Source: an uncultured Fibrobacterota bacterium (GTDB lineage Bacteria > Fibrobacterota > CAYVZU01). From it: 64,000 nt of DNA. Positions 1 through 64,000 of this stretch are shown here, in pieces; the stretch's first letter is position 1; each line of letters starts with the position of its first letter. The position numbers were made by a program, and so were the translations under genes. The notes beneath the pieces were generated by a model, which did not search any database, was not told the DNA's origin, and saw only the letters and a program-made list of their open reading frames with translations. The stretch is from positions 299 through 64,298 of the forward strand of contig CAYVZU010000008.1 in assembly GCA_964455935.1 (NCBI GenBank), given 5' to 3'.

Positions 1-1
1 G

Positions 2-709
2 ACCCAGGAGGCCCAGAAAATCTTTTCGTCGTCCACGTCCGTGTTCTTTGGGGCCACCCCCTTTATGCACATTCGCTCGGCGCTCCGATTTCTGATCTAC
101 GCTTTTGCCGTGATCGGACCGGCCGGTCTTGTCTACTTTGTTCTGGCGCCGCGGCAGCTCGATCGCCGTCAGCTCCTTTACCTTCTCCTTGGAACCATGC
201 CCCTGTTCCTTTATGGAACGCTGATTCACATTCCTCTCTCCTATTATTATGCGCCGGCCCTGAGCTTTGCTTTGTGCTGGTGTTTTTTCTGCGTGGGCGT
301 GCCAATGGCCAGAACGGGTGTCGCCATCCTTCTCGTTCTGAATATCGCATTCTTTTTCTGTGTACCGCGGCCGCAGTTCGAAAAACCGGACAAACCGTTT
401 GGCGAGCGTTCTTGGACCGCGAACGTAAAGAAGCAGGCCCTCTATCTTGGAGCCAATGGCGCACAGGAGCTTGTTGTTCGCCGCGACTTGATTGCAATGG
501 CCGATGCCCACCTGTCGCGGTCGGCTGTCTTCTATGTGCAGCCGGGAATCCTCTGGGATCGCATCTGGAATTATATGGCCGCCTATCGCTGGCACAACCA
601 CTCAACCGCAGTGCGCGATTCGGCCGAGGTGCGGCTGGAAATCAAGTCCGGCCAGAAAGAAACTCCTGTTGCGGAGTTCGGAAACGCAGGCATCCGGGAG
701 GGAAAGTAG
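2..709 (+). CDS. Hypothetical membrane protein, 5'-truncated at the window edge (the frame is open from position 2). Its stop lies 3 nt before the next gene.
   Basis: Open frame from the window start. Hydrophobic segments. Stop at 707-709 immediately precedes the GT2 start at 712. Confidence 0.45.
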   Translation, partial: TQEAQKIFSSSTSVFFGATPFMHIRSALRFLIYAFAVIGPAGLVYFVLAPRQLDRRQLLYLLLGTMPLFLYGTLIHIPLSYYYAPALSFALCWCFFCVGVPMARTGVAILLVLNIAFFFCVPRPQFEKPDKPFGERSWTANVKKQALYLGANGAQELVVRRDLIAMADAHLSRSAVFYVQPGILWDRIWNYMAAYRWHNHSTAVRDSAEVRLEIKSGQKETPVAEFGNAGIREGK

Positions 710-711
710 TT

Positions 712-1485
712 ATGCTTCAAAACCGAAGAGTGATTGTGGTGATGCCCGCCTACAATTCCGAGAAGACAATTGAAAAGACATACCGCGACATTCCGCTCGA
801 TGTGGTGGACGAGGTCCTTGTGATTGACGACTGCTCGCGCGATCACACCGTGGAGTCGGCGCGAAAGCTCAACCTGCAGGTCTTTTTGCATCAGAAAAAC
901 CTCGGCTACGGGGGGAACCAGAAGACCTGCTATCGCGAGGCCCTTAAGCGGAACGCCGATATCATCATCATGCTCCATCCCGATTATCAGTACCCGCCAA
1001 AACTGATTACCGCGATGGCGGGAATGATCTGCTCGGGCTTGTTCGACATTGTCCTTGGATCGCGCATTCTTTGCGGCATGGCTTTGAAGGGGGGAATGCC
1101 CTACTACAAATATGTCTTCAACCGGCTCCTTACTCTTACGCAAAACATTTTTCTTGGATTAAAACTCTCCGAATACCATACGGGATACCGGGCCTTTACA
1201 CGAGAGGTACTGGAAAGACTTCCGCTTCTGGAGAATTCCGACGATTTCGTTTTCGATAATCAGGTCATTGCGCAAGCGGCTCTTCTTGGGTTCCGAATCG
1301 GCGAGATCAGCGCGCCGGCAGTGTACTCCCAGGAATCCTCCTCCATCAACTTTCACCGCAGCGTCCGTTACGGCCTGGGCGTCCTGTGGACGGCCTGCCA
1401 GTTTGTTTTAGAAAAGAAAGGCCTGAGTCGGTTTCGAATCTTCAACGCTGCGGGACAAACGCTTCAACCAAAAAGCCGCGGCTGA
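712..1485 (+). CDS. Glycosyltransferase family 2 (DPM1-like, soluble)
   Basis: ATG at 712 preceded by GGGAGGGAAAG. Translation begins VIVVMPAYNSEKTIEKT...VIDDCSRDHT, a GT2 nucleotide-sugar binding fold with a DxD-like DD motif. Confidence 0.8.
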   Translation: MLQNRRVIVVMPAYNSEKTIEKTYRDIPLDVVDEVLVIDDCSRDHTVESARKLNLQVFLHQKNLGYGGNQKTCYREALKRNADIIIMLHPDYQYPPKLITAMAGMICSGLFDIVLGSRILCGMALKGGMPYYKYVFNRLLTLTQNIFLGLKLSEYHTGYRAFTREVLERLPLLENSDDFVFDNQVIAQAALLGFRIGEISAPAVYSQESSSINFHRSVRYGLGVLWTACQFVLEKKGLSRFRIFNAAGQTLQPKSRG

Positions 1486-2914
1486 TCAGGCCGGGGCGTC
1501 TCGCCCAAATCCTTAGGGCGGCATACTCAATACCCGCGGCAATCAGGATCGCCCGAAATGGCAGCCATGGAATGGTATACCGGGTCAACCCGATCTCCAC
1601 AGCCGCGGTAATCAGGTATCCGTAGCAGAAAACTCCCGCCGGCAAAGCCAAGCCGGAATGGCCCCCGGCCTTCGGGCGCAGAATGAAAGCCAGTGCCGCC
1701 AAGACCAGAAACCATGAAGTGGGATGCACCATGCCTCGCGCAAACCGCAAAAGACCCAAGGCCGGTCCACCACGGGGCATTGGCGCATTGTCAAGGCCCA
1801 GAAGAATGCGCGGGTCCGGATAATACTCGCGGCAGACAAAGAGCAGTCGGCCAAGATCCTCCCCAATGGCGCAAGCGTAGCGCAAGGGCGAACCGAGGAG
1901 CGACCGAAATGCCCATTGGCTCATGGCCCGGTCGGCTTCGGCATAGGTCATCATCCTATTTGGGACGAGCGTATACATCATATCGTGCGGGATGGCGTTG
2001 AGATCCCAATCGGCCAGAAGATCCGGACTCCGGTAATCGAGACCAAAACCGCGCCGTATCATTGCTTCCCGATACGATGCTTGCAAGGCCACCTGCTTCG
2101 GCGCGCCGCTCTCTAGCAGGCTGTAGGACACGGCCTTGGTCATCAGTGTCAACCCCTGCATCTGTGACCGGCCATAAATGGAATGATGTCGGAGGTTGTA
2201 CAGCGAAAACGGGGCATTCAGGATAATAAACGCCAAAACACACACGCCGAGCGCTTTCAGATCGCGGAAGCGACGCCTGCCCAAATTCCAGATCAGCAGG
2301 GCCGCCACGATCAAGGCAAAAAGGGGATCGGTAACTCCCCGCACATGCGAAGCCAGCGAAAATGTGGTTCCAAGAGCAATGGCCCGCCCAAAATTCGGTT
2401 TCCGGATGAAGGCTATCAGACCCAAAATGCAGAGGACAACGAAAGCAGTGGAAAGGCTCTCCGTCATAATCTCCTGACTGCTCTGCACCAGGAGTGGATC
2501 GATTGCGACCAGTAGCGCAGCGAACAAGGCCGCTGTTTTGCTCTGGCCGCAGCGCAACGCAAGCAGCCAGACCAGCGGCACCAGGCCCGCCATAAGCAGG
2601 TGCTGCAATAGGGTTGGATCTTTGAGCCCGGCCCGGCTCGAGGTGAATGTCTGCAAAAATAGCGGGTAAAGGGGCGCCCGGCGAATCGCCATGGGATTGG
2701 ATTTCCACGAACGCGCCCACTCGACATATTCGGGCGAATCGCCGGTGAAGGCTACAGGATGCTCGGTTCCATACCGCAGATGCGCAACGAGACTCAGGAG
2801 AACACAGCAAGCCAGAAGAATTTCATGCCTGCATCCAAGGCGGACCGCAAGCACCACAACCGCAAAGAGCAGAATGACCGGCAGAATTTCATAGAGGAGC
2901 AAAAACGCCATCAT
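1442..2914 (-). CDS. Polytopic membrane glycosyltransferase, GT-C / PMT_2 (ArnT-like)
   Basis: About 12 predicted TM helices. The motif FTGDSPEYVEWA..RAPLYPLFL resembles the D-E..(h)PPLy motifs of ArnT/PMT-family GT-C enzymes. The start ATGATG at 2914 overlaps the upstream stop (ATGA). Confidence 0.6.
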   Translation of the reverse strand: MMAFLLLYEILPVILLFAVVVLAVRLGCRHEILLACCVLLSLVAHLRYGTEHPVAFTGDSPEYVEWARSWKSNPMAIRRAPLYPLFLQTFTSSRAGLKDPTLLQHLLMAGLVPLVWLLALRCGQSKTAALFAALLVAIDPLLVQSSQEIMTESLSTAFVVLCILGLIAFIRKPNFGRAIALGTTFSLASHVRGVTDPLFALIVAALLIWNLGRRRFRDLKALGVCVLAFIILNAPFSLYNLRHHSIYGRSQMQGLTLMTKAVSYSLLESGAPKQVALQASYREAMIRRGFGLDYRSPDLLADWDLNAIPHDMMYTLVPNRMMTYAEADRAMSQWAFRSLLGSPLRYACAIGEDLGRLLFVCREYYPDPRILLGLDNAPMPRGGPALGLLRFARGMVHPTSWFLVLAALAFILRPKAGGHSGLALPAGVFCYGYLITAAVEIGLTRYTIPWLPFRAILIAAGIEYAALRIWARRPGLISRGFLVEAFVPQR

Positions 2915-4215
2915 CAGCCGCCGTAGTGGGGGAGCCGTGTCCAGTTCATCCAGCCTTGAATCAGGATCAGCAGCGCCACGCCGGCAATCCAGAACGATTT
3001 TCCACGGAGCCCAAGGCGCTCCGCGAGGATCCATTCCAATCCCTTTGCCGCCAGGGCAAAGCAAAGAACCATGGAGTGAAGCCCGTACACCGCGTGAAGC
3101 CTGTTGATAAAGAAGTAAAACCCAAAATCAGCGGCAAAGAAGACAGCGATCAGCGCGATAAGCTTTGTGCTTCCAGCCCGAATAAACGCGTATAGACCAA
3201 TGGCCATCAGAGCCATTTGCGCATATCCCGTGTTCTCCCACAGCACCTGGCACCAGCCCCTACCAAAACGAAGAAGCTCCCTGGCCAATGAGGCCGAGGA
3301 TTGCAGCGACCCGACCCAGATAATTTCGTCATAGCCGCTCACTTCACTGAATTGGTAGGGAATTTCCATTGCGAAGCATGCCAGAATCCAGAGTAGTTGG
3401 GGGACGGCGGCCGCCCCCAGAAACAGGAACACATCCGGCTTCCTTCGAAAAACAGCGTAGAGCGCCGCACCCGCCAAAAATGTGCTGGCCGCCTGTTTGC
3501 CCAAAAAAAGAATCCCCAACACAGCCGCAAAGATTGCCAGGCGGCCGCGACTTATTTTGCCAAACGAGGCTTCGGACCAAAATGCAAGACTTGCCGTGGT
3601 GATCAGTATCTCCAGGCAGCCATATTGAATTTCGCGGAGACTGAGAATCACAATCGGGGTCGCTAGCAGAATGATTCCGGAGAACAGGGCCGCTATCTCG
3701 CCCAGAAATTTGCGGCAGAAATGGACATATGCCAGCACAGCCAAAGCCAGGAAAACAACATTCAAATCAAGCCAGAGAAAATACGTGGCCAAAGTGTCTA
3801 CTGCGCTCCAGGCACCCCATTGGACCGAGTGCCAGCGGACCGGCAAATGATCGAGAACAAGCGGCCGGATCGCGAACTCCCGTACCAGGGCCGTGAGTCC
3901 CGCAACCAAGGGACGATTGACGCGCAGAGTGAAATCCCGCAATATCCACGGAAAACCCAGAGACGAAATGAGTTCGCCGGGTCCATCCATGTTGGTTTGA
4001 TAATAGATCGGAAAGAGCCGCGGATGCGTCACATAGACTTTGGGATGAACTCTCGAAAACATGGGCAGGACAAGAGATAGAGCAAAAACCGCCAGCAGCA
4101 GCAGGCCCATAAGCGCATACGGCCAACGGCCCAACAACCGCTTCTTTTTGGTGTTGTTCGTCCGGATGGCCGCTTCCGGACTCTGTTTGTGCGCAACGCT
4201 GGATGCCGTTTCCAT
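2914..4215 (-). CDS. Polytopic integral membrane protein, putative GT-C-like, function unknown
   Basis: Highly hydrophobic 433 aa. The ATG at 4215 overlaps the upstream stop (ATGA). Confidence 0.55.
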   Translation of the reverse strand: METASSVAHKQSPEAAIRTNNTKKKRLLGRWPYALMGLLLLAVFALSLVLPMFSRVHPKVYVTHPRLFPIYYQTNMDGPGELISSLGFPWILRDFTLRVNRPLVAGLTALVREFAIRPLVLDHLPVRWHSVQWGAWSAVDTLATYFLWLDLNVVFLALAVLAYVHFCRKFLGEIAALFSGIILLATPIVILSLREIQYGCLEILITTASLAFWSEASFGKISRGRLAIFAAVLGILFLGKQAASTFLAGAALYAVFRRKPDVFLFLGAAAVPQLLWILACFAMEIPYQFSEVSGYDEIIWVGSLQSSASLARELLRFGRGWCQVLWENTGYAQMALMAIGLYAFIRAGSTKLIALIAVFFAADFGFYFFINRLHAVYGLHSMVLCFALAAKGLEWILAERLGLRGKSFWIAGVALLILIQGWMNWTRLPHYGG

Positions 4216-5633
4216 CAGGGCTGCCTCCTGGAATCGTTTCTGATAAGCAGTTCAATGAACTTTCCGGAGAAAGCCTTTGCAAACCGATCAGAGCTATTCT
4301 GGACTGAGATTGCGTCGCCGGCGCGCCTTTGTTTGTAGACCAGCAGCGCGTCATAGAAATTCGCCTCGGCCGAATCCGGGGCCGCCATGGTCGCTGGGAC
4401 AGGGCGGAATCCGTTGGCATGCGTCAGTCCGCAAAGGGGGGATACAAGCATGAAGGGTGTGTATCCGTCTTTATAGAAAGAACAATAGAAGAAGGCTTTC
4501 TGCTCGGGCGAGCCGGTGAATTCAAGGACCGGCCGCACTCTTGCCCGGGCCGGCAGGCGCATGGCCGCCTGCTCAATTTCCGCGTAGAAAGGCTTTAGGG
4601 ATCGTTGTTTTTGGATCTGGCCGGTATGCCACACCAGAGCGGCTGAAAGAAGAATGCACGATAAAACCGTCCTGATTATTTTCGCGTTAGGTGCCTGAAG
4701 TGAAAGCGGAAAAATCAAAAGGGCAAAAAGGCCAAATCTCATTTCCGTGAACCCCACGTGCGACACCCACGAGGGGACTAGAAAAGCCATCATGACAACG
4801 AGGACGGGAACCGCGGCAATGCCGGCCGGCATACGCCGGACTCCGGCAATCCAAATTGCGATAGCCCCCAGAAGCGCAATGCGCATCAGCGGCACCTCGA
4901 TCGAAGGATTCCAGTCGTGCAGAAGCCAAAGTATCCGGTTGAGCTTTGTCACAGGCTCGAACGACTGCTTCAGGAAAGTGTGGCTCAGCAAGGAGGCGGC
5001 AAGAAGAAGCAGAAAATAGGCCGCGGCCAGGCCAAGCCGGACATTACGGCTCCTGCTACGCGCGAAAACGATCCATACCAGAACCGCGGCCCCCAGGAGA
5101 AAGGCCAGGGGGTGCGCGGCCGCGGCGGCCAGAAATGCGCAAGCAGCCGCGGCCATTTTTAAACGGTGCGGCAGGCCCGACACGAATGCTGCCAATCCCA
5201 GCATGGCAAACGCGTAACCGGCCAGAAGATCGATGGAGCCGCCGTTGAACCACCAATTGTAGACGAAGAGGGCCGGCCAAAGGCCAAACGGCCAAAACGG
5301 CTGTCCCCTCGCCTTAAGCAAGGCGAGCCCCGCGGCCAACAGCAGAAGAACGCAAATGGACAGCGTCAGTTTTCCGGCCGTAAAGACTCCAAAAGGGAAA
5401 CTCAGCAGAAAGGTTGTGCCATCGAAGAAGTAGTAGGTGCGCAGGCCGGTCCACCGATATTGGTAGTAATGCTCCCATCCCGTTGCGCCGTCGTGCAGGC
5501 CGCGGGCGATTTTAACGCGCAGAAGGTGATCCGGGTAATCCAGTAGTGCGGGATATTTCACCGACCAAATCGGCGTGATGAGCAGCAGAAAGTAAAAGAG
5601 AAGTCCGGTAGCGCGAAGGAAAGCTCGGTTCAT
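4215..5633 (-). CDS. Polytopic integral membrane protein, putative GT-C-like, function unknown
   Basis: Start taken at MNRAFL (5633), which overlaps the GT2 stop at 5630 (ATGA). The longer ORF-track start at 6014 would overlap the whole upstream gene, so I reject it. Confidence 0.55.
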   Translation of the reverse strand: MNRAFLRATGLLFYFLLLITPIWSVKYPALLDYPDHLLRVKIARGLHDGATGWEHYYQYRWTGLRTYYFFDGTTFLLSFPFGVFTAGKLTLSICVLLLLAAGLALLKARGQPFWPFGLWPALFVYNWWFNGGSIDLLAGYAFAMLGLAAFVSGLPHRLKMAAAACAFLAAAAAHPLAFLLGAAVLVWIVFARSRSRNVRLGLAAAYFLLLLAASLLSHTFLKQSFEPVTKLNRILWLLHDWNPSIEVPLMRIALLGAIAIWIAGVRRMPAGIAAVPVLVVMMAFLVPSWVSHVGFTEMRFGLFALLIFPLSLQAPNAKIIRTVLSCILLSAALVWHTGQIQKQRSLKPFYAEIEQAAMRLPARARVRPVLEFTGSPEQKAFFYCSFYKDGYTPFMLVSPLCGLTHANGFRPVPATMAAPDSAEANFYDALLVYKQRRAGDAISVQNSSDRFAKAFSGKFIELLIRNDSRRQP

Positions 5634-6580
5634 TGCTCGAGGTTTGCCGTTTCCTCGACTACATAAAGGGGGCGCTGCTTCACTTCGTTGTATACACGGG
5701 AAAGGTATTCGCCCATAACGCCCAGAAATACCATTTGCATTCCACCCAGAAGCAGCACGACCGAAAGTATCGAAGCCCAGCCGCGAACGGCTCTCTCCGT
5801 AAAGAGAGCGATATACACCGCATATCCCAGGTAGAGGGCGCTCAACAGAAACACGAAAAGGCCGACGTAAAACGCCATGCGCAACGGAAACGCCGTAAAC
5901 GAGGTGATCGCGTCCGCGGCCAGCCGGGCCATTTTGTGGAAGGTATAGCGGCTGTCCTTGCTTCGGCGGGAATCCACGCTGAATTCCAGCAGCACGGGCT
6001 TGAACCCCAGCCAATTCACCAGGCCGCGCAGAAAGCGGTCGCGTTCTTTCAACCGCAGGAATTCATCCACAACCTGCCGATCCATGAGCCGGAAGTCCGG
6101 CACATTGATGCCGATAGGAATTTTCGACCAGTGGTTGAAAAGGGAGTAGAAGACCCGGGTACCGATTCGTTTTAGAAACGGCAGGCCTTGTTCCTGTTTG
6201 CGAACCGCCAAAACAAGCTTGGCGCCGTTTTTCCATGCCTCGATCATTTGGGGAACCATTTGCGGCGGATGCTCGAGATCCGAATCCATGGTGAGAACGG
6301 CCCTTCCTTTGGCCGCTTCGATTCCGGCGCTCAAGGCGATTTGCTGGCCGAAATTGCGCGCAAGGCGAATGCCGCGAATGCGGGAATTTTCGCGGCCCAG
6401 CTGACGAATTAAAGTCCAGGTCCCGTCGCTGCTGCCGTCATCGACGAAGACGATCTCGTAAGACAGCTTCTGCTCTTCCAAAACGGGCAGGACTTGCTCG
6501 CAGAACTCGGCAAGAGTGCTTGCCTCGTTGTAGGCCGGTGAAACGATGCTTACATCCATGCGGAACCTCTTGGAAAACAA
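5630..6580 (-). CDS. Polyprenyl-phosphate glycosyltransferase, GT2 (GtrB/ArnC-like) with a C-terminal TM hairpin
   Basis: Begins VSIVSPAYNEASTL..VFVDDGSSDGT and carries a DSDLEHPP motif. Two C-terminal TM helices are typical of Und-P-sugar synthases. Confidence 0.85.
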   Translation of the reverse strand: MFSKRFRMDVSIVSPAYNEASTLAEFCEQVLPVLEEQKLSYEIVFVDDGSSDGTWTLIRQLGRENSRIRGIRLARNFGQQIALSAGIEAAKGRAVLTMDSDLEHPPQMVPQMIEAWKNGAKLVLAVRKQEQGLPFLKRIGTRVFYSLFNHWSKIPIGINVPDFRLMDRQVVDEFLRLKERDRFLRGLVNWLGFKPVLLEFSVDSRRSKDSRYTFHKMARLAADAITSFTAFPLRMAFYVGLFVFLLSALYLGYAVYIALFTERAVRGWASILSVVLLLGGMQMVFLGVMGEYLSRVYNEVKQRPLYVVEETANLEQ

Positions 6581-6635
6581 TATAAACTTTCTTTTCTGCT
6601 CCTATTAGGAACAAACGTACTTATATTTTGGAAGG

Positions 6636-7529
6636 ATGACCCGCATCGACCCAACTCTGTCCGTTATCATTCCAACCTACAACCGGCACGCTCTTTTGCG
6701 GCGCGCAGTGGCTTCCGTATTGGAGTGTGGCGCCGGCCTGGCGCAGGTCATTGTGGTTGACCAGACCCCCGGTTGCCGGCCGCTGCACCAGCAGCTTTTG
6801 GCCGAGTTTCCCGGCATTGACTTTGTTGCGCTGCCAAAGGCCAACCTTCCGGCAGCGCGCAACGCCGGGGTTGCCCGAAGCAAAGCCCAAATCGTCTTCT
6901 TCCTGGATGACGATGCGATTGTCCGGCCGGGCTGTTTTGAAGCCCATCTGGCCGCGCATGGCCGGGAATCCGTCGAAGCAGTGGCAGGCCGAATCCGGAA
7001 CGTAAACGGCCCTGCCTGGCCCAAAACCCCCCAAGTAACAAGGATCAATCCTGAAACAGGCGAGGGGGTCGGTAATTTCGATCTCGATTATGAAGGTCCT
7101 GTGCTCTATGCGTGCGGGGCGCATATGTCGATCAAGCGCAGCGCTTTGGAAAAAACAGGCGGCTTCGACGCTCATTTCCGGGGAAATGCTCTCTTTGAGG
7201 AGACGGACTTCTTTTTCCGGCTGCGCAAAAGCGGCGGCCTTGTGTGGTATACGCCCCAAGCGGTCGTCGATCATCTTTTGGAGCCCGCGGGCGGCTGCCG
7301 CAAAGAGCAGGGATATCCCTATCTGCTCGACCGAATTCACAATCATGCCCTGTTCTACTTCCGCCATGTCCGCCGGACCCCGTCCAAGAGCTTTCTCGCT
7401 TACATGAGAAATCTGATTGAATTTGCATCGCGATCCGGGTCCGGACACGATCTTTCAAAAGCGATCCGGTGTTTGACGGAACTGACGCGGGCCTACCTTC
7501 ACCATTTCAGTGTCCGGGCGGACGTATGA
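6636..7529 (+). CDS. Glycosyltransferase family 2
   Basis: Begins LSVIIPTYNRHALL, with FLDDDA (DxD). Divergent from the operon at 5630..6580. Confidence 0.8.
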   Translation: MTRIDPTLSVIIPTYNRHALLRRAVASVLECGAGLAQVIVVDQTPGCRPLHQQLLAEFPGIDFVALPKANLPAARNAGVARSKAQIVFFLDDDAIVRPGCFEAHLAAHGRESVEAVAGRIRNVNGPAWPKTPQVTRINPETGEGVGNFDLDYEGPVLYACGAHMSIKRSALEKTGGFDAHFRGNALFEETDFFFRLRKSGGLVWYTPQAVVDHLLEPAGGCRKEQGYPYLLDRIHNHALFYFRHVRRTPSKSFLAYMRNLIEFASRSGSGHDLSKAIRCLTELTRAYLHHFSVRADV

Positions 7530-8629
7530 AGATTGCCTGGATCTATCCCTTCGAACCCAAGCTGGGGAATTCGCTTTACGGCGCTTCCTATGCCCGCGCC
7601 TTGCGCCGCCTTGTTGAGATCGAGGAAATTGACGTGGCCGAGTGCCTGAAGGACTCGGCCGGCGTGTTCGAGAGAATCAACGCGTGCGATACGGCGCACA
7701 TCCAATACGAGATCAATTTTTTCAACCAGGCCGGCACGAACGGCTATGACCGAATCTGCCGACGAATCCATCGGCCCATGGCGGCATCTCTTCATGAACT
7801 GTATCGGAGAATGCCCAATGTATTTCCGCGCGAGGAAATAGCGGGGCCGTGGCCGGTCAAAAAGCTCAAGCAGATCATTTACGATCTCCGCCACCCGGCC
7901 TGCACATTGGTTCGCCGCCACCGCGATTGCCGGTTTCATGCGGATCGGGTGGTCGTGCACTATCCCTATCAGAAAGCCATTCTTGTCGAGCAAGGAATCC
8001 CGGCCCGCCTTGTGGAGATCATTACGCACCCCGTGGTTCCACTGGAGTTGCCCGGCGCGGAGGAGGTCTCGGCAAAGGAACCGCTCAACCTGGGCGCAAC
8101 CGGATTTATCAACCTCAACTACGATTACGATCAGCTCATCGATGCCCTGGCCCTGCTCAAGCGGCCCTGGCGGTTCACCTGGGCGGGCGGACTTCGCCGC
8201 GAGGAAGACAAGAGTCTCCTTGAATCGATTCAGAACAAGGTTGCCGCCAGGGGCTGGAAAGACCGGTTTGAAATCACCGGATGGATTTCCGAGGAGGAGC
8301 TCATCCGCCACTTGGCAAGCTTCCAGGTAGTGCTGGCCCTGTTTTCGGCCCGCAGCACATCAGGAACCTTGGCCAAAGCGATTGCGGCACGAAGCGCTAT
8401 TGTGGCGCGCAGAATGGAGTTGACCCTGGATCTGAATGCCGAACGGCCGATTATGCTTCTCACCGGCGAATCGGCCGAAGAAGCCGCCAACCAGATCGCC
8501 CGTGCTGCCGAGGACGCCCCATTGCGGCGGCGGTTAATGGCCAACATCGATCTCTACGTCACCGATCACACGTATGACAAAATGGCCCGGCAGGTTGTTG
8601 CCATGCACGAAGGCCTGCTGCGCGGCTGA
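7526..8629 (+). CDS. Putative GT-B fold glycosyltransferase (GT4-like, divergent)
   Basis: The ATG at 7526 overlaps the upstream stop (ATGA). The C-terminal half resembles GT1/GT4 donor-binding domains. Weak call. Confidence 0.45.
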   Translation: MKIAWIYPFEPKLGNSLYGASYARALRRLVEIEEIDVAECLKDSAGVFERINACDTAHIQYEINFFNQAGTNGYDRICRRIHRPMAASLHELYRRMPNVFPREEIAGPWPVKKLKQIIYDLRHPACTLVRRHRDCRFHADRVVVHYPYQKAILVEQGIPARLVEIITHPVVPLELPGAEEVSAKEPLNLGATGFINLNYDYDQLIDALALLKRPWRFTWAGGLRREEDKSLLESIQNKVAARGWKDRFEITGWISEEELIRHLASFQVVLALFSARSTSGTLAKAIAARSAIVARRMELTLDLNAERPIMLLTGESAEEAANQIARAAEDAPLRRRLMANIDLYVTDHTYDKMARQVVAMHEGLLRG

Positions 8630-8780
8630 GATTGCCGATCCAAAACGGATCGACCGGACACCTCAATGCCGCAGTGGATCCGTGGTTGAAAAATGGGACG
8701 ATCTTGCCCCGGATTTTCGGATGGAAAATTGCGTCCGCCCGCCGCGATGCGCCAGGGCGGTTCCGGCGGGAAAAACCCAA

Positions 8781-9014
8781 TCACATTGTCAACGCCACGC
8801 CCTCAAGGACCGAAAGAAGCGAAAGCATGTGCTCGCCGGCCTCGGCCAGGTTTGAGCCCGTAGCATGGACAACCACCGGACCCTTGGAGAGGACAATCAC
8901 CCAGATCCGCTTCTGGTCCTTTTTGCGGATCCAGGAATTCATTTCACAGTTCCATCCGTAGTTGGAGGTATAAACCTTCAGCTTGCGAACGCACCGGGCG
9001 AGCACTGTCGCCAT
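8781..9014 (-). CDS. Small hypothetical protein (77 aa)
   Basis: ORF only. No recognisable family. Confidence 0.25.
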   Translation of the reverse strand: MATVLARCVRKLKVYTSNYGWNCEMNSWIRKKDQKRIWVIVLSKGPVVVHATGSNLAEAGEHMLSLLSVLEGVALTM

Positions 9015-9190
9015 AAAGGCCTCCTTGCCTGCTCGCTTCCCATGCCGATCGGAAAACTCCTAATTGCGGCCCTGGGTCTGGATTATCTCCCTGGCATCTC
9101 GCCGGATGCCATTCTTTTTATCGGATTGTTTCGACCCGGGTTGATCGCGATTTCATGGAGAAAAAAGGCTGAAGGAGAACTTAACAAAGA

Positions 9191-9211
9191 ACCTGAAACC
9201 GAGCTTCAGGT
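9191..9211 (-). terminator. Hairpin ACCTGAAGCUCGGUUUCAGGU plus a U-rich tail, downstream of the DUF2225 gene
   Basis: A 7-bp stem and 7-nt loop, followed on the minus strand by UCUUUGUU. Confidence 0.4.
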
Positions 9212-9265
9212 TTAGCAATACGAAACGGCTTTGATTCCCGATTCTGATGCGTTCTGCGCTGGCTC

Positions 9266-10237
9266 TCAGCAGAATTTGAACAGGTCTGGATTGTCGCGGT
9301 CTTCCCATAGCGCCTTGGTGCGCTGCTGCCATTTTTCCACGCAGATCGTGTTGATCTTTGGATCCTCACGCATCTTCTTTTTCATCTCAGCCAGGATGCG
9401 GTCGAAGACGCCCATGTAGCTCCCCGCCTTCTGTTCGTTTCTCAGGCGCATATGCAGGGCCACAATCGTGTAGATGCTTTGGTACTCGATTTCCTCGGAC
9501 GGCGAGTTGGACAGGCGGAAGGCATCGGAAAAATAGTCGAGCGCTTCCTTGAGCGTCTCTTCGTTGTTGCCGCCCGAGTCACGAAGGATCTGGGCGATCT
9601 TAAGAGAATAGGCGCCCATCTTGTAGTAGGAGTAGGGCGTCTCGTAATAGGCTTCGATTCCCGCGCGCATGATGGCCAGCCGGTAGCTGAGAATGGCCGC
9701 GTCATCCGTACGGGGGCGGCCAAAGAAGCTGGACACATCGGCCACGCTTTTAAGCAGCGCCTTGCGCTCGCCAATGCGTTCCTGAAGCGTAAGAATGACG
9801 TTGGGATTGAGCTGGGACGGCGCATTCTTGGCCGTGGGCGAGGCGCTGACAAAATCTTTTTTATCGACCGAACCCAGCAGGCACCGCGGGCAGATGATCA
9901 CGGCCAGGCGCGAGAAATTGACCGTGCGGTATCCCATGGCGCCCTGGTATAGCGGAACCATGAATTTGTTGAAGGTGACCTGCTGCGACTTGGCCCGGAG
10001 TTCATAGCCCGTGATCTTGTCGAAATTGCAGACCGGGCACTTGACCAAAATCTCATAAACCGGGTCTTCACCGGTCTGTTCTTCTTCACGGAGCTGAAAT
10101 TTCTTGGCGTCTTTAAGCTTCTTGATGTTCTTGATGTCGAGCTTGGGGCCGAACCGCCGGATGTACTCGCTTGTGAGGTTCTCGTCTTCGAGAAGGCTCA
10201 TGAGCCGGCGCTTGACTTCCTGGACATCGATGGGCAT
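9266..10237 (-). CDS. DUF2225-like zinc-ribbon protein
   Basis: CPVCNF...CPRC cysteine pairs and overall similarity to the DUF2225 family, from memory. Confidence 0.55.
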   Translation of the reverse strand: MPIDVQEVKRRLMSLLEDENLTSEYIRRFGPKLDIKNIKKLKDAKKFQLREEEQTGEDPVYEILVKCPVCNFDKITGYELRAKSQQVTFNKFMVPLYQGAMGYRTVNFSRLAVIICPRCLLGSVDKKDFVSASPTAKNAPSQLNPNVILTLQERIGERKALLKSVADVSSFFGRPRTDDAAILSYRLAIMRAGIEAYYETPYSYYKMGAYSLKIAQILRDSGGNNEETLKEALDYFSDAFRLSNSPSEEIEYQSIYTIVALHMRLRNEQKAGSYMGVFDRILAEMKKKMREDPKINTICVEKWQQRTKALWEDRDNPDLFKFC

Positions 10238-10256
10238 GGATTCTCCCGAGAAGCCT

Positions 10257-11606
10257 TCAGTTCCTCTTGTCCAGAGGAGCGTATGACTTTTTTTCCGAAA
10301 CGCTCTTGTAGGCCGGCCGAATGATCTTGCGGCCGCTGATCAGTTCCTCGATGCGGTGCGCCGACCATCCGGCAATCCTCGACATGGCGAAAATGGGCGT
10401 GTAGATCTCCGGCGGGATTCCCAGCATGTCGTATACGAACCCGCTGAAGAAATCCACATTGGCCGAAACCGGGCGGCCCGAACCCTTGATTTTGCGGATC
10501 GCGGCCGGCGCAAGTTCTTCCACGGCCATGTACAGATTCATTTCTTTGATGCGCTCGCCGCCCCGGGCGTTGGCCAGCTCGCCGACTTTCTTCTTGAATA
10601 TGACGGCGCGCGGATCCGACAGGGTGTAGACCGCGTGGCCGATACCGTAGATCAGCCCCGAGCGATCATGGGCTTCCCTGCGCACGAGTTTTTCGAGATA
10701 CGCCGCGACCTCGTCTTTGTCGGCCCAGTCTTTTACATTATCCTTGATGTTGCGCATCATGTCCATGACCTTCTCGTTGGCGCCGCCGTGCTTGGGGCCC
10801 TTTAGCGAGCCAATGGCCGCAGCAACGGCCGAATAGGTGTCGGTGTGGGTCGACGAAACCACATGAACGGTGAAGCTCGAGTTGTTTCCGCCGCCGTGCT
10901 CGGCGTGAAGGACCAGGGCGAGATCGAGGACCTCCGCTTCCAAGCGGTTGAATGTCTCATTGAGCCGGATCAGGTGCAGGAAGTTCTCGGCCAGGCAGAA
11001 TTCCTTTTTGGGCAGCCGGATATGGAGCGTCTTCTTGCGGAAATAGTGCTGCAGGGCTTGGTAAGCGTAGGCGATCAGCACCGGGAATTGCGAGCAAAGC
11101 CGGATGCACTGGTCCAGCACGTTTTCGATGCTCAGATCGTCGGGATTGGGATCGTAGGAATAGAGCGCGAGCACGCTGCGCGCCAGCTTGTTCATAATGT
11201 TGTTCGAGGGGGCGCTCATGATCATGTCTTCGTTGAATCGATGCGGCAGATCCATGGAGTTCTTGATCAAGTCGCAGAACTGGGTCAGCCGTTCGGCCGT
11301 GGGCAGTTTTCCAAACAGGAGAAGATATATCACTTCTTCAAAGCCGAACCGCTTCTCGCTCTGAAAGCCGTTGACCAGTTCCTTGATATCATAGCCACGG
11401 TAGGACAATTGGCCGTCGGCCGGGGTGACATCTTTTTCCACCACCACAAAACCGTGCACGTTGCCCACTTCGGTAAGGCCAACCAGCACTCCGCTCCCAT
11501 CCTGGTTGCGCAAGCCCCGCTTCACGTCATAGCGCTCGTAGAATTTTTCCGAAATGGGGCCGCGGTCCAGAATTTCCTGGGACAGATCTCGTATTACTTT
11601 CTCCAT
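10257..11606 (-). CDS. gltA: Citrate synthase
   Basis: Hallmark motifs HAEHGGGN and GIGHAVY, and the right length (449 aa). Confidence 0.95.
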   Translation of the reverse strand: MEKVIRDLSQEILDRGPISEKFYERYDVKRGLRNQDGSGVLVGLTEVGNVHGFVVVEKDVTPADGQLSYRGYDIKELVNGFQSEKRFGFEEVIYLLLFGKLPTAERLTQFCDLIKNSMDLPHRFNEDMIMSAPSNNIMNKLARSVLALYSYDPNPDDLSIENVLDQCIRLCSQFPVLIAYAYQALQHYFRKKTLHIRLPKKEFCLAENFLHLIRLNETFNRLEAEVLDLALVLHAEHGGGNNSSFTVHVVSSTHTDTYSAVAAAIGSLKGPKHGGANEKVMDMMRNIKDNVKDWADKDEVAAYLEKLVRREAHDRSGLIYGIGHAVYTLSDPRAVIFKKKVGELANARGGERIKEMNLYMAVEELAPAAIRKIKGSGRPVSANVDFFSGFVYDMLGIPPEIYTPIFAMSRIAGWSAHRIEELISGRKIIRPAYKSVSEKKSYAPLDKRN

Positions 11607-11743
11607 TCAATCCTCTTGGCTCTCGGGCGGTTCTAAAAACATTGCACAATGTAGTCCTTAGAAAATAGAAAGTTCCATTCGAATTGTCTATAGAGTGTTC
11701 CAGGAGTTTCCGGACCCGAGGAGGCTGGAGACCGTGCGATTTC

Positions 11744-13978
11744 TTATTCGAAGCGGACTTTTCCGTTGGTCTGAATCAGAAACCGTTTGTCCCAGATAAC
11801 GTCCGGGCCCAACGTGATCTGAAGGGTGTGCGAGGTCTTGTCGAGATCCAGCAGCATCACCGTATTGCGCGTGAGCACGGGCAGCAGCAGCTCCCCGTCG
11901 ATGCGCGCCCAGTGCGGGTTCTGCTCCTTGATGCTGTCGGGCAGAACGATGCGCGCGGCCCTAAAATCCGGGTTTTTCCGGAAGCTGAGGGCAAGGCCCG
12001 CGGAGATGGCGTACGCGGCGTACTCGTTATACCCGTTGCTGGTGTCGGGCAGAAGGATTCCCGAGACGGAAACGCGCAGGGCCGGGCAGGGCGTCTGCTG
12101 CAGGAACGTGTTCGAATAGGGCAGGGGCCCTTTGCAGCGGGCCAAACCCAGCACGGAAACGGCGGCGCGCGAAACGGCCTGGCCGATCTGCCGGGCCGGC
12201 TCGCTTGCGGCATAATGGTAGATGCGGCAGGCCGGGTCTTTGAGCGAATCGTGTCCTATCGACATCGCGAGGTCGAATTCCCGCTCCAGGGACTGCTCGA
12301 CTCGCTGGAATGGTGTGCGGGTCTGGTTTCCCATGCGGGTGAAGTGGACCTCGGCGCCGGCAAGAGCAAGAAAATGGGCCAGCCGTCGCGCAAACCGCAT
12401 GTTCTGGTCCGCCGCGCGGATCTTCCAGGGGCTTTTGGTTCCGCTTGCCTCGCCGCCGAACTCCGGGTCCAGCAGAATGCGCCGGCCCAAAAGAGCGCCC
12501 TGGTGAAAAGCCGCCATGGGCGTCTGCGTGCTTTCGGGACAAAAGGCGGTTTCGCGAAACCCGGGCCTGGAAAACCGGGGCCGGCCGCTCTCGACCGGAG
12601 CCCAAAAGAACCCGTTGGGGTCGGTCCGGGTCTGCGGTATGCGGAGCTCCGAGAGGACCTGCGCGTCCCCAATCCCGGCTCCGGTGGCCGCGTTGCACAC
12701 AAAACCCGAGTGGTAGCGCAGTGCGCGTTCGCCGGCCACGGCGACACTGTCGGCCAGGGATTCGGCCATGACCGACACCAGGACCGGCTTCAGGGAATCG
12801 GCCCTCCAGTAGTTAAGGGCCTGCCCTGCCTTCGTGACCGTTGAATCATAACGCAACCGGCCTCTTGATGCGCGAAACGAGACCTTGTATCCGTCGGCCA
12901 CCGGCCGGTGCAGCGAATCGCACAGATCGGCGGCCACCCGGACCCATTGACCCGGGCGGAACACCGGCGGGTCCGCGCGCAGGCGCAGAGACGCGGGCCG
13001 CAGATCGACCTTAAAGCGGACCGTGCGCAGGACCGAAAAAGCCATGCTGCGCGAGACCAGTTGAACCGATGCGCTGTGCCAGCCGTTCGACAGGGGAGCG
13101 GCGGGCCGAAACGAAAGGAAGTTTTGTTCCACCAGCGGCGCGGCCGGCGTCCCGTCGATAAAACAGGCGGCGCCCCGCGCCGCCGCGAAATCCGTTCCGG
13201 GTTGAAGCCGGGCCACGATCAGCGGATCGGCATGGGGCAAAACCTGTTCCGAAGGCAGAATGTCGACGATCCGGGCCGCTTCCATGGAAAAGAATTGGAC
13301 AATCCCCTGCAGGTAGGCCCGTGCCTCGGTTTCCACGGCCGCCCAGGTCCCCAGAATCATCTCCTGATCCGGATGGGAAATGTAGCTGGGTTCACCCAGC
13401 AGGGCCGGGCCGCGGCTGTTGCGCAGGACAAAGTAATTGCCCGGCACGATTTCCTCGGGTTCGATTTTCAGGTTGCGGGCCAGGGCGCGGTGAATGCTTG
13501 CGGCGGCCTCGAACGAGGCGCCCGGGTCGTGCATGGCGTAGAATGTCTTTGTGTCGTTGATCGCGCGGTTCTCGGTCGCATTGTGGTGAATCGAGATGAA
13601 GAGGTCCGCTGCGGCCATGTTTGCCCGCCGCATCCGCTCGATAAGGTCCGCCTTCAGGTTGCGTCCGCGGGCCGCGTCCATGAGAAAGTCGCGGTCCTGC
13701 CAACGCGTCAGCACGGGTTGCGCGCCCATGGAATCGAGCAGGCAAAAGAGGCGCCAGGCCACCGCCAGGTTCAGGTCTTTTTCCAAAAGTCCGTTCTGGC
13801 CCACGGCCCCTTTGTATGCGCCGCCGTGGCCGGGGTCCAGCACAATCACCTTTCCCGCGATCGCCTCGGCAGTCAGGGGGAGGGGATCGGCGCCGGAGTA
13901 CCAGGGCACCGTGGAAGGGAGCGGAGGGCATCCACATAGAAACAACGCGCCCGCAAGCAGGCCAACGAACTTCTTCAT
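11744..13978 (-). CDS. N-acetylmuramoyl-L-alanine amidase (two Amidase_3-like domains), lipoprotein
   Basis: Signal peptide with LFLCGC. Carries DPGHGG..SIHHNA motifs and a second LDPEFGG module. Confidence 0.8.
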   Translation of the reverse strand: MKKFVGLLAGALFLCGCPPLPSTVPWYSGADPLPLTAEAIAGKVIVLDPGHGGAYKGAVGQNGLLEKDLNLAVAWRLFCLLDSMGAQPVLTRWQDRDFLMDAARGRNLKADLIERMRRANMAAADLFISIHHNATENRAINDTKTFYAMHDPGASFEAAASIHRALARNLKIEPEEIVPGNYFVLRNSRGPALLGEPSYISHPDQEMILGTWAAVETEARAYLQGIVQFFSMEAARIVDILPSEQVLPHADPLIVARLQPGTDFAAARGAACFIDGTPAAPLVEQNFLSFRPAAPLSNGWHSASVQLVSRSMAFSVLRTVRFKVDLRPASLRLRADPPVFRPGQWVRVAADLCDSLHRPVADGYKVSFRASRGRLRYDSTVTKAGQALNYWRADSLKPVLVSVMAESLADSVAVAGERALRYHSGFVCNAATGAGIGDAQVLSELRIPQTRTDPNGFFWAPVESGRPRFSRPGFRETAFCPESTQTPMAAFHQGALLGRRILLDPEFGGEASGTKSPWKIRAADQNMRFARRLAHFLALAGAEVHFTRMGNQTRTPFQRVEQSLEREFDLAMSIGHDSLKDPACRIYHYAASEPARQIGQAVSRAAVSVLGLARCKGPLPYSNTFLQQTPCPALRVSVSGILLPDTSNGYNEYAAYAISAGLALSFRKNPDFRAARIVLPDSIKEQNPHWARIDGELLLPVLTRNTVMLLDLDKTSHTLQITLGPDVIWDKRFLIQTNGKVRFE

Positions 13979-14250
13979 TGCATTTTAAAATAAGGATTGG
14001 AGTTCCGGGGATGCCAGAGAAGAAGCGCTTGGCAAGAGACGTGGAACGTTTGACGTAAAACGCAAAACCAAGGGGACGCGCCCTCCGCCCACATTCAGTA
14101 TTCCCTCGTCTAACGTCTAACCTTCCAACGTCTTTCCAAGCTTCTTGACCTTCGCCCTGCCGTTCGGCATTTTGGGATTAGAGCCAGCCCTTCGGACCGG
14201 CTCAGCCTTCCTATTGAGTTCCATCCTTTTCCTCTTACAGGAGGGTTCCC

Positions 14251-15072
14251 ATGCTCCGCCCGCGCGTTCTCCTTATCTGCATCGTTGCCCTCGTGATCGC
14301 CTGCCAGACTGTCCCGCTCACGAATCGCAGGCAATTTGTACTGGTTCCGGAATCCAGTATCCTCTCCATGAGCTACGAACAATACGGCGAGTTTATGCAG
14401 CAGAGCCGGGTGGTTGCCGGCACGCCGGAAGCGAACCTGGTGAAATCCGTGGGAGGCAATATCGCCCGGGCGGTCGAGACCTATTTCAAGCAGAACCACA
14501 TGGCCGACCGGCTAAGCGGCTATGCCTGGGAATTCAACCTGATCAACGACACAACCGTGAATGCCTGGTGCATGCCGGGCGGCAAAGTGGCTGTTTATAC
14601 GGGAATTCTGCCGTATGCGCAAAACGAGCCCGGATTGGCGGCCATTGTGGGGCACGAAGTGGCGCATGCCGTGGCGCGGCATGCCAACGAGCGCCTTAGC
14701 CAGATGCTGACGCTCCAGCTTGGGGGAATGGCACTTGGCGAAGCGCTGGCCAGCAGACCCGCCCAGACGCGCCAGCTTGCCGCCACCGCCTTCGGGATTG
14801 GGGCGCAGGTGGGTGTCATTCTGCCATACAGCCGCACGCAGGAGACCGAGTCGGACCGGCTTGGCCTGATTTTCATGGCCATGGCCGGATACGACCCAAA
14901 CCAGGCACTTACGTTCTGGCAACGAATGGCCGACCGCAAAACGCCCAAGCCCCCGGAATTTCTCAGCACGCACCCGGCCGACGAAACGCGGATTCGCAAT
15001 CTTCGCAAATACATGCCCGAAGCCAAGCGTTACTACCGCCCCAAACAATCGGCGTCAAAACAATGCAGATAA
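14251..15072 (+). CDS. M48 family zinc metallopeptidase, lipoprotein
   Basis: HEVAHAV (HExxH) motif. Signal peptide with a VIAC lipobox. Confidence 0.85.
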   Translation: MLRPRVLLICIVALVIACQTVPLTNRRQFVLVPESSILSMSYEQYGEFMQQSRVVAGTPEANLVKSVGGNIARAVETYFKQNHMADRLSGYAWEFNLINDTTVNAWCMPGGKVAVYTGILPYAQNEPGLAAIVGHEVAHAVARHANERLSQMLTLQLGGMALGEALASRPAQTRQLAATAFGIGAQVGVILPYSRTQETESDRLGLIFMAMAGYDPNQALTFWQRMADRKTPKPPEFLSTHPADETRIRNLRKYMPEAKRYYRPKQSASKQCR

Positions 15073-15248
15073 GGTGAATGGAAAGTGACTACTCAGGTCT
15101 CACGGAAGGACCTTGAAACCACCGAGATCACAGAGGGAAGACAAGAGAAAACACAGAGAGGAGTCTTTGCCGGCACAATCCTGCGCCAAAAAGATCTCAC
15201 TCTTCTCTGTGCTCTCCTTCTCCGACCTCGGTGTTCTCTGTGGTTGTG
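15073..15248. repeat. Degenerate copy of the CACAGAG / TTCACCAC repeat family
   Basis: Shares GGTGAATGG..CACAGAGGGAAGACAAGAG..CTCTGTGG blocks with the copies at 20835..20973 and 42523..42675. Confidence 0.4.
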
Positions 15249-15288
15249 CCTTCGCTTGATGAGCGGGAGCAGTTACAATGGAAAGACG

Positions 15289-15795
15289 TCAACTGCCAAC
15301 TTTTTGATCGGGCGGTTCGTCCCTGGGGGGAGCGAGACGGTGGGGATGACCGTGTTTGAGTTTTCGCACATAGGCTTCGGCCAGAAGCCGAATCGCGGCG
15401 TAGCTGGCGACCGAAAGCAGAAGGGCAAGAATGCTGATGCCCACCAGAAATTTCTGGGTGAAGTGGAAAATGCGGCTGAACAGCGTAATGTCGACATCGA
15501 CCGACGGCGTATTTGAAAACAGGAATCCGCCGATTTTTAGGCTGGGCGGAATCAGCGAGGCTGTAAACAGAGGATTCCAGAAGAAGATGGCCGCAAAAAG
15601 GGAAATTCGGTTCACCTTGCGAAAGACCACTGCGATCAGAAGCCCCAGCAGCAGGTTGAACCCGGGCGTGGGCATAATGGCGATGAAGCTGCCAATGGCA
15701 AATCCCAGGGCAATGGAATGCGGCGACCCGCCGGACCGCAGGACTTCCACAACCCGCCTGCGTATTGCCCTCAGCCATGTCCTGGTTCTGTTCAT
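15289..15795 (-). CDS. DUF2062-like membrane protein
   Basis: N-terminal RRR..L..GGSPHSIALGFAIGSFIAIMPTPG motif and TM helices. Confidence 0.55.
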   Translation of the reverse strand: MNRTRTWLRAIRRRVVEVLRSGGSPHSIALGFAIGSFIAIMPTPGFNLLLGLLIAVVFRKVNRISLFAAIFFWNPLFTASLIPPSLKIGGFLFSNTPSVDVDITLFSRIFHFTQKFLVGISILALLLSVASYAAIRLLAEAYVRKLKHGHPHRLAPPRDEPPDQKVGS

Positions 15796-15981
15796 TTAAT
15801 TACCTTCTTAACATCCTGTTTCGGGCATTCGGGAGCGGAAATCGGACGAGGACGGTGGCCACACACCTTCCGCATCCCGGTCTAGCGGGGGAACGGACGT
15901 GTCAAATATACCATATTGCGTGGCCCCGGCCGATGCCGGCGGCCGCTACCGCGCGCGGAATATGGAAGGTACATCTCCACA

Positions 15982-18036
15982 ATGACGGTCCAATCGGAAT
16001 TTTCTCTTCCCCTGGGTGCCGCAACAGGGCCCGAAGGCACGAACTTTTCGCTTTTTTCCGGGCAAGCCGAAAAAGCGGAGTTGTTGCTGTTTGACGACCC
16101 TGGTGACGCAGAGCCCTCGTCCATCGTGGAATTGCAGAAGTCAGCCGGTCCGGTTTGGCACGCGCATGTGCCCGAAGCCGGCCCGGGGCAATTGTACGCA
16201 TTCCGCATTCATGGACCTTTCGATCCCGATAAGGGCCGGTGGTGCAACCCGCACAAGGCCGTGTTGGATCCCTACGCCAGGGCGATCACCGGCGATGTCC
16301 TGTGGAATGACGCACTGTATTCCTTCCGCCGCCCCCGGAACGGACCCGCCTGGGAGAAGGATGACCGGGATTCGGCCGCTTATCTTCCCAAATGTGTGGT
16401 GGTCGATACGACATTCGATTGGGAAGGAGATTCTCCGCCCGGCATTCCCTGGGACCGGACCGTCATCTATGAAACGCACATCAAAAATTTCACCGCAAAA
16501 CTACCGGGGCTGGATCCGAGCCTTCGGGGCACCTACGCGGCAATGGGATCGCCGAAAGCCCTGGGCCATCTCAGAAAACTCGGCGTAACCGCAATCGAAC
16601 TGCTGCCCGTTCAGCAGCATTTCGACGAATCGGTTTTGGCCGAGCGGGGCCTGCAAAACGCGTGGGGCTATTCGACAATCGGCTTCTTTGCCCCGGATTT
16701 TCGGTACTCGGGTTCGGGCAGCCTGGGCGGTCAGGTGGCCGAGTTTAAACGAATGGTAAAGGCGCTTCACGCCGCCGGGATCGAGGTCATTCTCGACGTG
16801 GTCTACAATCACACACCCGAAGGAAACCAGGAGGGCCCGGTCTTCTGCTTTAAGGGAATCGACGCTGCCGCGTATTATGCCATGGATGAATCCGGCCGCT
16901 TTCTTGATGTGACCGGAACGGGCAATACGCTGGCAATTGAGAATTCATGGACCCGACGGCTTGTGCTCGACAGCCTTCGCTACTGGGCAGGCGAAATGCG
17001 CGTGGACGGATTTCGGTTCGATCTTGCCGTAACGCTGGGACGCGAAAAGGGACAATTCAACAGCCGGTCCGCTTTCTTCCGGGAACTGGCGCAAGATCGC
17101 GTGCTCTCGCGGGTAAAAATAATCGCCGAGCCCTGGGACATCGCGGCTGACGGGTATCAGGTCGGCCATTTTCCCGCACCCTGGAGGGAATGGAACGATC
17201 AATTTCGCGACGGCCTTCGCCGCTTCTGGAACGGCTTTGAACCGGATGCGCAAGCCCTGCGGAAACGAATGACGGGATCGCCCGACCTGTTTCCCCCCAG
17301 CCTGCGCCATCCGGAGACAAGCGTCAATTTCGTAACGTGTCATGACGGGTTCACTCTCAACGACCTGGTCAGCTATAACGAAAAACACAACCAGGCTAAT
17401 CTGGAGGAGAACAAGGACGGCTCCGCGGTCAACTACAGCTGGAACTGCGGGGTCGAGGGTCCCTCCAACGATGCGAACATCAAGGCTCTCCGCTTTCGGC
17501 AAATGAAGAATTTTCTGGCCTCTCTGCTATTGGCGCGCGGGATTCCCATGCTTAGCGGAGGCGACGAAATCGCGCGGTCTCAGAACGGAAACAACAATGC
17601 CTACTGCCAGGATAACGAGACGACCCGTTTCCATTGGGACCTCGACTCGGAACGCAAGGACCTGCTGCGTTTCACGCGTCGTCTTATTGAACTGCGGCGG
17701 CGCGTTTCCCCGCTTGCCGAAAACACCGAAGTTTTGCAATGGTCGTTGCTCGATGCGCCCAGCCCCGCCGAATCGAACAACAAGGCCGCTCTGGGTCTGG
17801 CCTGGATAAATACCTCTGGCAGCCGGTACGCGCTGCTGATGAACGGGTCCAAGAATTCCGTGCAATTCGAATTGCCTGCGCCAGTCAGGGATTGGAGGAT
17901 CCTGCTATCCAGTCTTAAGAAGGTTCGTGCTCCCCGGTCTGCCGGGAATTCCTTCAGGCTGGAAGCGCATGCGCTGGCGCTTCTCCAGGCAAAGCTACCG
18001 GTAGTATCGGATACCGGCGGATCAGCACCCAGCTAA
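15982..18036 (+). CDS. glgX: Glycogen debranching enzyme GlgX (GH13)
   Basis: N-terminal CBM48-like region. Catalytic blocks match GlgX, including VILDVVYNHT, GFRFDLA and EPWD. Confidence 0.9.
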   Translation: MTVQSEFSLPLGAATGPEGTNFSLFSGQAEKAELLLFDDPGDAEPSSIVELQKSAGPVWHAHVPEAGPGQLYAFRIHGPFDPDKGRWCNPHKAVLDPYARAITGDVLWNDALYSFRRPRNGPAWEKDDRDSAAYLPKCVVVDTTFDWEGDSPPGIPWDRTVIYETHIKNFTAKLPGLDPSLRGTYAAMGSPKALGHLRKLGVTAIELLPVQQHFDESVLAERGLQNAWGYSTIGFFAPDFRYSGSGSLGGQVAEFKRMVKALHAAGIEVILDVVYNHTPEGNQEGPVFCFKGIDAAAYYAMDESGRFLDVTGTGNTLAIENSWTRRLVLDSLRYWAGEMRVDGFRFDLAVTLGREKGQFNSRSAFFRELAQDRVLSRVKIIAEPWDIAADGYQVGHFPAPWREWNDQFRDGLRRFWNGFEPDAQALRKRMTGSPDLFPPSLRHPETSVNFVTCHDGFTLNDLVSYNEKHNQANLEENKDGSAVNYSWNCGVEGPSNDANIKALRFRQMKNFLASLLLARGIPMLSGGDEIARSQNGNNNAYCQDNETTRFHWDLDSERKDLLRFTRRLIELRRRVSPLAENTEVLQWSLLDAPSPAESNNKAALGLAWINTSGSRYALLMNGSKNSVQFELPAPVRDWRILLSSLKKVRAPRSAGNSFRLEAHALALLQAKLPVVSDTGGSAPS

Positions 18037-18238
18037 TCGTGAGCCGGTAGGCAACTTAACGCTATTTAACCTAAATCTGGTATCTTTTTTGCGGTCTCAT
18101 GTGTTCCAGCAAGGGATATATCTGACGTAATACCCGCCTTTAAGCCTGCCGATATCCTTATTAGAGAGTAGATTTATAATAAGGGGCGTTCGGGAATAGG
18201 TTTCCTGTGGCGCCCCCAAAGAGCAAAGGGGGCCGCCA

Positions 18239-18982
18239 ATGCTCAATTACCACGATCTGGCCACTCACGAGAACGAGCTCAGCGATGATTACCTGCTTCA
18301 TTGTCTTCTGCGAGCCCGCGTCGAGACCCACCATGAAACCGAAGAGGACGAAGACGTTAATGTTTATCTCGTGAACCTGCTTGGCCAGTACATGCGGGCC
18401 GAGTTCGTGGATCATGTCGGCGAGTACCTCTCAAAGTTCGATACCGTGATCTCGGAAAAGGTGCGCCAGCACAATGACACCGTCTATACCTATTATACCT
18501 ACAAGGCCAACGCGGATTTTTATCTTCTGGGCCTGAGCATCTTTGGCGGGCTCGAAAACAAGCGGGTGCCCGAAGCGCTGCGCCTGACCGAAAAGAACTT
18601 CGCCGACAGAGGCAAAGCCTATTACTCTTTTGCCGCCGATCTGAACCGGCAGGTCTTTCACAAAGTGACGGCCGTCTGCGGAATTTTGGCGAAATTGTCC
18701 AAATCCTTTCCCGTTTACCTCGAGGTCCTTCATCATGTCAAAGACCGATACTTTCATATCGAGGATCGGGTCATGAGCGAGGGCGAATGGTTCCACCTCG
18801 AACGGGAAATCAACCACGAGTCCGACAAGGTTCTTTTCAAGGAGAAGATCGACGTTCTTCTGGACCTCTACTCCTCATATCAAAAAGAGCCCGATCCCCA
18901 TACGCGCAAGCGGATTTTGGAGCTTGTGGCCGAACTCAAATCGCATGATCCCAAATTCGATTTTCCGATCGAGAAGTTATAG
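18239..18982 (+). CDS. Hypothetical protein
   Basis: ORF with TATAAT at about 18174 and a GGGGG RBS. No family recognised. Confidence 0.45.
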   Translation: MLNYHDLATHENELSDDYLLHCLLRARVETHHETEEDEDVNVYLVNLLGQYMRAEFVDHVGEYLSKFDTVISEKVRQHNDTVYTYYTYKANADFYLLGLSIFGGLENKRVPEALRLTEKNFADRGKAYYSFAADLNRQVFHKVTAVCGILAKLSKSFPVYLEVLHHVKDRYFHIEDRVMSEGEWFHLEREINHESDKVLFKEKIDVLLDLYSSYQKEPDPHTRKRILELVAELKSHDPKFDFPIEKL

Positions 18983-19027
18983 CGAATCAAGGGCGAAAGG
19001 AAGGAATGCTCTTCCGTCAGCTTTTTT

Positions 19028-19232
19028 CCTCTCCCTTCGAAGGGAGAGGATTAAGGTGAGGGTGGAGAATCCCGAAGTTCCTGCCAGAGCAGGTCGTGCA
19101 CAGTTCCATTTCGTAATGCGTCCCAGATGATCCGTTCGGGAATCGTGGCAGCTTTGCGGAGCTTACGCGATGAGGATTGCTCTGTTCTGATGGAACCCCC
19201 TCACCCTACCCTCTCCCGCCGAAGGGTGAGGG
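19028..19232. repeat. Two inverted copies of the 37-bp module CCTCTCCCTTCRAWGGGAGAGG-NNN-AGGTGAGGGTG, flanking 133 bp (family 1, REP/MITE-like)
   Basis: Left copy at 19028..19064. The right copy, as reverse complement, is at 19196..19232. Both sit at convergent gene ends. Confidence 0.6.
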
Positions 19233-19268
19233 ATTTCCGGAGGAAAACGCGTTTTTCTCCAGCCCGAA

Positions 19269-20078
19269 TCACCCGTATCGTCCTTCGATGTAGTCGGCTG
19301 TTTTGGGGTTCTGGGGCTTGATGAAAAGCTCTTCTGTGCGGGTGTGTTCGATCACTTCGCCCAGGAGCATGAAAATGCACTCGTCGCTGGCGCGGCGGGC
19401 CTGGGCCATGTTGTGCGTTACGATCGCAATTGTGTAGTTCCCCCGCAGCTTAAACATCAATTCCTCAATGGCCCGCGTGCCTTCCACGTCCAGCGAGGAA
19501 CACGGCTCGTCCATCAAGATCACTTCGGGCTTCAACGGAAGCAGGCGCGCGATACAAAGTTTCTGCTGCTGTTCCAATTGAAGCGTCGTGGCCCTGGCGG
19601 AGAGACGATCCTTGACATCCTTCCAAAGTCCCACCTCGGTTAGCGCGGTTTCGACCGCTTCGTCAAGTTGGGATTTTTGCAGTTGCATGCGCGGCGTGTG
19701 GACGCGAAGCCCAAAAACAACATTCTCGTAAACCGAAATGGGCAAGGGATTGGGTCGCTGAAAGACCATACCCACGCATTTGCGCAGTTCGATCAGCGAA
19801 ACGTCGGCATCATAGATGTTCTTGCCCAGAATTTCGATAACGCCCGCAGTGCGAACGTAGCTATAGCGCTCATTGATTCGGTTGAAGCACCGGAGCAACG
19901 TGGTTTTGCCGCATCCACTGGGGCCGATTAGAGACGTAATCAGGCCGTGCTTGATTTGCACGCTTACATTCTTAAGCGCCTGGAATTTGCCATACCACAG
20001 GTTCAGGTCCCGGGTGATAATGCTGTGAGGGCGTGGGGCATTCATGAAGTTATCCAAAAATACCATTGACATATTCAT
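19269..20078 (-). CDS. pstB: Phosphate ABC transporter ATPase PstB paralog with a degenerate signature motif
   Basis: Walker A GPSGCGKTT, Q-loop GMVFQRPNP, Walker B ILMDEPCSSLD and H-loop VTHNMAQA are all canonical. The signature reads LQLEQQQKL instead of LSGGQ. Confidence 0.85.
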   Translation of the reverse strand: MNMSMVFLDNFMNAPRPHSIITRDLNLWYGKFQALKNVSVQIKHGLITSLIGPSGCGKTTLLRCFNRINERYSYVRTAGVIEILGKNIYDADVSLIELRKCVGMVFQRPNPLPISVYENVVFGLRVHTPRMQLQKSQLDEAVETALTEVGLWKDVKDRLSARATTLQLEQQQKLCIARLLPLKPEVILMDEPCSSLDVEGTRAIEELMFKLRGNYTIAIVTHNMAQARRASDECIFMLLGEVIEHTRTEELFIKPQNPKTADYIEGRYG

Positions 20079-20823
20079 ACGTTTCCCGTCGGGCGGGCTT
20101 GTTGGAAAAAATCACAGCCGTGCGGTCCAGTTCCACGATTTCCCCATTCCACATAAACATCGTGCGGTCGGCCAGCCGCCGGGCCTGGTGGGTAAGATTT
20201 GTCACCAGCAGAATGGTAATCTCTTTGCGGAGTTCTTTGAGAACATCCTCGATGCGCATGGTGGTAACCGGATCGATCGCGATGGAGAATTCGTCGAGGC
20301 ACAAAATTTCCGGCTGGTGCGACAAGGCCCGCGCAATGGTCAGACGCTGCTGCTGGCCGCCCGAAAGTGCCGTTCCCAGACTGTTCAGCCGATCTTTCAC
20401 CTCGTCCCACAGAGCGGCCTGTGTCAGGCATCGTTCCACAATTTCGTCAAGATCGTTTCTTCGTGTAAGGCCGGCGCTGCGGGGCGCGAAAGCGACATTG
20501 TCATAAATACTTAACGGCAGGCCCACGGGAAGCGGGGCGACCATGCCGATCTTGCGCCGCAGGGCATGCACATCTCTTACGCGGCGAATATCTTCACCAT
20601 CAACCCGGATTGTCCCCGACACCAGCGCATTGGCCGTGAAATCGATGGTCCGGTTGAGGCAGCGCAGTAGTGAGGTTTTTCCCGACTGGGCCGGCCCGAT
20701 AATACTGAAGATCTCGTTGCGGTTCACATCGAAGCTGATCCCGTGGATCGCCTCGATCCCGCCGTAACTGACCCGCAGATCACGGACCTCGATCGCCTTG
20801 GGCTCTGTCATGGCGTTTCCCAT
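20050..20823 (-). CDS. pstB: Phosphate ABC transporter ATPase PstB paralog with a canonical signature but degenerate Q/H-loops
   Basis: Signature LSGGQQQRL and Walker A GPAQSGKTS. The Q-loop glutamine is absent (GMVAPLP). Walker B region reads ILCLDEFSIAID. H-loop region reads VTNLTHQA. Confidence 0.85.
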   Translation of the reverse strand: MGNAMTEPKAIEVRDLRVSYGGIEAIHGISFDVNRNEIFSIIGPAQSGKTSLLRCLNRTIDFTANALVSGTIRVDGEDIRRVRDVHALRRKIGMVAPLPVGLPLSIYDNVAFAPRSAGLTRRNDLDEIVERCLTQAALWDEVKDRLNSLGTALSGGQQQRLTIARALSHQPEILCLDEFSIAIDPVTTMRIEDVLKELRKEITILLVTNLTHQARRLADRTMFMWNGEIVELDRTAVIFSNKPARRETYEYVNGIFG

Positions 20824-20834
20824 TTTGTCCGCTC

Positions 20835-20973
20835 TTCACCACAGAGACACAGAGGACACAGAGGACACAGAGAAGAAATATTCATGGCATTCCAATGCGA
20901 ATGACAGTATTTCCAATAATCCGCTTTATAATTTTGCTTTTCCATCTCTGTGATCTCCGTGCTCTGTGGTGAA
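20835..20973. repeat. MITE-like element with perfect 12-bp terminal inverted repeats TTCACCACAGAG / CTCTGTGGTGAA, inserted between pstA and pstB
   Basis: Terminal inverted repeats at 20835..20846 and 20962..20973. Internally GACACAGAG occurs 3 times in tandem. Confidence 0.6.
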
Positions 20974-20976
20974 TGG

Positions 20977-21888
20977 TCACCATTTCTTCCGGTTGCGCAG
21001 CCACACGCGCAGGGCAATGGCGCTGGCATTGACCAGCAGCACGGAACCCAGAAGGACAACGGCGGTCGCGTAGGGAATCGACTCCTTCACGTTGGGCACC
21101 TGTGTGGCCATTGTGTAGAGGTGCATGGAAAGCGCCATGCACTGCTCCGTTAGTTTATAGGGGAACAGATCCCCACGCTCGACCACCTTGAAAAAGACCG
21201 CGCCCGTAAACATGATGGGCGCGGTTTCGCCGGCAGCCCGGCTCACCTGGAGGATGATGCCGGTTAAGATTCCGCTGATCGAGTTAGGCAGAACAATGGC
21301 CTTGATTGTCTGCCAGCGCGTTGCCCCCACATTCCAGCATGCCTCGCGAAACGATTTGGGAACGGAAGCCAGCGCTTCGCGCGTGCTGGCGATGATGACC
21401 GGCAGAGTCATGATGGAAAGGGTGAGGGCGGCCGAGATAATGGAATAGCCAAAGCGCGCCGCATAGACAAAGGCTCCAAGCCCAAACAAAGCGTGTACAA
21501 TGCTGGGCACGCCCGCCAGGTTGATCACGGCGAGGTTGATGATGCGGTTGAACCAGTTGTCTTTGGCATACTCGTTCAGATAAATGGCAGCCATCACGCC
21601 CACGGGCGCCGAGACTGCAAGGGAGATTCCCACCAGGTATAAAGTTCCTACAAAGGCCGGCCAAATGCCTCCTTCGCGCATGCCGCTTCTGGGAATGTCG
21701 ATGAGAAACTCCAGATTCAGCGACGGCGCGGCGCGCACCAGGAGGTAGGCCACAATCGCGACCAGGGGAATCACCATCATCAGGGCCATTGCCCAGAAAA
21801 CCCATTTGGCAATGGACTGGGTCAGTTCCTTGCGGCCGCCATATGCGGTTTGCCGGAATCGAGTTACCGTATGGGTATTTTCGGCCAT
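20977..21888 (-). CDS. pstA: Phosphate ABC transporter permease PstA
   Basis: Start taken at MAENTH (21888). The ORF-track extension to 22209 overlaps pstC. EAA-like loop and PstA-like TM layout. Confidence 0.8.
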   Translation of the reverse strand: MAENTHTVTRFRQTAYGGRKELTQSIAKWVFWAMALMMVIPLVAIVAYLLVRAAPSLNLEFLIDIPRSGMREGGIWPAFVGTLYLVGISLAVSAPVGVMAAIYLNEYAKDNWFNRIINLAVINLAGVPSIVHALFGLGAFVYAARFGYSIISAALTLSIMTLPVIIASTREALASVPKSFREACWNVGATRWQTIKAIVLPNSISGILTGIILQVSRAAGETAPIMFTGAVFFKVVERGDLFPYKLTEQCMALSMHLYTMATQVPNVKESIPYATAVVLLGSVLLVNASAIALRVWLRNRKKW

Positions 21889-21893
21889 TAACT

Positions 21894-22826
21894 CTATTTT
21901 CTCCGGATGCCGCGAATGACGAAATCCGCGGTCAGGTTTACGGCAAAGGTAATGCAGAACAGCAGAACCCCGGTCAGAAACAGCACGCGGTAGTGATCGG
22001 ACCCGGCCGGCGCTTCGCCCAGTTCGGCGGCGATGTTGGCGGTGAGGGTTCGAATGGAATCGACAAGGCTGACCGGGATTGTGACTGCGTGGCCCGTTGT
22101 CATAAGCACGGCCATCGTCTCCCCCACGGCCCGGCCCACGCCCAGCAGCACAGCCGCCAGAAGCCCGTTTTTGGCCGCGGGCAGCAGCACGCGATAGATG
22201 GTCTGCCACTTCGTGCTTCCCATGGCCAGGGAGGCCTCGCGAAACGAATCGGGCACCGCCTTTAAGGCGTCCTCGCCGATGGAGACAATGATGGGCACGC
22301 TCATCAGGGCCAGAACGATCCCGCCGTTAAGCAGGTTCACGCCCACCGGGGCGCCGGTATATGCGGTAATCAGCTTGCTCATCACCGTGAGGCCGATGAA
22401 GCCCCAGACAACGCTGGGAATTGCGGCCAGCAGCTCAATGACGATCTTTAGCGTCTCCTTCGCCTTCGGGCTGCAGAATTCCGAAATGTAAATGGCGGCG
22501 CCCAGTCCAAACGGCACGGCAATGACCATGGCCAGGGCGGTCACGGCGACACTTCCGACCGTCAGGGCGAAAGTCCCGTAACGAACATGAACGGCCGAGG
22601 TTGGGTACCATTTGGTGCTGAAAAGAAATTCGAGCAGATGAAAATCCTCGCTGACCAGGACCGGCAATGCTTCGCGAAAGATGAAGATGAAAATGGCCAG
22701 GACAAAAATGATCGCACTGACGCCGCTGAGGCGGATCAGGCCTTCCAGCGCTTTCTCACCGGCCACAAGCCATGGGGAACGGGTGGGGCGTTTTCCGTGC
22801 GCGGGAATGGATTTTGATACCATCAT
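21894..22826 (-). CDS. pstC: Phosphate ABC transporter permease PstC
   Basis: Conserved SLAMGSTKWQT..LP block. The start overlaps the pstS stop (ATGATGA). Confidence 0.85.
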   Translation of the reverse strand: MMVSKSIPAHGKRPTRSPWLVAGEKALEGLIRLSGVSAIIFVLAIFIFIFREALPVLVSEDFHLLEFLFSTKWYPTSAVHVRYGTFALTVGSVAVTALAMVIAVPFGLGAAIYISEFCSPKAKETLKIVIELLAAIPSVVWGFIGLTVMSKLITAYTGAPVGVNLLNGGIVLALMSVPIIVSIGEDALKAVPDSFREASLAMGSTKWQTIYRVLLPAAKNGLLAAVLLGVGRAVGETMAVLMTTGHAVTIPVSLVDSIRTLTANIAAELGEAPAGSDHYRVLFLTGVLLFCITFAVNLTADFVIRGIRRK

Positions 22827-23740
22827 GAGCGCGAGGCAATTCCTGTATTGTTGTCAGGCACAGGCACGAATCCGCTTTCCTCCACGATCTTCTGCCCGGC
22901 CGGTGATAAAATCCAGTCGATGTACTTGCGGACCGCGCCATGGGGCTGACCCAAGGTGTAGAGCAACAGCGATCGGGCGAGGGGGTAGGTTTTATTTTGC
23001 GTGTTCTCCACGGTCGGCGCGTAGGCCGGTTGGCCGGCTGCCGCCGCGATGTTGAGCATTTTCACCGTTCCCATTGCGTATCCCATGCCGCTGTAACCAA
23101 TAGCGGTCCGGGCGCTTCCGATCAGTTCGACCGTTTCTTTGGAGCCGCTCATGTCGCGCGAACCGAGTTTGAAATCCTTGCTGTGGAGGACGCGCTCGCG
23201 AAAAAACTCGTAGGTTCCGGAACTGGACTGTCGGCTTACCCGCACGATCCTGTCGTCTTTCACACCGGGAATGGTGACGCCCAGCTGCGACCAATTTGTG
23301 ATATCGCCACCGTCGGCAAAGATCCGGGCCAATTGTTCGAACGTGATGTCGATGAGCGGATTCTCTTTGTGCACGTAAACGGCCAAGGCGTCGAACGCGG
23401 CGATGAATTCAACCGGATCCTTGCCGGTGTGTTCCTTGGCCCGCGCAATTTCCTTCGCTTTCATATTGCGGCTGGCATTGGCGATATCCACGGCCCCGCG
23501 TTCCAAGGCGGCAATGCCCACGCCCGAGCCGCCGCCGGACACTTCGATTTCCACGGAGGGCTCGACCCGCTTGTATTGCTCGGCCCAGGCCTGGGCCAGG
23601 TTGACGATTGTATCCGAGCCTTTGACCTGAATGACGGTCCCCGACCGGTTCCCGCGGTTGTTTCCGCAGCCCAGCAACAACAGCAGACCGGCGAAGCCCA
23701 GGGCGAGACGGGTGCGCGTTGCGAAGGATAGGGCCGGCAT
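22823..23740 (-). CDS. pstS: Periplasmic phosphate-binding protein PstS, lipoprotein
   Basis: Start taken at MPALSF (23740), giving a signal peptide plus LLGCG lipobox. PBP-like VIQVKGSDT motif. Confidence 0.85.
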   Translation of the reverse strand: MPALSFATRTRLALGFAGLLLLLGCGNNRGNRSGTVIQVKGSDTIVNLAQAWAEQYKRVEPSVEIEVSGGGSGVGIAALERGAVDIANASRNMKAKEIARAKEHTGKDPVEFIAAFDALAVYVHKENPLIDITFEQLARIFADGGDITNWSQLGVTIPGVKDDRIVRVSRQSSSGTYEFFRERVLHSKDFKLGSRDMSGSKETVELIGSARTAIGYSGMGYAMGTVKMLNIAAAAGQPAYAPTVENTQNKTYPLARSLLLYTLGQPHGAVRKYIDWILSPAGQKIVEESGFVPVPDNNTGIASRS

Positions 23741-23744
23741 TTTT

Positions 23745-24869
23745 CTATCTGGTTTCCGTACCCAGAATTGCCTGCACAAGATCGACAATGTGGGAATTGA
23801 TGAACTGGAATGCGGCATCGTACGAGGCCCGTACTTTCTCGGACGGCCCCTGGACCAGGGAGGGGTCCTCGATGTTCCAATCGAGCAGGACGACTTTGCG
23901 CGGCGATTGCGGCAAAGCCTTGTGCACCTCTTTGGACAGGATAATGATGACCTGATAATATTCGAGATTGGGGATCTGGTAGATTGATTTTGGCGCGGTC
24001 CGTTCGAGATTGAATCCCTTCTCCTTCATATATTCTATCGTGCGGGCGTCCACCGGCTTGGGTTCCAGTCCCGCGCTGCTAAAAATGAAGCGGGGCTGGT
24101 TGAGACCGCTGGCAATGGCCTCGGCCATTTGGCCGCGGCAGGAATTGTGGTTGTCGACAAACAAGATTCGGAATGCCTGCGAGGCCGGGTGCTTGGCAAC
24201 CTCGCCGGTCACCATGTATATCGCTTCCATGCAGATGTTGCGGGCCTGGTCGGAAACCCGTTCAAATCGCCGGACCAGGGTCATGAGGGGATCGAACACA
24301 TCAAACGGGATTTTCTGCTCCTGGAACTCCCGCACAATGTTGTTGTTGAGCTTGTTTCGCATGGCATTGACAGCCTCCTCCACCCCGAAGGTGGCGCGGG
24401 CCAGGTCGGCATTTTGCTCGAAAAGAGACTGGGTCGCATCCTGGTACATGGTGATGGCGAGCTTGGCCAGCTCCAGGATTCCCTGCTTAATTTCGGCCGG
24501 GGCCCGGTTTTCGAGCCGCAGGATGTTGTGGGCGATACTTTCGGCATAATCGCCGACCCGTTCCAGCTCAAGATTAATGCGGATTGTGGTGTAAGCGAAA
24601 CGGAGCGGACGGGCAACCGGTTGTTGGCGCACAAGGAATTCGAGGCAGAGCCGGTCGATCTCCTTTTCCTTCTCGTTGATGTATTGGTCGCGCAGGATCA
24701 CGGCATAGGCGAGCTGCCGATTATTCTCAACAAGGGCCTTTACGCAGTCTTGCAGGGCCTTTTCGGCCAGCTTGGCCATTTCGGTCACCTGGTTGCGGAT
24801 TCTAGAGATATCACGCTCAAGGGATTCTTCCAAGTGCGTATGCATAGTCCTCCGTAGTCCCTCCAACAC
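23745..24869 (-). CDS. PhoU domain fused to an LMWP (ArsC / low-molecular-weight phosphatase)-like domain
   Basis: The N-terminal ~220 aa are PhoU-like repeats. The C-terminal domain ILFVDNHNSCRGQMAEAI aligns to the ArsC/LMW-PTP P-loop (C-x-G-N-x-C-R) with the nucleophile Cys replaced by Asp. A later DP motif (EDPS) is present. Confidence 0.75.
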   Translation of the reverse strand: MLEGLRRTMHTHLEESLERDISRIRNQVTEMAKLAEKALQDCVKALVENNRQLAYAVILRDQYINEKEKEIDRLCLEFLVRQQPVARPLRFAYTTIRINLELERVGDYAESIAHNILRLENRAPAEIKQGILELAKLAITMYQDATQSLFEQNADLARATFGVEEAVNAMRNKLNNNIVREFQEQKIPFDVFDPLMTLVRRFERVSDQARNICMEAIYMVTGEVAKHPASQAFRILFVDNHNSCRGQMAEAIASGLNQPRFIFSSAGLEPKPVDARTIEYMKEKGFNLERTAPKSIYQIPNLEYYQVIIILSKEVHKALPQSPRKVVLLDWNIEDPSLVQGPSEKVRASYDAAFQFINSHIVDLVQAILGTETR

Positions 24870-24910
24870 AATCGCCGAATACTTGAAGACCTCTAAAATA
24901 ACATATGAAA

Positions 24911-24939
24911 TGTTAGCGCTGTGTTAGACTTGTGTTAGA
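24911..24939. promoter_or_regulatory. Pho-box-like array: three 7-bp direct repeats TGTTAG(C/A) with 11-bp periodicity
   Basis: Repeats at 24911, 24922 and 24933. This matches the architecture of PhoB/PhoP boxes (7-nt repeats separated by 4 nt), in the divergent promoter between the phoU-fusion/pst operon and phoBR. Confidence 0.55.
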
Positions 24940-25124
24940 ATTCTTTCTATATAAATCTTCTTACCTCGGGCGGTTTCAATAGAAAAAAGCATTGGGGGAA
25001 AATCCATATTTTGGTCAATCCGATCCCTTTTCCGTCCGGGTTTTGCTATTTTTTGCATGATGCGTGTGATTTCTTTTGAAATTCTAGCGAAATTCAAACA
25101 AACCGTCCGTATTTTGGATTAAGC

Positions 25125-25823
25125 ATGGCAAAGCTCAGCGTACTTATTATTGAAGACGAAGAGCCCATTGCGGAGCTCATCCGGTATAATCTGGAGAGGG
25201 AAGGATACTTAGTTGCAACGGCTTTCTCCGGTGAAGAAGCCTTGCTTGAAGTCGACGTCCGGCCCACCCACTTGGTGCTTCTGGATCTAATGTTGCCCGG
25301 CATTGACGGGCTTGAAGTCTGCCGCCGGCTGAAGGCCAACCCCAAAACAGCCGCTATCCCGGTGATCATGCTTACGGCCAAAGGCGAGGAGTCCGATATT
25401 GTGACCGGCCTGGAATTGGGGGCCGATGATTACATGGTGAAGCCGTTCAGCCCCAAGATTCTTGTCGCGCGCATCCGGGCCGTTTTGCGTCGCAAGACGT
25501 CAACCACGTTCCGGGCCGAGACCCTGAGTATACACAACATGATCATCCATTCGGGCCGGCATGAAGTTACGGTGTCGAACCGGAAAATCGACCTGTCGGC
25601 GGCGGAGTTTCGCATTCTCCATTTTCTCGCGAGCCGGCCGGGGTGGGTCTTCACCCGGGGCCAGATCGTCGATGCCGTAAAGGGCGAGAACTATCCGGTC
25701 ACGGACCGATCCGTGGATGTGGCGCTGGTCGCCTTGCGCAGGAAGCTTGGTTCCGCGGCGGAATATATTGAGACGGTCCGCGGGGTGGGATATCGGTTCC
25801 GTGAGCCGGAGGAATGGCAATAG
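25125..25823 (+). CDS. phoB: OmpR-family response regulator PhoB
   Basis: Receiver domain (D..LLDLMLPG) plus a winged-helix (RVDVALVALRRKL). Confidence 0.9.
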   Translation: MAKLSVLIIEDEEPIAELIRYNLEREGYLVATAFSGEEALLEVDVRPTHLVLLDLMLPGIDGLEVCRRLKANPKTAAIPVIMLTAKGEESDIVTGLELGADDYMVKPFSPKILVARIRAVLRRKTSTTFRAETLSIHNMIIHSGRHEVTVSNRKIDLSAAEFRILHFLASRPGWVFTRGQIVDAVKGENYPVTDRSVDVALVALRRKLGSAAEYIETVRGVGYRFREPEEWQ

Positions 25824-27598
25824 GTATGCCCAAACAGAAATTATTCCGCAGAATCTTCCTGTATCTTCTCCTGCTTTCCGTTGGCGGCATAGCCATGCTT
25901 ACATGGGTCGAGGCACGACAGTTCCGCAAATCCTACCTGCGTCAGACGGAGGACGGGCTGCGGGACCGCGCCTTTCTCTTGCGTGCGGCGCTTTTGCCGC
26001 TGTTTCAACCTGCGAATCTGGCCGGGGCCGATTCCATTTGCGACCTTCTGACGGCTTCGCCGTCCCGCGTAACCCTGATCCTGCCGGATGGACAAGTCAT
26101 CGCCGATTCCAAGGCCAACCCCGACTCCATGGAAAACCACAAGGATCGACCTGAAATTCGTGAAGCCCTGGATGGCAAAATGGGGGTTTATTCTCGCTTC
26201 AGTGCCACAAGAAATCAGGGAATGATGTACGTGGCATTGCCTGTTTTCGAACAGGGGAAATTGGTGGGTGTCGTGCGGATTTCCTTGTCCCTGGCCGAAA
26301 TTACGACAGGAATTCGAGTCATTCACAAAAGGATGGTTATTGCGGCGCTATTCGTTCTTATGATGGTGATCCTGCTAAGCCACCTCTTGTCAAAACAGAT
26401 CGCCCGCCCCATCAGTGATCTGGAAACAGGGGCTGACCGGCTGGCAAATGGCGATTTCGGCGCCAAGCTGGCCGAGGGGCCATTTGAGGAGACCTCGCGT
26501 CTTGCCCATGCCATGAATGTCATGGCTGTGCAATTGCGGGAGCGTTTCCAGACTATTCTAGAGCAAAAAAAGAAACAGGAAGCGGTGGTCAACAGCATGT
26601 CGGAAGGCGTAATTGCCATGGATACTCAGATGCGGATTATGGAGCTAAATCCCGCGGCCGCCGGAATGCTTCAGACAACCATCGAAGCGGTCCGCGGCCG
26701 GAAAGCGCACGCGATTGTCCGCAACAGCGAATTGCAGGATTTGATCGAGCGAACTCTGGCAGGCGAAAAACCGGTCGAGGCCGAAATCAAATGGAAGCGC
26801 CCGGATGGCGAATGCTTCCTGCAGGCCCACGGGACATCGATTCGCGATGAAACCGGCCGGCCGGTTGGCGGACTGATTGTCCTCAACGACATTACCGGGA
26901 TCCGGAAACTAGAGAGGCTACGCCGTGATTTTGTGGCCAATGTCTCGCACGAACTCCGCACGCCTTTGACTTCCATTAAAGGGTTTGCCGAAACTTTGGT
27001 GCAGAATGCCCAATCAATGAATCCGGAGGACTTGCGCCATTTCCTGTCCATTATGGTCCAGCAGGCCGACCGGCTCAATGCGCTGGTGGACGATCTTCTC
27101 ACCCTGTCGCGCATCGAGGACCAGGAAGAAAAAAGGGGGCTCCAATTGGAAAGCGTTGATCTTTCCGGCATCTTGCTGGCCGCGCGCGATGCTGTGCTGG
27201 TGCAGGCCAATAATAAAGGCATTACCATTGAGGTGGAGGCGGCGCAGGGCCTTTCGGTCCGGGCCAGTCCGGTCATGATCGAGCAGGCTGTGACCAATCT
27301 GCTGGATAACGCAATCAAGTACAGCCCCGATGCAAGCCAAATCCGTGTTGTGGGGACACAGGAAGGCGGCCTGGTGAGTATTTCCGTTATTGACCAGGGC
27401 ATTGGCATCGAATCACGACACATCCCGCATTTATTCGAGCGATTCTACCGAGTGGATAAGGCCCGCAGCCGCAAGGCCGGAGGAACCGGATTGGGGCTTT
27501 CCATTGTCAAACACATCATGTCCCTGCACGGCGGCCGGGTGGACGTGCAAAGCGTCCCGGGAAAAGGCAGTACGTTTACCCTTACCGTTCCAGCCTGA
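25814..27598 (+). CDS. phoR: Sensor histidine kinase PhoR-like (TM, HAMP, PAS, HisKA, HATPase_c)
   Basis: H-box HELRTPLTSIKG, with N/G1/G2 boxes. Overlaps the phoB stop. The alternative ATG is at 25826. Confidence 0.9.
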   Translation: MAIGMPKQKLFRRIFLYLLLLSVGGIAMLTWVEARQFRKSYLRQTEDGLRDRAFLLRAALLPLFQPANLAGADSICDLLTASPSRVTLILPDGQVIADSKANPDSMENHKDRPEIREALDGKMGVYSRFSATRNQGMMYVALPVFEQGKLVGVVRISLSLAEITTGIRVIHKRMVIAALFVLMMVILLSHLLSKQIARPISDLETGADRLANGDFGAKLAEGPFEETSRLAHAMNVMAVQLRERFQTILEQKKKQEAVVNSMSEGVIAMDTQMRIMELNPAAAGMLQTTIEAVRGRKAHAIVRNSELQDLIERTLAGEKPVEAEIKWKRPDGECFLQAHGTSIRDETGRPVGGLIVLNDITGIRKLERLRRDFVANVSHELRTPLTSIKGFAETLVQNAQSMNPEDLRHFLSIMVQQADRLNALVDDLLTLSRIEDQEEKRGLQLESVDLSGILLAARDAVLVQANNKGITIEVEAAQGLSVRASPVMIEQAVTNLLDNAIKYSPDASQIRVVGTQEGGLVSISVIDQGIGIESRHIPHLFERFYRVDKARSRKAGGTGLGLSIVKHIMSLHGGRVDVQSVPGKGSTFTLTVPA

Positions 27599-27692
27599 CG
27601 GCGGATTCGGTGGAAATAAATCGCGGGTGTTGTCCCGAAGCCGGCATGGCGGTAGTTTCCGGTAATCAGTAACTTTTTCAAAGAAGGAATAA

Positions 27693-28001
27693 ATGGCCAA
27701 CAAATCCCCTTGGTATCTGAATCTGTCTCCTTTGGGTGCCGCTTACCAGCATTTTTCTAATGCCGCCAAACAGAAGACCGTATTGGATCCCAAAACAAAA
27801 GAGCTGTTAAGAGTCGCCGTGGCCTCGGTATTCCGATGCGAACATTGCACGGAACATCACATCAAGGACGCTCTCGGCGCCGGTGCCACGAAACAGGAGA
27901 TTGCGGAGGCAATCCTTCTGGCTTCGTTGCAGTCTGCCGGCACGCAGCTCAATTGGAACGAAGAGCTGTTTAGCGAACACCTCGTCGATAAGCCGCAATA
28001 G
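27693..28001 (+). CDS. Carboxymuconolactone decarboxylase / AhpD-like family protein
   Basis: RCEHCTEHH motif and the expected size (102 aa). Confidence 0.65.
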   Translation: MANKSPWYLNLSPLGAAYQHFSNAAKQKTVLDPKTKELLRVAVASVFRCEHCTEHHIKDALGAGATKQEIAEAILLASLQSAGTQLNWNEELFSEHLVDKPQ

Positions 28002-28279
28002 CGAAATCGGGCGATTTCTGCTCCCCGGCACCGGGTTGGTTTGGCGGCCAGAGCCGCCTTTCGCCCGTAGCTTCCATCCGTGCACTCTAGCACATTCCTA
28101 ACATCCACCTAATCCAGCGCGCATTTTCCATTGCGACTTTATGGTCCAGGTCTAGCCAAGGACTAACACGGGGCCAATCGCAACGTAACCCGCACAGGTG
28201 ATCTTATACGCCAATCGGCTGGGTGCCGGTTCCGTGAAGGCGGGACGCGGAAGAACCCGTAAAAGGGAGGGGGAAGAGA

Positions 28280-29797
28280 ATGAGAAAGATCCTTTCATTA
28301 TTCGTGGTTCTTGGCCTGACGGGGACTGTTCTGGCGCAGGCCCTGGACACCGCCGCGGCGGCAGACGAAAGCCGGACGGCCGCAAACCAAGAGCGGCTCA
28401 AGTCATTGGAGGGCAAAGCTGACGGTCTCAACAAGTCCTACTTGGAAACCAAATCCACCGTTGACAAGCTGGCAAAAATCAAGATTTCAGGCTACATTCA
28501 GACTCAAGCGCGCATGCCTACGGACTATGATGCGGCCACGGATTCAAGCCTCACCCATTCCGCCTGGGGCAAGTATCAGTACAAGGTGGGCGACTTCGCC
28601 GGCGGTGCCTTTTCCGATCGGGTTTCGAGCGCATTCGAAGTTCGTCGCGGCAGAGTTAAAATCGCCTATGAAACGGCATTGAGCATGGCTGTTGCGCAGC
28701 TCGATATTATCCCCTTTAGGTCCGCCAATTTTCTTCAAAGCGTGACCACAACAACAACGCGTGACACAATAGCCGACAGCCTGGGTGTCAACCATGTCGT
28801 AACCCGGTCCGCCACAACAACATCAACCAGCAGCGCGGCCCTCACCGGCGGCGGTGTTAGCGTGAAGGATATTTATCTGAGATTCACCGAGCGCTGGTAC
28901 AAGAGCTTCGCGCTTAAAATGGGTATTTTCGACAGGCCCTTTGGCTTTGAAATCGGCTACAGTTCCAGTTCCCGCGAATCGCCCGAGCGCTCCAGGGCCG
29001 AGCAGACCCTGTTCCCCGGCGAGCGCGATTTGGGCGTTTCACTTGAATACTTACCCGCGGACAACATGCCGGTTTGGGCTCAGCATTTGAATTTTAAGGG
29101 CGGCTTCTTTACTGGAAACGGGATTAACGTGGAAACCGACGGTAAGCGCGACTTCATTGGCCGGCTGGGCGTTACCTTCCCGTTTAATGAGCTGAACTTC
29201 GCGGTTGACGGTGGCGCCTCCCTCTACAATGGCTCGGTCCTTTCCCAGAACGATTCGGTTTTTGAAATCAGCGGCACATCCTTTGCGCCGGAAACCGGTA
29301 ATAAGAATGAATATATCGACCACCGGTACTTTGGCGGCGATGTGCAAATCTATTACGGAAATACCCCGGTCATTGGTGGAACCACGTTGCGCCTGGAAGG
29401 ATACGTAGGCTCCCAGCCCGGTTCCAAGACCAGCAATTCCTCTCCAAAATCCGACATGCCCAGCTCGGCCCAGATTTACAAACGCAATTTTCTGGGCGGC
29501 TATGTTATGCTGGTTCAAAACCTCGATCCCATTAAAAGCCAGCTTGCGCTCCGCTATGATTGGTTTGATCCGAATACGGAAATCGAGGGGACACAGGTCA
29601 GTTTTCAGGAAACCCAGACCACCGACCAGAGATACGGTACGCTGGGGATTGGCGAGGTTTATCACTGGGACGAGAATGTGAAATTCATCGCTTACCTCGA
29701 CAAGATTTCTAACGAGGAAATCACGGATAGCCGGGCGATCTTTACCGATGATGTTGAGGACAACGTTTTCACTTTCCGTGTCCAATACAAATTCTAA
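28280..29797 (+). CDS. Phosphate-selective porin O/P family outer-membrane protein
   Basis: Signal peptide, N-terminal coiled-coil, beta-rich body, and a C-terminal aromatic residue (..QYKF). Sits immediately upstream of pstS. Confidence 0.7.
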   Translation: MRKILSLFVVLGLTGTVLAQALDTAAAADESRTAANQERLKSLEGKADGLNKSYLETKSTVDKLAKIKISGYIQTQARMPTDYDAATDSSLTHSAWGKYQYKVGDFAGGAFSDRVSSAFEVRRGRVKIAYETALSMAVAQLDIIPFRSANFLQSVTTTTTRDTIADSLGVNHVVTRSATTTSTSSAALTGGGVSVKDIYLRFTERWYKSFALKMGIFDRPFGFEIGYSSSSRESPERSRAEQTLFPGERDLGVSLEYLPADNMPVWAQHLNFKGGFFTGNGINVETDGKRDFIGRLGVTFPFNELNFAVDGGASLYNGSVLSQNDSVFEISGTSFAPETGNKNEYIDHRYFGGDVQIYYGNTPVIGGTTLRLEGYVGSQPGSKTSNSSPKSDMPSSAQIYKRNFLGGYVMLVQNLDPIKSQLALRYDWFDPNTEIEGTQVSFQETQTTDQRYGTLGIGEVYHWDENVKFIAYLDKISNEEITDSRAIFTDDVEDNVFTFRVQYKF

Positions 29798-29851
29798 GAA
29801 AGACGGGTGGTTCATGCATAAGACATCCTATCACTCTTACAAGGAGATGTT

Positions 29852-30673
29852 ATGCGGAAAATTCTTGTCCTGCTGAGCATGGTCTTGTTGAGCGCACTGG
29901 CCTTCGGCAAGACCGTGATCACAGTAAAAGGCTCCGACACCATGGTTATCCTGGCCCAGCGCTGGGCCGAGATGTATATGGCCGCTCATCCCGATGTGAC
30001 GGTGCAGGTCACGGGTGGCGGATCGGGAACCGGAATTTCGGCCCTCATCAATGGCACTACGGATATCTGCAATGCTTCCCGACCCATGAAGGGAAGCGAA
30101 CGGGAGAAACTCAAACAGCGCTATAACTCTCTGGGCGTGGAAATTAAGGCGGCCAAGGACGGGCTTTCCGTCTATCTGAACGAAGACAATACAGTTACGG
30201 AACTAAGTTTGGCCCAGATTCGCAGCATCTACCTGGGCAGCATTACAAACTGGAAAGAGGTGGGCGGCAACGATGCCAAAATCATCCTTTATGGCCGTGA
30301 AAACAATTCAGGGACCTACGTTTATTTCCGGGATTTCGTCCTCAAGGGCCAGGACTTTTCGCCTCAGACCCAGACATTGCCGGGAACGGCCGCGGTCGTA
30401 AATGCGGTCGCAAAAGATAAAAACGGGATCGGCTATGGCGGCGCTGCTTATGCCAAGGGCATTCGCTTCGCCCAGGTCAAGGCTGACGAGAACAGCCCCG
30501 GATACGAGCCCAACGCCGAAAATGTCAAAAAGAACCTGTATCCGATCAGCCGGTATCTCTATCTGTACACCCGAAGCAGGCCTACGGGTGAAGTGAAGAA
30601 ATACATCGACTGGATCCTGAGCCCCGAAGGCCAATCCGTTGTCGAGAAGGTCGGATATTTCCCGGTGCGATAA
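29852..30673 (+). CDS. pstS: Phosphate-binding protein PstS (second system)
   Basis: Signal peptide. TVKGSDTM..GGGSGTG PBP motifs. Confidence 0.9.
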   Translation: MRKILVLLSMVLLSALAFGKTVITVKGSDTMVILAQRWAEMYMAAHPDVTVQVTGGGSGTGISALINGTTDICNASRPMKGSEREKLKQRYNSLGVEIKAAKDGLSVYLNEDNTVTELSLAQIRSIYLGSITNWKEVGGNDAKIILYGRENNSGTYVYFRDFVLKGQDFSPQTQTLPGTAAVVNAVAKDKNGIGYGGAAYAKGIRFAQVKADENSPGYEPNAENVKKNLYPISRYLYLYTRSRPTGEVKKYIDWILSPEGQSVVEKVGYFPVR

Positions 30674-30735
30674 TGGATCGAGTCTGTTCAGCGCCCCCTT
30701 CCCATCCTTCCCCCGCAGGGGGCAGGTGCTTAAGG

Positions 30736-30770
30736 AAGTCCCCCTACGGGGGATTTAGGGGGCGTTTTAC
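30736..30770 (+). terminator. GC hairpins between pstS and pstC (attenuator/terminator-like)
   Basis: CCCCCGCAGGGGG and CCCCCTACGGGGG stems, followed by ATTT. Confidence 0.4.
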
Positions 30771-30775
30771 CAGCG

Positions 30776-31795
30776 GTGGAAGCCAAGATGAATTTTCGTA
30801 GGCTCCGGCTTCGCATTGCCGAATTCATTGCCGAGAAGGCGATTTTCGCGATTGCGCTCTTCTCGCTGGCCTGTATTGTCCTGATCTTCGTGTTCGTGTT
30901 TCGCGAAGCCGCAACCCTGTTTGTTAATCGATCTCCTGCATCATCCCAAAACGCACTGGAGCAGCAGGAAACCTACGGTGACGAGGGTCTGGAAGATTCT
31001 CCCCCGCCTGATGAATTGGTCGAGAAGGAAAAGGCGATCCGCTTTCGGGACTTGTGGTGCACGATCTGGCAGCCCGTGTCGTTGCACCCGCGATACGGGC
31101 TTCTGCCGCTTCTGGCCGGCAGTCTGAAGGTGACGTTGATTGCGATTCTTTTCGGTGCGCCGATCGCGATTCTAGCCGCGCTCTTTACAATAGCCTTTGC
31201 GCCGCGCTGGTCCAAGGAAATTCTGAAGCCGGCGATCGAGATTTTGTCGGGGTTTCCCTCCGTGGTGATCGGCTTCTTTGCTCTCGTTGTCATGGCCTCC
31301 TTTCTCCAGAAGCTTTTTGGACTGGAGTACCGGCTAAACGCATTCGTAGGCGGGCTTGCGCTTTCGCTGGCCGTCATTCCCATCATCTACACGATCTCCG
31401 AGGATTCTCTTTCGGCCGTTCCCAAGTCTCTGAGCGAGGCGAGCCTTGCCCTGGGGGCAGCCAAGTGGGAAACCGTGCTGTTCGTGATGCTGCCCGCGGC
31501 CACGCCCGGCATTTTCGCCGCGATCCTCCTTGGCTTTGGCCGTGCCTTTGGCGAAACCATGATCGTGCTGATGGCCACGGGCAATGCAGCGCTTCTTTCG
31601 TTCGATGTACTGGAGCCTGTGCGCACCATGTCGGCCACCATTGGCGCGGAAATGGCCGAGGTGGTCTTTGGCGATACACATTACAGCGTTCTCTTTATGA
31701 TTGGCGCCATCCTATTTGTCATCTCCTTCGGACTCAATGCAATAGCCGAGGTGTTCGTGCGCCAGCGTTTGATGAAACGATTCAAAGGTGGATAA
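30776..31795 (+). CDS. pstC: Phosphate ABC transporter permease PstC
   Basis: GTG at 30776 (ATG at 30788). EAA-like loop SLALGAAKWETV. Confidence 0.9.
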   Translation: MEAKMNFRRLRLRIAEFIAEKAIFAIALFSLACIVLIFVFVFREAATLFVNRSPASSQNALEQQETYGDEGLEDSPPPDELVEKEKAIRFRDLWCTIWQPVSLHPRYGLLPLLAGSLKVTLIAILFGAPIAILAALFTIAFAPRWSKEILKPAIEILSGFPSVVIGFFALVVMASFLQKLFGLEYRLNAFVGGLALSLAVIPIIYTISEDSLSAVPKSLSEASLALGAAKWETVLFVMLPAATPGIFAAILLGFGRAFGETMIVLMATGNAALLSFDVLEPVRTMSATIGAEMAEVVFGDTHYSVLFMIGAILFVISFGLNAIAEVFVRQRLMKRFKGG

Positions 31796-32698
31796 GTGAG
31801 GTTTAGGAAATCATTGTACGGCGCCTCGGTCTTTGGAATCACGGCCTTTTGCGCGGGTATTATTTTGACCGCCCTGGTGATCATGATGACCACCATTGTC
31901 CTGGGCGGCTACAAGCATATCACATGGACATTCCTGACCGCGGCGCCTGCGGAGGGCATGACCGCCGGCGGGATCTTCCCGGCCATTGTGGGAACATTCT
32001 GGCTTGTACTGCTCATGTCCCTGGCCGGCGTGCCGGTGGGCACGGCCACAGCCCTTTACCTGTGCGAATACGTCCGCCAGCGATCGATCATCGTGCGCGC
32101 CATCCGTTTCGCCGTCAACACCCTGGCGGGAATCCCATCCATCGTTTTCGGGCTCTTTGGCCTGGGATTTTTTATCCAGTTCGTGGGAAAAAGCGCCGAT
32201 TCGCTGCTGTTGGGACCCGGCGTGGTGAAATGGGGACAGCCCAATCTGCTATGGGCCAGTCTCACCATGGCCGTCCTCACCCTGCCCGTGGTGATTGTCT
32301 CGGTGGAGGAGGCCATCAAGAACATGCCGCAAGAATATCGCGAGGCAAGCTTCGCCCTGGGCGCGACCAAGTGGCAGACAATTCGGCAGGTGGTCATTCC
32401 TCATTCCCTCACCGGTATGTTCACGGGCAGCATTCTGGCAATCAACAGAGGCGCAGGCGAGGTCGCTCCCATTCTCTTCACCGGAGTGGCCTACTTCCTT
32501 CCGCACCTTCCCTCGGATTTATCGGACCAGTTCATGCACCTGGGCTATCACGTCTATATCATGGCAACGCAATCAACCAACGTGGAGCAGACAATGGGAA
32601 TCCAGTACGCGACCACTCTCGTGCTGCTGTTTCTGGCCTTCACGCTGAACCTGGGGGCCATTTTGCTGCGGTATCGGATTCGGAGGAGGATGGCCTAG
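31796..32698 (+). CDS. pstA: Phosphate ABC transporter permease PstA
   Basis: GTG start directly after the pstC stop. SFALGATKWQTI motif. Confidence 0.9.
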   Translation: MRFRKSLYGASVFGITAFCAGIILTALVIMMTTIVLGGYKHITWTFLTAAPAEGMTAGGIFPAIVGTFWLVLLMSLAGVPVGTATALYLCEYVRQRSIIVRAIRFAVNTLAGIPSIVFGLFGLGFFIQFVGKSADSLLLGPGVVKWGQPNLLWASLTMAVLTLPVVIVSVEEAIKNMPQEYREASFALGATKWQTIRQVVIPHSLTGMFTGSILAINRGAGEVAPILFTGVAYFLPHLPSDLSDQFMHLGYHVYIMATQSTNVEQTMGIQYATTLVLLFLAFTLNLGAILLRYRIRRRMA

Positions 32699-32716
32699 CA
32701 TGGCCGGAACACCATA

Positions 32717-33475
32717 ATGAGCGCCTATAAGACAATAATCCGCAATTTGAACTTCTTTTACGGAAGCCAACAGGCTCTTTTCGACATCACCATGGATATT
32801 GAGCCGTTTCAGGTCACGTCGCTGATCGGACCTTCGGGGTGCGGCAAATCCACATTTCTGCGCACGCTCAACCGCATGAATGATCTAATCGAGAATACCC
32901 GGGTCACCGGCGAGGTGATCGTCGACGGCCAGGACATTTATGGCAAGAAGGTGGATGTCGTGGCCTTGCGAAAGAAGGTTGGAATGGTCTTTCAGAAATC
33001 AAACCCATTCCCAAAAACAATTTTCGACAATGTCGCCTTCGGCCCCAGAATTCACGGGATTCACAACACAAACCGGCTTAACGAAATCGTGGAGAGCTGC
33101 CTGCTCCGGTCGGGCCTTTGGGATGAGGTCAAAGATCGGCTGCACACAAGCGCACTGGGTCTCTCGGGCGGTCAGCAGCAGCGGTTGTGCATCGCGCGCG
33201 CCCTGGCCGTGGACCCGGCAATTTTGCTGATGGATGAACCCGCTTCGGCCCTTGACCCGCGCTCGACCGCTAAGATCGAGGATCTGATTGCCGAATTGCG
33301 GAAGAACTATACCATCATCATTGTCACGCACAACATGCAGCAGGCCTCGCGCGTTTCCGATATCACGGCCTTCTTCTACGAGGGCCGCCTCATTGAAATG
33401 GGGCCAACCCGAAAGATCTTCACGAAACCCGACATCAAACAAACCGAAGACTATATCACCGGAAGATTTGGATAA
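32717..33475 (+). CDS. pstB: Phosphate ABC transporter ATPase PstB (fully canonical)
   Basis: Walker [10 protein letters not shown], signature LSGGQQQRL, Walker [12 protein letters not shown] and H-loop VTHNMQQA are all canonical. Confidence 0.95.
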
Positions 33476-33488
33476 GCGAGGAACCACC

Positions 33489-34169
33489 ATGGCAGTCCAC
33501 ATGCGCCGCGAGATCGACAAACTTAATCAGCAACTGCTTGAGCTTGGTACGCGGGTCGAAGAGGCGGTTGTGGCGGCCATTGCCGCCGTGGAGGAACAGG
33601 ACGTCGAGTCCGCCCGGCAGGTGATCCAAAACGACGAGCGAATCGATCGCAGTGAAATTGAGGTGGAAGAGGAATGCCTCAAGATTCTTGCCCTTTATCA
33701 GCCCGTGGCCATTGATCTCCGGTTCATTGTCGCGGTACTCAAGATCAACGGCGATTTGGAGAGGATTGGCGATCTGGCCGTTAATATCGCCGAACGGGCC
33801 ATGCTCCTGGCGTCCAAAGATGCGCCTTCCGTCGACTTCGATTTCCATCGAATGTCCCAGGAAGCCCTGGCCATGCTCAAGCAAAGCCTGGACGCACTGG
33901 TCAACATGGATGCCAACTTGGCCTATCGAGTCCTGAAATCCGATGATGAAATTGATTCTTTAAACCGCCAGAATTACGACAAAGTCATGTACGCTATCAA
34001 CAGCAATGCCCAGCACGCCAAGATCATGATCCATTACCTGAGCATTTCCCGTTTTCTCGAACGCCTGGCGGACCATGCCACCAATATTGCGGAAGACGTT
34101 ATCTATCTGGCGACCGGCGAGATCGTGCGCCATGCCGGAGAACAGGACAGGCCGACTTCTAACCCTTGA
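33489..34169 (+). CDS. phoU: Phosphate signalling regulator PhoU
   Basis: Start taken at MAVHMRREI (33489). Two PhoU repeats. Confidence 0.9.
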   Translation: MAVHMRREIDKLNQQLLELGTRVEEAVVAAIAAVEEQDVESARQVIQNDERIDRSEIEVEEECLKILALYQPVAIDLRFIVAVLKINGDLERIGDLAVNIAERAMLLASKDAPSVDFDFHRMSQEALAMLKQSLDALVNMDANLAYRVLKSDDEIDSLNRQNYDKVMYAINSNAQHAKIMIHYLSISRFLERLADHATNIAEDVIYLATGEIVRHAGEQDRPTSNP

Positions 34170-34269
34170 GCCGCCCAAGACCAGCCATTGAACAGGGCCT
34201 GGCATCTGGTTTGCTTATCTGGTTTGATTAATAGTGGCCGCGCATCCGCCAATCATTTATGGAGGAATC

Positions 34270-34809
34270 ATGCCTATCAAAACAGAGCAGGAAGAAAAGA
34301 TCAGCACGCAAGCGATGATGGAAGTGTACACGAAACTTGGAACCCCTGGCGCTCCCCATCAGTTTCTCGCCAGTTCGGCTGGAAGCTGGAAAATCACAGT
34401 CAAATCATGGATGGAGCCCGGCATGCCTCCAACGGAAAGCACTGGAACCAGCGAACTGAAGATGATCATGGGCGGCCGGTTTCTTCAGGAAGAGTTCACC
34501 GGTGAAATGATGGGGAAGAAGTTCACCGGCTTGGGGATTACAGGATACGATAATCATACGAAGAAATACGTGTCGACCTGGATCGACTCCATGGGGACCG
34601 CCATGCTCTTTTTCGAAGGATTCACCGACCCGGAAAACAGGGTTCTCACCCTGAAGAGCCGCTATGACGACCCATTCAAGGGTTCCATGACCTGGCGTTC
34701 GGTGACCACACACGTGGATGAAAACACTTGCCTTGTTGAAATGTGCAGCGTTGATCGGAGCGGCAAGGAAGAGAAGATGATGGAGATGTCCTACGTGCGC
34801 AGGCGCTAG
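34270..34809 (+). CDS. DUF1579-like protein
   Basis: ATG at 34270 with a GGAGGA RBS. The alternative start is 34234. Family assignment is from memory. Confidence 0.45.
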   Translation: MPIKTEQEEKISTQAMMEVYTKLGTPGAPHQFLASSAGSWKITVKSWMEPGMPPTESTGTSELKMIMGGRFLQEEFTGEMMGKKFTGLGITGYDNHTKKYVSTWIDSMGTAMLFFEGFTDPENRVLTLKSRYDDPFKGSMTWRSVTTHVDENTCLVEMCSVDRSGKEEKMMEMSYVRRR

Positions 34810-34893
34810 GACGATTTTTAGAAACGAGTTCCGTAATGGGCCGGCCGCCCCAGCAGTGACGCGGCGGCCCGAACTGAACCGATGTCGGAGCGC

Positions 34894-36795
34894 TTACAAT
34901 TCAACCCTTGATCCCAATTCCACAACGCGGTTGGGCGGAAGCCCATAAAAGCTTGTAGCGTCAAGAGCGTTGCGCGACATGAATTCGAACAGCTTTTTAC
35001 GCCACATTCGCATTGTGGGATGTTTTCCAATAACCAGCGATTCGCGCCCCAAAAAATAGGTGGTCGTCTCGGGTTTCAAAGCGCTATCCAAACCCGTGAG
35101 ATTCATAAGCGCCGCGGGAATATCGGGTGCCTCAAAAAAGCCGTAGCCGAGAATCACCCGAAAAATCCCATGCCCCAATGAGTCGACCCGCGCGCGCTGC
35201 GAAGCGGCCACATAGGGGATCTCCTGACTTTTTACCGCAAGGATGATCGTTCGTTCGTGCAGAACCATATTGTGCTTAAGATTGTGGAGCAGGGACCCGG
35301 GAACCGCTTCGGCATTGGCCGTTAAAAAAACGGCCGTCCGGGGGACCCGATTGAATTGCGTCACGTGCTCCGGAAGGATGCTTAACGGCATTGCGTTCGC
35401 AAAAATCCTCTTGCGCAAGACCTCCCGGCCGTCGATCCATGTCTTAAAAGAAATGAAGATCGCCGCTGCAATAATCAGCACGATCCATCCGCCGGTTCCA
35501 ATTTTTAGAAGGTTTGAGATAAGAAACGAGCAGTCAACAAGAAAGAATGCCGCAATCAGGGGCACAAGAAATATCCAGCGCTTCTTCCATAGCGCGCGCG
35601 AAACGAGCGCAAGGAGCATGGTTGTGATCAGCATTGTTGCCGAGACCGCGATCCCGTAGGCCCCTGCCAGGCGACCGGACTCTTTAAAACCAAGAATGAG
35701 GGCCAGCGTTCCAAAAAAGAGGCACCAATTCATAAACGGCACGTAAACCTGCCCTATTTCGCTGATTGAGGTATGACGAATCTGCACCCGGGGCCAGAAA
35801 CCAAGAGCCACGGCCTGTTTTGCCAATGAAAATGCGCCGGAGATCACCGCCTGCGATGCAATAACGGTCGCGGCGGTTGCCAAAACCACCATCGGGAGCA
35901 GAGCGCCGGGTGGAACAAGGCGATAAAACAGATTATCGATGGGTCTGTTTGCGCCCAGCAAATAGGCTCCTTGTCCGAAATAATTCAGCAGCAGGCCGGG
36001 AAGAACAATGCCATACCAGGCAAGTCGAATCGGCTTTCGTCCAAAATGACCAAGATCCGCGTAAAGGACTTCGGCCCCGGTAACCGCCAAAAAAACCGAA
36101 CTCAGAGTTTTAAAGCTGTACAGACCATTGCGGTCCAGGAAATCCATGGCAAGGACCGGGTTCAGGGCTGCCAGAATCGAAGGATCCTTTGCTATGGAGA
36201 TTGCGCCCAGCAGCCCCAGAACCAGAAACCAAAGCAAAACAACGGGGCCAAAAAGAGTACCGATTCGCGCGGTTCCTTTTGACTGAACCGCAAAGAGCGC
36301 GGCAAGAGTTCCGATCGCGACGGGAATAACATATGGCTTAAAAAGCGGTGTTGCCACATTCAGCCCTTCCACTGCGCTTAGAACGGAGATTGCCGGCGTT
36401 ATAATGCCGTCGCCAAAAAGCAGGGCGGCCCCAAGAATTCCCATGGAAAGCACCAACAGGGAGTTCTTTTTTCTGGGATCGGCCCGGCCTCGTTCCACAA
36501 GCGTCATGAGGGCCAGAATGCCCCCTTCCCCGTTGTTATCCGCACGCAGAACCAGAAAAACGTACTTAAAGGAAACAATCAGAAGGATGGTCCAAAGCAT
36601 AAGGGACACAACCCCCAATACATTCTCCTTTGTGGCGGGGACCGCGTGCGCGCCTAGGAAACATTCCCGAAGGGCATAGAGCGGACTGGTGCCGATGTCG
36701 CCGAAAACAATGCCCAGTGCAAGAAGGATTAAATGGGGAATTTTGCCCCTTGATTGTTGGTTGGAAACGAAAAATTGAGGTGTGGAAGAAAGCAT
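34894..36795 (-). CDS. kup: KUP/HAK/KT family potassium transporter
   Basis: GDIGTSPLY motif, 12 TM helices and a C-terminal cytoplasmic domain. Confidence 0.9.
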   Translation of the reverse strand: MLSSTPQFFVSNQQSRGKIPHLILLALGIVFGDIGTSPLYALRECFLGAHAVPATKENVLGVVSLMLWTILLIVSFKYVFLVLRADNNGEGGILALMTLVERGRADPRKKNSLLVLSMGILGAALLFGDGIITPAISVLSAVEGLNVATPLFKPYVIPVAIGTLAALFAVQSKGTARIGTLFGPVVLLWFLVLGLLGAISIAKDPSILAALNPVLAMDFLDRNGLYSFKTLSSVFLAVTGAEVLYADLGHFGRKPIRLAWYGIVLPGLLLNYFGQGAYLLGANRPIDNLFYRLVPPGALLPMVVLATAATVIASQAVISGAFSLAKQAVALGFWPRVQIRHTSISEIGQVYVPFMNWCLFFGTLALILGFKESGRLAGAYGIAVSATMLITTMLLALVSRALWKKRWIFLVPLIAAFFLVDCSFLISNLLKIGTGGWIVLIIAAAIFISFKTWIDGREVLRKRIFANAMPLSILPEHVTQFNRVPRTAVFLTANAEAVPGSLLHNLKHNMVLHERTIILAVKSQEIPYVAASQRARVDSLGHGIFRVILGYGFFEAPDIPAALMNLTGLDSALKPETTTYFLGRESLVIGKHPTMRMWRKKLFEFMSRNALDATSFYGLPPNRVVELGSRVEL

Positions 36796-36996
36796 TCATC
36801 CCCCAATGATTGCGGACCTGTGCGCGGGATTGCTCTTCGCGCTGACGGTGGTAAGCCCCGTGGTCGAGATCGCCGATGTAATGTTGAATAGGTTGTCTAT
36901 GAGCTTGCTCGGCTTGGTTCGGGAAAACAGAAGTGAAAGGAACCGTGTGCCAATGGGAGACGGTTGGATCGGTGTGTCTAATGACTGAGAATCCAT
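36796..36996 (-). CDS. 66-codon upstream ORF in the same frame as kup, separated from it by a single TGA
   Basis: GGAGG RBS 7 nt upstream of ATG 36996. Stop TGA 36798..36796 is immediately followed by the kup ATG. Coding status uncertain. Confidence 0.3.
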   Translation of the reverse strand: MDSQSLDTPIQPSPIGTRFLSLLFSRTKPSKLIDNLFNITSAISTTGLTTVSAKSNPAHRSAIIGG

Positions 36997-37065
36997 TTGG
37001 TTTACCTCCGGTTTTGGGGCATTACGGAGGCAGAACCGGAATGGTTACCTCACAATAACGCTCTC

Positions 37066-37190
37066 CCACATGCCTACGAGGTTAGCTGACGGGCTCGGGC
37101 TTGGAAGTGCCCTATCCTTGACGGAATACGCCCCAAGAGTTGGGTCCCCCGCATCCATGGTTTTCCCATGGATTTCGGCTACATCATTTG
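37066..37190 (-). promoter_or_regulatory. c-di-AMP riboswitch candidate (ydaO/kimA class) in the kup leader
   Basis: The minus-strand RNA contains GAUGCGGGGGACCC, UUGGGGCG..AUUCC and CCCGAGCCCGUCAGCUAACCUCGUAGGC. The last matches the conserved 3' block of the B. subtilis ydaO aptamer as I recall it. Confidence 0.6.
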
Positions 37191-37477
37191 TGAAACTTGT
37201 TAAACCTAAATGCCGCGGTTGCTGCTATTCGCTACGGGCAACTGCGGTTTTTGGGTTAAGATTCTGTTGCTAACCTCCCTTTGGTTGGATGGTTTCACAG
37301 TACGAGTATTTCGATGATGAAAAATATAGCAACAATAATTGGCGGCAATCAATTTGTTCAGCGCCCTTGTGGAACGCACAAGGTGCGATTTAAACGCAAA
37401 ATACCGTAGCGGTAACAGGGATACAAGCCGGGAGCCGCGCAGTCAGTCAGAAGCAGAAGGGATCTATGAGGCGGGTT

Positions 37478-38482
37478 CTATTGCCCGTCCTGCGAAACGA
37501 ACCGCGGGCTGCCGACTTGAATTGCCTGCGGGTACGTGCCGGGCAGCCGGCGGGTCTGCGGGAACTCCTGCCGGACCTGCTCCAACAGACAGTCGACCTT
37601 TGCGGAGTCCTCGTTTCGCACCGGCATTTGAATGAGATAATACGTTTCATTCCCGCCCGGAACAGCTCGCAGGTAAGCACGAACGCCGTCGTTCGCATTG
37701 GCGTAGTCGCCCCGGCCAAAGTTGAGGAGGCTGTCGATTTCGTGGTATGCGGTTGCCACGGCTTGCGGATTACGGCTCCCTTTTACCACGGCCTGATAGA
37801 TGGGCAATGCCTTTTGGGGCTGGCCAAGCATGCTATAGCAGTATCCCAGGTCGAGCATGGCCTTGTCGCGCTTGACGGTATGGAGCGCAAGATACTTCTG
37901 CAATGCGGCCGCGGCAGCCGCGAAATTTCTCTTTTTGATCAGGCGACCCGCAATTTCGTAGTGGTGGTCGTCGGACGATGCTCCATAGGGGAGTCGACCG
38001 GTTTTGGACTTGATCGTTTGCGGAGAAGGACGAACCTGCGCGGAATCGGGCTTTGCTTCCGGGGGGCGCGCCTGGCTGCCCGAATTCGGTATTGATGCCA
38101 CTTGCGGAGAAGGGGTCATCTTCTTTCCAAGGTCCAGTGCGTGGAAGAAATACCCGCCGAAAAAAACAAGGACCAATGCGGCAAAGCCCCAGGCGATTCG
38201 CAAACCTGCGAAAGTGGGAGACGTGTGCCGGACGGGAATCGGCCTGCGCTCCGCGGCGACAAGGGATCGCTCGACCATCATCCGGATTTCCGATCCGGAT
38301 AGCAAATCTTTTTCCGAAACAGGCGCGCGCAGCGCGGTTTCAATTTCCCGGAGGTCTTGGCAAAAAGCGCGGCACTTTTCGCACTGCTCCAGATGCCGGA
38401 GCAGGGCGGGTTTGGCGGATTCACCCAATTGTCCGCCAACCAAAAGATGAATCGGTTCTTCCCAGTGTCTGCAGGCCATCAT
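37478..38482 (-). CDS. Anti-sigma factor (zf-HC2, one TM, C-terminal TPR-like domain)
   Basis: HLEQCEKCR zinc-finger motif. Co-directional with, and overlapping, the ECF sigma gene. Confidence 0.7.
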   Translation of the reverse strand: MMACRHWEEPIHLLVGGQLGESAKPALLRHLEQCEKCRAFCQDLREIETALRAPVSEKDLLSGSEIRMMVERSLVAAERRPIPVRHTSPTFAGLRIAWGFAALVLVFFGGYFFHALDLGKKMTPSPQVASIPNSGSQARPPEAKPDSAQVRPSPQTIKSKTGRLPYGASSDDHHYEIAGRLIKKRNFAAAAAALQKYLALHTVKRDKAMLDLGYCYSMLGQPQKALPIYQAVVKGSRNPQAVATAYHEIDSLLNFGRGDYANANDGVRAYLRAVPGGNETYYLIQMPVRNEDSAKVDCLLEQVRQEFPQTRRLPGTYPQAIQVGSPRFVSQDGQ

Positions 38483-38484
38483 AT

Positions 38485-39078
38485 CTACATCACCCTCTGA
38501 TCCCGCAAGGCCTGTATGATTGCTTTGCGGCCTTTAAAGAGAATGGACTTGATTGCGTTTTCACTTTTGCGCGTGTGCCGCGCGATGTCGCGGACATCGC
38601 GGTCGGCGAAATAAAACATCGACAAGACTTCCCGATATTGATTGGGCAGATCCGCGATTGCCATCCTGGCCTTGTCGAAGAGCTGCTTTTTTTCGGTATG
38701 TTCCAATGGGTTCGGCTCGCGGCTTTCCCATGCATCTGCAATGGACTCCAAGGGGACCGTGTCCTTTCGCGCTTTCTCCCGGGCCAGAAAATCGAGATTC
38801 ACATTCACCGTGATGCGATAAATCCACGTGCCGAATTGTGAATCTTCCCGAAACTTGCCGATTCCATGAATGACACGCGCAACCACCTCCTGGAAAATAT
38901 CCGCCAGGTATTCGGGTTTTCGTGTCATTCGCAGGGAAATCCGCTGGATCATCTTTCCGTATGCCTTAAAAAGGTCGTGAAAAGCTTCCCGATCCCCATC
39001 TTTACATCGTCGGACAAGCTCATCCATGCGGTACCATATGGGGTGCCGCGGAGTCGGTTTTCGCCGAAACCCGGGCAA
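38485..39078 (-). CDS. ECF-type RNA polymerase sigma-70 factor
   Basis: Region 2 (FQEVVARVIHGIGKF) and region 4 (DLPNQYREVLSMFYFADRDVRDIA). The start may be the internal M at 39027. Confidence 0.85.
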   Translation of the reverse strand: MPGFRRKPTPRHPIWYRMDELVRRCKDGDREAFHDLFKAYGKMIQRISLRMTRKPEYLADIFQEVVARVIHGIGKFREDSQFGTWIYRITVNVNLDFLAREKARKDTVPLESIADAWESREPNPLEHTEKKQLFDKARMAIADLPNQYREVLSMFYFADRDVRDIARHTRKSENAIKSILFKGRKAIIQALRDQRVM

Positions 39079-39177
39079 AAAGGCAGCCGGGCTCGGTGAA
39101 ACTCGATTTCTGCAGGCACCTGCTTTATTAGACGGCTCAACAGCCTTTTGGTTTCCAGAAAAGGTACCTATTCACGC

Positions 39178-39296
39178 CCCCTCACCTCCGCCCTCCGCGG
39201 TAGATCTGCTACGGAGGACGGGCTGGCCCTCTCCCACCCAGTGGCGAGGGGACTCTTTCCTCTCCCTTCAATGGGAGAGGGTTCAGGTGAGGGTGT
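39178..39296. repeat. Family-1 GC-rich repeat element bounded by CCCTCACCT / AGGTGAGGG inverted repeats
   Basis: Contains the same CCTCTCCCTTCAATGGGAGAGG-GTT-CAGGTGAGGGTG module found at 19028..19064. Confidence 0.6.
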
Positions 39297-39699
39297 TTGC
39301 CATACTGAATAGATACCAGAAAAGATAGCATATGGCTGGATTGCGGCGTTCGTTTGCCTCCCTTAGCAACCGAATCGGCCTATCGGCAGTCTAATTGTGA
39401 AAGGAAAGGAGGAATGGCGGGAAGTGCATCCAATGTCCCTTCCCGCCACAATATGACCAGCTTGATATTGCTTGCATTCCAAAAGAGCGCGTGCCTGGAG
39501 CGCATCTCAACATTCACACGGGCCAGGACCAGAATCAAAATAGCGCTGGCCAAGAGTGTGAAGGAAACCCGTCCAATCAATCAGAAACAAAGGAGGCAAT
39601 GACCTGGTTTTCGCCGAAGAAAGGAACCGGCCGGGTCCCGGCCCCGCGGGCTGGACCCGGTCGGCTTCCGCGTTTTGAGCATAAACAAGGGGAGGTTGT

Positions 39700-40089
39700 A
39701 TGCATCTGCCCAAGTGGCATCCTGCGAAATCGCACTCAAACCAAATCAAAATGTGTCAGTATGCCGGATGCGGAAAGGAGTTTGTTGGCTGGTTTCGCCA
39801 GAAATACTGCGAATTCCACAGCGATCCGCGGCACCGGAAGCGAATTCGTGTTAAAATCTTTGATCCAAGCGTCAAAAACAGGACCTATCACCATGATTTT
39901 TCCCACTGCGTGACCAAGACCTTCAAATGCGGACTAAAGGGTTGCAGGGAAAAATACCAGGTGGTGCTATACCCGAAGCAGGAAGTATATCCGAACTACT
40001 GTAACAGGCACAGGACGGAATATCAGCGGCAGTTTTTCGCCAAAACCCGCCTTGTAAGCCCATTTTTTGGCATAAAGGCGGCGGCATAG
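39700..40089 (+). CDS. Cys/His-rich small protein with two C2H2-like zinc-finger motifs (C-x4-C-x3-F/Y)
   Basis: GGGGAGG RBS. MCQYAGCGKEF and FKCGLKGCREKY motifs. Lies in a locally lower-GC patch. Confidence 0.45.
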   Translation: MHLPKWHPAKSHSNQIKMCQYAGCGKEFVGWFRQKYCEFHSDPRHRKRIRVKIFDPSVKNRTYHHDFSHCVTKTFKCGLKGCREKYQVVLYPKQEVYPNYCNRHRTEYQRQFFAKTRLVSPFFGIKAAA

Positions 40090-40188
40090 GGGCGGCACCC
40101 TTCGGCTTCGAGTGCCTGTGTCGTTTTCGCTCGGGCTTTGGCCCGCGCAACCCTTTTTTGAGATGCGCTCTAGTTCGGAAACATTAAG

Positions 40189-40563
40189 CTATAATTCGCA
40201 GCGGATGCCCAGCAACGCGCACGTTTGCCGGACAAGTTCGGGACCGTTGTCCTTTGTTATGAAACAATCCGCGCCTGCCTCTTTGCTGGCCAATTCGTAG
40301 GCTTCTTTGCTATGCCCTGTGGCAATAAGGACCTTCAGGCCCGGATTCAAGCGGCACAATTCCCTTGTTAGCGTGATTCCGTCCATGCCGGGCAGCGAAA
40401 TGTCGACAATGACAAGATCAACCTTGATTTGGGGAATCCTTTCCAACGCTTCTTCGGCGGTTGCGACCTGCAAAACAATCTCAATTTCCTTGTGCTTCCT
40501 GAACATGCGCCGGTAGATGATCTGCATGTCCTCGTAATCTTCCACAATCGCAATTCGTTTCAT
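40189..40563 (-). CDS. Stand-alone response-regulator receiver domain (CheY-like)
   Basis: Acidic pocket DYED, a phospho-acceptor D in VIVDISLPGMDG, and conserved T and K. Confidence 0.85.
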   Translation of the reverse strand: MKRIAIVEDYEDMQIIYRRMFRKHKEIEIVLQVATAEEALERIPQIKVDLVIVDISLPGMDGITLTRELCRLNPGLKVLIATGHSKEAYELASKEAGADCFITKDNGPELVRQTCALLGIRCEL

Positions 40564-42524
40564 TGCGGGGCACTCTCCAGAATTGACAGCGGAATAACAA
40601 GGGTCATACGCGTGCCTTTACCGATTTGTGATTCCATTTTCAGTTGGCCGCCAAACAGCCGCAATCTCTCCTCAATGCTGAAAAGCCCCATCTCCGCCGC
40701 ACCGTATGGACGTTTTCGAACCGCCTCAACATCGAAGCCAACGCCCCGGTCTTCAACCGTGATCGCAATTCGATCCTTTTCCAGGTTACCGGAGATGACC
40801 ACTTCTCTTGTTTTTGCATGCTTGATAATATTGAAAAGCAACTCTCGCATGAGTTGCACAATCAGAATCTGGTCTACACCCCGTACCGCCGCCAGGTCCT
40901 TTGAAAGATCGATGCAAATCACAAGACCATAGTGTTCTTCCATGTGCCGGGCAAGCCAACGAAGCGCGGCATCCAGGCCTTCGTTCTTCAGAATGGGCGG
41001 ATTCAATTCGACGGCCAGAGATTTGGTGGTGGCCAGGGCTTTTTGAATCGACTTCCGGAGCATTTCAACATCACGGGCGATTTCCTCCATATCCGCCCCC
41101 GAACGGCAATGGATGGAATCGGTCAGCATCTTTGCTCCAAAAAGGTTCTGCTGAAGATCTTCATGCAGAATCCGTGAAAAGCGCTGGCGTTCCCGTTGCT
41201 CGGCAATTGTCAATTCCTTCGAAAGATCGCGGACCTGCCGCGTGCGCTCCCGTATCAGGTCCTCCAGATGATCGTTCACCGCCTTCAATTGATCTTTGCT
41301 TCGGCGTAAATCTTCCTCACTCTGCTTTTGCTGTGTAACATTGCTTGCCGTGCCAAACCATTCGACAATTTCGCCCTTTTCATTCATAATGGGAACAGCG
41401 CGCGAGAATGTCCAACCCAAAGACCCGTCCTTTTGCAAAACCCGGTGCTCCAAGGCAAAGACGCGTTTTTCCTGGATTGCCGCGTTGATGGCCGCATCCA
41501 CGTACGACTGGTCATCGGGGTGAATGTATTCCCGCCGCCAATCGCGGCTGGGGCGGGTGGTATCAGCAAGAAAATCCTGCCCGCTAAGCTGACACATTTC
41601 GCTCCAGTCCGGGGTCATCCGGTACAGGACATCCGAACTGGCCAATACGATTGCGCGAAAGCGTTCTTCGCTCTTCTGCAGGGCTCGCTCGACCGCTCTG
41701 CGTTCCGTGATATCCCGCAAAATGCTCTGGAATATTCGTTTGCCTCTGTGCTCAAAAAGAGAGCCGGTCATTTCAATCACCCTTTGCTCGCCGTCCTTTC
41801 GGATGTGAATGTGCTCATCCGTCACGCTCCCATTGAGTCTGGTCCCTCGAATAAATCGGCCCACCCGCTCCAAATCCTCGGGCCGGTGAATTTGCTCATA
41901 CGAAAGCCCCTGCAGCTCGGTACGGGAATAGCCAAGCTGGCGCGCAGCCGATGCATTGGCATCAATGATTCGGCCGGATTCGGTATCGTAAAAGATTATG
42001 GCATCATTGGCGTACTCAAAAAGGCTGCGGTAGCGCTCCTCGCTTTCACGCGATTCCTGTTCCGCTTTGCGAAGATCAGAGGTCCGCTCTCTTAATTCCG
42101 CGTTGCGCGCATCCACCTGTCCCTGAAGCAGACCCTGGTAGGCGAGCAATTGGGCTCTGGCGCGGTGCATGGTCTTTGCAACGAAGCAGATAAGGGTGCT
42201 GCTGAAAACGAAGATGATCAGTGAAAGAAAATCGAGCGGATCGGTGATCGCAAAACTGAATGCAGGATCAAGAAAAAAGAAATCAACAGCCACTGCGGAA
42301 AGCGCGGTAGCCAGCATTCCCGGCCAAAACCCGCCGAAAATGGCCGCAATTGTCACGGCGGGAAAAAACGTGATAAAAGCGGCTCGCATTCCCACTTCGG
42401 CCAGCAGCACCTTGCGCACCACAATGGCAAGAATGACAAGAAGAACTGCCGCCGCATAGCGCAATGCGGTGTTCCTGGCTCGGCATATTGCATTCAATCC
42501 GTTCATGGTGTTCTGTTGAACCAT
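40560..42524 (-). CDS. Sensor histidine kinase: DUF4118-like TM region, tandem PAS, HisKA_3 plus HATPase_c
   Basis: H-box ERERQRFSRILHEDLQQ (HisKA_3/NarX-like). ATGA overlap with the receiver gene. Confidence 0.85.
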   Translation of the reverse strand: MVQQNTMNGLNAICRARNTALRYAAAVLLVILAIVVRKVLLAEVGMRAAFITFFPAVTIAAIFGGFWPGMLATALSAVAVDFFFLDPAFSFAITDPLDFLSLIIFVFSSTLICFVAKTMHRARAQLLAYQGLLQGQVDARNAELRERTSDLRKAEQESRESEERYRSLFEYANDAIIFYDTESGRIIDANASAARQLGYSRTELQGLSYEQIHRPEDLERVGRFIRGTRLNGSVTDEHIHIRKDGEQRVIEMTGSLFEHRGKRIFQSILRDITERRAVERALQKSEERFRAIVLASSDVLYRMTPDWSEMCQLSGQDFLADTTRPSRDWRREYIHPDDQSYVDAAINAAIQEKRVFALEHRVLQKDGSLGWTFSRAVPIMNEKGEIVEWFGTASNVTQQKQSEEDLRRSKDQLKAVNDHLEDLIRERTRQVRDLSKELTIAEQRERQRFSRILHEDLQQNLFGAKMLTDSIHCRSGADMEEIARDVEMLRKSIQKALATTKSLAVELNPPILKNEGLDAALRWLARHMEEHYGLVICIDLSKDLAAVRGVDQILIVQLMRELLFNIIKHAKTREVVISGNLEKDRIAITVEDRGVGFDVEAVRKRPYGAAEMGLFSIEERLRLFGGQLKMESQIGKGTRMTLVIPLSILESAPQ

Positions 42525-42675
42525 TCACCACGGTGGCACAGAGGGCACTGAGAAAGATAAGAGTCCAAAGGCAGCGCAAAGAAAAAGCGTTTCTGGCGCG
42601 CACCTGCGCCGAAAAACTTATCTCCTCTTTGGATTCTTTTCTGATCTCCGTGTTCTCCGAGTCGCTGTGGTGAAT
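42523..42675. repeat. MITE-like element of the TTCACCAC..GTGGTGAA family
   Basis: Terminal ATTCACCAC(42523..42531) and GTGGTGAAT(42667..42675). The internal GATCTCCGTGTTCT block is shared with the copy at 20835..20973. Confidence 0.55.
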
Positions 42676-42712
42676 AGTTCTATTTCCTAGGGTTAGCGCG
42701 TTTACGAGCAAC

Positions 42713-45484
42713 TCAGGACAATGTGAAAAAAAACGTGGCCCCTTTGCCCCGTTCGCCTTCGGCCCAGATTCGTCCTCCATGCCGCCGGATTGCTCTTTCG
42801 ACGATGGCCAAGCCCACGCCGGTTCCGGAGAACTCTTTTTCCGAATGGAGCCGTTGAAAAGGTGCGAAGAGCCTGCCTGCAAGGGACATGTCAAAACCGG
42901 CGCCGTTGTCTTTAATAAAATAGACCCGCTTTCCGTGCTTATTGAAGGAACCGAACTCAATGCAGGGCCGGCCGGTTCCGGCCGTGAATTTCCAGGCATT
43001 GCCCAAGAGGTTACTCAAAGCAACGCTCAGCAGCCGGGCATCGGCCCGGACTTTGAGCCCATCTTGAATCTTTACTTCGATTTGCCGACCCGGATTGGCC
43101 GTGGTCAGCTCGTTCAGTGATAAACGGGCCATTTCGCTGAGATCAAGCTCCACCAGATCCATTTCCTGGCGGGAAATTTTCGAAAGGGCCAGCATGTCAT
43201 CAATGATTGAATTCATTCGATCCGTTCCCCGCTTGATTCTTTCAAGGTACTCCCTGCACTCCCTATTAGCCTGGTCCGAGCAGTCTTCAATCAAAACTTC
43301 GGCAAAGCCGCGGATTGTGCGCAGGGGATTGCGCAGGTCATGAGCCACGGAGTAGGAAAATGCCTCCAGATCCCTGTTGGCCACCGTAAGTTCTTTGGCC
43401 CGGCTGGAGAGTTGCTCTTCGAGCTGCTTGCGCGCGGTAATATCCTGCGTAATCCCAAAACCGCCCAGCAAAGCGCCATTTTGGTCGTATTCAAGATATG
43501 CTTTTTCCCGGACCCATCGAATGTCCTCGCCGATGATAATTCTGTGCTCGATATCATATGGAGCACCCGCAATGGCGGCGTGCCATTGAGTATCGACATA
43601 GAATTGGTCGTCGGGATGCACCCTGGACAAGAACTTTTCATAGGTCAAGGGAGTTCCCGTTGGAATGCCAAAAATGCGGTGGTTTTCGTCGGACCAGGTC
43701 AACTCGTTCTTTCGTACGTCCAGCCGCCAGTTGCCCATGCTGCCGACCTCCTGGGCCCGGGCGAGATCTTCTCTGCTGCGGCGCAAATCTTCTTCTGTCC
43801 GCCTGCGGTCGGTAATATCCACCGCCATTCCCACAATAAAGCGCCTTCCGTCATGGAGGATTCCGGGCGAGGAGGCGCTGAAGCTCCAGTATCGGATCGA
43901 TCCGTCATGGGTGCGGACCGGAAAATCGATGTTCATGGTCCTCTTTTCCTGACGAAAGAGGGACCGAACGTGATCGCGCATGGCTTGGGCCCCTGCCCCG
44001 TATGCTCGATTGAGCCATGCCTCGAAAGAGTCCATGTCCTTGGGTCCATAGCCTGTGTTTTCGGTCCAGCCTCTGCTGATCTGTAGAACCTGTCCATCCT
44101 CGGCGTGCATGATAATGGGTATTGGTGCTTCCTCAATGGCCTGGCGAAACTGCTCCTCACTTTGACGAAGGTTCTGTTCGGCCTGTTTTCGCTCGGTGAT
44201 GTCCTGGACAATTCCGGCCATACGCCGGGCATTTCCGGAAGAATCGGGAATAGGGCGACCGGCTGCCAGGATCCAGCGAATCTGGCCGTCTGCGCGCCGG
44301 ATGCGGCACTCGAAATTCCAGTTACCCCGCGTGGCAAGGGCCTGGTGAAATTTGCGATCCACCTCGGAACGGTCTTCGGGCAGCACATGTTCAAGGAACA
44401 TCTCGTAGGTCCACTGCGGCAGCGGTTCTTTGTAGCCAAAAACGGCATCGTGCCCCAAGGTGCGGTACGCCGTATGATCGATAAGATCGAGATCCCAGGC
44501 CCCCGTATGAATCGTCTCCAGAGCAAAATGCAATCGACTCTCGCTCTCCTGCAGCAACTCTTCAGCGCGTCTGCGCTCGGTAATGTCGCGCACAACCGAT
44601 ACGGACCCGATAATTTCGCCGCGGGAATTCCTTACCGGGGCGGCGCTGATTTGTCGGTGTCGAAGGTCCTTGTGCGCGGGCGTGCGAATGATCTCCTCTT
44701 CGCCGCGAATGACTTCACCTTTTAGGGCCCGCAGGGGCGGGGCTTCCTCGACGGGTCTTGGGGTGCCATCGGGCCGGTACACTTCCAGGCTGGAGGCCAG
44801 CTTCTCTACATCGATCTGCTCCTGGGAACCGGCCAATCGGAATTCGTTGCAGGCAGTAGGATTTGCCAGTGTAAAATGCCGATTTACGTCCGTAAACCAA
44901 ACCTCATCCGTAATGCTGTTGATGAGAGCCCGGAGCCTGTCCCTTTCCTGCCCAACGGCTTCCGTGCGCAACTCGACTTGCTTCTCAAGCCAAGATTGAG
45001 AGGCGACCAGCCGCGCGCGGGCGCGGTGCATGGTCTCAGTAATCACCGAAATCACGATGCCGCTGAGCAGAAAAAGAATTGTGGCAACCCAATCTGCGGG
45101 GTTGCTCATGGCCAGCCGGCCCACGGGCTCGGTGAAATAGATGGCCGCAATTACGGAAAGTATCGTGGCCAGCAATCCCGCCCGCAATCCACCATAAAGG
45201 GCCGAAACCATCACGGCCGGGTAGAAGGTCAGGAAAAGAAAGTGGGCACCCAGCGCTTCTTGAAGCGCCAGCCGGATCCCAATCGCAGCAAGCAAAGCCG
45301 GCACGGCAATGCCGAATTGACGCAGGGGTTTGCTTGGCACAATGGCAGTGCTTGAGGGGCCGGTCACAGGATTCCTTTCGCAGCGGATCTGCAATTCGCG
45401 GCTTACATACCGCAATGGACACACGCAATTCAAGAAATTTTCAGAACTGCATTTGGGCTTTGCGGACCCGCGCCAAAGAAGCAA
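42713..45484 (-). CDS. Large sensor histidine kinase: DUF4118-like TM, at least four PAS domains, HisKA, HATPase_c
   Basis: H-box HDLRNPLRTIRGFAEVL. G-boxes DNGAGFD and GTGVGLAIV. Confidence 0.85.
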   Translation of the reverse strand: MLLWRGSAKPKCSSENFLNCVCPLRYVSRELQIRCERNPVTGPSSTAIVPSKPLRQFGIAVPALLAAIGIRLALQEALGAHFLFLTFYPAVMVSALYGGLRAGLLATILSVIAAIYFTEPVGRLAMSNPADWVATILFLLSGIVISVITETMHRARARLVASQSWLEKQVELRTEAVGQERDRLRALINSITDEVWFTDVNRHFTLANPTACNEFRLAGSQEQIDVEKLASSLEVYRPDGTPRPVEEAPPLRALKGEVIRGEEEIIRTPAHKDLRHRQISAAPVRNSRGEIIGSVSVVRDITERRRAEELLQESESRLHFALETIHTGAWDLDLIDHTAYRTLGHDAVFGYKEPLPQWTYEMFLEHVLPEDRSEVDRKFHQALATRGNWNFECRIRRADGQIRWILAAGRPIPDSSGNARRMAGIVQDITERKQAEQNLRQSEEQFRQAIEEAPIPIIMHAEDGQVLQISRGWTENTGYGPKDMDSFEAWLNRAYGAGAQAMRDHVRSLFRQEKRTMNIDFPVRTHDGSIRYWSFSASSPGILHDGRRFIVGMAVDITDRRRTEEDLRRSREDLARAQEVGSMGNWRLDVRKNELTWSDENHRIFGIPTGTPLTYEKFLSRVHPDDQFYVDTQWHAAIAGAPYDIEHRIIIGEDIRWVREKAYLEYDQNGALLGGFGITQDITARKQLEEQLSSRAKELTVANRDLEAFSYSVAHDLRNPLRTIRGFAEVLIEDCSDQANRECREYLERIKRGTDRMNSIIDDMLALSKISRQEMDLVELDLSEMARLSLNELTTANPGRQIEVKIQDGLKVRADARLLSVALSNLLGNAWKFTAGTGRPCIEFGSFNKHGKRVYFIKDNGAGFDMSLAGRLFAPFQRLHSEKEFSGTGVGLAIVERAIRRHGGRIWAEGERGKGATFFFTLS

Positions 45485-45494
45485 TCTTTACGTT

Positions 45495-47021
45495 GTGGTC
45501 CCCATCCCCTTCTGTCTCGGTTACGCCGAGACCCATTACCGCTTTCTTCCTGGTCTGAGCCCTATTTATCGCAAGCAGCCGGAAATTCTAACCGATGCGC
45601 CGGCCCGGATCGAACCGGGCCAGGACCTGCCTCTGGCGCTGATCATCAAAGACGCTCACCTGTTCCCCGTTGTTCTGGAGAAGGTCGAGATCGCCGTACA
45701 CCGGGAAGGGGCCGGGTGCATTTGGAGGCAGGTCGTTTTTGAGGGGACGCAAACCATCGCGGATCCTCTTTTCTGGAGGGTCTTCACGATTCCGACTGCG
45801 AACCTTGGCGGAGCGACAATAGCGGTCAATTCGCGAATCGAATTCCAAAGCCGGGGAAGAAGCGAGATCGCCCTTAACGACAATTTTCCCGCGCTTCCTC
45901 ACAGCCAGATGGTGGTGCATATCGCCGACCAGAGCCTGCCGTGCGAGCCGGGGTGGCTGTACGGCGATGCCCATGTGCATACAAACTACTCCTCGAGCCA
46001 CGTGGAATTCGGTGCGCCGCTGGCGCTGACGTCCCAAATGGCAAAAGCCTTTGGCCTTTCCTGGTTTGCGGCAGCGGACCACTCATATGATTTCATGTGT
46101 GTGCAGGAAAATTACCGGCGTTTTGATGCCTCGGCCGCGCTGTGGAACAAGCGCGCGACGGAGATAAACGGGACGTCCCGCGAGGTTACGGTTCTTCCCT
46201 CCGAAGAGATCTCGTGCGCAAACGCAAAAGGCCGCAACGTGCACGTACTCGCGATTGGAAACCGCGATTTCGTGGCCGGTTCAGGCGACGGAGCGCGCCG
46301 CAAACGCAACCGCAAGCCCGAGCACACAATTCAAGAAGCCATTTCTCTTGTGCGCGGACAGGGCGGTCTCTGTTTTGCCGCGCACCCGCTGGTCCAGGCG
46401 GGTTGGCTCCAGAATCTTGCGCTAAACCGGGGCGCCTGGTCCGGCAAGGATCTCGCGGAAGACCTGAATGGCCTTCAATTCTGGAGCGGACACCGCGACA
46501 TCTCTTTCTTCCGAATGCGAAAGAAATGGGTGGACATGCTGCTGGCCGGCCGTCGCCTGCCGCTTGTTGCAGGAACGGATGCCCATGGCGATTTCAACTG
46601 CACGCGCAAAATCAAAACGCCCTTCTTTTCGCTTGAACAAAACCCGGTATTCTTCGGCATGGCGCGCACCTGCGTCCAGGCGTCCTCATCCTCGGAAAAG
46701 GATATCATGGCGGCCCTGGCCCAGGGACAATCCATTGTCACTGACGGCCCGTTCTGCCGAATCCGGGCTGAAGAAGGCCGGATCTGCTGGAGAGCGTTGT
46801 CGACTCCCGAGTTCGGGCGGCTGTGGCAATTGCGGATTTCGGCGGGACGGTTTGGCGAGTCCGAGCAGATTATCGGCGAGCAGCAATGGAAAGACGGACG
46901 TCTCTGTTATGACGCAAGCGGCGAAGTGTCGATGCCAACGGCCTCCTACATCCGCGCAGAGCTCATCGCCCGGCTGGGTGGCCATGAGCTGCTTTGCATG
47001 ACAAATCCGATTTATTGCTGA
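45495..47021 (+). CDS. PHP-domain metal-dependent phosphoesterase; start uncertain
   Basis: GDAHVHTNYSSSH (PHP HxH motif) and later GTDAHGD. The frame is open from 45330. A GTG at 45495 avoids overlap with the divergent kinase. The first in-frame ATG downstream is 45909. Confidence 0.55.
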   Translation: MVPIPFCLGYAETHYRFLPGLSPIYRKQPEILTDAPARIEPGQDLPLALIIKDAHLFPVVLEKVEIAVHREGAGCIWRQVVFEGTQTIADPLFWRVFTIPTANLGGATIAVNSRIEFQSRGRSEIALNDNFPALPHSQMVVHIADQSLPCEPGWLYGDAHVHTNYSSSHVEFGAPLALTSQMAKAFGLSWFAAADHSYDFMCVQENYRRFDASAALWNKRATEINGTSREVTVLPSEEISCANAKGRNVHVLAIGNRDFVAGSGDGARRKRNRKPEHTIQEAISLVRGQGGLCFAAHPLVQAGWLQNLALNRGAWSGKDLAEDLNGLQFWSGHRDISFFRMRKKWVDMLLAGRRLPLVAGTDAHGDFNCTRKIKTPFFSLEQNPVFFGMARTCVQASSSSEKDIMAALAQGQSIVTDGPFCRIRAEEGRICWRALSTPEFGRLWQLRISAGRFGESEQIIGEQQWKDGRLCYDASGEVSMPTASYIRAELIARLGGHELLCMTNPIYC

Positions 47022-47049
47022 TCGGAGGCGAAAGCAGACCACCCCGGCG

Positions 47050-47185
47050 CTTCGCCCGTCTTCCGTAGCAGTGCTACTGCGGAGGGCGGACGCCACCCCT
47101 CCTGGCAGAAGGGGCGCTAAAACGCACAGCATCTCCGAAAAATGCCCCTCCTGCCAAGAGGGGTGCCCGCGGGGCGGGGTGGTCC
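47050..47185. repeat. Diverged family-1 GC-rich hairpin repeat between convergent genes
   Basis: CCGTAGCAGTGCTACTGCGGAGG, CCCCTCCTGGCAGAAGGGG and CCCCTCCTGCCAAGAGGGG blocks resemble the 39178..39296 element. Confidence 0.4.
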
Positions 47186-47193
47186 TTTCCTGT

Positions 47194-49449
47194 TCAGGCA
47201 ATTTCCTGCAGGGCAGTCTTGAGGGCGGGCCGGTTGTCGATTTGGGCGAGGTTTTCGAGATAGGGTTTCACGTCAAGAATGCGATTCATTTTTTTGGCCG
47301 TGTCGTACCAATTAAGAACAGCATCGACATTGAGAGGATTCAGTTGGACGGCATGCTGGAATAAGGCAAACGCGTCCGCGAAATTGCCGCGATAGTACGC
47401 AATCACTCCCAAGCCGTTGAAGGCCCGGTCGTGATAAGGCTTTCCGTCCACGACTTCAAGAAAATAGCGCGAGGCCTGAGGTAATTGGGCTGCCTCCAGA
47501 TGCGTAAGTCCCTTTTTATACGATTCCTCCACGACATCAAAATCATCAAAGTTGTTGAGATCGTAAATGGTGGGGCCCTTCCGTTCGATTTGGGCGAGAA
47601 TCGCCGAAATGTCGGCCAATTCCGGCCGCATCTGGACGGCCTTGCGCAGAAGAGGAACGATCTGCTCGACCCGGCGCAGCTTGAGGGCGGTGTCGAACAT
47701 GTTGACTAGCGTATCCTGTACCGTGGGCGCAAGCGCCAGGCTTTTCATGAACCATCCGAATGCCTGTTCGTAATCGCGCGCGTAAAAGGCAATGACACCC
47801 ATATCGCAAAGGGCTTCGAAGTCCTCGGGGTCGGCCTCCAGGACGTTGCGAAATACCGCTGACGCTTCCTGGATCATCCCTTCGCGCAGCAGCCTTTCGC
47901 CGCGCTTGACCAGTTCGCGCATGCCTACAAATTTTTCAAAACGCACTCCGCCGCCGCGCTGGGCTTCCTGGCGAAGCCGTTCGAGATAGCGCGCGGTCTC
48001 GGAGAGCGAAGGCTTCAACGACAAGGCTTGTCGCAGCACGTGTTCGGCGCTCTCCGGCTGATTAAGCTTAAGGCTGACATCGCAGAAATTGAAGAGCGAA
48101 TCTTCGTCGGTGGGGTTGAGGCGCAAGGCTTCGGCAAACCAGCGCTGGGCCTCTTCATTGCGGCCCTCGTACCAGGCCACAAGCCCCAATCCGGCCGGCG
48201 CTTCGAAACGGTTTGGCATGCGCTGGAGCAGTTCAAGAAACAGCCTGGAGGCCTTGCCCAAATCGTTGGCTTTAATAGCCTCTTCAGCGTCGGTCAACGT
48301 GGGCTCGGGCATCTCGGCGCAGAAGTAATAGCGTGCTATCGTTTGAGATGATAATTCCCCAAGGGCCTCTTTCGCGGCCAGGGCGGTCCGATCCCACGTA
48401 AAGTTTTCACGAATGATCCTGGAGCCCTTTTGCGCGCGGGCAATTGCCTCGGAGGCATGCGACCGAACGTACTGCATGGTCTCGACCAGTTCGTCGGGAT
48501 CGGATTCGAGCATCCAGGCTTCCCGGGTTGTCGTCTTGGGCATGACAACCTCCCGGCGTTCGGTTTTCTTCAAATAGAATACGGTTTCGTTTGCCGTAAA
48601 ATCGTCGCAGGCGCCGCCCGCCGTCACGATCACCGGGAGCTCACAGGCTAGGGCCTCGGCCACGGTCAGGCCGAAGCCTTCACCGCGATAGGGGTGAACC
48701 AGGCAGTCACATTCGCGGTAGAGCGATGCCATATCGGTCTCGGCCAGAAAGTCCTGAATCAGGAGCACTTCGGGAGCGCCGGGCGCCTGACGCATCGCCG
48801 CCAGTTTTTGCGCCACATAATCCCCGGGCAGGCCGCCGTAGGCTGTCTTCAGCACCAGGCAGACATCGTCGGCGCTGGTGAAAGCCCGGCTGTAGGCTTC
48901 CAGCAAAATATCCACCCCTTTGCGAAACACACAGTTCCCCACAAAGAGGAATTTAAACGTCGCCTTGCTCTGTTTTGTCCAAACCGGATCGACCCGTTGG
49001 GCGGGCCTATAAAGATAAGGATCCACGCCCAGGGGAATGACCTTGACGCGCTCGGCCGCAACGCCGTCGGCGATATAGGATTCCCGGTTTGTTTTGCTGT
49101 ATACCCAGACCGCATCGGACAGGTGTCGAAAATAAAGGAGCCATTCGCGGTACAGGCTGTTGAGTTCCCACGGTTGAAAGAGCACCCATTTCCCGTCCGA
49201 CGGCGGAACCAGGCGGGGCATGCCCAGATGGCACAAATGAATGTCGGCTTCGGCAGTTGCGCCTTCGCCCAGTTTGGCCAGAAGAAGCGAATCGTACTTC
49301 ATATCCAGCCGCGGGGATTCTCGCGAAAGGAGCGATAGATTGAAGGACTCCTCGCGCAGAAGACGGCGCGCAATTTCCCGATTTACTTTGGAGAACGGAT
49401 CCGCGCCAAAGAAGTTTCCTTCCCACAGAACGCGGGGCGAATTATGCAT
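47194..49449 (-). CDS. Glycosyltransferase family 1 (GT4-like) N-terminal domain fused to a long TPR-repeat C-terminal region
   Basis: YRGEGFGLTVAEALACELPVIVT donor-binding motif. The C-terminal ~400 aa carry repeated TPR-like A..Y..G...A motifs. Confidence 0.8.
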   Translation of the reverse strand: MHNSPRVLWEGNFFGADPFSKVNREIARRLLREESFNLSLLSRESPRLDMKYDSLLLAKLGEGATAEADIHLCHLGMPRLVPPSDGKWVLFQPWELNSLYREWLLYFRHLSDAVWVYSKTNRESYIADGVAAERVKVIPLGVDPYLYRPAQRVDPVWTKQSKATFKFLFVGNCVFRKGVDILLEAYSRAFTSADDVCLVLKTAYGGLPGDYVAQKLAAMRQAPGAPEVLLIQDFLAETDMASLYRECDCLVHPYRGEGFGLTVAEALACELPVIVTAGGACDDFTANETVFYLKKTERREVVMPKTTTREAWMLESDPDELVETMQYVRSHASEAIARAQKGSRIIRENFTWDRTALAAKEALGELSSQTIARYYFCAEMPEPTLTDAEEAIKANDLGKASRLFLELLQRMPNRFEAPAGLGLVAWYEGRNEEAQRWFAEALRLNPTDEDSLFNFCDVSLKLNQPESAEHVLRQALSLKPSLSETARYLERLRQEAQRGGGVRFEKFVGMRELVKRGERLLREGMIQEASAVFRNVLEADPEDFEALCDMGVIAFYARDYEQAFGWFMKSLALAPTVQDTLVNMFDTALKLRRVEQIVPLLRKAVQMRPELADISAILAQIERKGPTIYDLNNFDDFDVVEESYKKGLTHLEAAQLPQASRYFLEVVDGKPYHDRAFNGLGVIAYYRGNFADAFALFQHAVQLNPLNVDAVLNWYDTAKKMNRILDVKPYLENLAQIDNRPALKTALQEIA

Positions 49450-49529
49450 GAGTAATTTCCATTGACGGACGGGAGTAAAGAGCGGCTGGATCGGAGCGCT
49501 TCAAGCCAATTGCCCCCAGCGCAAATTGA

Positions 49530-49611
49530 ATCGTTGTTGACGCGGAGATGCAACAACGATCCCGCACAGAGTGTTGCCTTTCGGACAATTCCTAATTACA
49601 CATTCCTAATT
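49530..49611. promoter_or_regulatory. Candidate operator region: a 10-bp inverted repeat and a 10-bp direct repeat, between merR and the GT1-TPR gene
   Basis: Inverted repeat ATCGTTGTTG-N11-CAACAACGAT at 49530..49560. Direct repeat ATTCCTAATT twice, 14-bp period, at 49588..49611. Confidence 0.4.
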
Positions 49612-49620
49612 CTAATTTCT

Positions 49621-50031
49621 TCAAAATACATGCTCCAACGCCCGGTCCACAAAATTCCTGGCCGCGGGTTCGGCCGGTGTCGGCGTGTTGGCTTCGGCGA
49701 CCTCGCGTTTGGATTTCTGATGGAGCTGGCGCTTGGCGCCCGCGATGCTGAAACCCTCCACCTTCAGCAGGTGCCGGATTTCCTCGATGATCTCGATGTC
49801 GCGCTCGTCATACCTGCGCTGCTGACCGGGCGTCCGGTTGGGAGTAAGGAAATCGGTAAATTCCTTTTCCCAGTAGCGAATGGTGTGGGCGGGCAGCCCG
49901 GTTATTTTTGATACGTCGCCGATCGAAAGGTCTGCATGGCCGTTCACAGCATACCTCCTCTTGGGTGATGCGGTTGAGCGGGAGGCAACATTCCGTGTTT
50001 CCCGGTCTCGTCCTGAAGCTTTGGAGTGCAT
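49621..50031 (-). CDS. MerR-family transcriptional regulator
   Basis: HTH LSIGDVSKITGLPAHTIRYWEKEF. Confidence 0.75.
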   Translation of the reverse strand: MHSKASGRDRETRNVASRSTASPKRRYAVNGHADLSIGDVSKITGLPAHTIRYWEKEFTDFLTPNRTPGQQRRYDERDIEIIEEIRHLLKVEGFSIAGAKRQLHQKSKREVAEANTPTPAEPAARNFVDRALEHVF

Positions 50032-50203
50032 CTTCGAACCAGACGGCTACCTGCCGGACGGCTTCGGGATGCGCTCTCTTCTCAACGCTGTTTGCGTAAT
50101 CCTTTTGCAAAACCTGTACCACGTCAGAAAGTGGCGGTCTAGGTTCGAAATTAGGGTCGAATCGGCAATCGGGTTGGGACGGGGAGCGGAGAGGGCCGAA
50201 AAA

Positions 50204-50229
50204 CCTTCCGTCAGGAAGGATTTTTTTTC
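50204..50229 (-). terminator. Rho-independent terminator overlapping the csrA stop codon
   Basis: Stem CCTTCC/GGAAGG with a 4-nt loop. Flanked by A8 and T5 runs, so bidirectional in form. Confidence 0.55.
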
Positions 50230-50462
50230 TCTTCTTTTTCTTTCCAGATCTTGGCAATACTGGCAACATCGCCCTTCTGGACTTCGGCGGCGCGGCGGTT
50301 TTCTTCCTGAATGCGTTGATACACTTCTTCGCGGTGGACAATGATGCTGCGAGGGGCTTCAATCCCCAGCTTCACATGGCGGGCATCGATTTCAACGACC
50401 GAAATGGTAATTTGATCGTCGATCCGGATCTTCTCTCCCAACTTCCTTGTCAGAACGAGCAT
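50211..50462 (-). CDS. csrA: Carbon storage regulator CsrA
   Basis: MLVLTRKLGEKIRIDD..HREEV, the CsrA signature, with a K/E-rich tail. Confidence 0.9.
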   Translation of the reverse strand: MLVLTRKLGEKIRIDDQITISVVEIDARHVKLGIEAPRSIIVHREEVYQRIQEENRRAAEVQKGDVASIAKIWKEKEEKKNPS

Positions 50463-50556
50463 GGTAGAACTCTCTGTGTTGCGCCCGCGCCGGATGCGCG
50501 GAGAATCGCGTGGTTGAATTCCTTTTCGCTTCTCCTAGACCGCCCCGTGCAGGGGT

Positions 50557-50970
50557 TCAGGAGAGAATCTTTTCCTTCACAGAATACGATCCGTCGTCAA
50601 GAATAATCTGTTTTCCCAGCCGCTTGGAACGGTTGATGATGACCGGACCCATAAGGTTGGCCGTGGTCTGCATGGGATCTTTCTGGAGTGTGACAATACA
50701 ATACAGAGCTACATCCTCGGGCTTGGCCAGTTGCAGACCGTCGATATGGGTCTGGCTGATGGGAGGATTGTAGTCGGGCCGGAAGAGCATAGGGTTGATG
50801 ACCGCGAAGCGGAGCTTTCGGCTTTCCACGTTCACGAGCCACTCAAACGGCTCAAAAGCCGGCATCCGGGTTAGAACGAATTTGCGCGCCTGCTCGAAGC
50901 CGGGAATCCCGCGCTCGAACGTGATGACGTCCTCGTCCGTGTAGACCAAGTCTTCGAATAGATCCGCCAT
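50557..50970 (-). CDS. fliW: Flagellar assembly factor FliW
   Basis: DUF180/FliW family (FERGIPGFE..). Adjacent to csrA and flagellin. Confidence 0.85.
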   Translation of the reverse strand: MADLFEDLVYTDEDVITFERGIPGFEQARKFVLTRMPAFEPFEWLVNVESRKLRFAVINPMLFRPDYNPPISQTHIDGLQLAKPEDVALYCIVTLQKDPMQTTANLMGPVIINRSKRLGKQIILDDGSYSVKEKILS

Positions 50971-51070
50971 AGGAGATAACTACATCTTCTCCTTGCATCT
51001 TGTCAACGGTTTTGCCGTCCTGCGGGAGCGCTGTAAACAGCGCGCCCGGTTCAATCGGTTTCTACTACGC

Positions 51071-51940
51071 TCAGCCCTGGAGCAATTGCAACACGCTCTG
51101 CGGAATCATATTGGCCTGGGCCAGCATGGCTGTGGCCGATTGCGAAATGATCTGGTTGCGCGTGAAATTGGTCGACTCCTCGGCGAAGTCGGTGTCGCGA
51201 ATCTGCGATTCGGCAGCGCTCATGTTCGCATGCTGGTTTTCGATGTTCTTGACCGTGTGTTCAAGCCGGTTAATGTAGGCGCCCAAGTTCGCACGGATTT
51301 CATTGACATGCTGAATCGCCGTGTCCAGACTGGTCAGCGCGGACATGATATTCTCGCGCGACAGCGACAGCGTGGTCCCGGTGAGTTCCGTGCCCTGCAG
51401 GTCCAGGCCTGCGGTCTGTGTGGTCACGGTATCGATCGACAATGCGACGGTATCGATGTCCATGATGTTATTGGGCCCAATATGCAGGATCGATGAAGCC
51501 TCGCCCTGCACGCCAAAACCATCCCCGGAGAGAAGGCTCTGGCCGTTGTACTTGGCCGATTTCGCGATTCGGTCGATTTCCGACATCAGGTGCTGATATT
51601 CGAGATCGAGGTAATCGCGCTCGACCAGCGTCAGAGTGTCGTTGTCGGCCTGCACAGCCAATTCGCGCATACGTTGCAGCATGTCCGAGACCTCGTTCAT
51701 CGCGCCCTCCGCGATGTTAAGCAGGGCAATGCCGTCCATTGCGTTGCGCTTGTTCATGGCGAGTCCGCGGACTTGTGTGCGCAGGCTTTCGGACACGCTC
51801 AAGCCAGCCGCATCGTCCGATGCGCGGTTGATGCGCAAACCCGTCGAGAGCTTTTCGAGTGATTTTTGCAGATCGCGGCCTACGGTTGCAAGGGCGCCAC
51901 CCGTGATCATGGCAGGGATATTGTGATTAATGCGCGGCAT
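51071..51940 (-). CDS. Flagellin
   Basis: Conserved N-terminal (RINHNIPAM..LEKLSTGLRIN) and C-terminal (..ANMIPQSVLQLLQG) flagellin domains. AGGAGG RBS. Confidence 0.9.
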   Translation of the reverse strand: MPRINHNIPAMITGGALATVGRDLQKSLEKLSTGLRINRASDDAAGLSVSESLRTQVRGLAMNKRNAMDGIALLNIAEGAMNEVSDMLQRMRELAVQADNDTLTLVERDYLDLEYQHLMSEIDRIAKSAKYNGQSLLSGDGFGVQGEASSILHIGPNNIMDIDTVALSIDTVTTQTAGLDLQGTELTGTTLSLSRENIMSALTSLDTAIQHVNEIRANLGAYINRLEHTVKNIENQHANMSAAESQIRDTDFAEESTNFTRNQIISQSATAMLAQANMIPQSVLQLLQG

Positions 51941-52111
51941 ACAAACCTCCTAGTTTCCCGAATATCATCCTTGTAACGATCGCCATCCTGGTTTGCTGTT
52001 CCGGCATCCCTGCCCAATTGGTCGCTGTGAATGAACGAATGTCTCCTCCTTTCACACTGAACCGCGCGGCGGCCCCTGTTGGTTTATTGCTTTGGTTTCC
52101 ATTTTTCATTC

Positions 52112-53266
52112 TTATCCCAGAAAATCGACCAGCGATGGCTGGATGATCGAAGCGCCGGCCTTCAGCGAGGCGCTGTAAATATTCTGCAGAACGCTGAACT
52201 CGGTCACGACTTCGGCCATATCGGCGTCTTCGAGCTCCGATTGCAGTCGCGTGATTTCAGTGACCTGCATTTCGTTGCGGCTCCGAGTCAACTCGAAGCG
52301 GTTCATGCGCGATCCGTTAATGGCTTCGGCCGAGAGGACGTTTTTGAATACATAATCGATTTTGGCCAGCGATTCTCGGATTTTGGCGGGGTCGTTCTGC
52401 ACCAGGGCCTGGCTGAAGACGGTCAGATCTTTGATCAGGTTGGCGCTGTTGACCGGATCGTCGAAGACCTGATCAGCCGAGACATTGATCTGCAGCGCCA
52501 CATCCTGTTCGATTTCGCGCAGCAGGGCATCGGTGTTGGGAACCTCCGCCTTCGCAATCCACTCGAAGCGGATCTCGTAGGCCGTTCCGTTTGGCAGGCC
52601 GTCGAGGGCCCCGCCGGCCAGGCGGGTGATGGTCGAGTTCACGTAATCGATTGTATAGTCGACGCCTTCCTTCAAGGTGGCTCCGCCGCTTTTTACGACC
52701 ACCGTTTTCGCTATCAGGTTCTCCACATTGGTGACCGGGGGCAAAGCGGCGTTGTCCTGAATCGAAATTGCCGTGCCCACGGGCGCCAGCAGGTTATCGA
52801 TGGCGCCGTTGAAGGTGCCGTTTTGGAGAGTGTAGGGCGCAATCTTGGTGTTGGTGCCGCCAAAAATGAAGTCGCCCTTATAGGTGGAGTTAACGAGCGT
52901 AATGACCTGCCGCAGCAGCTGTGTCACTTCGTCGGCGACAAAGGCACGCTCCGAGGCCGTATAGGTATCGTTGCTGGCCTGAATGCCCAGCTCCTTGACG
53001 CGTTGAAGAAGCTCGTTCATGCTGGTGAGGGCCGTGTCGGTTACACCCATGAAAGCCAGGCCGTCGTCGAGGTTGCGCCTGTATTGCTTCAGGCGGTTGA
53101 TGCCCGAGCGCAGGCTCAGATCGTTGGTCACGTCAACAGGATCGTCCGAGGGCCGGTTCAGCCGCCGGCCGGTTGCGATCTGTTCCTGCAGTTCGGAGAG
53201 ACGCGAATAGTTTTTCATGACATTGTATTGCATGTTCGCATTGACTTCATGAAAGGTGATGCGCAT
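52112..53266 (-). CDS. flgL: Flagellar hook-associated protein 3 FlgL
   Basis: N-terminal flagellin-like helix (..TGRRLNRPSDDP..) and a C-terminal flagellin_C-like end. Confidence 0.8.
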   Translation of the reverse strand: MRITFHEVNANMQYNVMKNYSRLSELQEQIATGRRLNRPSDDPVDVTNDLSLRSGINRLKQYRRNLDDGLAFMGVTDTALTSMNELLQRVKELGIQASNDTYTASERAFVADEVTQLLRQVITLVNSTYKGDFIFGGTNTKIAPYTLQNGTFNGAIDNLLAPVGTAISIQDNAALPPVTNVENLIAKTVVVKSGGATLKEGVDYTIDYVNSTITRLAGGALDGLPNGTAYEIRFEWIAKAEVPNTDALLREIEQDVALQINVSADQVFDDPVNSANLIKDLTVFSQALVQNDPAKIRESLAKIDYVFKNVLSAEAINGSRMNRFELTRSRNEMQVTEITRLQSELEDADMAEVVTEFSVLQNIYSASLKAGASIIQPSLVDFLG

Positions 53267-53277
53267 TGCGTCCTCCG

Positions 53278-54969
53278 TTACATCTGAATCAGGGTCTGAA
53301 TCATCTCATCGACCACGCTGATGATTCGGGCCGCGGCCGAAAACGCATGCTGGAATTTCACCATGTTGGCCATTTCTTCATCCAGCGAGACGCCGGCAAT
53401 GGAGTCCTGCTGTTTGTTGAGATATCGGATCAGCGTATCGCGCGAGTTGACGTTGGCATCGGCTTCGTTGCGCTCGATTCCCAGCGTGCCGATAATTCCG
53501 CCGTAGAAAGCGCCGAAAGTTACGGTGGCCTCGCCCATGTGGTTTTCACTCATCGTGCTGCGCTGGCGTAACTGTGCGATGGCCAGGGCATTCGAGCCGT
53601 CGCCGGGCCCTTTGCTGCCATTGACCTGGTGGTTGTAGGCGACGCGAATGTCGGCCGCATTGGGCGCGTAGGCCGGATTGAGAAACGTGATGGTTCCGTT
53701 GATGTAGTCAACGATGTAGTCCTTGCCTGCGCCTTCTTCAAGAGTGACCGGGGTGCCTAGCGGATCGTAGGTGACCGTAAGGGTGCCCTGCGCGATATTT
53801 TGGTTCTGAATGCCCGAACTGGTCCCGATCAGATCGTAAGCCGTTCCAATTGCCGCAACGGAGCCGGCCGCCAGCACCGTGGTGTCGGGAATGCTCGTCC
53901 CGCCCGAAGCTGCGGCGATGTTGAGAACGCTTTGTTTGATGGCCGCGCTCAGCTCGATATCCGTCGCATGCGTCTTCTGCGGGTTGAAAAAGCTGGTCCC
54001 GGTAAGGCCGTTGAGGTCATAGCCTGATTCATGAATCTCATTGACCTTTTCAACCAGGACGCGGGCCAGCTCGTCGAGTTGATTCTGGTAAAATGGAATT
54101 GTCTCGTCGCGGACCGTGAAAAGTCCCTTGAGCTCCCCGTCAATGGGCGTGAAGACCTTGTGCGAGTCGGCCATTGCTACCCCAACGTCCAGACGCGAGG
54201 TACCGTCGGCATTCTGGAACGTGGTCGTCGTGGCTTCGAGTTGTGAAAAGTTGACGGGCGATACAAGCATGAACCCGCCCGAGGTCACGGTGATGGCGCC
54301 GTTGGCGTCCTCAATCGTATTGACGTCGATGTACTGCGACAATTCTTTGAGCAGTTGATCGCGCTGGTCACGGCTGTCATTGGCTTTCTGACTGGTGATT
54401 TCAACGGACCGGATTTCCTGATTCAGGTTATAAATTTCCTTGATCACCTCATTGATCCGCTTGACCTTGCTCTCGATCAGCGTATTCTGGGAATCTCGGA
54501 TGCCGCGCAGCTCGCCCGCCACATTGTGCAAGACATCCACAAGAACCTGCGCGTTCGACTGGACCACGCTGCGGGAGCCGTAGTCGCTTGGATTGTTAGC
54601 CAGATCCTGCCAGCTGTTCCAGAACTGATCAAGGTAATGCCCAATGCCCGTATCCTGCGGCTCGGTGAAGGTGTTTTCAACCCGCTCCAGGGCGCTGTTG
54701 ATGATTTCGTAGTAGCCTTTGGACTCAAGCTGGTTCTGAATCTGCTCGTCGAGGAAGCTGTTGCGGACGCGCGTGATGCTTTCAACTTCCACGCCAAAAC
54801 CCATCTGGCCAAAGACCTGGTCCATGCGGGCATCGGCCGACAACGTGAGGACCTTGCGCGAATAGCCTTCGGTGTTGGCATTAGAGATGTTCTGGCCCGT
54901 TACATCCAGGCCCAGTTGCGCGGCCGCCATGCCTCGCACGCCGATTCCAAGAACGTCTGTCAGTCCCAT
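53278..54969 (-). CDS. flgK: Flagellar hook-associated protein 1 FlgK
   Basis: N-terminus GLTDVLGIGVRGMAAAQLGLDVTGQNISNANT, the FlgK signature. Confidence 0.9.
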   Translation of the reverse strand: MGLTDVLGIGVRGMAAAQLGLDVTGQNISNANTEGYSRKVLTLSADARMDQVFGQMGFGVEVESITRVRNSFLDEQIQNQLESKGYYEIINSALERVENTFTEPQDTGIGHYLDQFWNSWQDLANNPSDYGSRSVVQSNAQVLVDVLHNVAGELRGIRDSQNTLIESKVKRINEVIKEIYNLNQEIRSVEITSQKANDSRDQRDQLLKELSQYIDVNTIEDANGAITVTSGGFMLVSPVNFSQLEATTTTFQNADGTSRLDVGVAMADSHKVFTPIDGELKGLFTVRDETIPFYQNQLDELARVLVEKVNEIHESGYDLNGLTGTSFFNPQKTHATDIELSAAIKQSVLNIAAASGGTSIPDTTVLAAGSVAAIGTAYDLIGTSSGIQNQNIAQGTLTVTYDPLGTPVTLEEGAGKDYIVDYINGTITFLNPAYAPNAADIRVAYNHQVNGSKGPGDGSNALAIAQLRQRSTMSENHMGEATVTFGAFYGGIIGTLGIERNEADANVNSRDTLIRYLNKQQDSIAGVSLDEEMANMVKFQHAFSAAARIISVVDEMIQTLIQM

Positions 54970-54984
54970 CCCTGTACCTCCACG

Positions 54985-55485
54985 CTAAGCAACGCGGTTA
55001 AGAACGTTGCGCGCGGCCTTGCAGTCCTGGGGCGTTTTGCCGCCGGCGTTGTATGTGTCTTTTTTGCGCCGGGCGCCCACCAAAATTTCGAACGTGCCTC
55101 GGATGAATTTGAGGGCCTCACCCAGCAGGATCGCATTGGTCTTGTTTTCCCGCTGAATGTGCGAAAGCACGCCGCGGAGCTTCTCGTCCAATTCCAGCAA
55201 TTCGCGGCGAATGGGTTCCTCGGCCTCTTCGGCAATGCGGTGCAGCGTAAGGGTCCGGGGACCTACCCCGGCCTGCTCGGCGAATTCCTCGACCAGGAGC
55301 TGGCGCGCGCCTTCCAGATCCGTAAGAACCGCAACCAGATCTTCCTGTGCGCGCACGCGTTTGCGCAACTCGTCCAGGTCCGATTGTTCGATCCCTTCGC
55401 GGACCTTCTGGCAGGCCTCGATGAATTTGTTGTAGAGCTCCAGCTCTTTTTCCAGTGTTGATTTCAAAACTTTATGGCTGACCAT
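54985..55485 (-). CDS. flgN: FlgN-like flagellar export chaperone
   Basis: Size, helical composition and position (immediately upstream of flgK). Confidence 0.5.
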   Translation of the reverse strand: MVSHKVLKSTLEKELELYNKFIEACQKVREGIEQSDLDELRKRVRAQEDLVAVLTDLEGARQLLVEEFAEQAGVGPRTLTLHRIAEEAEEPIRRELLELDEKLRGVLSHIQRENKTNAILLGEALKFIRGTFEILVGARRKKDTYNAGGKTPQDCKAARNVLNRVA

Positions 55486-55490
55486 ACGGA

Positions 55491-56351
55491 TTACCCTCCG
55501 TAGAGATTACTAAAGTACTGCCGGAACGCGAGAACGTTGCGGACATAGGTCTGTGTTTCGGGATAGGGCGGAATTCCCTTATGGGCCTCAACGGCGCCGG
55601 GTCCTGCATTATAAGAGGCCAGGGCCTGCTCCACATTTCCCGCAAAGCGTTTGAGCATGGAACTCAGATACCGGGCACCGCCCAAAATGTTCTGGGCCGG
55701 GTCAAACGAATCGGCCACGCCCACTTCCGCGGCTGTTGTATCCATCAGCTGCATCAGGCCCTTGGCGCCCGCCGAGGAGACCGCTTGGGGTCGGCCCTGG
55801 GATTCCTGTAGGATCATTCCGCGCAGGAGATTGGCGTCCACATTACTCTGGCGCGAGGCGCTATTAATCAATGAATTGTATTGGGCCACACGGCGCACCG
55901 CATCGGGTTGCGGCAGCGTCGAGATTGGTGCCGGGGTCTGGTAGTTCTCGACCGGCACGCTTGACCGGATCGATTCTCTTTGCAGATCGCGCAGCGTGCC
56001 CTCGGTCCCCTGCGCCTGCTGGGTGTCATTGGAGAGTTGTCGATACAACAGGTCGGCCAGACCAAAGCGGCTGGTACGCGAGGCAAGCTTGGCATATTCG
56101 CTGTCGAGCATATCCGTGAAGATCTGCTCGCCCAGGTTCTTTTCTACAAGGGGATCGGATTCCTGGGACGACCCGCGCATGGCGCGAAGCATGGTCCCTA
56201 CCAGCAGAGACTCGAAGTCTTGGCAGGTTTCTTTCAGCTTCTGCTGGCGCAGGCCGGCCTGGGTCCCAAGCAGAGCCGTGTTGACAGGTGTGGTTTGCAT
56301 AGTGTTTGACATTCCTCGCTGAAGGGTCCCGAAGCAAGCACCATGCCACAT
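55491..56351 (-). CDS. flgJ: FlgJ-like protein: rod-binding N-terminal domain fused to an SLT/GH23 lytic transglycosylase domain
   Basis: DFESLLVGTMLRAMR (Rod_binding) and AKGLMQLM..YNAG (SLT). The start may be an internal M (MSNTMQ). Confidence 0.65.
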   Translation of the reverse strand: MWHGACFGTLQRGMSNTMQTTPVNTALLGTQAGLRQQKLKETCQDFESLLVGTMLRAMRGSSQESDPLVEKNLGEQIFTDMLDSEYAKLASRTSRFGLADLLYRQLSNDTQQAQGTEGTLRDLQRESIRSSVPVENYQTPAPISTLPQPDAVRRVAQYNSLINSASRQSNVDANLLRGMILQESQGRPQAVSSAGAKGLMQLMDTTAAEVGVADSFDPAQNILGGARYLSSMLKRFAGNVEQALASYNAGPGAVEAHKGIPPYPETQTYVRNVLAFRQYFSNLYGG

Positions 56352-56542
56352 TGCCTAACTCGCCTGTTCAGGTCAAAAACCAAACCTCAAGGAATTCTTC
56401 AGCCCGTGCTTTCATGTTGGCGACGGAAGTTTTTTCTGGCCTTTGGGAAAAATGTTCCAGCGATTTCTGAGGTTTTGGGCAATCGCGCGGAGCGGCCACT
56501 TTCCCTATGAAAAATCTGTTTGAGGCAACGTGAATGAATTGC

Positions 56543-56570
56543 TAAAGTCGCCCGCCGGAACTGCCGATAA
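56543..56570 (+). promoter_or_regulatory. Sigma-28 (FliA)-like promoter motif TAAA-N16-GCCGATAA
   Basis: TAAA at 56543 and GCCGATAA at 56563..56570. About 230 nt upstream of the cyclophilin-FKBP gene. Confidence 0.3.
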
Positions 56571-56800
56571 AAAATCAGGAGTTCATTTGCCGCTGATCTA
56601 TATCCCCGCCATGCCCCTATACATTTTGTCCAACATAGAGCCTGAAGCAGGGAGGAGTTCTGGCGCAAGGGACGGGGCTCCAAAACCGAGACCTTCGGTT
56701 AGTTGTTCAACATCAGAGCGGTTTTATATCCTTCTCCAACCAACAGACCTCCCTGCCCCTCCACTTTTATTATTTTCCTTCCATTCACACTGGAGGTCCA

Positions 56801-57808
56801 ATGAAGAGAACGTTTCTGCTGTCGTGCCTGGGCATTGCCGCGATTGTCAGTTGTTCCGCAAAATATGAGGATGGTATGTACGCCGAATTCCAGACTGCCA
56901 AGGGTAAGATCATCGCCAAGCTGTTTTATGAGCAGGCTCCCATGACGGTCTGCAATTTCGTGGGACTGGCCGAGGGCAAGATCAAATCGAACCGGACAGG
57001 GGTTAAGGGATTCTTTGACGGCCTGATCTTTCACCGTGTTGTTCCGGACTTCGTGGTCCAGGGCGGCGACCCACAGGGCAATGGCATGGGCGACCCGGGC
57101 TACAAGTTCCCGGATGAGTTTCATCTCTCTCTCCGCCACAACAGCGGGGGCATTCTTTCCATGGCCAACTCGGGCCCCAATAGCAACGGCAGTCAATTCT
57201 TTATCACCTTGAAGGAAACGCCCTGGCTCGACAACCGGCACGCCATTTTCGGCAAGGTGGTCGAAGGAATGGACGTAGTCAAAAAAATCGCCCAGGGCGA
57301 CACGATTCAAAAGGTCACCATTGTGCGAGAAGGCCGCGGCGCAAAGAAATTCAAGGCCGATCAGGCTGCATTCGAGGGCCATATCCAGGCCGCCAAGGAC
57401 AAGGTTGCCGCCGAGCAGAAAAAAGTCGAGGCGCAGAATCTGGCCGAGATCCAGAAGCGCTGGCCCAACCGGCAGACCACGGCCTCGGGGCTGATGTTTG
57501 TGATCACAAAGCCCGGCGCCGGCCCCAAGCCCGCTGCCGGAACACCGATCAAAGCCCACTACACGGGCACATTGATGGACGGGACCAAGTTCGACAGCTC
57601 GCTTGATCGTGGCACACCCTTCGACTTCACCGTGGGTCAGGGAATGGTGATCAAGGGCTGGGACGAAGCCTTCATGGATATGCAAAAGGGCGAAAAACGC
57701 ACGCTGATCATCCCGCCCGCGCTGGGCTATGGTGAACGCGGGGCCGGCAGCGTAATCCCGCCCAACGCGTACCTGGTTTTCGAGGTGGAGTTGGTGGATT
57801 TTAAATAA
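56801..57808 (+). CDS. Dual-family peptidyl-prolyl isomerase: cyclophilin domain fused to an FKBP domain, lipoprotein
   Basis: Signal peptide with a VSCS lipobox. Cyclophilin block [28 protein letters not shown] block [24 protein letters not shown]. Confidence 0.85.
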
Positions 57809-57837
57809 CAATCGTGATACTCCCGAATGGGTTGCGG

Positions 57838-57868
57838 AAGGGGCGGTTTAAGCCGCCCCTTTTCTTTA
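57838..57868 (+). terminator. Rho-independent terminator after the PPIase gene
   Basis: GGGGCGG/CCGCCCC stem followed by TTTTCTTT. Confidence 0.65.
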
Positions 57869-57905
57869 CCTGTTCCTTGACTGCAATTAGAGCGGACACA
57901 TTCCG

Positions 57906-60578
57906 ATGCCTGATCTCTACCTGATTGACGGTTCCGCGCTAGCCTACCGCTCGTACTACGCTTTCATTCGCAATCCTCTAATCAACTCCAAAGGCGAAAA
58001 CACCAGCGCTTCGTATGGCTTCGCATCGGCTGTTCTTCGGCTGATCAAGAGCCGCAAGGTCGAATATATTGGCGTCACATTCGATACGGGAGCGCCCACC
58101 TTCCGTCATGAATCCTACAAGGAATACAAGGCGACGCGCAAGCCCATGCCGGACGATCTTAAAAGCCAGATCCCGCGCATTCACGAGGTGATCCGGGCCA
58201 TGGGAATGCCCCTGCTGCGATTGGAGGGCCATGAGGCCGATGACCTGATGGCCACGGTCTCGCGACAGGCCAGTGCGCAGGGATTCCGCGTGTTTCTGGT
58301 CACGCGCGACAAAGATTTGATGCAACTAGTCAAGGACGATGTGTTTCTGTTCGATATCGGAAACCTCAGGGAGATCGACCGCAAGGGCGTTGAGGAAGCC
58401 ATGGGCGTGGCGCCCGAACGCATTCCCGACCTCCTGGCTCTGATGGGTGATGCGAGCGACAACATTCCCGGGATCAAGGGAATTGGGCCCAAGGCGGCGC
58501 TTGATTTGATCGAGCGATTCGGCAGCTTTGACAAGGTGCTGGAAAATGCGGAGCGGATACCGCAAAAGGGAATGCGCCAGAAAGTGCTGGTAGGGATCGA
58601 ATCGGCCCGGCTCAGCCGCGAACTGGTGAAGCTCGACCAAAATGCGCCGGTTCGCTTTGAACCGGACTTTTTCCGATGGAAGGGGCTTTCGGGCGAGGCC
58701 GTCAGGAGCCTTTTCACGGAAATGGAGTTCACGTCCCTGATCAAGGACGTTTCCGACGAACCGCCTCCGGCCGGGCACGCGCAGAAAGTGGTTCTGGTGG
58801 GCACGAAGGCCGAGGCCGAAGCCTTGTGCAAGGCCATTCGGGCCAAGGGCAGCGTTGCCGTAATCACCAAGGCAACCGGAACCAGGCCTTTGATGGACCG
58901 CCTTGTGGGGCTGGGTTTTTCGCTGGAGGACGGACAGGCCTATTATGTTCCGGTCGGCCATAACCACGGCATGCCGGCCGAATGCGAAGAGATCTTCGCT
59001 TGTTTGAGGCCGATCCTGGACGACCCTGCCATCCGAAAATTTGGACACAATGTGCGCTTCGATTGGGAGCTTCTGGAACAGAGTGGATTCATTCTGGAGG
59101 GCGTCTTTTTTGACACGATGATCGCGGGGTATCTCCTCAATCCAACGAGCCGCGTTCATAACTTGAACGCTCTTTCGCAGCAGTACCTGGGCCGGGGAAG
59201 CCAATCGATGGTGGAATTGACCGGAACCGGAAAATGCCAAATCTGTTTTGACGACGTTGGAATCGACAAGGCCATGCTGCATACCGCGGCCGAGGCCGAG
59301 ACGATTCGCGATTTAATGGCGCCTTTGAAAACGAAAATAGACGAAGCCGGCCTTACGGCGCTTTTCGAAAAGCTGGAAATGCCGCTTGCGCCCGTCCTTA
59401 AGGCAATGGAAATGCGCGGGATTACCGTGGACAAAGATTTTTTGGGCGAACTCTCGCACAAATGGGAAATCCGCCAGACGGATTTGTGCCGCCAAATCTT
59501 CGAGCATGCGGGCGAGGAGTTTAACATCAATTCCACGCAGCAACTTGGGAAGATTCTCTTTGAGAAGCTTGGCCTAAAGCCGGTGAAAAAGACGAAGACC
59601 GGGCAATCGACGGATGTGGAGGTTTTGGAGGAGCTGGCCAATGTCCACCCTCTGCCGCGTATGATTCTGGAATACCGCCTGCTTCAAAAACTGAAGTCCA
59701 CCTATGTGGACGCGATTCCCCTTCTGATCAATCCCAAAACAGGGCGCGTACACACCTCGTATAACCAGACCGTGACCGCAACGGGGCGGTTGTCGTCGAG
59801 CGATCCCAATTTGCAGAACATTCCCATTCGCACCACCGAGGGAATGGAGATCCGCAAGGCCTTTGTTCCGGGGAAGCCGGAGTATCGGCTCTTATCCGCG
59901 GATTACTCGCAGATCGAGCTTCGGCTACTGGCCGCTTTCTCAAAGGATGAGGCCTTGCTGGAGGCGTTTCGGCGGAAGCAGGACATTCACCGCGCCACGG
60001 CAGCCCTGGTCTTTGGGATTTTTCCGGAGTTGGTGACGCCCGACCAGCGGCGGCAGGCCAAGGTCGTCAATTTCGGTGTGATCTATGGCATGAGCCCGTT
60101 TGGCCTGGCCAAACAACTTGGGATTTCCAATGCCGAAGCCAAGGCTTTTATCGACGCGTATTTCGCGAGCTATCCGGGCATTCGCGCATATCTCGATGGC
60201 GTATTGGAGCAAGCGCGCACAAAAGGTTTTGTGAGCACAATGACGGGACGCAAGCGCCCCATTCCCGAGATCAACAGCCCCAACGCGCAGATCCGCGGCC
60301 TGGCCGAGCGTGCGGCCATCAACATGCCCATCCAGGGCTCAGCCGCGGACATGATCAAGACCGCCATGATCGCCATTCACAACCGCCTTGCCAAACACAA
60401 GCTCGAAGCCTGGATGCTCCTTCAGGTCCACGATGAACTCGTCTTTGAGGTCCACAACGACCAGGTGCAAGACCTGGAAGATGTGGTCCGCGAAGAGATG
60501 GAGAATGTCTTCGAACTCCCCGTCCCGATTGTCGTCGATGTGAAGTCCGGCAAGAACTGGCTCGAAGCCCACGCATAG
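57906..60578 (+). CDS. polA: DNA polymerase I
   Basis: 5'-3' exonuclease N-terminus. Polymerase motifs A (DYSQIELR), B (RRQAKVVNFGVIYG) and C (VHDELVFE). Confidence 0.95.
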   Translation: MPDLYLIDGSALAYRSYYAFIRNPLINSKGENTSASYGFASAVLRLIKSRKVEYIGVTFDTGAPTFRHESYKEYKATRKPMPDDLKSQIPRIHEVIRAMGMPLLRLEGHEADDLMATVSRQASAQGFRVFLVTRDKDLMQLVKDDVFLFDIGNLREIDRKGVEEAMGVAPERIPDLLALMGDASDNIPGIKGIGPKAALDLIERFGSFDKVLENAERIPQKGMRQKVLVGIESARLSRELVKLDQNAPVRFEPDFFRWKGLSGEAVRSLFTEMEFTSLIKDVSDEPPPAGHAQKVVLVGTKAEAEALCKAIRAKGSVAVITKATGTRPLMDRLVGLGFSLEDGQAYYVPVGHNHGMPAECEEIFACLRPILDDPAIRKFGHNVRFDWELLEQSGFILEGVFFDTMIAGYLLNPTSRVHNLNALSQQYLGRGSQSMVELTGTGKCQICFDDVGIDKAMLHTAAEAETIRDLMAPLKTKIDEAGLTALFEKLEMPLAPVLKAMEMRGITVDKDFLGELSHKWEIRQTDLCRQIFEHAGEEFNINSTQQLGKILFEKLGLKPVKKTKTGQSTDVEVLEELANVHPLPRMILEYRLLQKLKSTYVDAIPLLINPKTGRVHTSYNQTVTATGRLSSSDPNLQNIPIRTTEGMEIRKAFVPGKPEYRLLSADYSQIELRLLAAFSKDEALLEAFRRKQDIHRATAALVFGIFPELVTPDQRRQAKVVNFGVIYGMSPFGLAKQLGISNAEAKAFIDAYFASYPGIRAYLDGVLEQARTKGFVSTMTGRKRPIPEINSPNAQIRGLAERAAINMPIQGSAADMIKTAMIAIHNRLAKHKLEAWMLLQVHDELVFEVHNDQVQDLEDVVREEMENVFELPVPIVVDVKSGKNWLEAHA

Positions 60579-60857
60579 GAAGAGTTGTCGGTTCTCGGTT
60601 GCGGGTCGGTATCGGAAATGTCCGGAGAAAACCGGCTGGCCGTTACTTTTCCTACCCTTCTGCCAGACCTATTGGTTCTTCAGTTCATCAAAGATGTTTT
60701 CACGGTCTGCCCGTTGCTGGAGGAGTTCAGAGGAAGAAACCCAAATTGCCGAGTGGATTTGGGCAACGACCGTTCCCGCTCCCAACAGCGCGGATGCGGA
60801 ATCGCTGGCTTTTGCGGGTTGGTCAACCCTTGATCCCAAATAGTATCTTTTTTTCAC

Positions 60858-61715
60858 ATGAAACGACCAATAATCTGCCTGATTGTGGTTTTTGCCGGCC
60901 TAATCGCCGGTTGCAGCCAAGAAGAGGGCACGCCCGTTATTGCCCGCGTGGGCGACTCCCGGCTGACGCTGCAAGATATCGAGGAATCGGTTCCTCCTGA
61001 GTATCTGCCGTTTATGACCCAGCAGCAATACAAAGACTATGTTCAGCGCTGGGTTGATTCGGAGGTCCTGCTTGCAGAGGCCGTCAAACGCAAGATAGAC
61101 CGGGATCCGGCTGCGCTCCGGCAACTGGAGAGAATCCGGCGGGAGGTCCTTGCGGCCCAACTGATCAGCCAGGCCTGTCCGCCGTCTGGCGATGTCTCGG
61201 ATCTTCAGATACAGCGGTATTACGAGCAGCATCAAAACGAATTCGTGCGCTCACAGTGGGAACTCAAGAGCCTCCACCTTCTGGTTTTGGACAATAGGCT
61301 GGCGTGGACCTTGCGCCAGCAGATTACGCCGGACAATTTTTTGGCCCTGGCCCGGCAGCATTCGATCGATCCCGTGGACGACCCCGAAAAGGCGGCATAC
61401 AAAACGGCCGGTGAAATGTTGCCCGAGCTGGCAGGTGTACTCATGGGCATTCGCGTGGGCGGTATTACAAACCCGATTCAGACGCCGCACGGCAGCTATA
61501 TTGTCCAGCTCCTCGACAAGCAACCTCCCAAGAGCGTGCGTCCGCTTTCGGAAGTGCGCGAGGAAATCGCCAACCGGCTCACCGCGGAGGAACAGAAAAA
61601 AGACGTGGCGAACCTGATCTCGACCTTAAAATCCGGCCTTGTGGTGGAAATGAACCTACGCCAGATTCCCGGCCTGGATTCCGCCCATAGCGGCGCGCGG
61701 ACAGTTTTGCCATAA
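60858..61715 (+). CDS. Parvulin-type (PpiC) PPIase / SurA-like lipoprotein
   Basis: Signal peptide with a LIAGCS lipobox. SurA_N-like region plus a parvulin-like domain. Confidence 0.65.
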   Translation: MKRPIICLIVVFAGLIAGCSQEEGTPVIARVGDSRLTLQDIEESVPPEYLPFMTQQQYKDYVQRWVDSEVLLAEAVKRKIDRDPAALRQLERIRREVLAAQLISQACPPSGDVSDLQIQRYYEQHQNEFVRSQWELKSLHLLVLDNRLAWTLRQQITPDNFLALARQHSIDPVDDPEKAAYKTAGEMLPELAGVLMGIRVGGITNPIQTPHGSYIVQLLDKQPPKSVRPLSEVREEIANRLTAEEQKKDVANLISTLKSGLVVEMNLRQIPGLDSAHSGARTVLP

Positions 61716-61773
61716 TGCGGCGCGGCGTCAAACCCGAGCGCCTGGAAACCAGCCTCAAATTCTGAACTAAGGA

Positions 61774-63084
61774 GTGCCATTCGAAATGGGAAAACAGAGT
61801 ATCGGTTTTATTCTCTTTCTGGTGTTGGCCACTGGTGCGGCAAGCGCCAAACCGGCCGACGGGGTGGTCGCGGTCGTGGACAAGGAAATTGTCCTGCTTT
61901 CGGAACTCAATGAGATTGCGCGCTTGTCATTTGCCCAGGAGCAAAAGGACGAACGGGACACGGCCACATTCAACGAGATGCGCCGGAAAATGTTGAGCCG
62001 CATCATCGACGATCGCATTCTGCTAGCCAAGGCCAATGCCGAAACCGTCGAGGTCACCGAGACCGAGATCAACCAAATGGTCGAGGAACAGGTGGGCGCT
62101 TTGGCCAAACGCTACGGTTCACTGGATTCGCTGGATAAGCAGCTGAAAACCGAGTACGGCCTTTCACTGGTCAAGCTGCGCCGAAAATATCGCAAAGACA
62201 TTCGCGACAACCTGGTCAAGCAACGATTCCGCGACAAGCTGGTCCGCAAAGCCGGGGTCACGCGCGACGAGGTGGCCAAATTTTTTTCCGACTACAAAGA
62301 CAGCCTTCCCAAAGAAGAGGCCAGCGTAAACCTCAGCCATATCATGTTGCGCGTTACGGCCACGCCCGACCTGGAGAAGAAAGCCGCGGAGAAGATCGGC
62401 CGCATTCAGGCGCGTTTGGCCAAAGGCGAGTCTTTTGCCAAGCTCGCGGTGGAGGTTTCCGAAGACCCAAGCGCCAAGGACAGCGGCGACGTTGGCTCGT
62501 TTGCCAAGGGCGAATTGGGCCTGCCGGAATTCGAAGAGGCGGCCTTTGCCCTCAAAGCCGGCCAGATCAGCGCGCCGGTTCGCACCGAAGTCGGCTATCA
62601 CCTGATCCAGGTGAAGGACCGGACCGACCGCAAGGTGCACGTGCGCCAGATCACCGTTATGGTGAAACCCACGCAATCGGAACAGCAAAAGGCGGCTTCG
62701 CGGCTGGACTCACTGCGGACAACACTCAAAGACTCGGTGTCCTTCGCGGCCGCGGCACAACGCATCTCGGAAGATGAGAATACGAAAACAAAAGGTGGGG
62801 CCTTGGGCTGGTATACAACCCAGCGAATGTCGCCCGAGTATGCCGACAGCATCAAAAACCTCGAAGAAGGCGAGATCAGCCGGCCTGTTGTCATTGGTGA
62901 TGGCGTGCACCTGTTCCGGATTAACCGCAAATCGAGCTCGCGCGAGCTTTCCCTGGCGGACGATTACGCGATGCTTGAACGGATGGCGCTTACCTACAAA
63001 GTCCAGAAACAAATGGAAGACCAACTTCGCAACTGGCGCAAGGACTATCATGTGCAGGTTTTCCTCAGCGAGTTTGAAAAATAG
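61774..63084 (+). CDS. surA: SurA-like periplasmic chaperone / PPIase
   Basis: Signal peptide, SurA_N domain, and a parvulin domain with GYHLIQV. Confidence 0.8.
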   Translation: MPFEMGKQSIGFILFLVLATGAASAKPADGVVAVVDKEIVLLSELNEIARLSFAQEQKDERDTATFNEMRRKMLSRIIDDRILLAKANAETVEVTETEINQMVEEQVGALAKRYGSLDSLDKQLKTEYGLSLVKLRRKYRKDIRDNLVKQRFRDKLVRKAGVTRDEVAKFFSDYKDSLPKEEASVNLSHIMLRVTATPDLEKKAAEKIGRIQARLAKGESFAKLAVEVSEDPSAKDSGDVGSFAKGELGLPEFEEAAFALKAGQISAPVRTEVGYHLIQVKDRTDRKVHVRQITVMVKPTQSEQQKAASRLDSLRTTLKDSVSFAAAAQRISEDENTKTKGGALGWYTTQRMSPEYADSIKNLEEGEISRPVVIGDGVHLFRINRKSSSRELSLADDYAMLERMALTYKVQKQMEDQLRNWRKDYHVQVFLSEFEK

Positions 63085-63219
63085 CGCCTGGCTATAGGCG
63101 ATTAGCCAGCAGCCTAGAGAAATCGGAAGAGTCAAGTTGTCAAGGCTTTGAGCGCTCAACGTCCGACGCCGGAAAGGCCGGAACTTCGGCTTTTATCCTT
63201 GGGCCACCATACTTTTCCT

Positions 63220-63957
63220 ATGAAATCCTACTCCCTTCTTGCTCCTTACTACGACCGGGTCATGGAGCATGTGGACTATGACCGGTGGCAGCATCTGATT
63301 CTGGCCATCGACAAGCGATTTCAACTGCGCAATCACCGCGTACTGGAACTGGGCGGCGGAACAGGAAAACTGGCGTTGCTTTTCGCGGAGCCGCCGTGGA
63401 CCTGGTGCTGCAGCGATCTCTGTTTCGAAATGGCACGGGTGGCCCGGCAGCGGCTTTCCGGTCCGGTTTGGGTTCAGGACGGCCGATTTCCTTCTGTACG
63501 GCCCGGCTTTGGGCTGGCGGTTTTCCTTTATGACGGAATCAACTACCTGCTCGAGCGGCCGGAATTCACAGCCTGCATTGAAGCCATCGCCAAAACGCTT
63601 GTGCCCGGCGGGTACTTTCTCTTCGATGTCACAACCGAGACAAACTCTCTCCGGCATTTCGTGGACTACCGATACACCGACTCCTTTGGCGAATGCAAAG
63701 TGGCGCGCCATTCCACCTACAATGCCACAACCCGGATCCAGGCCAATAAATTCGAGTTTTTCGAAAACTGCGGGGGCCGGCTGCGAAAAACCTGCAGCGA
63801 GCGCCATGAACAGCGCGTGTTTGCCCTTTCCGATATCCAGAAAATGCTTTCCAATGCGGGAAAGGTCGCCGAATTTGTGGGTATGTGGGACGGCTTCACT
63901 TTCAAACCCGCCACTCTTGAATCCGAGCGGGTTCATTTCCTACTGCGAAGAAAATAA
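63220..63957 (+). CDS. Class I SAM-dependent methyltransferase
   Basis: Motif I VLELGGGTG. The start is taken at MKSYSLL. The ORF-track start is 63148. Confidence 0.7.
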   Translation: MKSYSLLAPYYDRVMEHVDYDRWQHLILAIDKRFQLRNHRVLELGGGTGKLALLFAEPPWTWCCSDLCFEMARVARQRLSGPVWVQDGRFPSVRPGFGLAVFLYDGINYLLERPEFTACIEAIAKTLVPGGYFLFDVTTETNSLRHFVDYRYTDSFGECKVARHSTYNATTRIQANKFEFFENCGGRLRKTCSERHEQRVFALSDIQKMLSNAGKVAEFVGMWDGFTFKPATLESERVHFLLRRK

Positions 63958-64000
63958 TCCGGCTTAGCGCCCGCTCGGGAACCGAGATTCAGCCCTGCCG

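Follow-up and report, generated by a model that had tools for sequence, protein, structure and literature searches.

A pst operon of an uncultured Fibrobacterota bacterium ends with two adjacent pstB paralogs, the products of which (hereafter PstB-A and PstB-B) have lost different and complementary sets of ABC ATPase motifs: PstB-A lacks the Q-loop glutamine and the H-loop histidine, while the signature of PstB-B is devoid of its Ser-Gly-Gly. Judging from these sequences, the two proteins probably constitute an obligate heterodimer serving one Pst importer, in which a consensus ATP site would be combined with a non-hydrolytic one. The A/B pair recurs unchanged in many bacterial phyla, in hundreds of genomes altogether, and has apparently not been described so far.

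Organization of the two pst loci

The window analyzed here, i.e. the whole stretch of 64,000 nucleotides from contig CAYVZU010000008.1, contains two pst loci, the first of which comprises the following features, given in the order of transcription:

23745..24869, minus strand: head of the operon, fusion of PhoU (two PhoU domains; Pfam PhoU, 8.6e-32) and an ArsC-like low-molecular-weight phosphatase domain (LMWPc, 1.5e-13)
22823..23740, minus strand: pstS, phosphate-binding protein (Pfam PBP_like_2, 2.3e-38); likely start at 23740, longest ORF extending to 23818
21894..22826, minus strand: pstC, permease (Pfam BPD_transp_1; 64-83% identity in related loci)
20977..21888, minus strand: pstA, permease (Pfam BPD_transp_1); likely start MAENTH at 21888, longest ORF extending to 22209
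20824..20980, minus strand: spacer between pstA and pstB-A, with inverted repeats allowing a long, imperfect hairpin
20050..20823, minus strand: pstB-A, intact signature and degenerate catalytic motifs; probable start at Met5 (20811)
19269..20045, minus strand: pstB-B, canonical catalytic motifs and degenerate signature; longest ORF starting at 20078

The initial annotation had delimited the operon at 19.3-23.7 kb; the pst genes indeed lie there, but the operon extends upstream to position 24869 and includes the PhoU fusion gene. The two pstB ORFs that it had reported, at 20050..20823 and 19269..20078, are both present on the minus strand. Their 29-nt overlap holds for the longest ORF of pstB-B; however, in most PstB-B relatives, which are 258 aa-long, the start corresponds to Met12 (ATG at 20045), which leaves a 4-nt gap after the pstB-A stop codon, and the overlap is thus probably a longest-ORF artefact. 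In the spacer upstream of pstB-A a 9-nt unit is present in three tandem copies, and the spacer RNA is predicted to fold at -56.5 kcal/mol (z = -5.1), with none of 200 shuffled sequences folding as well. PstS carries a lipobox-like LLLLGC and shares 49-68% identity with its relatives among the related loci listed. A PhoB-like regulator gene adjoins the operon in divergent orientation.

The LMWPc domain of the PhoU fusion protein lacks the nucleophile cysteine (FVDNHNSCRG), this position being occupied by Asp in alignments to the ArsC structures 2l17 and 1jl3. In 65 of the 80 related loci, pstS has a gene for the PhoU-LMWPc fusion upstream of it, and Asp is found at the position of the nucleophile in 59 of these 65.

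The second locus includes the following genes:

29852-30673: pstS
30776-31795: pstC
31796-32698: pstA
32717..33475, plus strand: pstB, single, all motifs canonical (TIGR00972, 406.3 bits; cutoff, 343.2)
ORF downstream of pstB, ending at 34169: taken as phoU

The single and fully canonical pstB of this locus, already recognized in the initial annotation, serves below as the comparator.

Complementary motif losses in PstB-A and PstB-B

Motifs were placed using a three-way alignment and near-gapless phmmer alignments to the solved E. coli PstB (9k3x):

20674-20697, minus strand: PstB-A Walker A, GPAQSGKT
20527-20547, minus strand: PstB-A Q-loop, GMVAPLP
20353-20367, minus strand: PstB-A signature, LSGGQ, intact
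20287-20307, minus strand: PstB-A Walker B region, ILCLDEF
20272-20283, minus strand: PstB-A D-loop, IAID
20185-20205, minus strand: PstB-A H-loop, VTNLTHQ
19902-19925, minus strand: PstB-B Walker A, GPSGCGKT, canonical
19758-19772, minus strand: PstB-B Q-loop, GMVFQ, canonical
19569-19583, minus strand: PstB-B signature, LQLEQ, degenerate
19503-19520, minus strand: PstB-B Walker B, ILMDEP, canonical
19488-19499, minus strand: PstB-B D-loop, SSLD, canonical
19407-19421, minus strand: PstB-B H-loop, VTHNM, canonical

The two proteins, which share 39% identity, both align to 9k3x end to end, with gaps not exceeding a single residue and all motifs in register. The motif placement given in the initial annotation (LSGGQ kept and Q- and H-loops altered in A, LQLEQ in B) is borne out by this alignment. 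In E. coli numbering, Q98 is replaced by Pro (GMVAP) and H210 by Asn (VTNLT) in PstB-A, and the signature of PstB-B carries the changes S155Q, G156L and G157E. The Walker B motif of PstB-A had also been considered altered; this is true of the residue following the catalytic Glu, where Pro is replaced by Phe, but the Walker B Asp and the Glu itself are both kept, as are the Walker A Lys/Thr and the A-loop Tyr. Two further changes in the same protein are a Ser-to-Ile replacement in the D-loop and, overlooked previously, Gln instead of Gly as the fourth Walker A residue. The His located three residues further on in VTNLTHQ was considered as a displaced H-loop and rejected, since this position is occupied by Gln in most PstB-A relatives.

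The best match for both proteins is the PstB model TIGR00972 (NCBIfam), although its cutoff of 343.2 bits is missed by both PstB-B (323.5) and PstB-A (272.4). Both exceed the cutoff of 25 bits for ABC_tran (PF00005), with 90.4 bits for PstB-B and 87.2 for PstB-A, and phmmer comparisons to 9k3x yielded E-values of ~1e-77 to 9.5e-77 and ~1e-64 to 1.2e-63, respectively. The two genes are grouped with pstS, pstC and pstA, and the same order is found in related loci. It would be justified to build two new family models, one A-type and one B-type. Both proteins are annotated simply as 'phosphate ABC transporter ATP-binding protein'.

Conservation of the A/B pair

The survey of related genomes suggested in the initial annotation, for paired pstB genes with an LQLEQ-type signature, covered 80 related loci from about eight phyla, which yielded 77 A-type and 80 B-type genes from other genomes; a second sample consisted of the best 120 database relatives of each protein. 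Among A-type genes, the Q-loop Pro is present in 76/76 and the H-loop Asn in 77/77, as are the signature SGG and the Walker B DE (77/77 each); the fourth Walker A residue is Gln or Asn, not Gly. All 80 B-type genes possess the signature L[QL]LEQ and are canonical in all other motifs. Being invariant in the 77 A-type and 80 B-type genes found elsewhere, the pattern exceeds chance. The same changes are kept in the best ~120 relatives of each protein, and the ATP-binding residues are retained in ~100% of 197 A-type sequences. Within the family, a search for covariation of the B signature with the Walker A or Q-loop of A gave a negative result.

In 78 of the 80 loci, the B gene follows the A gene directly and in the same orientation; in the exceptions, the B gene is situated ~100 nt from the contig end (L064) or the upstream sequence amounts to ~1.1 kb (L076). 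In 41 of 76 related loci the junction is an ATGA overlap, the ATG of B overlying the stop codon of A. No further ATPase gene was seen in the conserved six-gene module of the related loci, and no canonical pstB was found within 7 kb in most of them. Two candidate natural A-B fusions (P0025 and P0250) were rejected as frameshifted calls on fragmentary contigs.

Across phyla, within-family identity reaches 69% for A-A and 76% for B-B comparisons, against 62% for the canonical PstBs sampled; this higher conservation suggests that both families are under purifying selection. The phyla with the pair include Verrucomicrobiota, Acidobacteriota, Myxococcota, Fibrobacterota and Desulfobacterota. Among the genomes sampled, the close A/B family was found solely in metagenome-assembled ones, the carriers including assignments to Sorangium sp., Desulfosudis oleivorans and Fibrobacter sp.

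A second lineage with the same complementarity

A more divergent lineage, A2/B2, repeats the complementarity of A and B. In A2 sequences, the Q-loop Gln is replaced by Ala in 120/120 and the H-loop His by Asn in 118/120, with LSGGQ kept in 118/120. A B2 gene with an LxxEQ signature is situated immediately downstream of A2 in all six loci examined, one of which belongs to the complete genome of the named, cultured Sorangium sp. So ce260. The B2 signatures read LSGEQ, LSAEQ, LTSEQ or LPLEQ, Glu replacing the second signature Gly in all eight B2 genes. The hallmarks invariant over both lineages are the loss of Q98 and H210 in A and the replacement of G157 by Glu in B (E. coli numbering). The degree of change also runs in parallel: the more derived A, with its Walker A Gln and D-loop Ile, pairs with LQLEQ, and the less derived A2 with LSGEQ or LSAEQ. 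The PhoU-LMWPc fusion is absent from the A2/B2 loci, the operons are ordinary and no canonical pstB is present in the 4-6 kb fetched around them. In neighbor-joining trees each family receives strong bootstrap support, and the deep nodes are weak (A+A2, 25/60; B+B2, 32/60).

A predicted heterodimer with one degenerate site

When mapped onto a head-to-tail dimer, the signature of B and the altered Walker A, Q-loop and H-loop of A all fall at the same composite site (site 2), the other (site 1) being consensus in all respects except the D-loop of A. The asymmetric heterodimer predicted in the initial annotation, with a consensus site and a doubly degenerate one, is the arrangement to be expected from this mapping, and it gains strong support from the fixation of the complementary substitutions, the gene linkage and the second lineage. 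Only an A:B pair would complete a site: Gln and His would be missing from both sites of an A:A dimer, and both signatures would be broken in a B:B dimer. Contacts to the gamma-phosphate or the attacking water are made by the signature Ser and Gly residues together with the Q-loop Gln and the H-loop His; in canonical dimers the gamma-phosphate is touched by this His and by the second signature Gly, and replacement of this Gly by Asp in CFTR (G551D) abolishes ATP-dependent function.

We propose that one importer consists of PstS, PstC, PstA, PstB-A and PstB-B, A and B being made in equal amounts from adjacent and usually translationally coupled genes. Each subunit would dock on one permease coupling helix, and together they would form the usual head-to-tail dimer. 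Site 1, to which B contributes both Walker motifs, the Q-loop Gln and the H-loop His, and A the LSGGQ and the D-loop, would be complete and give the power stroke. Site 2, assembled from the P-loop of A and the LQLEQ of B and lacking both the Q-loop Gln and the H-loop His, would probably bind nucleotide, with no hydrolysis at a useful rate, and may represent a stable hinge or a regulatory site; the pump would then spend about one ATP per cycle. From the motif mapping, its conservation and the gene linkage, all three of which are directly observed, we infer the four elements of this scheme, i.e. heterodimerization, nucleotide binding at site 2, the loss of hydrolysis there and the use of one ATP per cycle. 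Residual hydrolysis at site 2 is possible because PstB-A keeps the catalytic Glu, which is unusual for degenerate sites, and the site may bind ADP or nothing, given the Gln or Asn in the Walker A of A and the Glu of B where the gamma-phosphate sits. Mixed pairings are possible too, as the genome also carries a canonical pstB.

Comparison with known systems

PstB is a homodimer in E. coli, where structures of PstSCAB (9k3x, 9k3y and 9k3s) have one NBD docked on PstA and the other on PstC (PMC12976172). The E. coli protein belongs to the same family and its gene likewise follows pstA, but it provides two identical subunits and two consensus sites, in contrast to the 39% identical pair with complementary losses described here. 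The view expressed in the initial annotation that PstB is normally a homodimer therefore holds for E. coli, but tandem pstB genes are known in Firmicutes: E. faecalis PstB1 and PstB2 are ~60% identical, both canonical and functionally non-equivalent (PMC12096839), and B. subtilis PstBA and PstBB form a tandem pair too (PMC11466899). These resemble A and B in that two neighboring genes encode them and conclude a pst operon, whereas the lower identity and complementary degeneracy set the A/B pair apart from the E. faecalis tandem; no degenerate site has been described for the E. faecalis or B. subtilis proteins in these reports (PMC12096839, PMC11466899). Since tandem pstB genes were already known in Firmicutes, and are canonical in E. 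faecalis, the novelty lies in the degeneracy and not in the duplication. In the literature searched, no paper connects PstB with a site that is degenerate or heterodimeric.

One degenerate site is a feature of the exporters TM287/288, TAP1/2, CFTR, BmrCD and PatAB (PMC7756269, PMC3971661). As in heterodimeric exporters, substitutions in A and B are split over two NBDs, with one consensus and one non-hydrolytic site predicted. However, exporter NBDs are fused to the TMDs and their catalytic Glu is usually replaced, whereas A and B are free NBD subunits of a type I importer, in which the Glu is kept and the Gln, His and opposing signature are lost. The dead-site signature of the fungal PDR transporters Pdr5 and Cdr1 reads LNVEQ (bioRxiv 10.1101/2021.02.09.430491) and thus shares with PstB-B the L-x-x-E-Q pattern, with Glu at the second Gly position. 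These eukaryotic proteins are full-length exporters in which substitutions are far more numerous, the Walker A Lys and Walker B Glu being among the residues lost; the likeness is almost certainly convergent. In Pdr5, transport is abolished when the canonical motifs are restored. Among importers, RbsA and NupO have fused NBDs and one degenerate ATP site (PMC11466899). They represent a different importer class with both NBDs in one polypeptide, unlike the separate A and B subunits, and in their degenerate site the Walker A Lys is missing, so that no ATP binding is expected there. A degenerate site is also present in the fused OppD of M. tuberculosis OppABCD.

Alternative interpretations

It is possible, if doubtful, that site 2 has been rebuilt, the Glu of B occupying the gamma-phosphate position and bonding to the H-loop Asn and the Walker A Lys of A; the site would then act as a latch, with ADP or no nucleotide, or would report the cytoplasmic nucleotide/Pi state to the PhoU-pseudo-ArsC protein. 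In favor of this reading, the replacements show no drift but are invariant and specific (Glu in 80/80 B and 8/8 B2, Asn in 77/77 A and 118/120 A2), derived A pairs with derived B as outlined above, and in canonical dimers the gamma-phosphate is in contact with both the H-loop His and the second signature Gly. Co-conservation of the PhoU-LMWPc fusion with the close family (65/80 loci) points in the same direction, but the A2/B2 lineage lacks the fusion, so that this link is not general. Moreover, the Walker A, Walker B and A-loop residues that are kept fit ordinary ATP binding equally well, and the lack of within-family covariation is at odds with a rebuilt contact. Somewhat less likely still is the stricter form, according to which site 2 is a nucleotide-independent or ADP-specific latch or sensor, where the Glu mimics the gamma-phosphate and bonds the H-loop Asn, and which in the close family is read by PhoU-pseudo-ArsC, coupling import to the cytoplasmic phosphate/energy state; if true, such a site would amount to a novel mode of regulation among type I ABC importers.

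The third, canonical pstB of the window makes it conceivable that A and B do not pair together, each forming homodimers or partnering the PstB of the second locus as alternative motors or a regulatory pseudo-ATPase. That tandem PstBs need not be obligate partners is seen in E. faecalis, where an excess of PstB2 can replace PstB1 (PMC12096839). Nevertheless, both sites would be defective in A:A as well as in B:B, the two genes lie side by side in 78/80 loci and mostly translationally coupled, their complementarity is conserved in two lineages and most related loci have no canonical pstB within 7 kb; we consider separate pairing improbable. Marginally more improbable is a Pst-like phosphate sensor complex with little or no transport, which would suit an operon that is headed by PhoU fused to a pseudo-enzyme, adjoined by a divergent PhoB-like regulator gene and accompanied by a canonical Pst system, but would leave unaccounted for the complete site 1, the intact and highly conserved PstS, PstC and PstA, and the ordinary A2/B2 operons without canonical pstB in the 4-6 kb fetched around them. 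Finally, sequencing or assembly errors or decaying duplicates, to which the metagenomic source of the contig and the scores of both proteins below the curated PstB cutoff might have pointed, are refuted by fixation of the same residues in hundreds of independent assemblies, including the complete Sorangium genome, and further contradicted by the intact, full-length ORFs and by a within-family identity across phyla above that of the canonical PstBs sampled.

Implications

Degenerate ATP sites, the purpose of which is debated, have been treated as a hallmark of ABC exporters; the predicted A:B heterodimer would place one in a binding-protein-dependent type I importer, and the phyla carrying the A/B pair are environmentally dominant. 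At least in the genome from which the window derives, the putative heterodimeric system stands beside a canonical homodimeric Pst system and would provide a natural control, with which one could ask whether one ATP per cycle is enough, what role the dead site plays and whether it affects the energy cost or the regulation of phosphate scavenging. Sorangium sp. So ce260, with its complete genome and the related A2/B2 form, would be a tractable carrier for such work.

Two adjoining pstB genes with complementary motif losses

The two paralogs, PstB-A and PstB-B (hereafter A and B), lie in one co-oriented gene string on the minus strand (24869 to 19269). The features referred to here are as follows.

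25125, transcribed divergently from the gene string: PhoB-like regulator
23745..24869, minus: PhoU fused to a low-molecular-weight-phosphatase/ArsC-like domain
22823..23740, minus: pstS
21894..22826, minus: pstC
20977..21888, minus: pstA
20824..20980, minus: 157-nt spacer between pstA and pstB-A
20050..20823 (probable start 20811), minus: PstB-A, ABC ATPase gene
19269..20045 (longest ORF from 20078), minus: PstB-B, ABC ATPase gene
29852..34169, plus: second pst locus, ordinary, with pstS, pstC, pstA, pstB and a downstream ORF taken as phoU

The best-matching model for both proteins is TIGR00972 (PstB equivalog), yet both score below its curated cutoff of 343.2 bits (B, 323.5; A, 272.4). The PstB of the second locus exceeds it (406.3 bits), in agreement with the initial annotation of an ordinary single pstB there. 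The alignment check proposed with that annotation, a three-way alignment plus phmmer to the solved E. coli PstB (9k3x), placed every motif of A and B in register with at most single-residue gaps, and the motif reading of both proteins is thereby borne out. In E. coli numbering, A carries Pro for Q98 (Q-loop), Asn for H210 (H-loop) and Gln for the fourth Walker A residue, G46, the last being a peculiarity that had been overlooked; in addition, the Pro following the catalytic Glu is replaced by Phe and the D-loop Ser by Ile. K49, D178, E179 and LSGGQ are retained. The suspected loss of the Q-loop and H-loop residues stands, but the Walker B acid pair is intact. A shifted H-loop in A was rejected, as the His three residues past the H-loop position is Gln in most relatives. 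The sole departure of B is its signature, where S155/G156/G157 read Gln-Leu-Glu; all else is canonical. The reported 29-nt overlap of the two genes depends on taking B as its longest ORF. Most relatives, at 258 aa, start at the residue equivalent to Met12; here this is the ATG at 20045, separated from the stop of A by 4 nt. Among 76 related loci, 41 have the ATG of B overlapping the stop of A as ATGA.

The pair is conserved across phyla

The 120 best database relatives of B are 78-87% identical to it, barring one near-identical entry; nearly all possess LQLEQQQKL or LMLEQ as signature (one has LSGGQ and one gave no match), and their remaining scanned motifs are canonical with few exceptions. 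Those of A (120 sequences at 78-86% identity, together with an entry from the window's own contig that matches at 100%) all share the Q-loop Pro, LSGGQQQRL and VTNL[TV]QQA, with GMVAPLPVG in 114 and Walker A GPAQSGK[TS] in nearly all; ILCLDEFSIAID was read in the 67 relatives where the scan reached the motif and in 77/77 aligned loci. The same residues are thus fixed across relatives of both proteins, which rules out sequencing error or gene decay as the source of the substitutions.

A scan of one genome per species returned at least 564 candidate loci. The best 80 are mostly from Verrucomicrobiota, with Acidobacteriota, Fibrobacterota, Myxococcota, Desulfobacterota, Planctomycetota, Lentisphaerota, Methylomirabilota and others also represented. 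This survey for paired pstB genes with an LQLEQ-type signature, another of the proposed checks, found an A-type gene immediately preceding a co-oriented B-type gene in 78 of the 80, the exceptions being L064, where B lies ~100 nt from a contig end, and L076, which has ~1.1 kb of sequence ahead of B. In the MAFFT alignment of these genes the following residue columns are invariant: Q-loop Pro (76/76), H-loop Asn (77/77), signature SGG (77/77), Walker B DE (77/77), Walker A Lys (76/76) and A-loop Tyr (76/76) in A-type proteins; L[QL]LEQ together with canonical Walker A, Q-loop Gln, Walker B, D-loop and H-loop His in 80/80 B-type proteins. Both families are more conserved across phyla (mean identity 69% for A, 76% for B) than the canonical PstBs sampled (62%), whereas A and B are 37% identical to each other and 44-49% to canonical PstB. 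Among the loci examined, only that of 'Candidatus Zhuqueibacter pondensis' (L067, 4727..6935) has the pair split by whole genes, namely those for PhoU_div (DUF47) and a PiT-type PHO4 transporter.

A second, more divergent lineage

Searched exhaustively with A as query, 1.84 billion cluster representatives yielded a second A-like group, A2 (GPAGxGKT, GMVFA[TV]PQP, LSGGQ, an ordinary LLDEP, VTNNxKQA), as well as B-like proteins with LSAEQ or LTEEQ signatures. Of 120 relatives of one A2 protein, 120 have Ala at the Q-loop position, 118 have Asn at the H-loop position, 118 carry LSGGQ, and all 120 retain Walker A Lys and Walker B DE; Polyangiaceae, Gemmatimonadaceae and Sorangium sp. So ce260 are among the named members. 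In 6/6 A2 loci examined, a B2 gene follows by 0-25 nt, canonical save for its signature (LPLEQ, LTSEQ, LSAEQ twice, LSGEQ twice). Two invariant features mark the group as a whole: A-type proteins have lost the Q-loop Gln and carry Asn in place of the H-loop His, and B-type proteins have Glu for the second signature Gly. The signatures grade from LSGEQ to LQLEQ, a more derived A being matched by a more derived B. In a neighbour-joining tree, A, A2 and B were each recovered in 60/60 bootstraps; A with A2 (25/60) and B with B2 (32/60) were weakly united.

The Sorangium sp. So ce260 locus (L084, CP150320.1) encodes a single 594-aa permease with a BPD_transp_1 domain (3220..5004), apparently a PstC-PstA fusion, followed by A2, B2 (LTSEQ) and an ordinary PhoU. 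In six further PstB-like cluster representatives (P0295, P0297, P0335, P0390, P0340, P0365) the signature is degenerate in part (LSIGQ, LSVGQ, LSQGQ, LSLGQ) and the other catalytic motifs are normal; these may be further asymmetric pairs or intermediates.

A predicted heterodimer with one working ATP site

In head-to-tail NBD dimers, each ATP is sandwiched: one subunit supplies Walker A/B, Q-loop and H-loop, its partner the signature. PstB itself shows such sandwiching (PMC12976172). An A:A dimer would lack the Q-loop Gln and H-loop His in both sites, and in a B:B dimer both signatures would be broken, the Glu of B occupying the position at which Asp disables CFTR (G551D). A complete site would arise only in A:B, from the catalytic core of B and the LSGGQ of A (site 1), leaving the P-loop of A and the signature of B as a doubly degenerate site 2. 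This arrangement, as originally proposed, follows from the motif mapping, and the complementarity is kept in both lineages. Since, moreover, the genes adjoin and are usually translationally coupled, and the conserved module contains no other ATPase gene, an obligate A:B heterodimer with one catalytic site is the best explanation and, in our judgement, a likely one.

Site 2 probably still binds nucleotide, as the A-loop aromatic, Walker A Lys/Thr and Walker B Asp/Glu are kept in essentially all of 197 A-type sequences. It would then play the part of the stable hinge proposed for TM287/288 (PMC3971661, PMC7756269). Unusually for a degenerate site, the catalytic Glu is kept in A, and the P-loop Gln of A and the invariant signature Glu of B are likewise uncommon; these residues leave room for an alternative in which site 2 would work as a latch or sensor independent of nucleotide, the Glu of B standing in for the gamma-phosphate. 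Heterodimerisation itself, nucleotide binding without hydrolysis at site 2 and a cost of one ATP per cycle are all inferences.

Genomic neighbourhood

The PhoU fusion gene stands at the head of the A/B operon, not at its tail, and accompanies the close A/B family in 65/80 loci; the A2/B2 lineage is without it. The catalytic Cys of its CX5R loop is Asp in the window copy (FVDNHNSCRG) and in 59/65 related loci, and the Arg is kept in just 35/65, which makes the domain a pseudo-enzyme and possibly an oxyanion-binding sensor. Within the pstA/pstB-A spacer, a GACACAGAG unit (plus-strand reading) is repeated three times in tandem, and there is also an inverted repeat that is long but imperfect; the spacer folds at -56.5 kcal/mol (z = -5.1) and could be a REP-like or mRNA-processing element setting the permease:ATPase ratio; some relatives (L004, L010, L025) have repeat-rich spacers between A and B.

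Elsewhere in the window, a 247-aa ORF without Pfam match (18239..18982, plus) is convergent with pstB-B. A 505-aa ORF with a signal-peptide-like N-terminus (28280..29797, plus), directly upstream of the canonical pstS, also lacks a Pfam match and may be an outer-membrane phosphate porin; two other loci have a relative beside the A/B module. A c-di-AMP riboswitch (RF00379, 87.8 bits; 37056..37190, minus) precedes a Kup-type K+ transporter gene (34894..36795, minus), an ordinary pairing.

Comparison with known systems

That PstB is normally a homodimer is correct for E. coli, where identical subunits, one each on PstA and PstC, form two consensus sites (PMC12976172), in contrast to the A/B pair with Q98 and H210 lost in A and G157 replaced by Glu in B. 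Tandem pstB genes are, however, known in Firmicutes, the authors noting no prior study on such paralogs (PMC12096839), and the published model of B. subtilis PstBA/PstBB is a heterodimer, with degeneracy unmentioned (PMC11466899). In the latter survey, degeneracy among importer ATPases was noted for RbsA and NupO alone, whose NBDs are fused, whereas A and B are separate gene products. Consensus-plus-degenerate pairs are described in reviews as frequent in exporters (PMC3971661). Pdr5 has, almost certainly by convergence, the Gly to Glu change of B: the signature facing its dead site is LNVEQ. Our literature search found no paper linking PstB to a degenerate or heterodimeric site.

The A/B system has its own set of substitutions, and it would bring a known principle, the asymmetric NBD heterodimer, to a family and transporter class in which this appears to be so far undescribed. 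If the fused OppD of M. tuberculosis does carry a degenerate site, the novelty would be slightly lower for type I importers generally and unchanged for PstB.

Follow-up and report, generated by a model that had tools for sequence, protein, structure and literature searches.

A hairpin element between pstA and pstB and its probable relationship to longer elements carrying a GxxExxY gene

What is the 139-bp sequence with inverted-repeat ends that lies between two cistrons of a phosphate transporter operon, and how did it come to be there? An earlier note on the 64,000-nt stretch of DNA that we analysed (the window) took it for a non-autonomous transposon (MITE), one of three related copies in the window, and named a structured regulatory RNA as the alternative. 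Our conclusion is that it is probably a gene-less miniature derivative of a widespread, hairpin-bounded selfish family, the full-length form of which carries a gene for a GxxExxY protein.

The insert in the pst operon

The element (copy 1; Table 1) begins and ends with TTCACCACAGAG...CTCTGTGGTGAA, a perfect 12-bp inverted repeat, as the earlier note had stated. The left arm holds four CACAGAG heptamers, and the GATCTCCGTGCTCT block belongs to the right arm. The two arms are imperfect reverse complements that pair over ~30 bp, and the transcribed (-) strand has a predicted folding energy of -55.5 kcal/mol (z = -5.7), a stability reached by none of 200 shuffled sequences. This left-arm architecture matches that of 139 distinct elements in other genomes. 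Across the window CACAGAG occurs 15 times against 4.6 expected, a count that was reached in none of 100 shuffles.

That copy 1 fills the gap between pstA and pstB is borne out by its position, which is 3 nt from the pstA stop codon (TGA, 20977-20979, - strand) and either 11 nt from the first ATG of pstB or 23 nt from the ATG used in database entry P0001. This entry is 100% identical to the pstB product over 253 aa, and its start fits the N-termini of orthologues better. The true start of pstA is probably near the pstC stop codon, not where the listed ORF begins. Pfam matches give the order of the operon on the - strand as PhoU-LMWPc, pstS, pstC, pstA, pstB and a second ATPase. The best relatives of the pstB protein are 86% identical, so that no close relative is on record, and the nearest named ones come from Verrucomicrobiae / Verrucomicrobiota.

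Four orthologous pst operons (L131-L134) have the same gene order, and their pstA proteins all terminate in the same residues as the pstA protein of the window. Their pstA and pstB genes lie 4, 22, 13 and 4 nt apart, and none of them has the element. Because these operons have 4-22 nt at the site and no element, we conclude that copy 1 is an insertion. The second, paralogous pst operon of the window likewise lacks the insert. Conservation of the insert in all relatives, which in the earlier note would have refuted mobility, is not what the four orthologous operons show. No target-sequence duplication is visible around copy 1 on comparison with the empty orthologous sites. It was also observed that the order of the operon, with the PhoU fusion first and the tandem ATPases last, recurs in the four relatives.

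Both a promoter-like site and a terminator-like site were looked for between 20600 and 21200, and neither was found. Past the hairpin the transcribed strand reads GAGCGGACAAAAUGGG, without a U-tract. Copy 1 was therefore rejected as an intrinsic (bidirectional) terminator, in which a G+C-rich hairpin would be combined with a U-tract. A-rich and T-rich flanks are present at many other copies of the family.

Table 1. Coordinates of the hairpin elements, the pst genes and further features of the window
Feature	Coordinates	Strand	Remarks
Hairpin element copy 1, miniature, gene-less	20835..20973	none	Perfect 12-bp ends, arms of ~30 bp; in the pstA-pstB spacer
Copy 1, left arm	20835..20872		TTCAC, then CACAGAG x4 with 1-2 nt spacers; read from the sequence
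Copy 1, centre (loop)	20873..20942		A+T-rich, variable; no recognisable coding remnant
Copy 1, right arm	20943..20973		CTCTGTG-AT-CTCCGTG-CTCTGTG-GTGAA; predicted to pair with the left arm
Miniature element copy 2	42524..42674	none	Between two PAS/DUF4118 histidine-kinase genes (- strand)
Degenerate copy 3	15116..15245	none	Ends AACCAC...GTGGTT; downstream of an M48 peptidase gene
pstA, ORF as listed	20977..22209	-	Pfam BPD_transp_1; C-terminus ...RKKW* common to orthologues
pstB	20050..20823	-	Pfam ABC_tran; first ATG 20823, P0001 starts at second ATG 20811
5' gene of the pst operon	23745-24869	-	PhoU domain fused to a low-molecular-weight phosphotyrosine phosphatase domain
3' end of the pst operon	19269-20078	-	Two tandem ABC ATPase genes
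Paralogous pst-type operon	28280-34809	+	pstA-pstB gap 18 nt, no insert; pstB region 70% complementary to that of the first operon (157 nt)
Second inverted-repeat element family	19025-19246		Arms CCTCTCCCTTCGAAGGGAGAGG..GGTGAGGG; takes up the spacer of a convergent gene pair
Further copy of the CCTCTCCC...GGTGAGGG arm	39256-39295		Intergenic
Third repeat type (TCCGCCCTCCGCGGTAGATCTGCTACGGAGGACGGGC)	39187-39223		Intergenic hairpin module
Third repeat type, inverted copy	47054-47090		89% complementary to the preceding; intergenic hairpin module
c-di-AMP riboswitch (ydaO/yuaA type)	37056-37190	-	Rfam RF00379, 87.8 bits, E = 4e-19

Two further copies lie in the window, which gives sizes of 139, 151 and 130 bp for copies 1, 2 and 3. 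Copy 2 shares the ends of copy 1 (ATTCACCAC...GTGGTGAAT) and abuts a histidine-kinase start codon, as reported, but its terminal 12-mers (TTCACCACGGTG and TTCACCACAGCG) are an imperfect match and its span differs by a nucleotide at either end from that first given. It lies 38 nt past the stop codon of the upstream kinase gene, its complementarity runs ~6 nt beyond the core ends, and it is predicted to fold into an almost unbroken hairpin, with -73.7 kcal/mol for the + strand and -60.8 for the - strand. Copy 3 is likewise a real hairpin, although the bounds first assigned to it (15073-15248) were wrong. Copies 1 and 2 have the family ends and heptamers in full, and the ends of copy 3 are degenerate. 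The centre of copy 1 has no significant similarity to that of any other copy, and none of the centres in the window matches the GxxExxY profile or Pfam. Since the three centres are unrelated, there is no sign of recent amplification within the window.

A family of hairpins behind stop codons

We scanned a species-representative genome collection, with one genome per species, for the pattern TTCACCACRGNG-N(100-130)-CNCYGTGGTGAAT. At least 119 loci match, against ~2 estimated by chance, and by record title they come from about 12 phyla. The matches listed comprise 47 from Acidobacteriota, 20 each from Planctomycetota and Pseudomonadota, 10 from Gemmatimonadota, 7 from Bacteroidota (Bacteroides isolates among them), 5 from Chloroflexota, 4 from 'Delta'-type groups, and one each from Verrucomicrobiota, Nitrospirota, Desantisbacteria, Chlamydiota, a Thermoplasmatota bin and an unclassified source; some of these assignments may be wrong, given that many loci stem from metagenome bins, which may be contaminated. 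Isolate genomes of Bacteroides and complete chromosomes of 7.5-8 Mb are among the matches listed. The family is thus not restricted to the source genome. It accounts for intergenic repeats that recur near-identically in soil and gut bacteria of many phyla; such repeats produce false short ORFs and can lead to errors in assembly and annotation. In addition, complete miniature copies were seen on eleven IMG/VR contigs classed as viral (L120-L130), which are either phage or mis-classified host fragments.

The miniature copies have a common plan, in which TTCAC is followed by 2-4 CACRGAG heptamers with 1-2 nt spacers, a centre of 60-90 nt and the mirror image of the first arm, for a total of 125-155 bp; taken over all miniature copies, the centre measures 60-150 nt. 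The centres are unrelated between copies; homologous ones were found only between a few copies in one genome (as at L031) or between close relatives. The arms, however, covary. At arm position 9 the 139 distinct elements have the pairs A-T (75), G-C (44), A-C (11) and G-T (9), and the spacer positions likewise show compensatory change, none of which is required by the scan pattern. In some Terriglobia / Acidobacteriota the miniature centres are mosaics containing AATCAAC/AATCAAA short tandem repeats (L007, L016, L026, L053, L077), and some of these carry a further module, CCCTTCGACTCCGCTCAGGGCAGG, inside the arms, a make-up that resembles BIME-type repeats.

These data bear on the possibility that the host keeps copy 1 as a regulatory RNA of its pst operon, whether an attenuator, a processing site or a small RNA, that tunes the ratio of PstSCA to PstB. 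The hairpin is indeed very stable (see the z-score above), it sits exactly at the cistron boundary, and read-through is possible given that no terminator-like site is present. Yet the element is missing from the four orthologous operons and the paralogous one, and the same arms lie beside unrelated genes in many phyla. Selection at the level of RNA is not supported either, because G.U pairs are not favoured over A.C on the transcribed strand (90 versus 82), and of 55 cases the fold is the more stable on the sense strand in 28 and on the opposite strand in 27, which is no bias. A search of Rfam gave no match at the gathering threshold, and the best permissive hit, to the model of a plant microRNA precursor, scored 23.7 bits where the threshold is 99. 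On account of the empty operons, the absence of a G.U bias and the lack of an Rfam match, we regard a structured regulatory RNA as highly improbable.

The position of the copies relative to host genes follows a rule. The miniature copies lie between 55 tandem, 20 convergent and 5 divergent gene pairs, counts that are close to those expected if every gene 3' end offered a single site. The TTCACC end mostly lies 0-11 nt past the stop codon of the long ORF that runs towards it, with a mode of 5-9 nt. The rule is kept in long spacers (e.g. L039, L056 and L074) and on both sides of convergent pairs, the two distances being 7 and 8 nt at L004 and 8 and 7 nt at L021. The window follows it in part, with copy 1 at 3 nt and copy 2 at 38 nt. 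In some subfamilies (L215, L031) the inverted repeat reaches ~12 nt beyond TTCACC, and therefore the true ends may be still nearer to the stop codon. Stop-proximal copies in long spacers are not easily explained by selection alone, and the 0-11 nt rule may reflect either a targeting mechanism or a strong functional constraint. As a separate observation, some CGCAGAG-type variants, such as that at L138 (about 841), have the left end TTAACC in place of TTCACC, and the TAA within it is the stop codon of the upstream host gene.

No sign of a duplicated or preferred target sequence was found. Direct repeats of 1-10 nt at offsets from -6 to +6 are at chance level in 128 elements, so that the target-site duplications which the earlier note proposed to look for are lacking at every offset in this set, as they are at copy 1. 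The flanks have neither a conserved target motif nor a conserved tetra- or pentanucleotide; they do have a tract rich in purines (-10..-4) and slightly raised complementarity, of 3.2 of 9 positions against 2.55 +/- 0.11. A direct repeat, TGGTGA, near copy 1 suggested GGTGA as a target, but this candidate was dropped because GGTGA occurs 10 times in the proximal and 7 times in the distal flanks and is not clearly enriched. Nor is any protein family enriched beside the listed loci, the most frequent being present at no more than 9 of the at least 119.

Longer elements and the GxxExxY protein

In some genomes the same arms enclose a gene. These full-length elements measure 433-652 bp and consist of a left arm, made up of (T)TCACC and 2-4 tandem heptamers (CACRGAG, or CGCAGAG / CACGAAG in sister subfamilies), a GxxExxY gene (~125 aa) whose PD-(D/E)XK nuclease motif is intact, and a reverse-complement right arm ending in GGTGA(A). 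At L028 (1185-1759) a 575-bp element with the arms of the miniature copies encodes such a protein of ~125 aa, and at L049 the arms surround an ORF sited between two host genes. The enclosed ORFs match TIGR04256 (E = 4e-45) and PF13366 PDDEXK_3 (E = 1e-43) and nothing else. In the ~1 Mb of loci fetched, the sole longer element with these ends encodes a GxxExxY protein and not a transposase. The 64-kb window itself contains no GxxExxY gene.

The association was also seen from the side of the gene. We fetched 80 metagenomic loci encoding GxxExxY relatives, 69 of which had enough flanking sequence, and at least 47 of these 69 genes have significant flanking inverted repeats, nearly all of the TCACC-heptamer type. 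Among the 80 loci the arm heptamers are CACRGAG in 32, CGCNGAG in 22 and CACGAAG-like in 5, and in the remaining 21 there are no arms or they are lost at a contig end. The gene is co-directional with its upstream host neighbour in 16 of 19 cases and with its downstream neighbour in 21 of 24. In 10 of 17 cases the left end of the full-length element touches or overlaps the stop codon of the upstream gene; these cases are not independent, as several of the loci are orthologous.

Several loci contain full-length and miniature forms together. Within 20 kb of a 6.26-Mb contig (L215) there are one full-length copy and five miniatures, all with nearly the same arms, and the centres of three of the five miniatures are homologous; an autonomous element accompanied by non-autonomous derivatives would be expected to give such a pattern. 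At L069 the first ~35 nt and the last ~35 nt of a neighbouring GxxExxY pseudogene make up the centre of a miniature copy. Because this centre matches both ends of the gene, we conclude that this miniature copy arose by internal deletion. The gene at L097 is flanked by two identical miniature copies. Around it (1050-1760), the gene and both copies are all nested in a further, outer pair of arm fragments, and at L145, L148 and L199 arrays of several hairpins adjoin a GxxExxY gene; such nested and tandem arrangements suggest that elements insert into or beside one another.

The main rival to a mobile element that encodes its own nuclease is that the hairpins came first, having spread by other means, and that the GxxExxY gene is a homing-endonuclease-like invader of their centres which uses the arms as homology. 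A profile search of the miniature centres returned nothing at E < 1, so that most of them have no detectable remnant of the gene, as an invasion would predict. Arm types are interspersed across the protein family, with a mean protein identity of 60.2% within types and 59.6% between them, and the nested and adjacent copies at L097 and L215 can also be read in this way. However, the L069 centre is clearly an internally deleted gene, no other mobilising gene is enriched near the at least 119 loci, and the nearest neighbour of a protein usually has the same arm type (42 of 54), from which we conclude that arm type tracks relatedness at short range only. We therefore consider invasion of pre-existing hairpins to be unlikely, and return to the reading in which the gene-carrying form is the full-length element.

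The protein has the features of a nuclease. E28, D68, E78 and K80 are invariant in a four-sequence alignment (A1), and the equivalent PD-(D/E)XK residues are at least 90% conserved in one of 52 sequences (A2). An AlphaFold model (pLDDT 92.7) has as its best PDB matches, by Foldseek, Cas4, lambda exonuclease, the Holliday-junction resolvase Hjc, I-Bth0305I (3r3p) and tRNA-splicing endonucleases; these matches are weak (best E = 6e-3) and therefore indicate only a generic nuclease fold. Sequence search found no solved relative. The family comprises 34,920 cluster representatives at 50% identity (E <= 1e-3), and some members of 260-295 aa (P0241-P0257 and others) have two profile matches and are thus tandem two-domain fusions. 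PDDEXK_3 has been described as a family of unknown function that passed repeatedly between bacterial divisions and archaea (Steczkiewicz et al. 2012, PMC3424549), which fits the spread of the arms across phyla. Otherwise the literature on GxxExxY, TIGR04256, PDDEXK_3 and DUF559 held passing mentions only, and that on the end and arm sequences gave unrelated primer matches or nothing. Our search, which covered neither subscription journals nor curated family descriptions, found no paper linking the GxxExxY family to flanking inverted repeats. For the GxxExxY proteins, which form one of the largest prokaryotic families still uncharacterised, the arms offer a concrete setting that can be put to the test, the prediction being that their substrate is the conserved heptamer-repeat arms that flank the gene.

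How much of the original MITE reading survives? Copy 1 is an inserted, miniature, non-coding sequence with terminal inverted repeats, and the longer partner that the earlier note hoped to find exists, in that gene-carrying elements have the same terminal inverted repeats (L028, L049, L215 and 32 of the 80 metagenomic genes). Empty orthologous operons show presence and absence at one site, and interiors are shared between copies at L215 and L031, though not among the three copies of the window. On the other hand, there is no target-site duplication, the gene in the partner (TIGR04256/PF13366) is no recognised transposase, and the family is not genome-local. A classical MITE, mobilised by the DDE transposase of an insertion sequence with TTCACCACRGAG ends, would likewise be of 125-155 bp, have terminal inverted repeats and lie between genes, but this reading conflicts with the absence of a 1-10 bp duplication at offsets from -6 to +6 and with the GxxExxY gene found, in the ~1 Mb of loci fetched, where a transposase would be expected, and we find it scarcely credible.

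A second way of supplying mobility from elsewhere is that of REP/REPIN-type extragenic palindromes, in which an unlinked HUH transposase (RAYT, IS200/IS605-like) acts on single-stranded hairpins. Here too we have a hairpin that is extragenic, lies at gene 3' ends and leaves no target-site duplication, and the similar counts of G.T and A.C mismatches fit a constraint at the level of DNA. Against this, the arms are runs of tandem heptamers instead of a self-complementary unit with a GTAG head, the conserved flanking tetra- or pentanucleotide is absent, Y1-transposase-like families are not enriched near the listed loci, and the protein that is physically inside the arms is of the PD-(D/E)XK type. 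This explanation is, in our judgement, very unlikely.

A possible mechanism and known systems

In the mechanism that we propose for the hairpin family with its GxxExxY gene, the arms would be the sites through which the predicted nuclease, supplied in trans, promotes copying of the element. Copying might proceed as in homing, through the repair of a double-strand break, or else depend on the cutting of an extruded hairpin that is recognised by its structure. Copy 1, as a miniature, would then be a passive derivative. It is important to note that gene and arms could also be linked because the gene is cargo, or because it has invaded hairpins that were already there.

As to the operon, the hairpin of ~-55 kcal/mol in the pst mRNA would place the stop codon of pstA near the ribosome-binding site of pstB, with the ribosome-binding region of pstB staying intact downstream of it. 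An insert with no U-tract and no promoter-like site would be tolerated inside an operon, and the juxtaposition of the pstA stop and the pstB start by the stem would explain this tolerance. The ~30-bp stem is also a plausible processing site for RNase III (or another enzyme), which may shift the relative stability of the pstSCA and pstB segments; by analogy with the excision of 23S rRNA intervening sequences, cleavage could split the one segment from the other. These effects on pst expression are inference only. The locus demonstrates that an essential operon, here that of the high-affinity phosphate transporter, can carry a structured insert of 139 nt between cistrons, and it offers a natural system in which to study the part that hairpins play in maintaining or altering translational coupling and the processing of mRNA.

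More tentatively, and with less than even confidence, we suggest that GxxExxY proteins are the nucleases of an unrecognised class of hairpin-bounded mobile elements found throughout prokaryotes, which insert next to stop codons without target-site duplication, are tolerated on account of their stem, give rise to non-autonomous miniatures and have parallels in other PD-(D/E)XK systems. If so, the long terminal stem would loop the insert out of the mRNA, keeping the stop codon and the next start together, or RNase III would remove it. Other PD-(D/E)XK families might then have parallel systems with arm sequences of their own, such as that of DUF559 at 19025-19246.

The interior of this second element of the window contains, on the - strand, ...SRKLRKAATIPERIIWDALRNG..., a truncated N-terminus of DUF559 (PF04480), although the Pfam match (E = 0.003) is below the family cut-off. 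DUF559 is a family that we take to be Vsr-like and of PD-(D/E)XK fold. The element suggests a parallel system of arms plus small nuclease with a different arm sequence.

We compared the family with five known systems. Like integron attC sites, the miniature copies form imperfect inverted repeats (60-150 nt) in which the ends are conserved and the centres vary, and they lie directly past the stops of co-directional ORFs. Unlike attC, they have no RYYYAAC/GTTRRRY core sites and no integrase nearby, and their neighbours in the window are pstA and pstB, not cassettes. We rejected copy 1 as an attC site on the same ground, as its ends are TTCACCAC and GTGGTGAA where R'' (RYYYAAC) and R' (GTTRRRY) would be expected.

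REP/REPIN sequences resemble the present family in being extragenic palindromes at gene 3' ends, also inside operons, with no target-site duplication, and the REP sequence between malE and malF stabilises the upstream mRNA. They differ in having a GTAG-headed self-complementary unit that is species-specific, whereas the arms described here have no such unit and are common to many phyla, and the protein associated with these arms is of a different fold from RAYT and is encoded inside them. When copy 1 was tried as a REP/REPIN, no GT[AG]G head and palindrome were found, the arms being CACRGAG arrays that are not self-complementary.

With free-standing PD-(D/E)XK homing endonucleases, such as I-Bth0305I and I-Ssp6803I, the GxxExxY protein shares the nuclease fold (the 3r3p match) and a selfish-looking, multi-copy distribution. 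It differs in having no intron or intein context, in its size of ~125 aa without a separate DNA-binding domain, and in its tandem-heptamer inverted repeats, and homing is putative in its case.

A long terminal stem around a small gene, with a patchy and promiscuous distribution, is also found in the intervening sequences of 23S rRNA. Those with a small ORF are known from Leptospira and Coxiella and encode four-helix-bundle proteins (PF05635), and excision from the host transcript by RNase III would render the intervening sequence harmless. The elements that we describe differ in lying between protein-coding genes and in encoding a different protein family, and RNase III cleavage is putative in their case.

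The Correia (NEMIS) MITEs of Neisseria share with the miniature copies a size of 100-160 bp, terminal inverted repeats, the lack of a gene, an intergenic and co-transcribed position and long hairpins in mRNA, and in both families longer relatives carry a gene. Correia hairpins are substrates of RNase III. Correia elements have a TA target-site duplication and a DDE transposase, whereas here there is no duplication and the partner has a PD-(D/E)XK fold. The hairpin family of the pst operon is further set apart from them by arms that are conserved across phyla, by centres that are unrelated, and by the position of its copies immediately past stop codons.

Follow-up and report, generated by a model that had tools for sequence, protein, structure and literature searches.

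PhoU, a protein built as a bundle of helices, links the Pst importer to the PhoR kinase and holds the transporter in check; its role, as transporter brake or as PhoR partner, varies between organisms. To our knowledge, the way in which PhoU and Pst report phosphate status is not settled, even in E. coli and Salmonella. In these two organisms, PhoU touches the PAS and kinase domains of PhoR and bridges to PstSCAB (PMC9239213, PMC4423584). The gene described here lies within a 64,000-nt stretch of DNA (hereafter the window) from an uncultured Fibrobacterota bacterium, and its product has two PhoU repeats, both E-x3-D motifs, an equivalog-level score, a pst operon context and a fold in common with the canonical PhoU proteins of E. 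coli and Salmonella and the structures 1T72 and 4Q25. However, it adds a C-terminal domain of ~140 aa with the fold of low-molecular-weight phosphatases (LMWP), its gene opens the operon whereas canonical phoU closes it, and it is partnered by two unequal PstB subunits. Paired pstB genes have been described in Enterococcus faecalis, in which tandem pstB1 and pstB2 adjoin in one pst locus and have non-equivalent roles (PMC12096839). The present locus resembles those of Firmicutes in having both pstB genes in a single pst locus, but its PstB_a and PstB_b carry complementary motif losses (degeneracy being compared on the fusion's side alone), and its operon starts with PhoU whereas the Firmicutes one ends with phoU.

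For the added domain, the best-matching catalytic family by both HMM and fold is the thioredoxin-coupled ArsC (S. aureus pI258, B. subtilis 1JL3, TIGR02691). The N-S-C-R context of the P-loop, QMAE, S-A-G and a W-x3-D-P loop are common to both, whereas the fusion lacks Cys10, Cys82, Cys89 and an ars operon, scores below the family cutoff and is joined to PhoU. The LMW tyrosine/arginine phosphatases (Wzb, YwlE and bovine LMW-PTP) belong to the same superfamily, but the fusion has D-x5-R-G instead of C-x5-R-S/T and is nearer to ArsC. Some Drosophila LMW-PTP members are classed as pseudophosphatases (PMC7772506). With these and the STYX-type proteins, the fused domain shares a selected phosphatase fold that has no nucleophile and a presumed binding or regulatory role; it differs in being bacterial, apparently ArsC-derived and covalently joined to a transport regulator, and in having a P-loop Arg that varies in the wider family.

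The fusion gene and its PhoU half

The open reading frame at 23745..24869 on the minus strand is present, and yields 374 aa from a GTG at 24869 or 366 aa from an ATG at 24845. The Met at 24845 is the start in 115 of 120 homologues and is likely the start of the fusion, so that the 374 aa given in the preliminary description are corrected to 366 aa. The gene, its parts and its upstream elements are as follows.

23745..24845, minus strand: phoU-LMWP fusion gene, 366 aa plus stop (identical to protein P0001; start as in homologues)
24192..24845, minus strand: PhoU domain, two PhoU repeats in a helical bundle (residues 9-226 of the 374-aa ORF; PF01895 twice, TIGR02135)
24549..24563, minus strand: first PhoU E-x3-D motif, E103-R-V-G-D107 (E103, G106 and D107 invariant in 120/120 homologues)
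24249..24263, minus strand: second PhoU E-x3-D motif, E203-R-V-S-D207 (E203 and D207 invariant in 120/120 homologues)
24171..24191, minus strand: inter-domain linker H227-F233 (family consensus KHPGAEAF; K226, H227 and G229 at least 96% conserved in 120 homologues)
23760..24170, minus strand: ArsC-type LMWP-fold domain, catalytically degenerate (residues 234-370; LMWPc, arsC_pI258_fam, Foldseek)
24132..24155, minus strand: degenerate P-loop D239-N-H-N-S-C-R-G246, corresponding to C-x5-R-S/T (read directly and aligned to the catalytic loop)
23859..23882, minus strand: D330-W-N-I-E-D335-P-S337, equivalent of the 'DP' general-acid loop (aligned with canonical ArsC-like matches)
24911..24938, minus strand: three Pho-box-like hexamers, CTAACA in gene direction (spaced at 11 bp, lying 66-93 nt before the ATG)

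The N-terminal part is a full, genuine PhoU. Two stretches match PF01895 (E 8.6e-32; 109.8 bits against a Pfam cutoff of 23.5), and the score for NCBIfam TIGR02135 (phoU_full), 149.3 bits, lies above the equivalog cutoff of 130.25. The AF2 model is helical throughout residues 4-213, like the six-helix PhoU bundle, and this part has a Foldseek TM of 0.95 to both 1T72 (A. aeolicus PhoU) and 4Q25 (P. aeruginosa). An ungapped alignment gives it 26% identity to the canonical PhoU that belongs to a second pst operon in the window; that protein ends at TGEIVRH, the equivalent of the fusion linker. Among the 120 homologues, the linker is kept as TGE(Y/V)AKHPG.

One rival reading is that a frameshift, introduced in sequencing or assembly, merged two genes, phoU and a short arsC-like one. 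Nothing was found in favour of such an artefact, and several observations argue against it. The 366-aa product (P0001) is 100% identical in three public sources, namely the independent JGI, ENA and NCBI assemblies; length and architecture are constant in 120 colinear homologues of 57-64% identity; 312 genomes share the architecture; and matches run through residues 1-366 without a break. Artificial joining is therefore rejected, its probability being practically nil, and the fusion of PhoU to an ArsC/LMWP-like domain that had been proposed is real.

The ArsC-like domain and its active-site residues

Pfam PF01451 (LMWPc) matches residues 235-360 (E 1.5e-13; 51.6 bits against 23.2) over profile positions 1-139 of 144, whereas NCBIfam TIGR02691 (arsC_pI258_fam) scores 54.8 bits, far under its cutoff of 174.3. 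In the AF2 model of the fusion (pLDDT 89.4), residues 233-255 form the canonical strand, P-loop and helix, and the placement of the two domains relative to each other is uncertain (pTM 0.60). The Foldseek TM of the C-domain is 0.86 against B. subtilis ArsC 1JL3 and about 0.65-0.73 against LMW-PTPs. Both the profile searches, in which the two PF01895 stretches and PF01451 all exceed their cutoffs, and the predicted structure, a PhoU bundle followed by an LMWP fold, agree with the domain assignment of the preliminary description.

The motif ILFVDNHNSCRGQMAEAI occupies residues 235-252 of the fusion. Within it, D239 falls in the column of the catalytic residue when aligned by phmmer with four ArsC chains: 8P5N (Deinococcus indicus ArsC2) and the Synechocystis-type chains 2L17, 2L19 and 2MYU (aligned loops FVCKRNSCRSQ and FLCTGNTARSQ). 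A profile alignment likewise places D239 opposite the Cys of canonical ArsC-like proteins. The reported exchange of the nucleophilic Cys for Asp is thus borne out, as is the presence of an Arg in the P-loop, of QMAE and of a DP motif. The equivalents of ArsC Cys10, Cys82 and Cys89 are D239, S312 and L319, and the VCDxxxxxCP segment of ArsC reads ILSKEVHKALP in the fusion. C244 is the sole Cys of the C-domain, and we take it to be the equivalent of the non-essential ArsC Cys15. The residue after the P-loop Arg is Gly246 in the fusion and Ser in the family. On the general-acid side, EDPS spans residues 334-337, and an HW-x3-DP motif is common to the canonical ArsC-like matches in the profile alignment. 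Conservation in the 120 close homologues reaches at least 98% at D330, W331, D335 and P336, and at least 99% for the D335-P336 pair, which does not imply catalytic use.

With the equivalents of all three cysteines lost, neither arsenate reduction nor Cys-based phosphatase activity would be expected, which points to a pseudoenzyme. The best reading of the C-domain, judged from its residues, is a non-catalytic pseudoenzyme that probably arose from the thioredoxin-type ArsC lineage and may have a regulatory or docking role.

Operon, partner transporter and distribution

The fusion gene leads an operon in the order phoU-LMWP, pstS, pstC, pstA, pstB_a and pstB_b, and phoB and phoR are transcribed divergently from it. 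The genes next to the fusion are listed below.

22823..23740, minus strand: pstS, lipoprotein phosphate-binding protein (Pfam PBP_like_2; signal LLLLLGC)
21894..22826, minus strand: pstC, permease (Pfam BPD_transp_1; position conserved in related loci)
20977..21888, minus strand: pstA, permease (Pfam BPD_transp_1)
20050..20823, minus strand: pstB_a, ATPase subunit (Walker A changed to GPAQSGKTS, Q-loop Gln missing, Asn in place of the H-loop His, LSGGQ intact)
19269..20078, minus strand: pstB_b, ATPase subunit (consensus Walker A, Q-loop, Walker B and H-loop; degenerate signature LQLEQ)
25125..25823, plus strand: phoB (Pfam; NCBIfam PnpS/PhoR-type matches for the phoB-phoR pair)
25814..27598, plus strand: phoR, divergent from the fusion like phoB

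The fusion is almost always the first gene, with pstS, pstC and pstA after it, and its company of pstSCAB genes was seen both in the window and in 80 related loci. An overlap between the fusion and the pstS start region, as first described, is not real. The most likely pstS start is the ATG at 23740, 4 nt past the fusion stop, which fits the signal peptide and on which the JGI and ENA gene calls concur, so the two genes are tightly coupled and non-overlapping. A long pstS ORF from 23818 was rejected, since the ATG at 23740 gives a lipoprotein signal and agrees with those gene calls. Gene order and the hexamer array bear out that the fusion opens a pst operon and has Pho-box-like repeats upstream. 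The window contains five Pho-box-like matches, where 1.28 would be expected; every one of them lies upstream of one or the other pst operon, and the arrays are sense-oriented at both. The hexamers are followed by TATGTT/TATTTT. A sigma-70 consensus scan of 24700-25250 found no promoter, as would be expected if the putative Pho boxes stand in for the -35 element.

The two ATPase subunits score 272.4 (PstB_a) and 323.5 bits (PstB_b) for TIGR00972, both under the cutoff of 343.2, whereas the PstB of the second operon scores 406.3. The motifs lost in one subunit are kept in the other, so that the pair is predicted to form one consensus ATP site and one degenerate site. These complementary losses are conserved, both subunits are present in all 56 loci with sufficient downstream sequence, and PstB_a is 78-86% identical across phyla. 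Furthermore, a search started from PstB_a retrieves the same six-gene module. The asymmetric PstB pair, the canonical PhoU of the second pst operon and the loss of Cys82 and Cys89 had been overlooked by the preliminary description. No ars genes were found in the window, where the fusion has pst and pho genes around it along with genes for Kup, a peptidase, an enzyme of the amylase family and other proteins. The genes annotated by Pfam beside one related locus include none either, and an arsenic-island context was rejected on these grounds.

PhoU-LMWP is a real and widespread PhoU variant. Beyond the more than 120 colinear homologues, the same fusion, which the preliminary description had suggested seeking in other genomes, is present in at least 312 species-level genomes from at least six phyla (Fibrobacterota, Acidobacteriota, Desulfobacterota, Verrucomicrobiota, Lentisphaerota and Myxococcota). 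A literature search on PhoU joined to LMWPc/ArsC found no paper on such an architecture. For a degenerate, heterodimeric PstB, one of the papers listed, on Bacillus subtilis ABC transporter systems (PMC11466899), matched in full.

Conservation and candidate functions of the fused domain

At the sequence level, the C-domain is under purifying selection; mean pairwise identity in the 120 homologues is 62% for this domain and 66% for the PhoU domain. In these close homologues, N242 (97.5%), C244 (98%), A249/E250 (98-100%) and SAG (100%) are highly conserved, followed by His241 and an acidic residue at position 240 (88% each) and R245 (83%). In the clade that holds the fusion, N242, C244, R245 and S246 are all conserved above the domain average. 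The nucleophile column contains Asp in 83, Gly in 36 and Cys in one of the close homologues, and Asp in 19, Ser in five, Gly in two and other residues in three of 29 diverged fused cluster representatives; of the 26 acidobacterial loci, 14 have Gly at position 239, and Ser, Glu or Tyr occurs there elsewhere. The P-loop Arg persists in 99 of the 120, Gln, Leu or Cys taking its place in about 17%, and some Verrucomicrobiota and Fibrobacterota have Leu or Gln at this position. Among the 29 diverged representatives, the Arg column holds Leu in 13, Arg in six, Ala in three and other residues in seven, and only the fold-core positions L236, F237, A249, S-A-G 265-267 and W331 are near-invariant. In addition, the family has conserved surface motifs absent from ArsC, namely P293-K, Q298-V-P300 and F319-P-x2-P-R-K325. 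Since the Arg, the main anion ligand, is mostly lost in diverged members, an anion-binding P-loop cannot be the family-wide function; in the fusion's own clade, anion binding by the P-loop is possible.

These patterns bear on what the domain may do. A residual or re-invented enzyme, with phosphatase or acyl-/phosphoramidate-phosphate activity on phospho-PhoB or phospho-PhoR through Asp239, or through Cys244 with His241, would account for the Arg, DP loop, Cys244, His241 and acidic residue 240 kept in close homologues and for the canonical P-loop geometry of the model. However, Gly and Ser replace Asp239 in whole clades, so that this position is not an essential nucleophile, and none of His241, Cys244 and Arg245 is constant among diverged fused members. 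Neither Cys15 in the P-loop of pI258 ArsC nor Cys17 in that of LMW-PTP serves as nucleophile, and ArsC with the C15A change retains activity, which also counts against Cys244. We regard an enzymatic role as very unlikely. A dedicated arsenate sensor, in which the arsenate preference of ArsC is retained and PhoU closes the transporter when arsenate enters, appears unlikely as well. Phosphate uptake systems are known to take arsenate for phosphate, and the nearest catalytic relatives in sequence and fold are arsenate reductases and not tyrosine phosphatases, but the P-loop varies across the family, ars genes are absent from the window and from the annotated neighbours at the related locus, and the sequence holds nothing that separates arsenate from phosphate.

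Alternatively, the domain may be a ligand-free scaffold with an empty P-loop, serving only as a protein-protein interface for PhoU dimerisation or for docking to the degenerate PstB side or PhoR. The freedom of the P-loop columns in the diverged representatives, the conserved linker and family-specific surface motifs, and the strict co-occurrence with the asymmetric PstB pair (56/56 loci) all favour this possibility, to which we give appreciable though minor weight. A pure scaffold fails to explain the above-average conservation of N242, C244, R245 and S246 in the fusion's clade. The scaffold and an oxyanion-binding role are compatible and not mutually exclusive.

On balance, we lean slightly towards the fusion being the dedicated PhoU of an asymmetric Pst transporter, with the dead ArsC-like domain as a regulatory or oxyanion input. 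Its expression would start from a promoter of the PhoB (Pho-box) type, ahead of the other five genes of the module, and it would serve this transporter as its own PhoU; the PhoU part may contact PstB and PhoR as in model organisms, and the ArsC-like domain would supply regulatory or docking input. Because the P-loop is largely intact in the clade (Asn242, Cys244, Arg245 and the helix start), oxyanion binding would be the most likely input. The C-domain might then bind a cytoplasmic tetrahedral oxyanion non-covalently, with phosphate as ligand and arsenate as mimic, and binding would presumably tighten the PhoU brake on uptake, i.e., trans-inhibition. This oxyanion step is a weak one, given that Arg245 is variable, Asp239 alternates with Gly or Ser, and Gly takes the place of Ser after the Arg. 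If a single function is shared family-wide, it must work without a canonical anion-binding P-loop. The sensor for Pi or arsenate put forward in the preliminary description is accordingly retained in part: the fold, Arg and DP loop are kept, but Asp and Arg are not conserved across the family and ars genes are absent. More tentatively still, the fusion together with PstB_a and PstB_b may represent a distinct, widespread importer class, in which the dead ArsC domain would act as a cytoplasmic Pi/arsenate receptor at, or signalling to, the non-hydrolytic ATP site and thereby gate uptake; we consider this doubtful.

We know of no model bacterium in which the intracellular Pi sensor of the Pst/PhoU circuit has been pinned down, and the receptor reading, if true, would provide this circuit with a built-in one. 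The fusion family gives PhoU a separable domain of known ancestry with an oxyanion-binding fold, and links PhoU to a transporter with one predicted degenerate ATP site, which is a concrete, testable handle. It would also be a clear bacterial case of an arsenate reductase turned pseudoenzyme. Finally, the fusion family is frequent in soil, groundwater and sediment members of the Acidobacteriota, Verrucomicrobiota, Desulfobacterota and Fibrobacterota, and may therefore matter for phosphorus cycling in these environments.

Domain architecture, spread, and selection

The fusion gene joins a bona fide PhoU to an ArsC-like domain predicted to be catalytically dead, and it stands first in an operon that is preceded by Pho-box-like repeats and encodes an asymmetric Pst transporter. 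The genes concerned are listed below; residue numbers follow the 374-aa ORF (GTG start at 24869).

19269..20823 (-): tandem pstB_a/pstB_b genes
23745..24845 (-): phoU-LMWP fusion gene, 366 aa
25814..27598 (+): PhoR-type kinase, 594 aa
28280..34169 (+): second pst operon (outer-membrane-like protein, pstS, pstC, pstA, pstB, canonical phoU)

The minus-strand ORF 23745..24869 proposed in the preliminary description is present in the window, but translation most likely begins at the ATG at 24845, for a product of 366 rather than 374 aa. GGAGG lies immediately 5' of this ATG, its Met is the first residue in 115 of 120 homologues, and P0001, a public protein in NCBI, JGI, and ENA, is 100% identical to the product at the same 366-aa length. 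The proposed overlap with pstS was not borne out: the likeliest start of pstS is the ATG at 23740, 4 nt past the stop of the fusion, as backed by a lipoprotein signal (LLLLLGC) and identical JGI and ENA gene calls, so the two genes do not overlap.

Both expected domains were recovered with Pfam, namely two PhoU repeats (E 8.6e-32) and an LMWPc domain above its gathering score (51.6 bits vs. 23.2; E 1.5e-13; residues 235–360, profile positions 1–139). The N-terminal 220 aa exceed the NCBIfam PhoU equivalog cutoff (149.3 vs. 130.25); for the C-terminus, the nearest NCBIfam family is thioredoxin-type ArsC, far under its cutoff (54.8 vs. 174.3). The product is a member of both PhoU and the LMWP superfamily. 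The defining features of ArsC and LMW-PTP enzymes (nucleophile, redox relay, equivalog score, and ars context) are absent from it, and no arsenic-resistance genes were found near the locus in the window annotation. An AF2 model built with 38 homologues is confident (pLDDT 89.4). PhoU structures superpose on its N-terminal half (1T72, TM 0.95), and its C-terminal half matches Bacillus subtilis ArsC (1JL3, TM 0.86), with LMW-PTPs lower at about 0.7. Residues 233–255 form the canonical strand, P-loop, and helix. Structure comparison of the model found no solved structure spanning both domains.

The fusion recurs widely. The best 120 database matches, labeled simply "PhoU", share 57–64% identity, the same two Pfam domains, and equal length. 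When a single genome was scanned for each species, 312 genomes proved to encode relatives; the best 80 align over residues 1–366. These 80 include Fibrobacterota/Chitinivibrionales, Desulfobacterota, Lentisphaerota, Myxococcota, Raymondbacteria, Acidobacteriota (Vicinamibacteria and Holophagales), and Verrucomicrobiota (Opitutaceae, Akkermansiaceae, Limisphaerales, and Methylacidiphilum-labeled MAGs). The window itself derives from a groundwater metagenome. Both domains are under purifying selection. Both a frameshift and a decaying remnant are ruled out, since the C-terminal domain is nearly as conserved as PhoU (mean pairwise identity of 62% and 66%) and the linker TGEYAKHPGAE is near-invariant among the 120 homologues.

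Active site of the LMWP domain

The reported Cys-to-Asp replacement held. When aligned with phmmer to four ArsC-type chains of solved structure (8P5N, Deinococcus indicus ArsC2; 2L17, 2L19, and 2MYU, Synechocystis-type ArsC), the fusion has D239 in the column of the catalytic residue (FVDNHNSCRGQ in the fusion, FVCKRNSCRSQ or FLCTGNTARSQ in ArsC). The same result comes from a profile alignment that includes numerous canonical ArsC-like proteins, making the predicted placement robust. In that alignment, the ArsC Cys82/Cys89 segment VCDxxxxxCP corresponds to ILSKEVHKALP. The sole Cys of the domain, C244, is the counterpart of the non-catalytic Cys15 of ArsC, and Gly follows the P-loop Arg.

Column states in the alignment of 120 close homologues
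239 (nucleophile): Asp 83, Gly 36, Cys 1
240: acidic in 105
241: His in 106
242: Asn in 117
244: Cys in 118
245: Arg in 99, remainder Cys, Leu, or Ala (Gln or Leu in genome loci)
246: Ser 112, Gly 8
265–267: S-A-G, invariant
330–336: D-W-x3-D-P, at least 98%

Gly at 239 is characteristic of one clade of Acidobacteriota (14 of the 26 acidobacterial loci), and one Desulfobacterium MAG retains Cys at this position. The Arg is replaced by Gln in several Verrucomicrobiota and Fibrobacterota, and by Leu, together with Asn to Asp, in the Opitutaceae loop (DEHDACLT). When the C-terminal domain alone was searched exhaustively against 1.84 billion cluster representatives, 131 clusters matched at E<=1e-10. 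Among 29 full-length, diverged PhoU-fused representatives, the nucleophile column is D19/S5/G2 and the Arg column L13/R6/A3; only fold-core positions (L236, F237, A249, SAG, and W331) are near-invariant. Next nearest are unfused, ordinary ArsC-like enzymes in which every cysteine is present. It follows that, within the LMWP superfamily, the domain descends from the ArsC branch, that catalysis is predicted to be lost throughout the fused family, and that Asp at 239 is no selected feature in itself. The anion-binding Arg is kept in the populous clade of the fusion but is dispensable in the wider family.

Within the close clade, Cys244 (98%), His241 (88%), and acidic 240 (88%) of the degenerate P-loop (24132..24155, -) outrank the former nucleophile position in conservation. 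This D/E-H-x2-C cluster may have a metal-binding or redox role. Some unfused proteins (representatives P0209, P0218, and P0225) are tandem LMWP pairs with one degenerate P-loop (e.g., LFLSRDDQALSQ) and one canonical C-x5-R; such pairings of a pseudo-LMWP with an active domain therefore exist outside the PhoU fusion.

Operon, promoter, and neighboring genes

As first described, the fusion opens a pst operon (phoU-LMWP, pstS, pstC, pstA, pstB_a, and pstB_b), and the order is the same in 80 related loci. Both pstB types are present in all 56 loci reaching at least 5.5 kb downstream, and a search begun from PstB_a, which is 78–86% identical across phyla, returns the same six-gene module. In PstB_a, Walker A is altered (GPAQSGKTS), the Q-loop lacks its Gln, and Asn stands for the H-loop His, with LSGGQ intact; PstB_b matches the consensus in Walker A, Q-loop, Walker B, and H-loop, with LQLEQ replacing LSGGQ. 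Each set of motif states is conserved across about 60 loci. Both proteins miss the PstB equivalog cutoff, which the PstB of the second operon passes. Given established ABC architecture, these complementary losses predict that a PstB_a/PstB_b dimer of this type I importer would pair a consensus ATP site with a degenerate one. Tandem pstB genes with non-equivalent roles in Firmicutes, as described in PMC12096839, are a partial precedent.

Upstream of the fusion, three sense-oriented CTAACA hexamers with 11-bp spacing (24911-24938, 66–93 nt before the ATG) are followed by TATGTTATTTT. A similar sense-oriented array precedes the second pst operon (28087-28168). The E. coli Pho box is CTGTCA-N5-CTGTCA, which these arrays resemble. 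The spaced-pair pattern has five matches in the window (1.28 expected), all in the two pst upstream regions. A generic sigma-70 scan of the region upstream of the fusion found no -35/-10 pair, which is compatible with a putative PhoB-dependent promoter.

phoB and phoR diverge from the intergenic region shared with the fusion operon. The PhoR-type kinase has a single-Cache-like periplasmic region and HAMP ahead of its PAS domain, and its best NCBIfam match is PnpS/WalK-like, slightly under cutoffs; to our knowledge, E. coli PhoR has no periplasmic sensor domain. The canonical PhoU of the second operon shares 26% identity with the PhoU part of the fusion, making the latter an additional, operon-specific PhoU. 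The 505-aa first protein of that operon has no Pfam or NCBIfam match; it ends in RVQYKF, is outer-membrane beta-barrel-like, and is possibly a phosphate porin. Other neighbors are a 102-aa carboxymuconolactone-decarboxylase/AhpD-family gene between phoR and the second operon (27693..28001, +), a DUF1579 gene directly 3' of canonical phoU (34234..34809, +), and then, on the opposite strand, a Kup-type potassium transporter gene (34894..36795, -).

Possible roles of the appended domain

The appended domain is very probably a non-catalytic regulatory domain. Salmonella PhoU contacts the PAS and kinase domains of PhoR (PMC9239213, PMC4423584); the PhoU part would act as elsewhere, bridging PstSCAB and PhoR, with the appended domain providing regulatory input. 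Because Gly and Ser also occur at position 239, Asp239 is unlikely to sustain any residual catalysis. Pseudophosphatases of the LMW-PTP family in animals (PMC7772506) offer a partial precedent for a dead LMWP domain, and a full-text literature search found no papers on the PhoU-LMWP architecture.

As for the nature of the input, the proposal of phosphate or arsenate sensing stands in part. The P-loop is largely intact in the clade of the fusion and its predicted geometry is canonical, favoring non-covalent binding of an oxyanion, for which phosphate would be the ligand and arsenate its mimic; such binding would strengthen the PhoU brake on uptake. The P-loop is variable in the wider family, however, and this variability fits a ligand-free docking role, which explains the family as a whole at least as well. 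Oxyanion binding is a tentative and somewhat doubtful proposal. The fusion is of interest mainly because it may provide the Pst/PhoU circuit with an intracellular input that is accessible to experiment.

Follow-up and report, generated by a model that had tools for sequence, protein, structure and literature searches.

Translational riboswitches embed the Shine–Dalgarno (SD) sequence and start codon of the regulated gene in the switching helix, which raises the question of how such elements move to new genes in evolution. Riboswitches that respond to c-di-AMP directly control ydaO/kimA and ktrAB in Bacillus subtilis. A further member controls kdpFABC in B. thuringiensis, and the published Bacillus examples act through transcription termination (PMC6488665). 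A less direct arrangement has been described for ppe2 of Mycobacterium tuberculosis, where a B12 translational OFF riboswitch occludes the initiation region of an upstream ORF (uORF), uPPE2. There, the main gene was shown to need translation of the uORF for its expression, by termination–reinitiation; Rho polarity was considered as an alternative, and stop suppression was observed at the uORF–gene junction (Kipkorir et al. 2024, PMC11260477). Rho-dependent riboswitch attenuation of the mgtA/ribB type is mentioned in the same article by way of Hollands et al. 2012. Reinitiation in general is expected to work best when stop and start lie as close together as possible, often with the aid of an internal SD (Huber et al. 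2019, PMC6728339).

The locus examined here lies in a 64,000-nt stretch of DNA, the whole of which is called the window. On its minus strand, a c-di-AMP riboswitch is followed by an SD-sequestering hairpin, a 66-codon ORF and kup. The features that matter to the argument are as follows.

37323..37352, minus strand: candidate sigma-70-type promoter for the riboswitch-stump-kup transcript (TTGATT, 18 nt, TG-TATATT)
37190..37056, minus strand: c-di-AMP riboswitch aptamer, Rfam RF00379 (ydaO/yuaA), by covariance-model match
37052..36986, minus strand: predicted expression platform, an interrupted 22-bp hairpin, by RNA folding
36996..36796, minus strand: 66-codon ORF (ATG to TGA, 66 aa), almost certainly a ktrB stump
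36860..36979, minus strand: C-rich, G-poor, weakly structured (rut-like) RNA tract in the stump, by composition and folding
36829..36954, minus strand: TrkH/KtrB-homologous core (end of helix M1, first pore helix, selectivity-filter segment IGTRFLSLLFSRTKPSKLIDNLFNITSAISTTGLTTVSAK)
36805..36828, minus strand: junction filler, the last stump codons
36793..36804, minus strand: native kup initiation module GGGGG-AUGAAUG, by alignment to the related locus L174
36775..36793, minus strand: pyrimidine-rich element GCUUUCUUC..CCUCAA in the first kup codons, by alignment to L174
34894..36795, minus strand: kup, a full-length KUP-family K+ importer of 633 aa, by Pfam and TIGRFAM profiles

By covariance model and gene context, the element at 37190..37056 is a c-di-AMP riboswitch. 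It scores 87.8 bits (gathering score 38), covers model positions 1-134 of 134 without truncation, and lies in the 5′ leader of the stump and kup on the same strand, a K+ transport context. As with the direct riboswitches of K+ importers, an aptamer of this family stands in the leader ahead of a gene for K+ uptake, with OFF logic as the expected behaviour. The platform hairpin begins 4 nt past the aptamer end. A sequence-only reading of this DNA, made earlier without database searches, had placed a hairpin directly 3′ of the riboswitch, in front of a 66-codon ORF, with GGAGG at 37009..37005 paired to CCUCCG at 37030..37025; all of this is borne out, except that the loop has 14 nt rather than 13 and the hairpin extends further than had been stated. 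Around the stump SD, which is 8 nt ahead of the ATG, anti-SD UGCCUCCG (37032..37025) is paired to CGGAGGUA (37010..37003), and additional pairs in the interrupted 22-bp stem bury the stump AUG and codons 2-4. The fold has an MFE of -24.4 kcal/mol (z = -2.97), equalled by 0 of 200 shuffles, and in the ensemble the probability of being unpaired is 0.00 for the stump SD and 0.03 for the stump AUG. As modelled, the hairpin is beyond chance and occludes the start region of the stump, not that of kup. Folding in search of an anti-sequestor (ON-state) helix gave several weak candidates, including a nested CCGGUU/AACCGG, none of them convincing, and the ligand-free (ON) conformation could not be assigned in this way.

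The peptide encoded by the ORF had been described as Ser/Thr-rich with no recognisable family, a judgement that profile searches overturn. It matches TIGR00933 (E 2.2e-5) at profile positions 4-40 of 391, with 23.7 bits against a cutoff of 331, and a phmmer search of 1.84e9 proteins gave five matches (E 1.4e-5 to 3.7e-4), the four long ones being confirmed as TrkH (PF02386) by Pfam. A tblastn search with P0006 found the stump at 73% identity (E 9e-9), and the best PDB match is B. subtilis KtrB residues 30-67. The peptide itself has no Pfam match. Residues 15-55 form the TrkH/KtrB-like part and, in comparison with subunits such as B. subtilis KtrB (PDB 4J7C), align gaplessly to the end of M1, the pore helix and the filter of repeat 1. 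On these comparisons the ORF is almost certainly a ktrB stump. The full TrkH/KtrB architecture consists of four M1-P-M2 repeats in ~420-480 aa, with a profile score above the cutoff; the stump holds ~41 of ~450 residues, lacks ~8 residues (half) of helix M1 and everything past the first pore loop, including M2 and repeats 2-4, and has no complete transmembrane helix. Judged by its sequence, it is a gene fragment rather than a TrkH/KtrB member protein and cannot form a pore. No other TrkH-like sequence was found in the 64-kb window, and no continuation of ktrB, as after a frameshift, in the other reading frames. What is left of the gene is undecayed at the sequence level, with 58.5% identity to the family consensus compared with 59.4 ± 4.9% for 123 real KtrB N-termini.

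The RNA of the stump is also unusual. Counting both strands, 0.02% of 120-nt windows attain the (C-G)/L of 0.21 found for the tract 36979..36860. Its MFE is -17.2, compared with -35.3 ± 7.2 for random 120-mers, 0.3% of which fold as weakly. Its C-richness probably comes from Ser/Thr/Leu-rich coding and hence is no evidence of selection. Homology to KtrB stops at ~36829-36832 and homology to the L174 kup module starts at ~36805, and the stump frame extends ~10 codons beyond the ktrB homology. The filler between the two has no homology to ktrB and none that is clear to the kup leaders of sister loci. A search for repeats or microhomology at the block edges returned chance-level short matches only.

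The ORF ends GGG GGA TGA, with the stop at 36798..36796, and the kup ATG (36795..36793) is the very next codon in the same frame, as had been reported. The in-frame relation could mean that a longer Kup, with a 67-residue N-terminal extension, was broken by a sequencing error or a pseudogenising mutation, or that UGA is recoded and read through into a KtrB′-Kup fusion, for which the stop suppression at ppe2 offers a precedent. The interrupted extension had been proposed earlier, and a sequencing correction named as a possible refutation; neither the extension nor the error survives comparison. An identical ORF and junction occur in a 64,372-nt NCBI contig, in an ENA groundwater contig (100% identical) and in a JGI contig (99.9% identical; 4 SNPs relative to the window, all within kup), and because three independent assemblies reproduce it the TGA is not an assembly error. 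Kup needs no extension. Its K_trans domain (PF02705) spans residues 23-472 (2e-175) and K_trans_C (PF22776) residues 485-633 (5e-47), NF008015 covers residues 14-633, and TIGR00794 scores 540.6 bits against a cutoff of 539.6; by these profiles the protein is full length without the upstream peptide and belongs to the KUP family. Homologues start at the equivalent of residues 1-30, none with an extension, a fusion would begin with a peptide that lacks a complete transmembrane helix, and the shared frame is accounted for by a deletion joint in ATGAATG, described below. A longer or read-through Kup is therefore hardly credible. An alternative genetic code or selenocysteine at this codon was rejected, TGA being the major stop of the window (17 of the 35 long ORFs).

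The two closest kup relatives, at loci L174 and L175, encode proteins 76% and 69% identical to the window Kup. In both, the riboswitch hairpin sequesters the SD right at the kup start, with a probability of 0.00-0.02 that the platform SD is unpaired, a design they have in common with the window. Their kup genes start 53-56 nt past the Rfam aptamer end, and no upstream ORF or ktrB-like sequence was found at either. Riboswitch-kup loci of the Desulfobulbus type follow the same SD-sequestering design, the regulated kup GTG lying 43-47 nt past the aptamer-model end where output was readable, and a stump-like ORF is absent from all nine. In these Gram-negative-type loci, which have no terminator, the regulated gene has its SD paired to an anti-SD CCUCC. 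In the window, the position of the regulated start codon (54 nt past the aptamer-model end) is occupied by the stump ATG. The platform of a direct K+-importer riboswitch acts on the transporter gene, whereas here it would act on a dead 66-codon stump, with the start of the transporter another 200 nt downstream. Orthologous leaders had been proposed as the check on a conserved leader ORF; those of L174 and L175 carry the hairpin directly on the kup start instead. The suggested riboswitch-controlled leader ORF thus holds up in its anatomy and fails as a dedicated element. An evolved, conserved leader that controls kup by sensing a signal through its translation or its nascent peptide would account for the good SD, the ATG, the hairpin and the stop abutting the kup start. 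It is very improbable all the same, as the ORF is missing from two sister and nine Desulfobulbus-type loci, its sequence is that of a ktrB fragment, and a word-indexed search of 5.8e9 proteins returned the peptide itself as the sole match.

What the window does share with its sisters is found next to kup. The L174 SD-ATG-kup module aligns to the kup-proximal GGGGGATGAATG... of the window (p 0.003) and gives p 0.81 against the stump start. In the alignment (z 3.98, p 0.003) the window reads TGGGGG----ATGAAT-------GCTTTCTTC--CACACCTCAA and L174 reads TGGAGGTTGTATGAATCCGCTTCGCTTTCTTCTTCATTCCTCAA. The kup GGGGG is a degenerate SD (36804..36800), the homologous counterpart of the GGAGG that functions in the sister loci, and its 4-nt spacer to the kup ATG equals that of L174 and L175. 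The ancestral kup ATG (36799..36797) is now out of frame. According to this alignment, the stump TGA falls within ATGAAT, the ancestral start of kup, and the current kup ATG lies at a 7-nt gap in comparison with L174. With ATGAAT in place, the chance that the stump frame would meet that TGA was about one in three. The DNA of the pyrimidine-rich element is conserved with L174 though read in another frame, and its CCUC can pair with the kup SD (probability of being unpaired, 0.10). As an unmasking element, this kup-SD hairpin is not beyond chance (z -1.22; 24 of 200 shuffles fold as well), and a long-range pairing between the post-aptamer tract and the kup start, at -19.4 kcal/mol, is matched by 5% of random windows and equalled by a site within the stump.

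The history of the junction was read from three sequences (window, L174 and L175). In a neighbour-joining Kup tree with bootstrap, the window and L174 are sisters (100% bootstrap) and L175 lies outside. Between themselves, the kup riboswitches of L174 and L175 have 91.5% identity, and the window aptamer has ~79% with them. Informative sites divide 26:7:6 in the riboswitch compared with 191:290:201 in kup DNA (Fisher p 1.4e-5); by this measure the window riboswitch disagrees with the Kup tree. Upstream synteny is likewise shared by L174 and L175 and different in the window. The conflict with the tree suggests that aptamer, platform and ktrB stump came as one block, displacing the riboswitch that kup already had. 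That the stump is derived in the window lineage, rather than ancestral, is very probable; that the aptamer arrived together with it is likely. Alternatively, the window aptamer may have evolved faster instead of being replaced. In a Verrucomicrobiia MAG, a c-di-AMP riboswitch stands ahead of a ktrB whose N-terminus resembles the stump, and the window aptamer has 64% identity to this riboswitch. Nine further ktrB loci similar at the N-terminus had no riboswitch, L167 excepted. Scans of genomes and metagenomes with Kup found other relatives at <=56% identity, with no riboswitch except at the Desulfobulbus-type loci.

The order of events could also be reversed, with kup inserted into a riboswitch-controlled ktrB, the window as the intermediate, and the sisters produced by deletion of the 205 nt between the SD repeats (GGAGG ... 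GGGGG). One such deletion converts the window layout to that of L174, and the lack of a riboswitch at L176 and more distant Kup loci indicates that kup gained it near this clade. There is also a likeness between stump RFLSLLFSRTKP and RLLSRLFRRQKP at the N-terminus of L175 Kup (p 0.003), each with Leu in place of the Pro conserved in the family. This likeness is not upheld in the DNA, and the L175 N-terminus scores nothing against the KtrB profile. The Kup tree places the window beside L174 in a group whose remaining members have no stump, so that this course would take two near-identical deletions, each arising independently; L174 and L175 share both synteny and riboswitch sequence, in which the window differs, and an old stump should have decayed. 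An ancestral stump is therefore improbable. The undecayed core makes the rearrangement look recent instead, and after a recent event neither the open frame nor the TGA-ATG layout has to be a product of selection.

The best explanation, which we favour with some reserve in its complete form, is that the interval is a fusion scar joining two c-di-AMP-controlled K+-importer loci, in which the stump may now act as a relay. Its left part would be a c-di-AMP riboswitch and translational platform still joined to the first ~55 codons of their own ktrB/trkH, and its right part kup with its native SD-ATG module. The original kup riboswitch, surviving in the sister lineages, would have been lost in the same rearrangement, and the 7-nt gap would have created the present in-frame kup ATG right after the TGA. 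Binding of c-di-AMP would then favour the hairpin and block stump translation, and kup expression could drop by either of two routes, or both. No ribosomes would reach the UGA-AUG to reinitiate at, or unmask, the kup start, or the untranslated, C-rich and unstructured stump RNA would let Rho terminate before kup. At low c-di-AMP, the stump would be translated and kup expressed.

Coupling through the stump is the most plausible path by which the signal could reach kup, although whether stump translation does relay control is close to an even call, leaning slightly against. The stricter version, in which the dead stump that moved with the riboswitch has become an obligatory translated relay, kup needing reinitiation at UGA-AUG and/or shielding from Rho, is possible and is held more tentatively still. 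The zero-distance stop-start and the SD-like GGGGG 4 nt ahead of the kup ATG favour a relay, as do the rut-like composition and low structure of the stump RNA. The C-rich, G-poor, unstructured RNA of at least ~80 nt associated with Rho attenuation, which becomes exposed once translation is off, is present at 36979..36860 as a matter of composition only. The native-looking kup SD, for its part, could allow kup to initiate on its own and escape control, and the chance-level pairings at the kup start likewise count against a relay.

The closest likeness is to ppe2. In silico, the platform of the window also occludes the start of a uORF and not that of the main gene, and the uORF stop touches the main start, UGA 36798..36796 abutting AUG 36795..36793. 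The ligand differs (c-di-AMP here, B12 there), and the ppe2 junction is an out-of-frame, 4-nt AUGA overlap, whereas UGA and AUG in the window are adjacent and in frame. PPE2 has no SD of its own, whereas kup has the SD-like GGGGG, so it is not an SD-less gene of that kind. The window uORF, furthermore, is a recognisable stump of another gene and is absent in sister loci. With termination–reinitiation gene pairs (PMC6728339) the junction shares the minimal stop-start distance and an SD-like motif within the end of the upstream ORF; those pairs are functional operon genes, whereas the upstream member here is a non-functional fragment.

The stump may instead have no regulatory role, leaving a stranded riboswitch behind which kup is translated from its own SD on any transcript that is produced. 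RNA-level control by c-di-AMP would then be gone, or weak and exerted through mRNA stability, and any remaining control would be at the protein level. For this, one can cite the native kup SD-ATG module, kept at the 4-nt spacing of the sister loci, the insignificance of the two candidate pairings at the kup start, and an undecayed core that implies too little time for selection. In some bacteria, moreover, c-di-AMP binds Kup-family proteins directly, as reported for KupA and KupB of L. lactis in a reference cited in PMC11302148. We nevertheless consider an inert scar unlikely. The aptamer is fully intact and, at 87.8 bits, scores above both sister aptamers, the platform hairpin is strong, and an untranslated, C-rich leader of 200 nt would normally give polarity. 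The stump frame also stops exactly at the kup start; read in either of the other frames, the ORF would continue 20-77 codons into kup.

Comparison of the window with its two sister loci thus shows one route by which a translational riboswitch may reach a new gene. A rearrangement would have joined a riboswitch with a 5′ ktrB stump to kup, another K+ importer, which until then carried a riboswitch of this class itself. If kup is expressed through the stump as an obligatory relay, the locus would be a natural example of how SD-sequestering riboswitches, with a platform tied to the start site of one gene, can capture other genes. If the stump relays, it would be a natural counterpart of the experimentally shown ppe2 relay and would open to testing a simple design rule, namely a riboswitch followed by a stump ORF that ends at the start of the target. 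If it does not, the locus would be an example of a freshly stranded riboswitch. In either case, a conserved leader peptide and a broken Kup extension are explained away.

Leader-peptide attenuation of the trp/his type was considered separately and does not describe the locus. The minus strand has no intrinsic terminator or U-tract from 37056 to 36796, the ORF shows no codon run, and it is a gene fragment. Upstream, the sigma-70-type site at 37323..37352 is a candidate promoter only, with 9/12 matches and an extended -10, one such site having been found where 0.7 were expected. The upstream ECF sigma/anti-sigma operon ends in a terminator-like hairpin (37414..37402).

Judged by homology, the 66-codon ORF between the c-di-AMP riboswitch and kup is the stump of a ktrB/trkH gene. 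The locus and its neighbours are laid out as follows.

37190..37056, minus strand: full-length c-di-AMP aptamer (RF00379; 87.8 bits, gathering score 38)
37052..36986, minus strand: platform hairpin with an interrupted 22-bp stem, from folding
36996..36796, minus strand: the 66-codon ORF, from the ORF call
36795..34894, minus strand: kup, 633 aa, from the ORF call
33288-34809, plus strand: one DUF1579 and one PhoU gene, downstream neighbours converging on kup
ORFs 38485..39078 and 37478..38482, minus strand: putative ECF sigma/anti-sigma pair, upstream neighbours

Neither the aptamer nor Kup stands out within its family. The ORF stands where the sequence-only reading placed it, with GGAGG 8 nt 5' of its ATG, as does its junction with kup: GGG GGA TGA, then the kup ATG as the next codon in the same frame. 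This TGA is not a sequencing error, since the same ORF and junction occur on NCBI, ENA and JGI contigs; the ENA groundwater copy is 100% identical and the JGI copy 99.9% identical, its four SNPs against the window all falling within kup. Of the window's 35 long ORFs, 17 likewise end in TGA.

The peptide had been described as having no recognisable family, a view overturned by TrkH/KtrB matches. Residues 20-56 match positions 4-40 of 391 in TIGR00933, the TrkH family model (E 2.2e-5), and besides self phmmer gave five significant matches among 1.84 billion representative proteins (E 1.4e-5 to 3.7e-4), all five aligning close to the N-terminus and the four long ones being Pfam TrkH. With one of these as query, tblastn recovers 36939..36841 at 73% identity (E 9e-9), and the top PDB match is B. 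subtilis KtrB residues 30-67. In the aligned core, residues 15-55, helix M1 is represented by its end, followed by the first pore helix and then the filter segment (LIDNLFNITSAISTTGLTTVS versus the consensus FIDNLFTATSAVSTTGLATVD); about eight residues of M1 are absent. Similarity ends at about residue 55-57, with no continuation past this point in other frames. As a protein the stump falls outside TrkH membership and is a fragment. It has scarcely decayed, because its core identity to the family consensus (58.5%) is like that of 123 real KtrB N-termini (59.4 +/- 4.9%) and only one strongly conserved residue is altered.

An origin as a lost N-terminal extension of Kup is not supported, Kup being complete without it. 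The stump's RFLSLLFSRTKP (residues 18-29, 36945-36910) resembles the Kup N-terminus RLLSRLFRRQKP of a related locus (L175:3004-3039) at 8/12 identical residues (shuffle p 0.003); homology of the two finds no support in DNA alignment or in the KtrB profile. Several ktrB genes are split into two to four ORF calls (L163:2501-3843, L172:1501-2891, L167:2501-3851), a pattern that recurs in many contigs and in many runs; in one case 93-aa and 354-aa pieces overlap by 4 nt in 11 contigs, and a riboswitch-controlled Verrucomicrobiia ktrB is also among the split genes. Frameshifts or decay seem to be frequent among ktrB genes.

The anti-SD/SD hairpin noted earlier exists, with a 14-nt rather than a 13-nt loop and a larger size than was claimed: its stem is predicted to bury the stump AUG and codons 2-4 as well. 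It folds with an MFE of -24.4 kcal/mol (z = -2.97; equally good folds in 0/200 shuffles), and in the modelled ensemble the probability of being unpaired is 0.00 for the stump SD and 0.03 for its AUG. No terminator-like sites were found between aptamer and kup, so the platform is translational. All hairpins and pairings, here and at sister loci, are predicted structures. A candidate alternative platform helix may form between the post-aptamer tract UGGGAGAGCGUU (37057-37068, minus) and stump codons 11-14, AACCGUCUCCCA (36954-36965, minus), which pair at 10/12 positions (-19.6 kcal/mol).

Scans of reference genomes and metagenomes gave Kup relatives at 56% identity or less, with a riboswitch at nine of about 160 such loci.

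L018, L025, L040, L048, L112, L116, L127, L128, L136: Desulfobulbus-type loci, riboswitch about 50-150 nt upstream of kup

These nine loci have a conserved translational platform, GGGAGCCUCCGGUUG...CAACAGGAGAAC, and then a GTG start. In those with a readable output, 43-47 nt separate the aptamer-model end from the kup GTG, the SD is paired by the anti-SD GCCUCCGG and no uORF is present. A later protein search found closer Kups, at 76%, 69% and 68% identity, on contigs L174, L175 and L176. The sister loci L174 and L175 carry c-di-AMP aptamers (79.8 and 82.9 bits), each followed by an SD-sequestering hairpin and a kup start 4 nt past GGAGG, with no intervening ORF and no ktrB-like sequence. Orthologous loci lacking any ORF were what the sequence-only reading itself named as a refutation, and on that standard a conserved leader ORF is refuted. 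L176 has no aptamer; a perfect CCUCC/GGAGG hairpin, UCCUCCgugucggaaGGAGGA, nonetheless lies just 5' of its kup ATG (L176:740-783) and would sequester the SD there without a riboswitch. At L175:5085-6359 the first kup is directly followed by another, which reaches the contig end and shares 67% identity with the window Kup over 392 aa; of this tandem pair the riboswitch precedes only the first copy.

In the Kup tree the window joins L174 at 100% bootstrap, and both L175 and L176 branch outside this pair. L174 and L175 have the same upstream synteny (NifU, aminotransferase, HMA); all three are missing from the window, where the neighbour context of kup differs. Together with the stump's absence from both sisters, this suggests most simply that the stump is derived in the window's lineage; an ancestral stump may instead have been lost twice. 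Over aptamer and platform, L174 and L175 are 91.5% identical, compared with about 79% for the window and either of them. In the riboswitch, informative sites divide 26 (L174 = L175) : 7 : 6 and, in the same classes, 191 : 290 : 201 in kup DNA (Fisher p 1.4e-5). Even so, the window's aptamer scores better against Rfam than either sister's. We read this as a block replacement, in which a c-di-AMP-controlled ktrB locus would have supplied aptamer, platform and ktrB 5' end as one unit, ousting kup's original riboswitch as far as the kup SD. Such loci exist in the wider group, as a Verrucomicrobiia MAG shows: there a 55-bit aptamer precedes a ktrB that shares 51% identity with the stump at its N-terminus. 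Faster evolution of the window's aptamer may be the cause instead of replacement. The history is drawn from three informative loci, all metagenomic. The locus is of interest chiefly as a naturally occurring case of riboswitch rewiring.

At the junction, the SD-ATG-kup 5' module of L174 aligns with the kup-proximal part of the window (z 3.98, p 0.003), not with the stump start (p 0.81):

window TGGGGG----ATGAAT-------GCTTTCTTC--CACACCTCAA
L174 TGGAGGTTGTATGAATCCGCTTCGCTTTCTTCTTCATTCCTCAA

The window therefore has two initiation modules: that of the stump, which the hairpin encloses, and, 200 nt downstream, the one native to kup. By this alignment the ancestral kup ATG is 36799..36797, out of frame today. 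A spurious 77-aa ORF (36566-36799, minus) opens there (MNAFFHTS... against MNPLRFLLHSS in L174) and was rejected as a gene, being a by-product of junction indels. The designed-looking TGA-ATG adjacency is largely a by-product of the sequence ATGAATG, because the stump TGA is the middle of the old ATGAAT and the present kup ATG lies at the joint where the window lacks 7 nt relative to L174 (AAT|G). Mild selection for the present stump frame is plausible but unproven, since the other two frames would run ribosomes 20-77 codons into kup.

In the predicted fold the initiation site that the platform gates belongs to the stump and not to kup, and a c-di-AMP signal to kup would have to go through the stump. 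One route would be translational coupling by termination-reinitiation. Stop and start are adjacent, with an SD-like GGGGG 4 nt 5' of the kup ATG, features favourable for this process (PMC6728339), and the M. tuberculosis ppe2 B12 riboswitch works by such a relay (PMC11260477). The working arrangement here looks the same from sequence and predicted structure, whereas ligand and junction geometry differ, the main gene kup has an SD and, chiefly, the uORF would be the stump of the riboswitch's former gene, missing from sister loci. The second route would be Rho loading on untranslated stump RNA, for which the stump should be a good site because the tract 36979..36860 is C-skewed (C over G, top 0.02% of the window's 120-mers) and unusually unstructured (-17.2 versus -35.3 +/- 7.2 kcal/mol). 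Against a relay, kup has a native-type SD and could initiate by itself, the hairpin on that SD is not significant, the C-rich composition may come from coding sequence and the event looks recent. A relay to kup through the stump is a tentative reading, to which we give slightly less than an even chance; an inert scar, with no regulatory role for the stump, strikes us as rather unlikely.

Some smaller features lie nearby. A pyrimidine-rich element, GCUUUCUUC..CCUCAA, in the first kup codons (window 36775-36793, minus; L174:3014-3034) is kept in DNA despite different reading frames. This hints that it acts as RNA, for instance by pairing with the purine-rich post-aptamer tract; in the window that pairing is within chance. 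GAGGUUAGC, 79 nt 5' of the aptamer, perfectly complements the conserved aptamer GCUAACCUC (37269-37277 / 37078-37086, minus), about one such 9-mer pair being expected by chance in the region. In a Gemmatimonadales MAG, a c-di-GMP-I riboswitch lies downstream of kup (L017:5185-5272).
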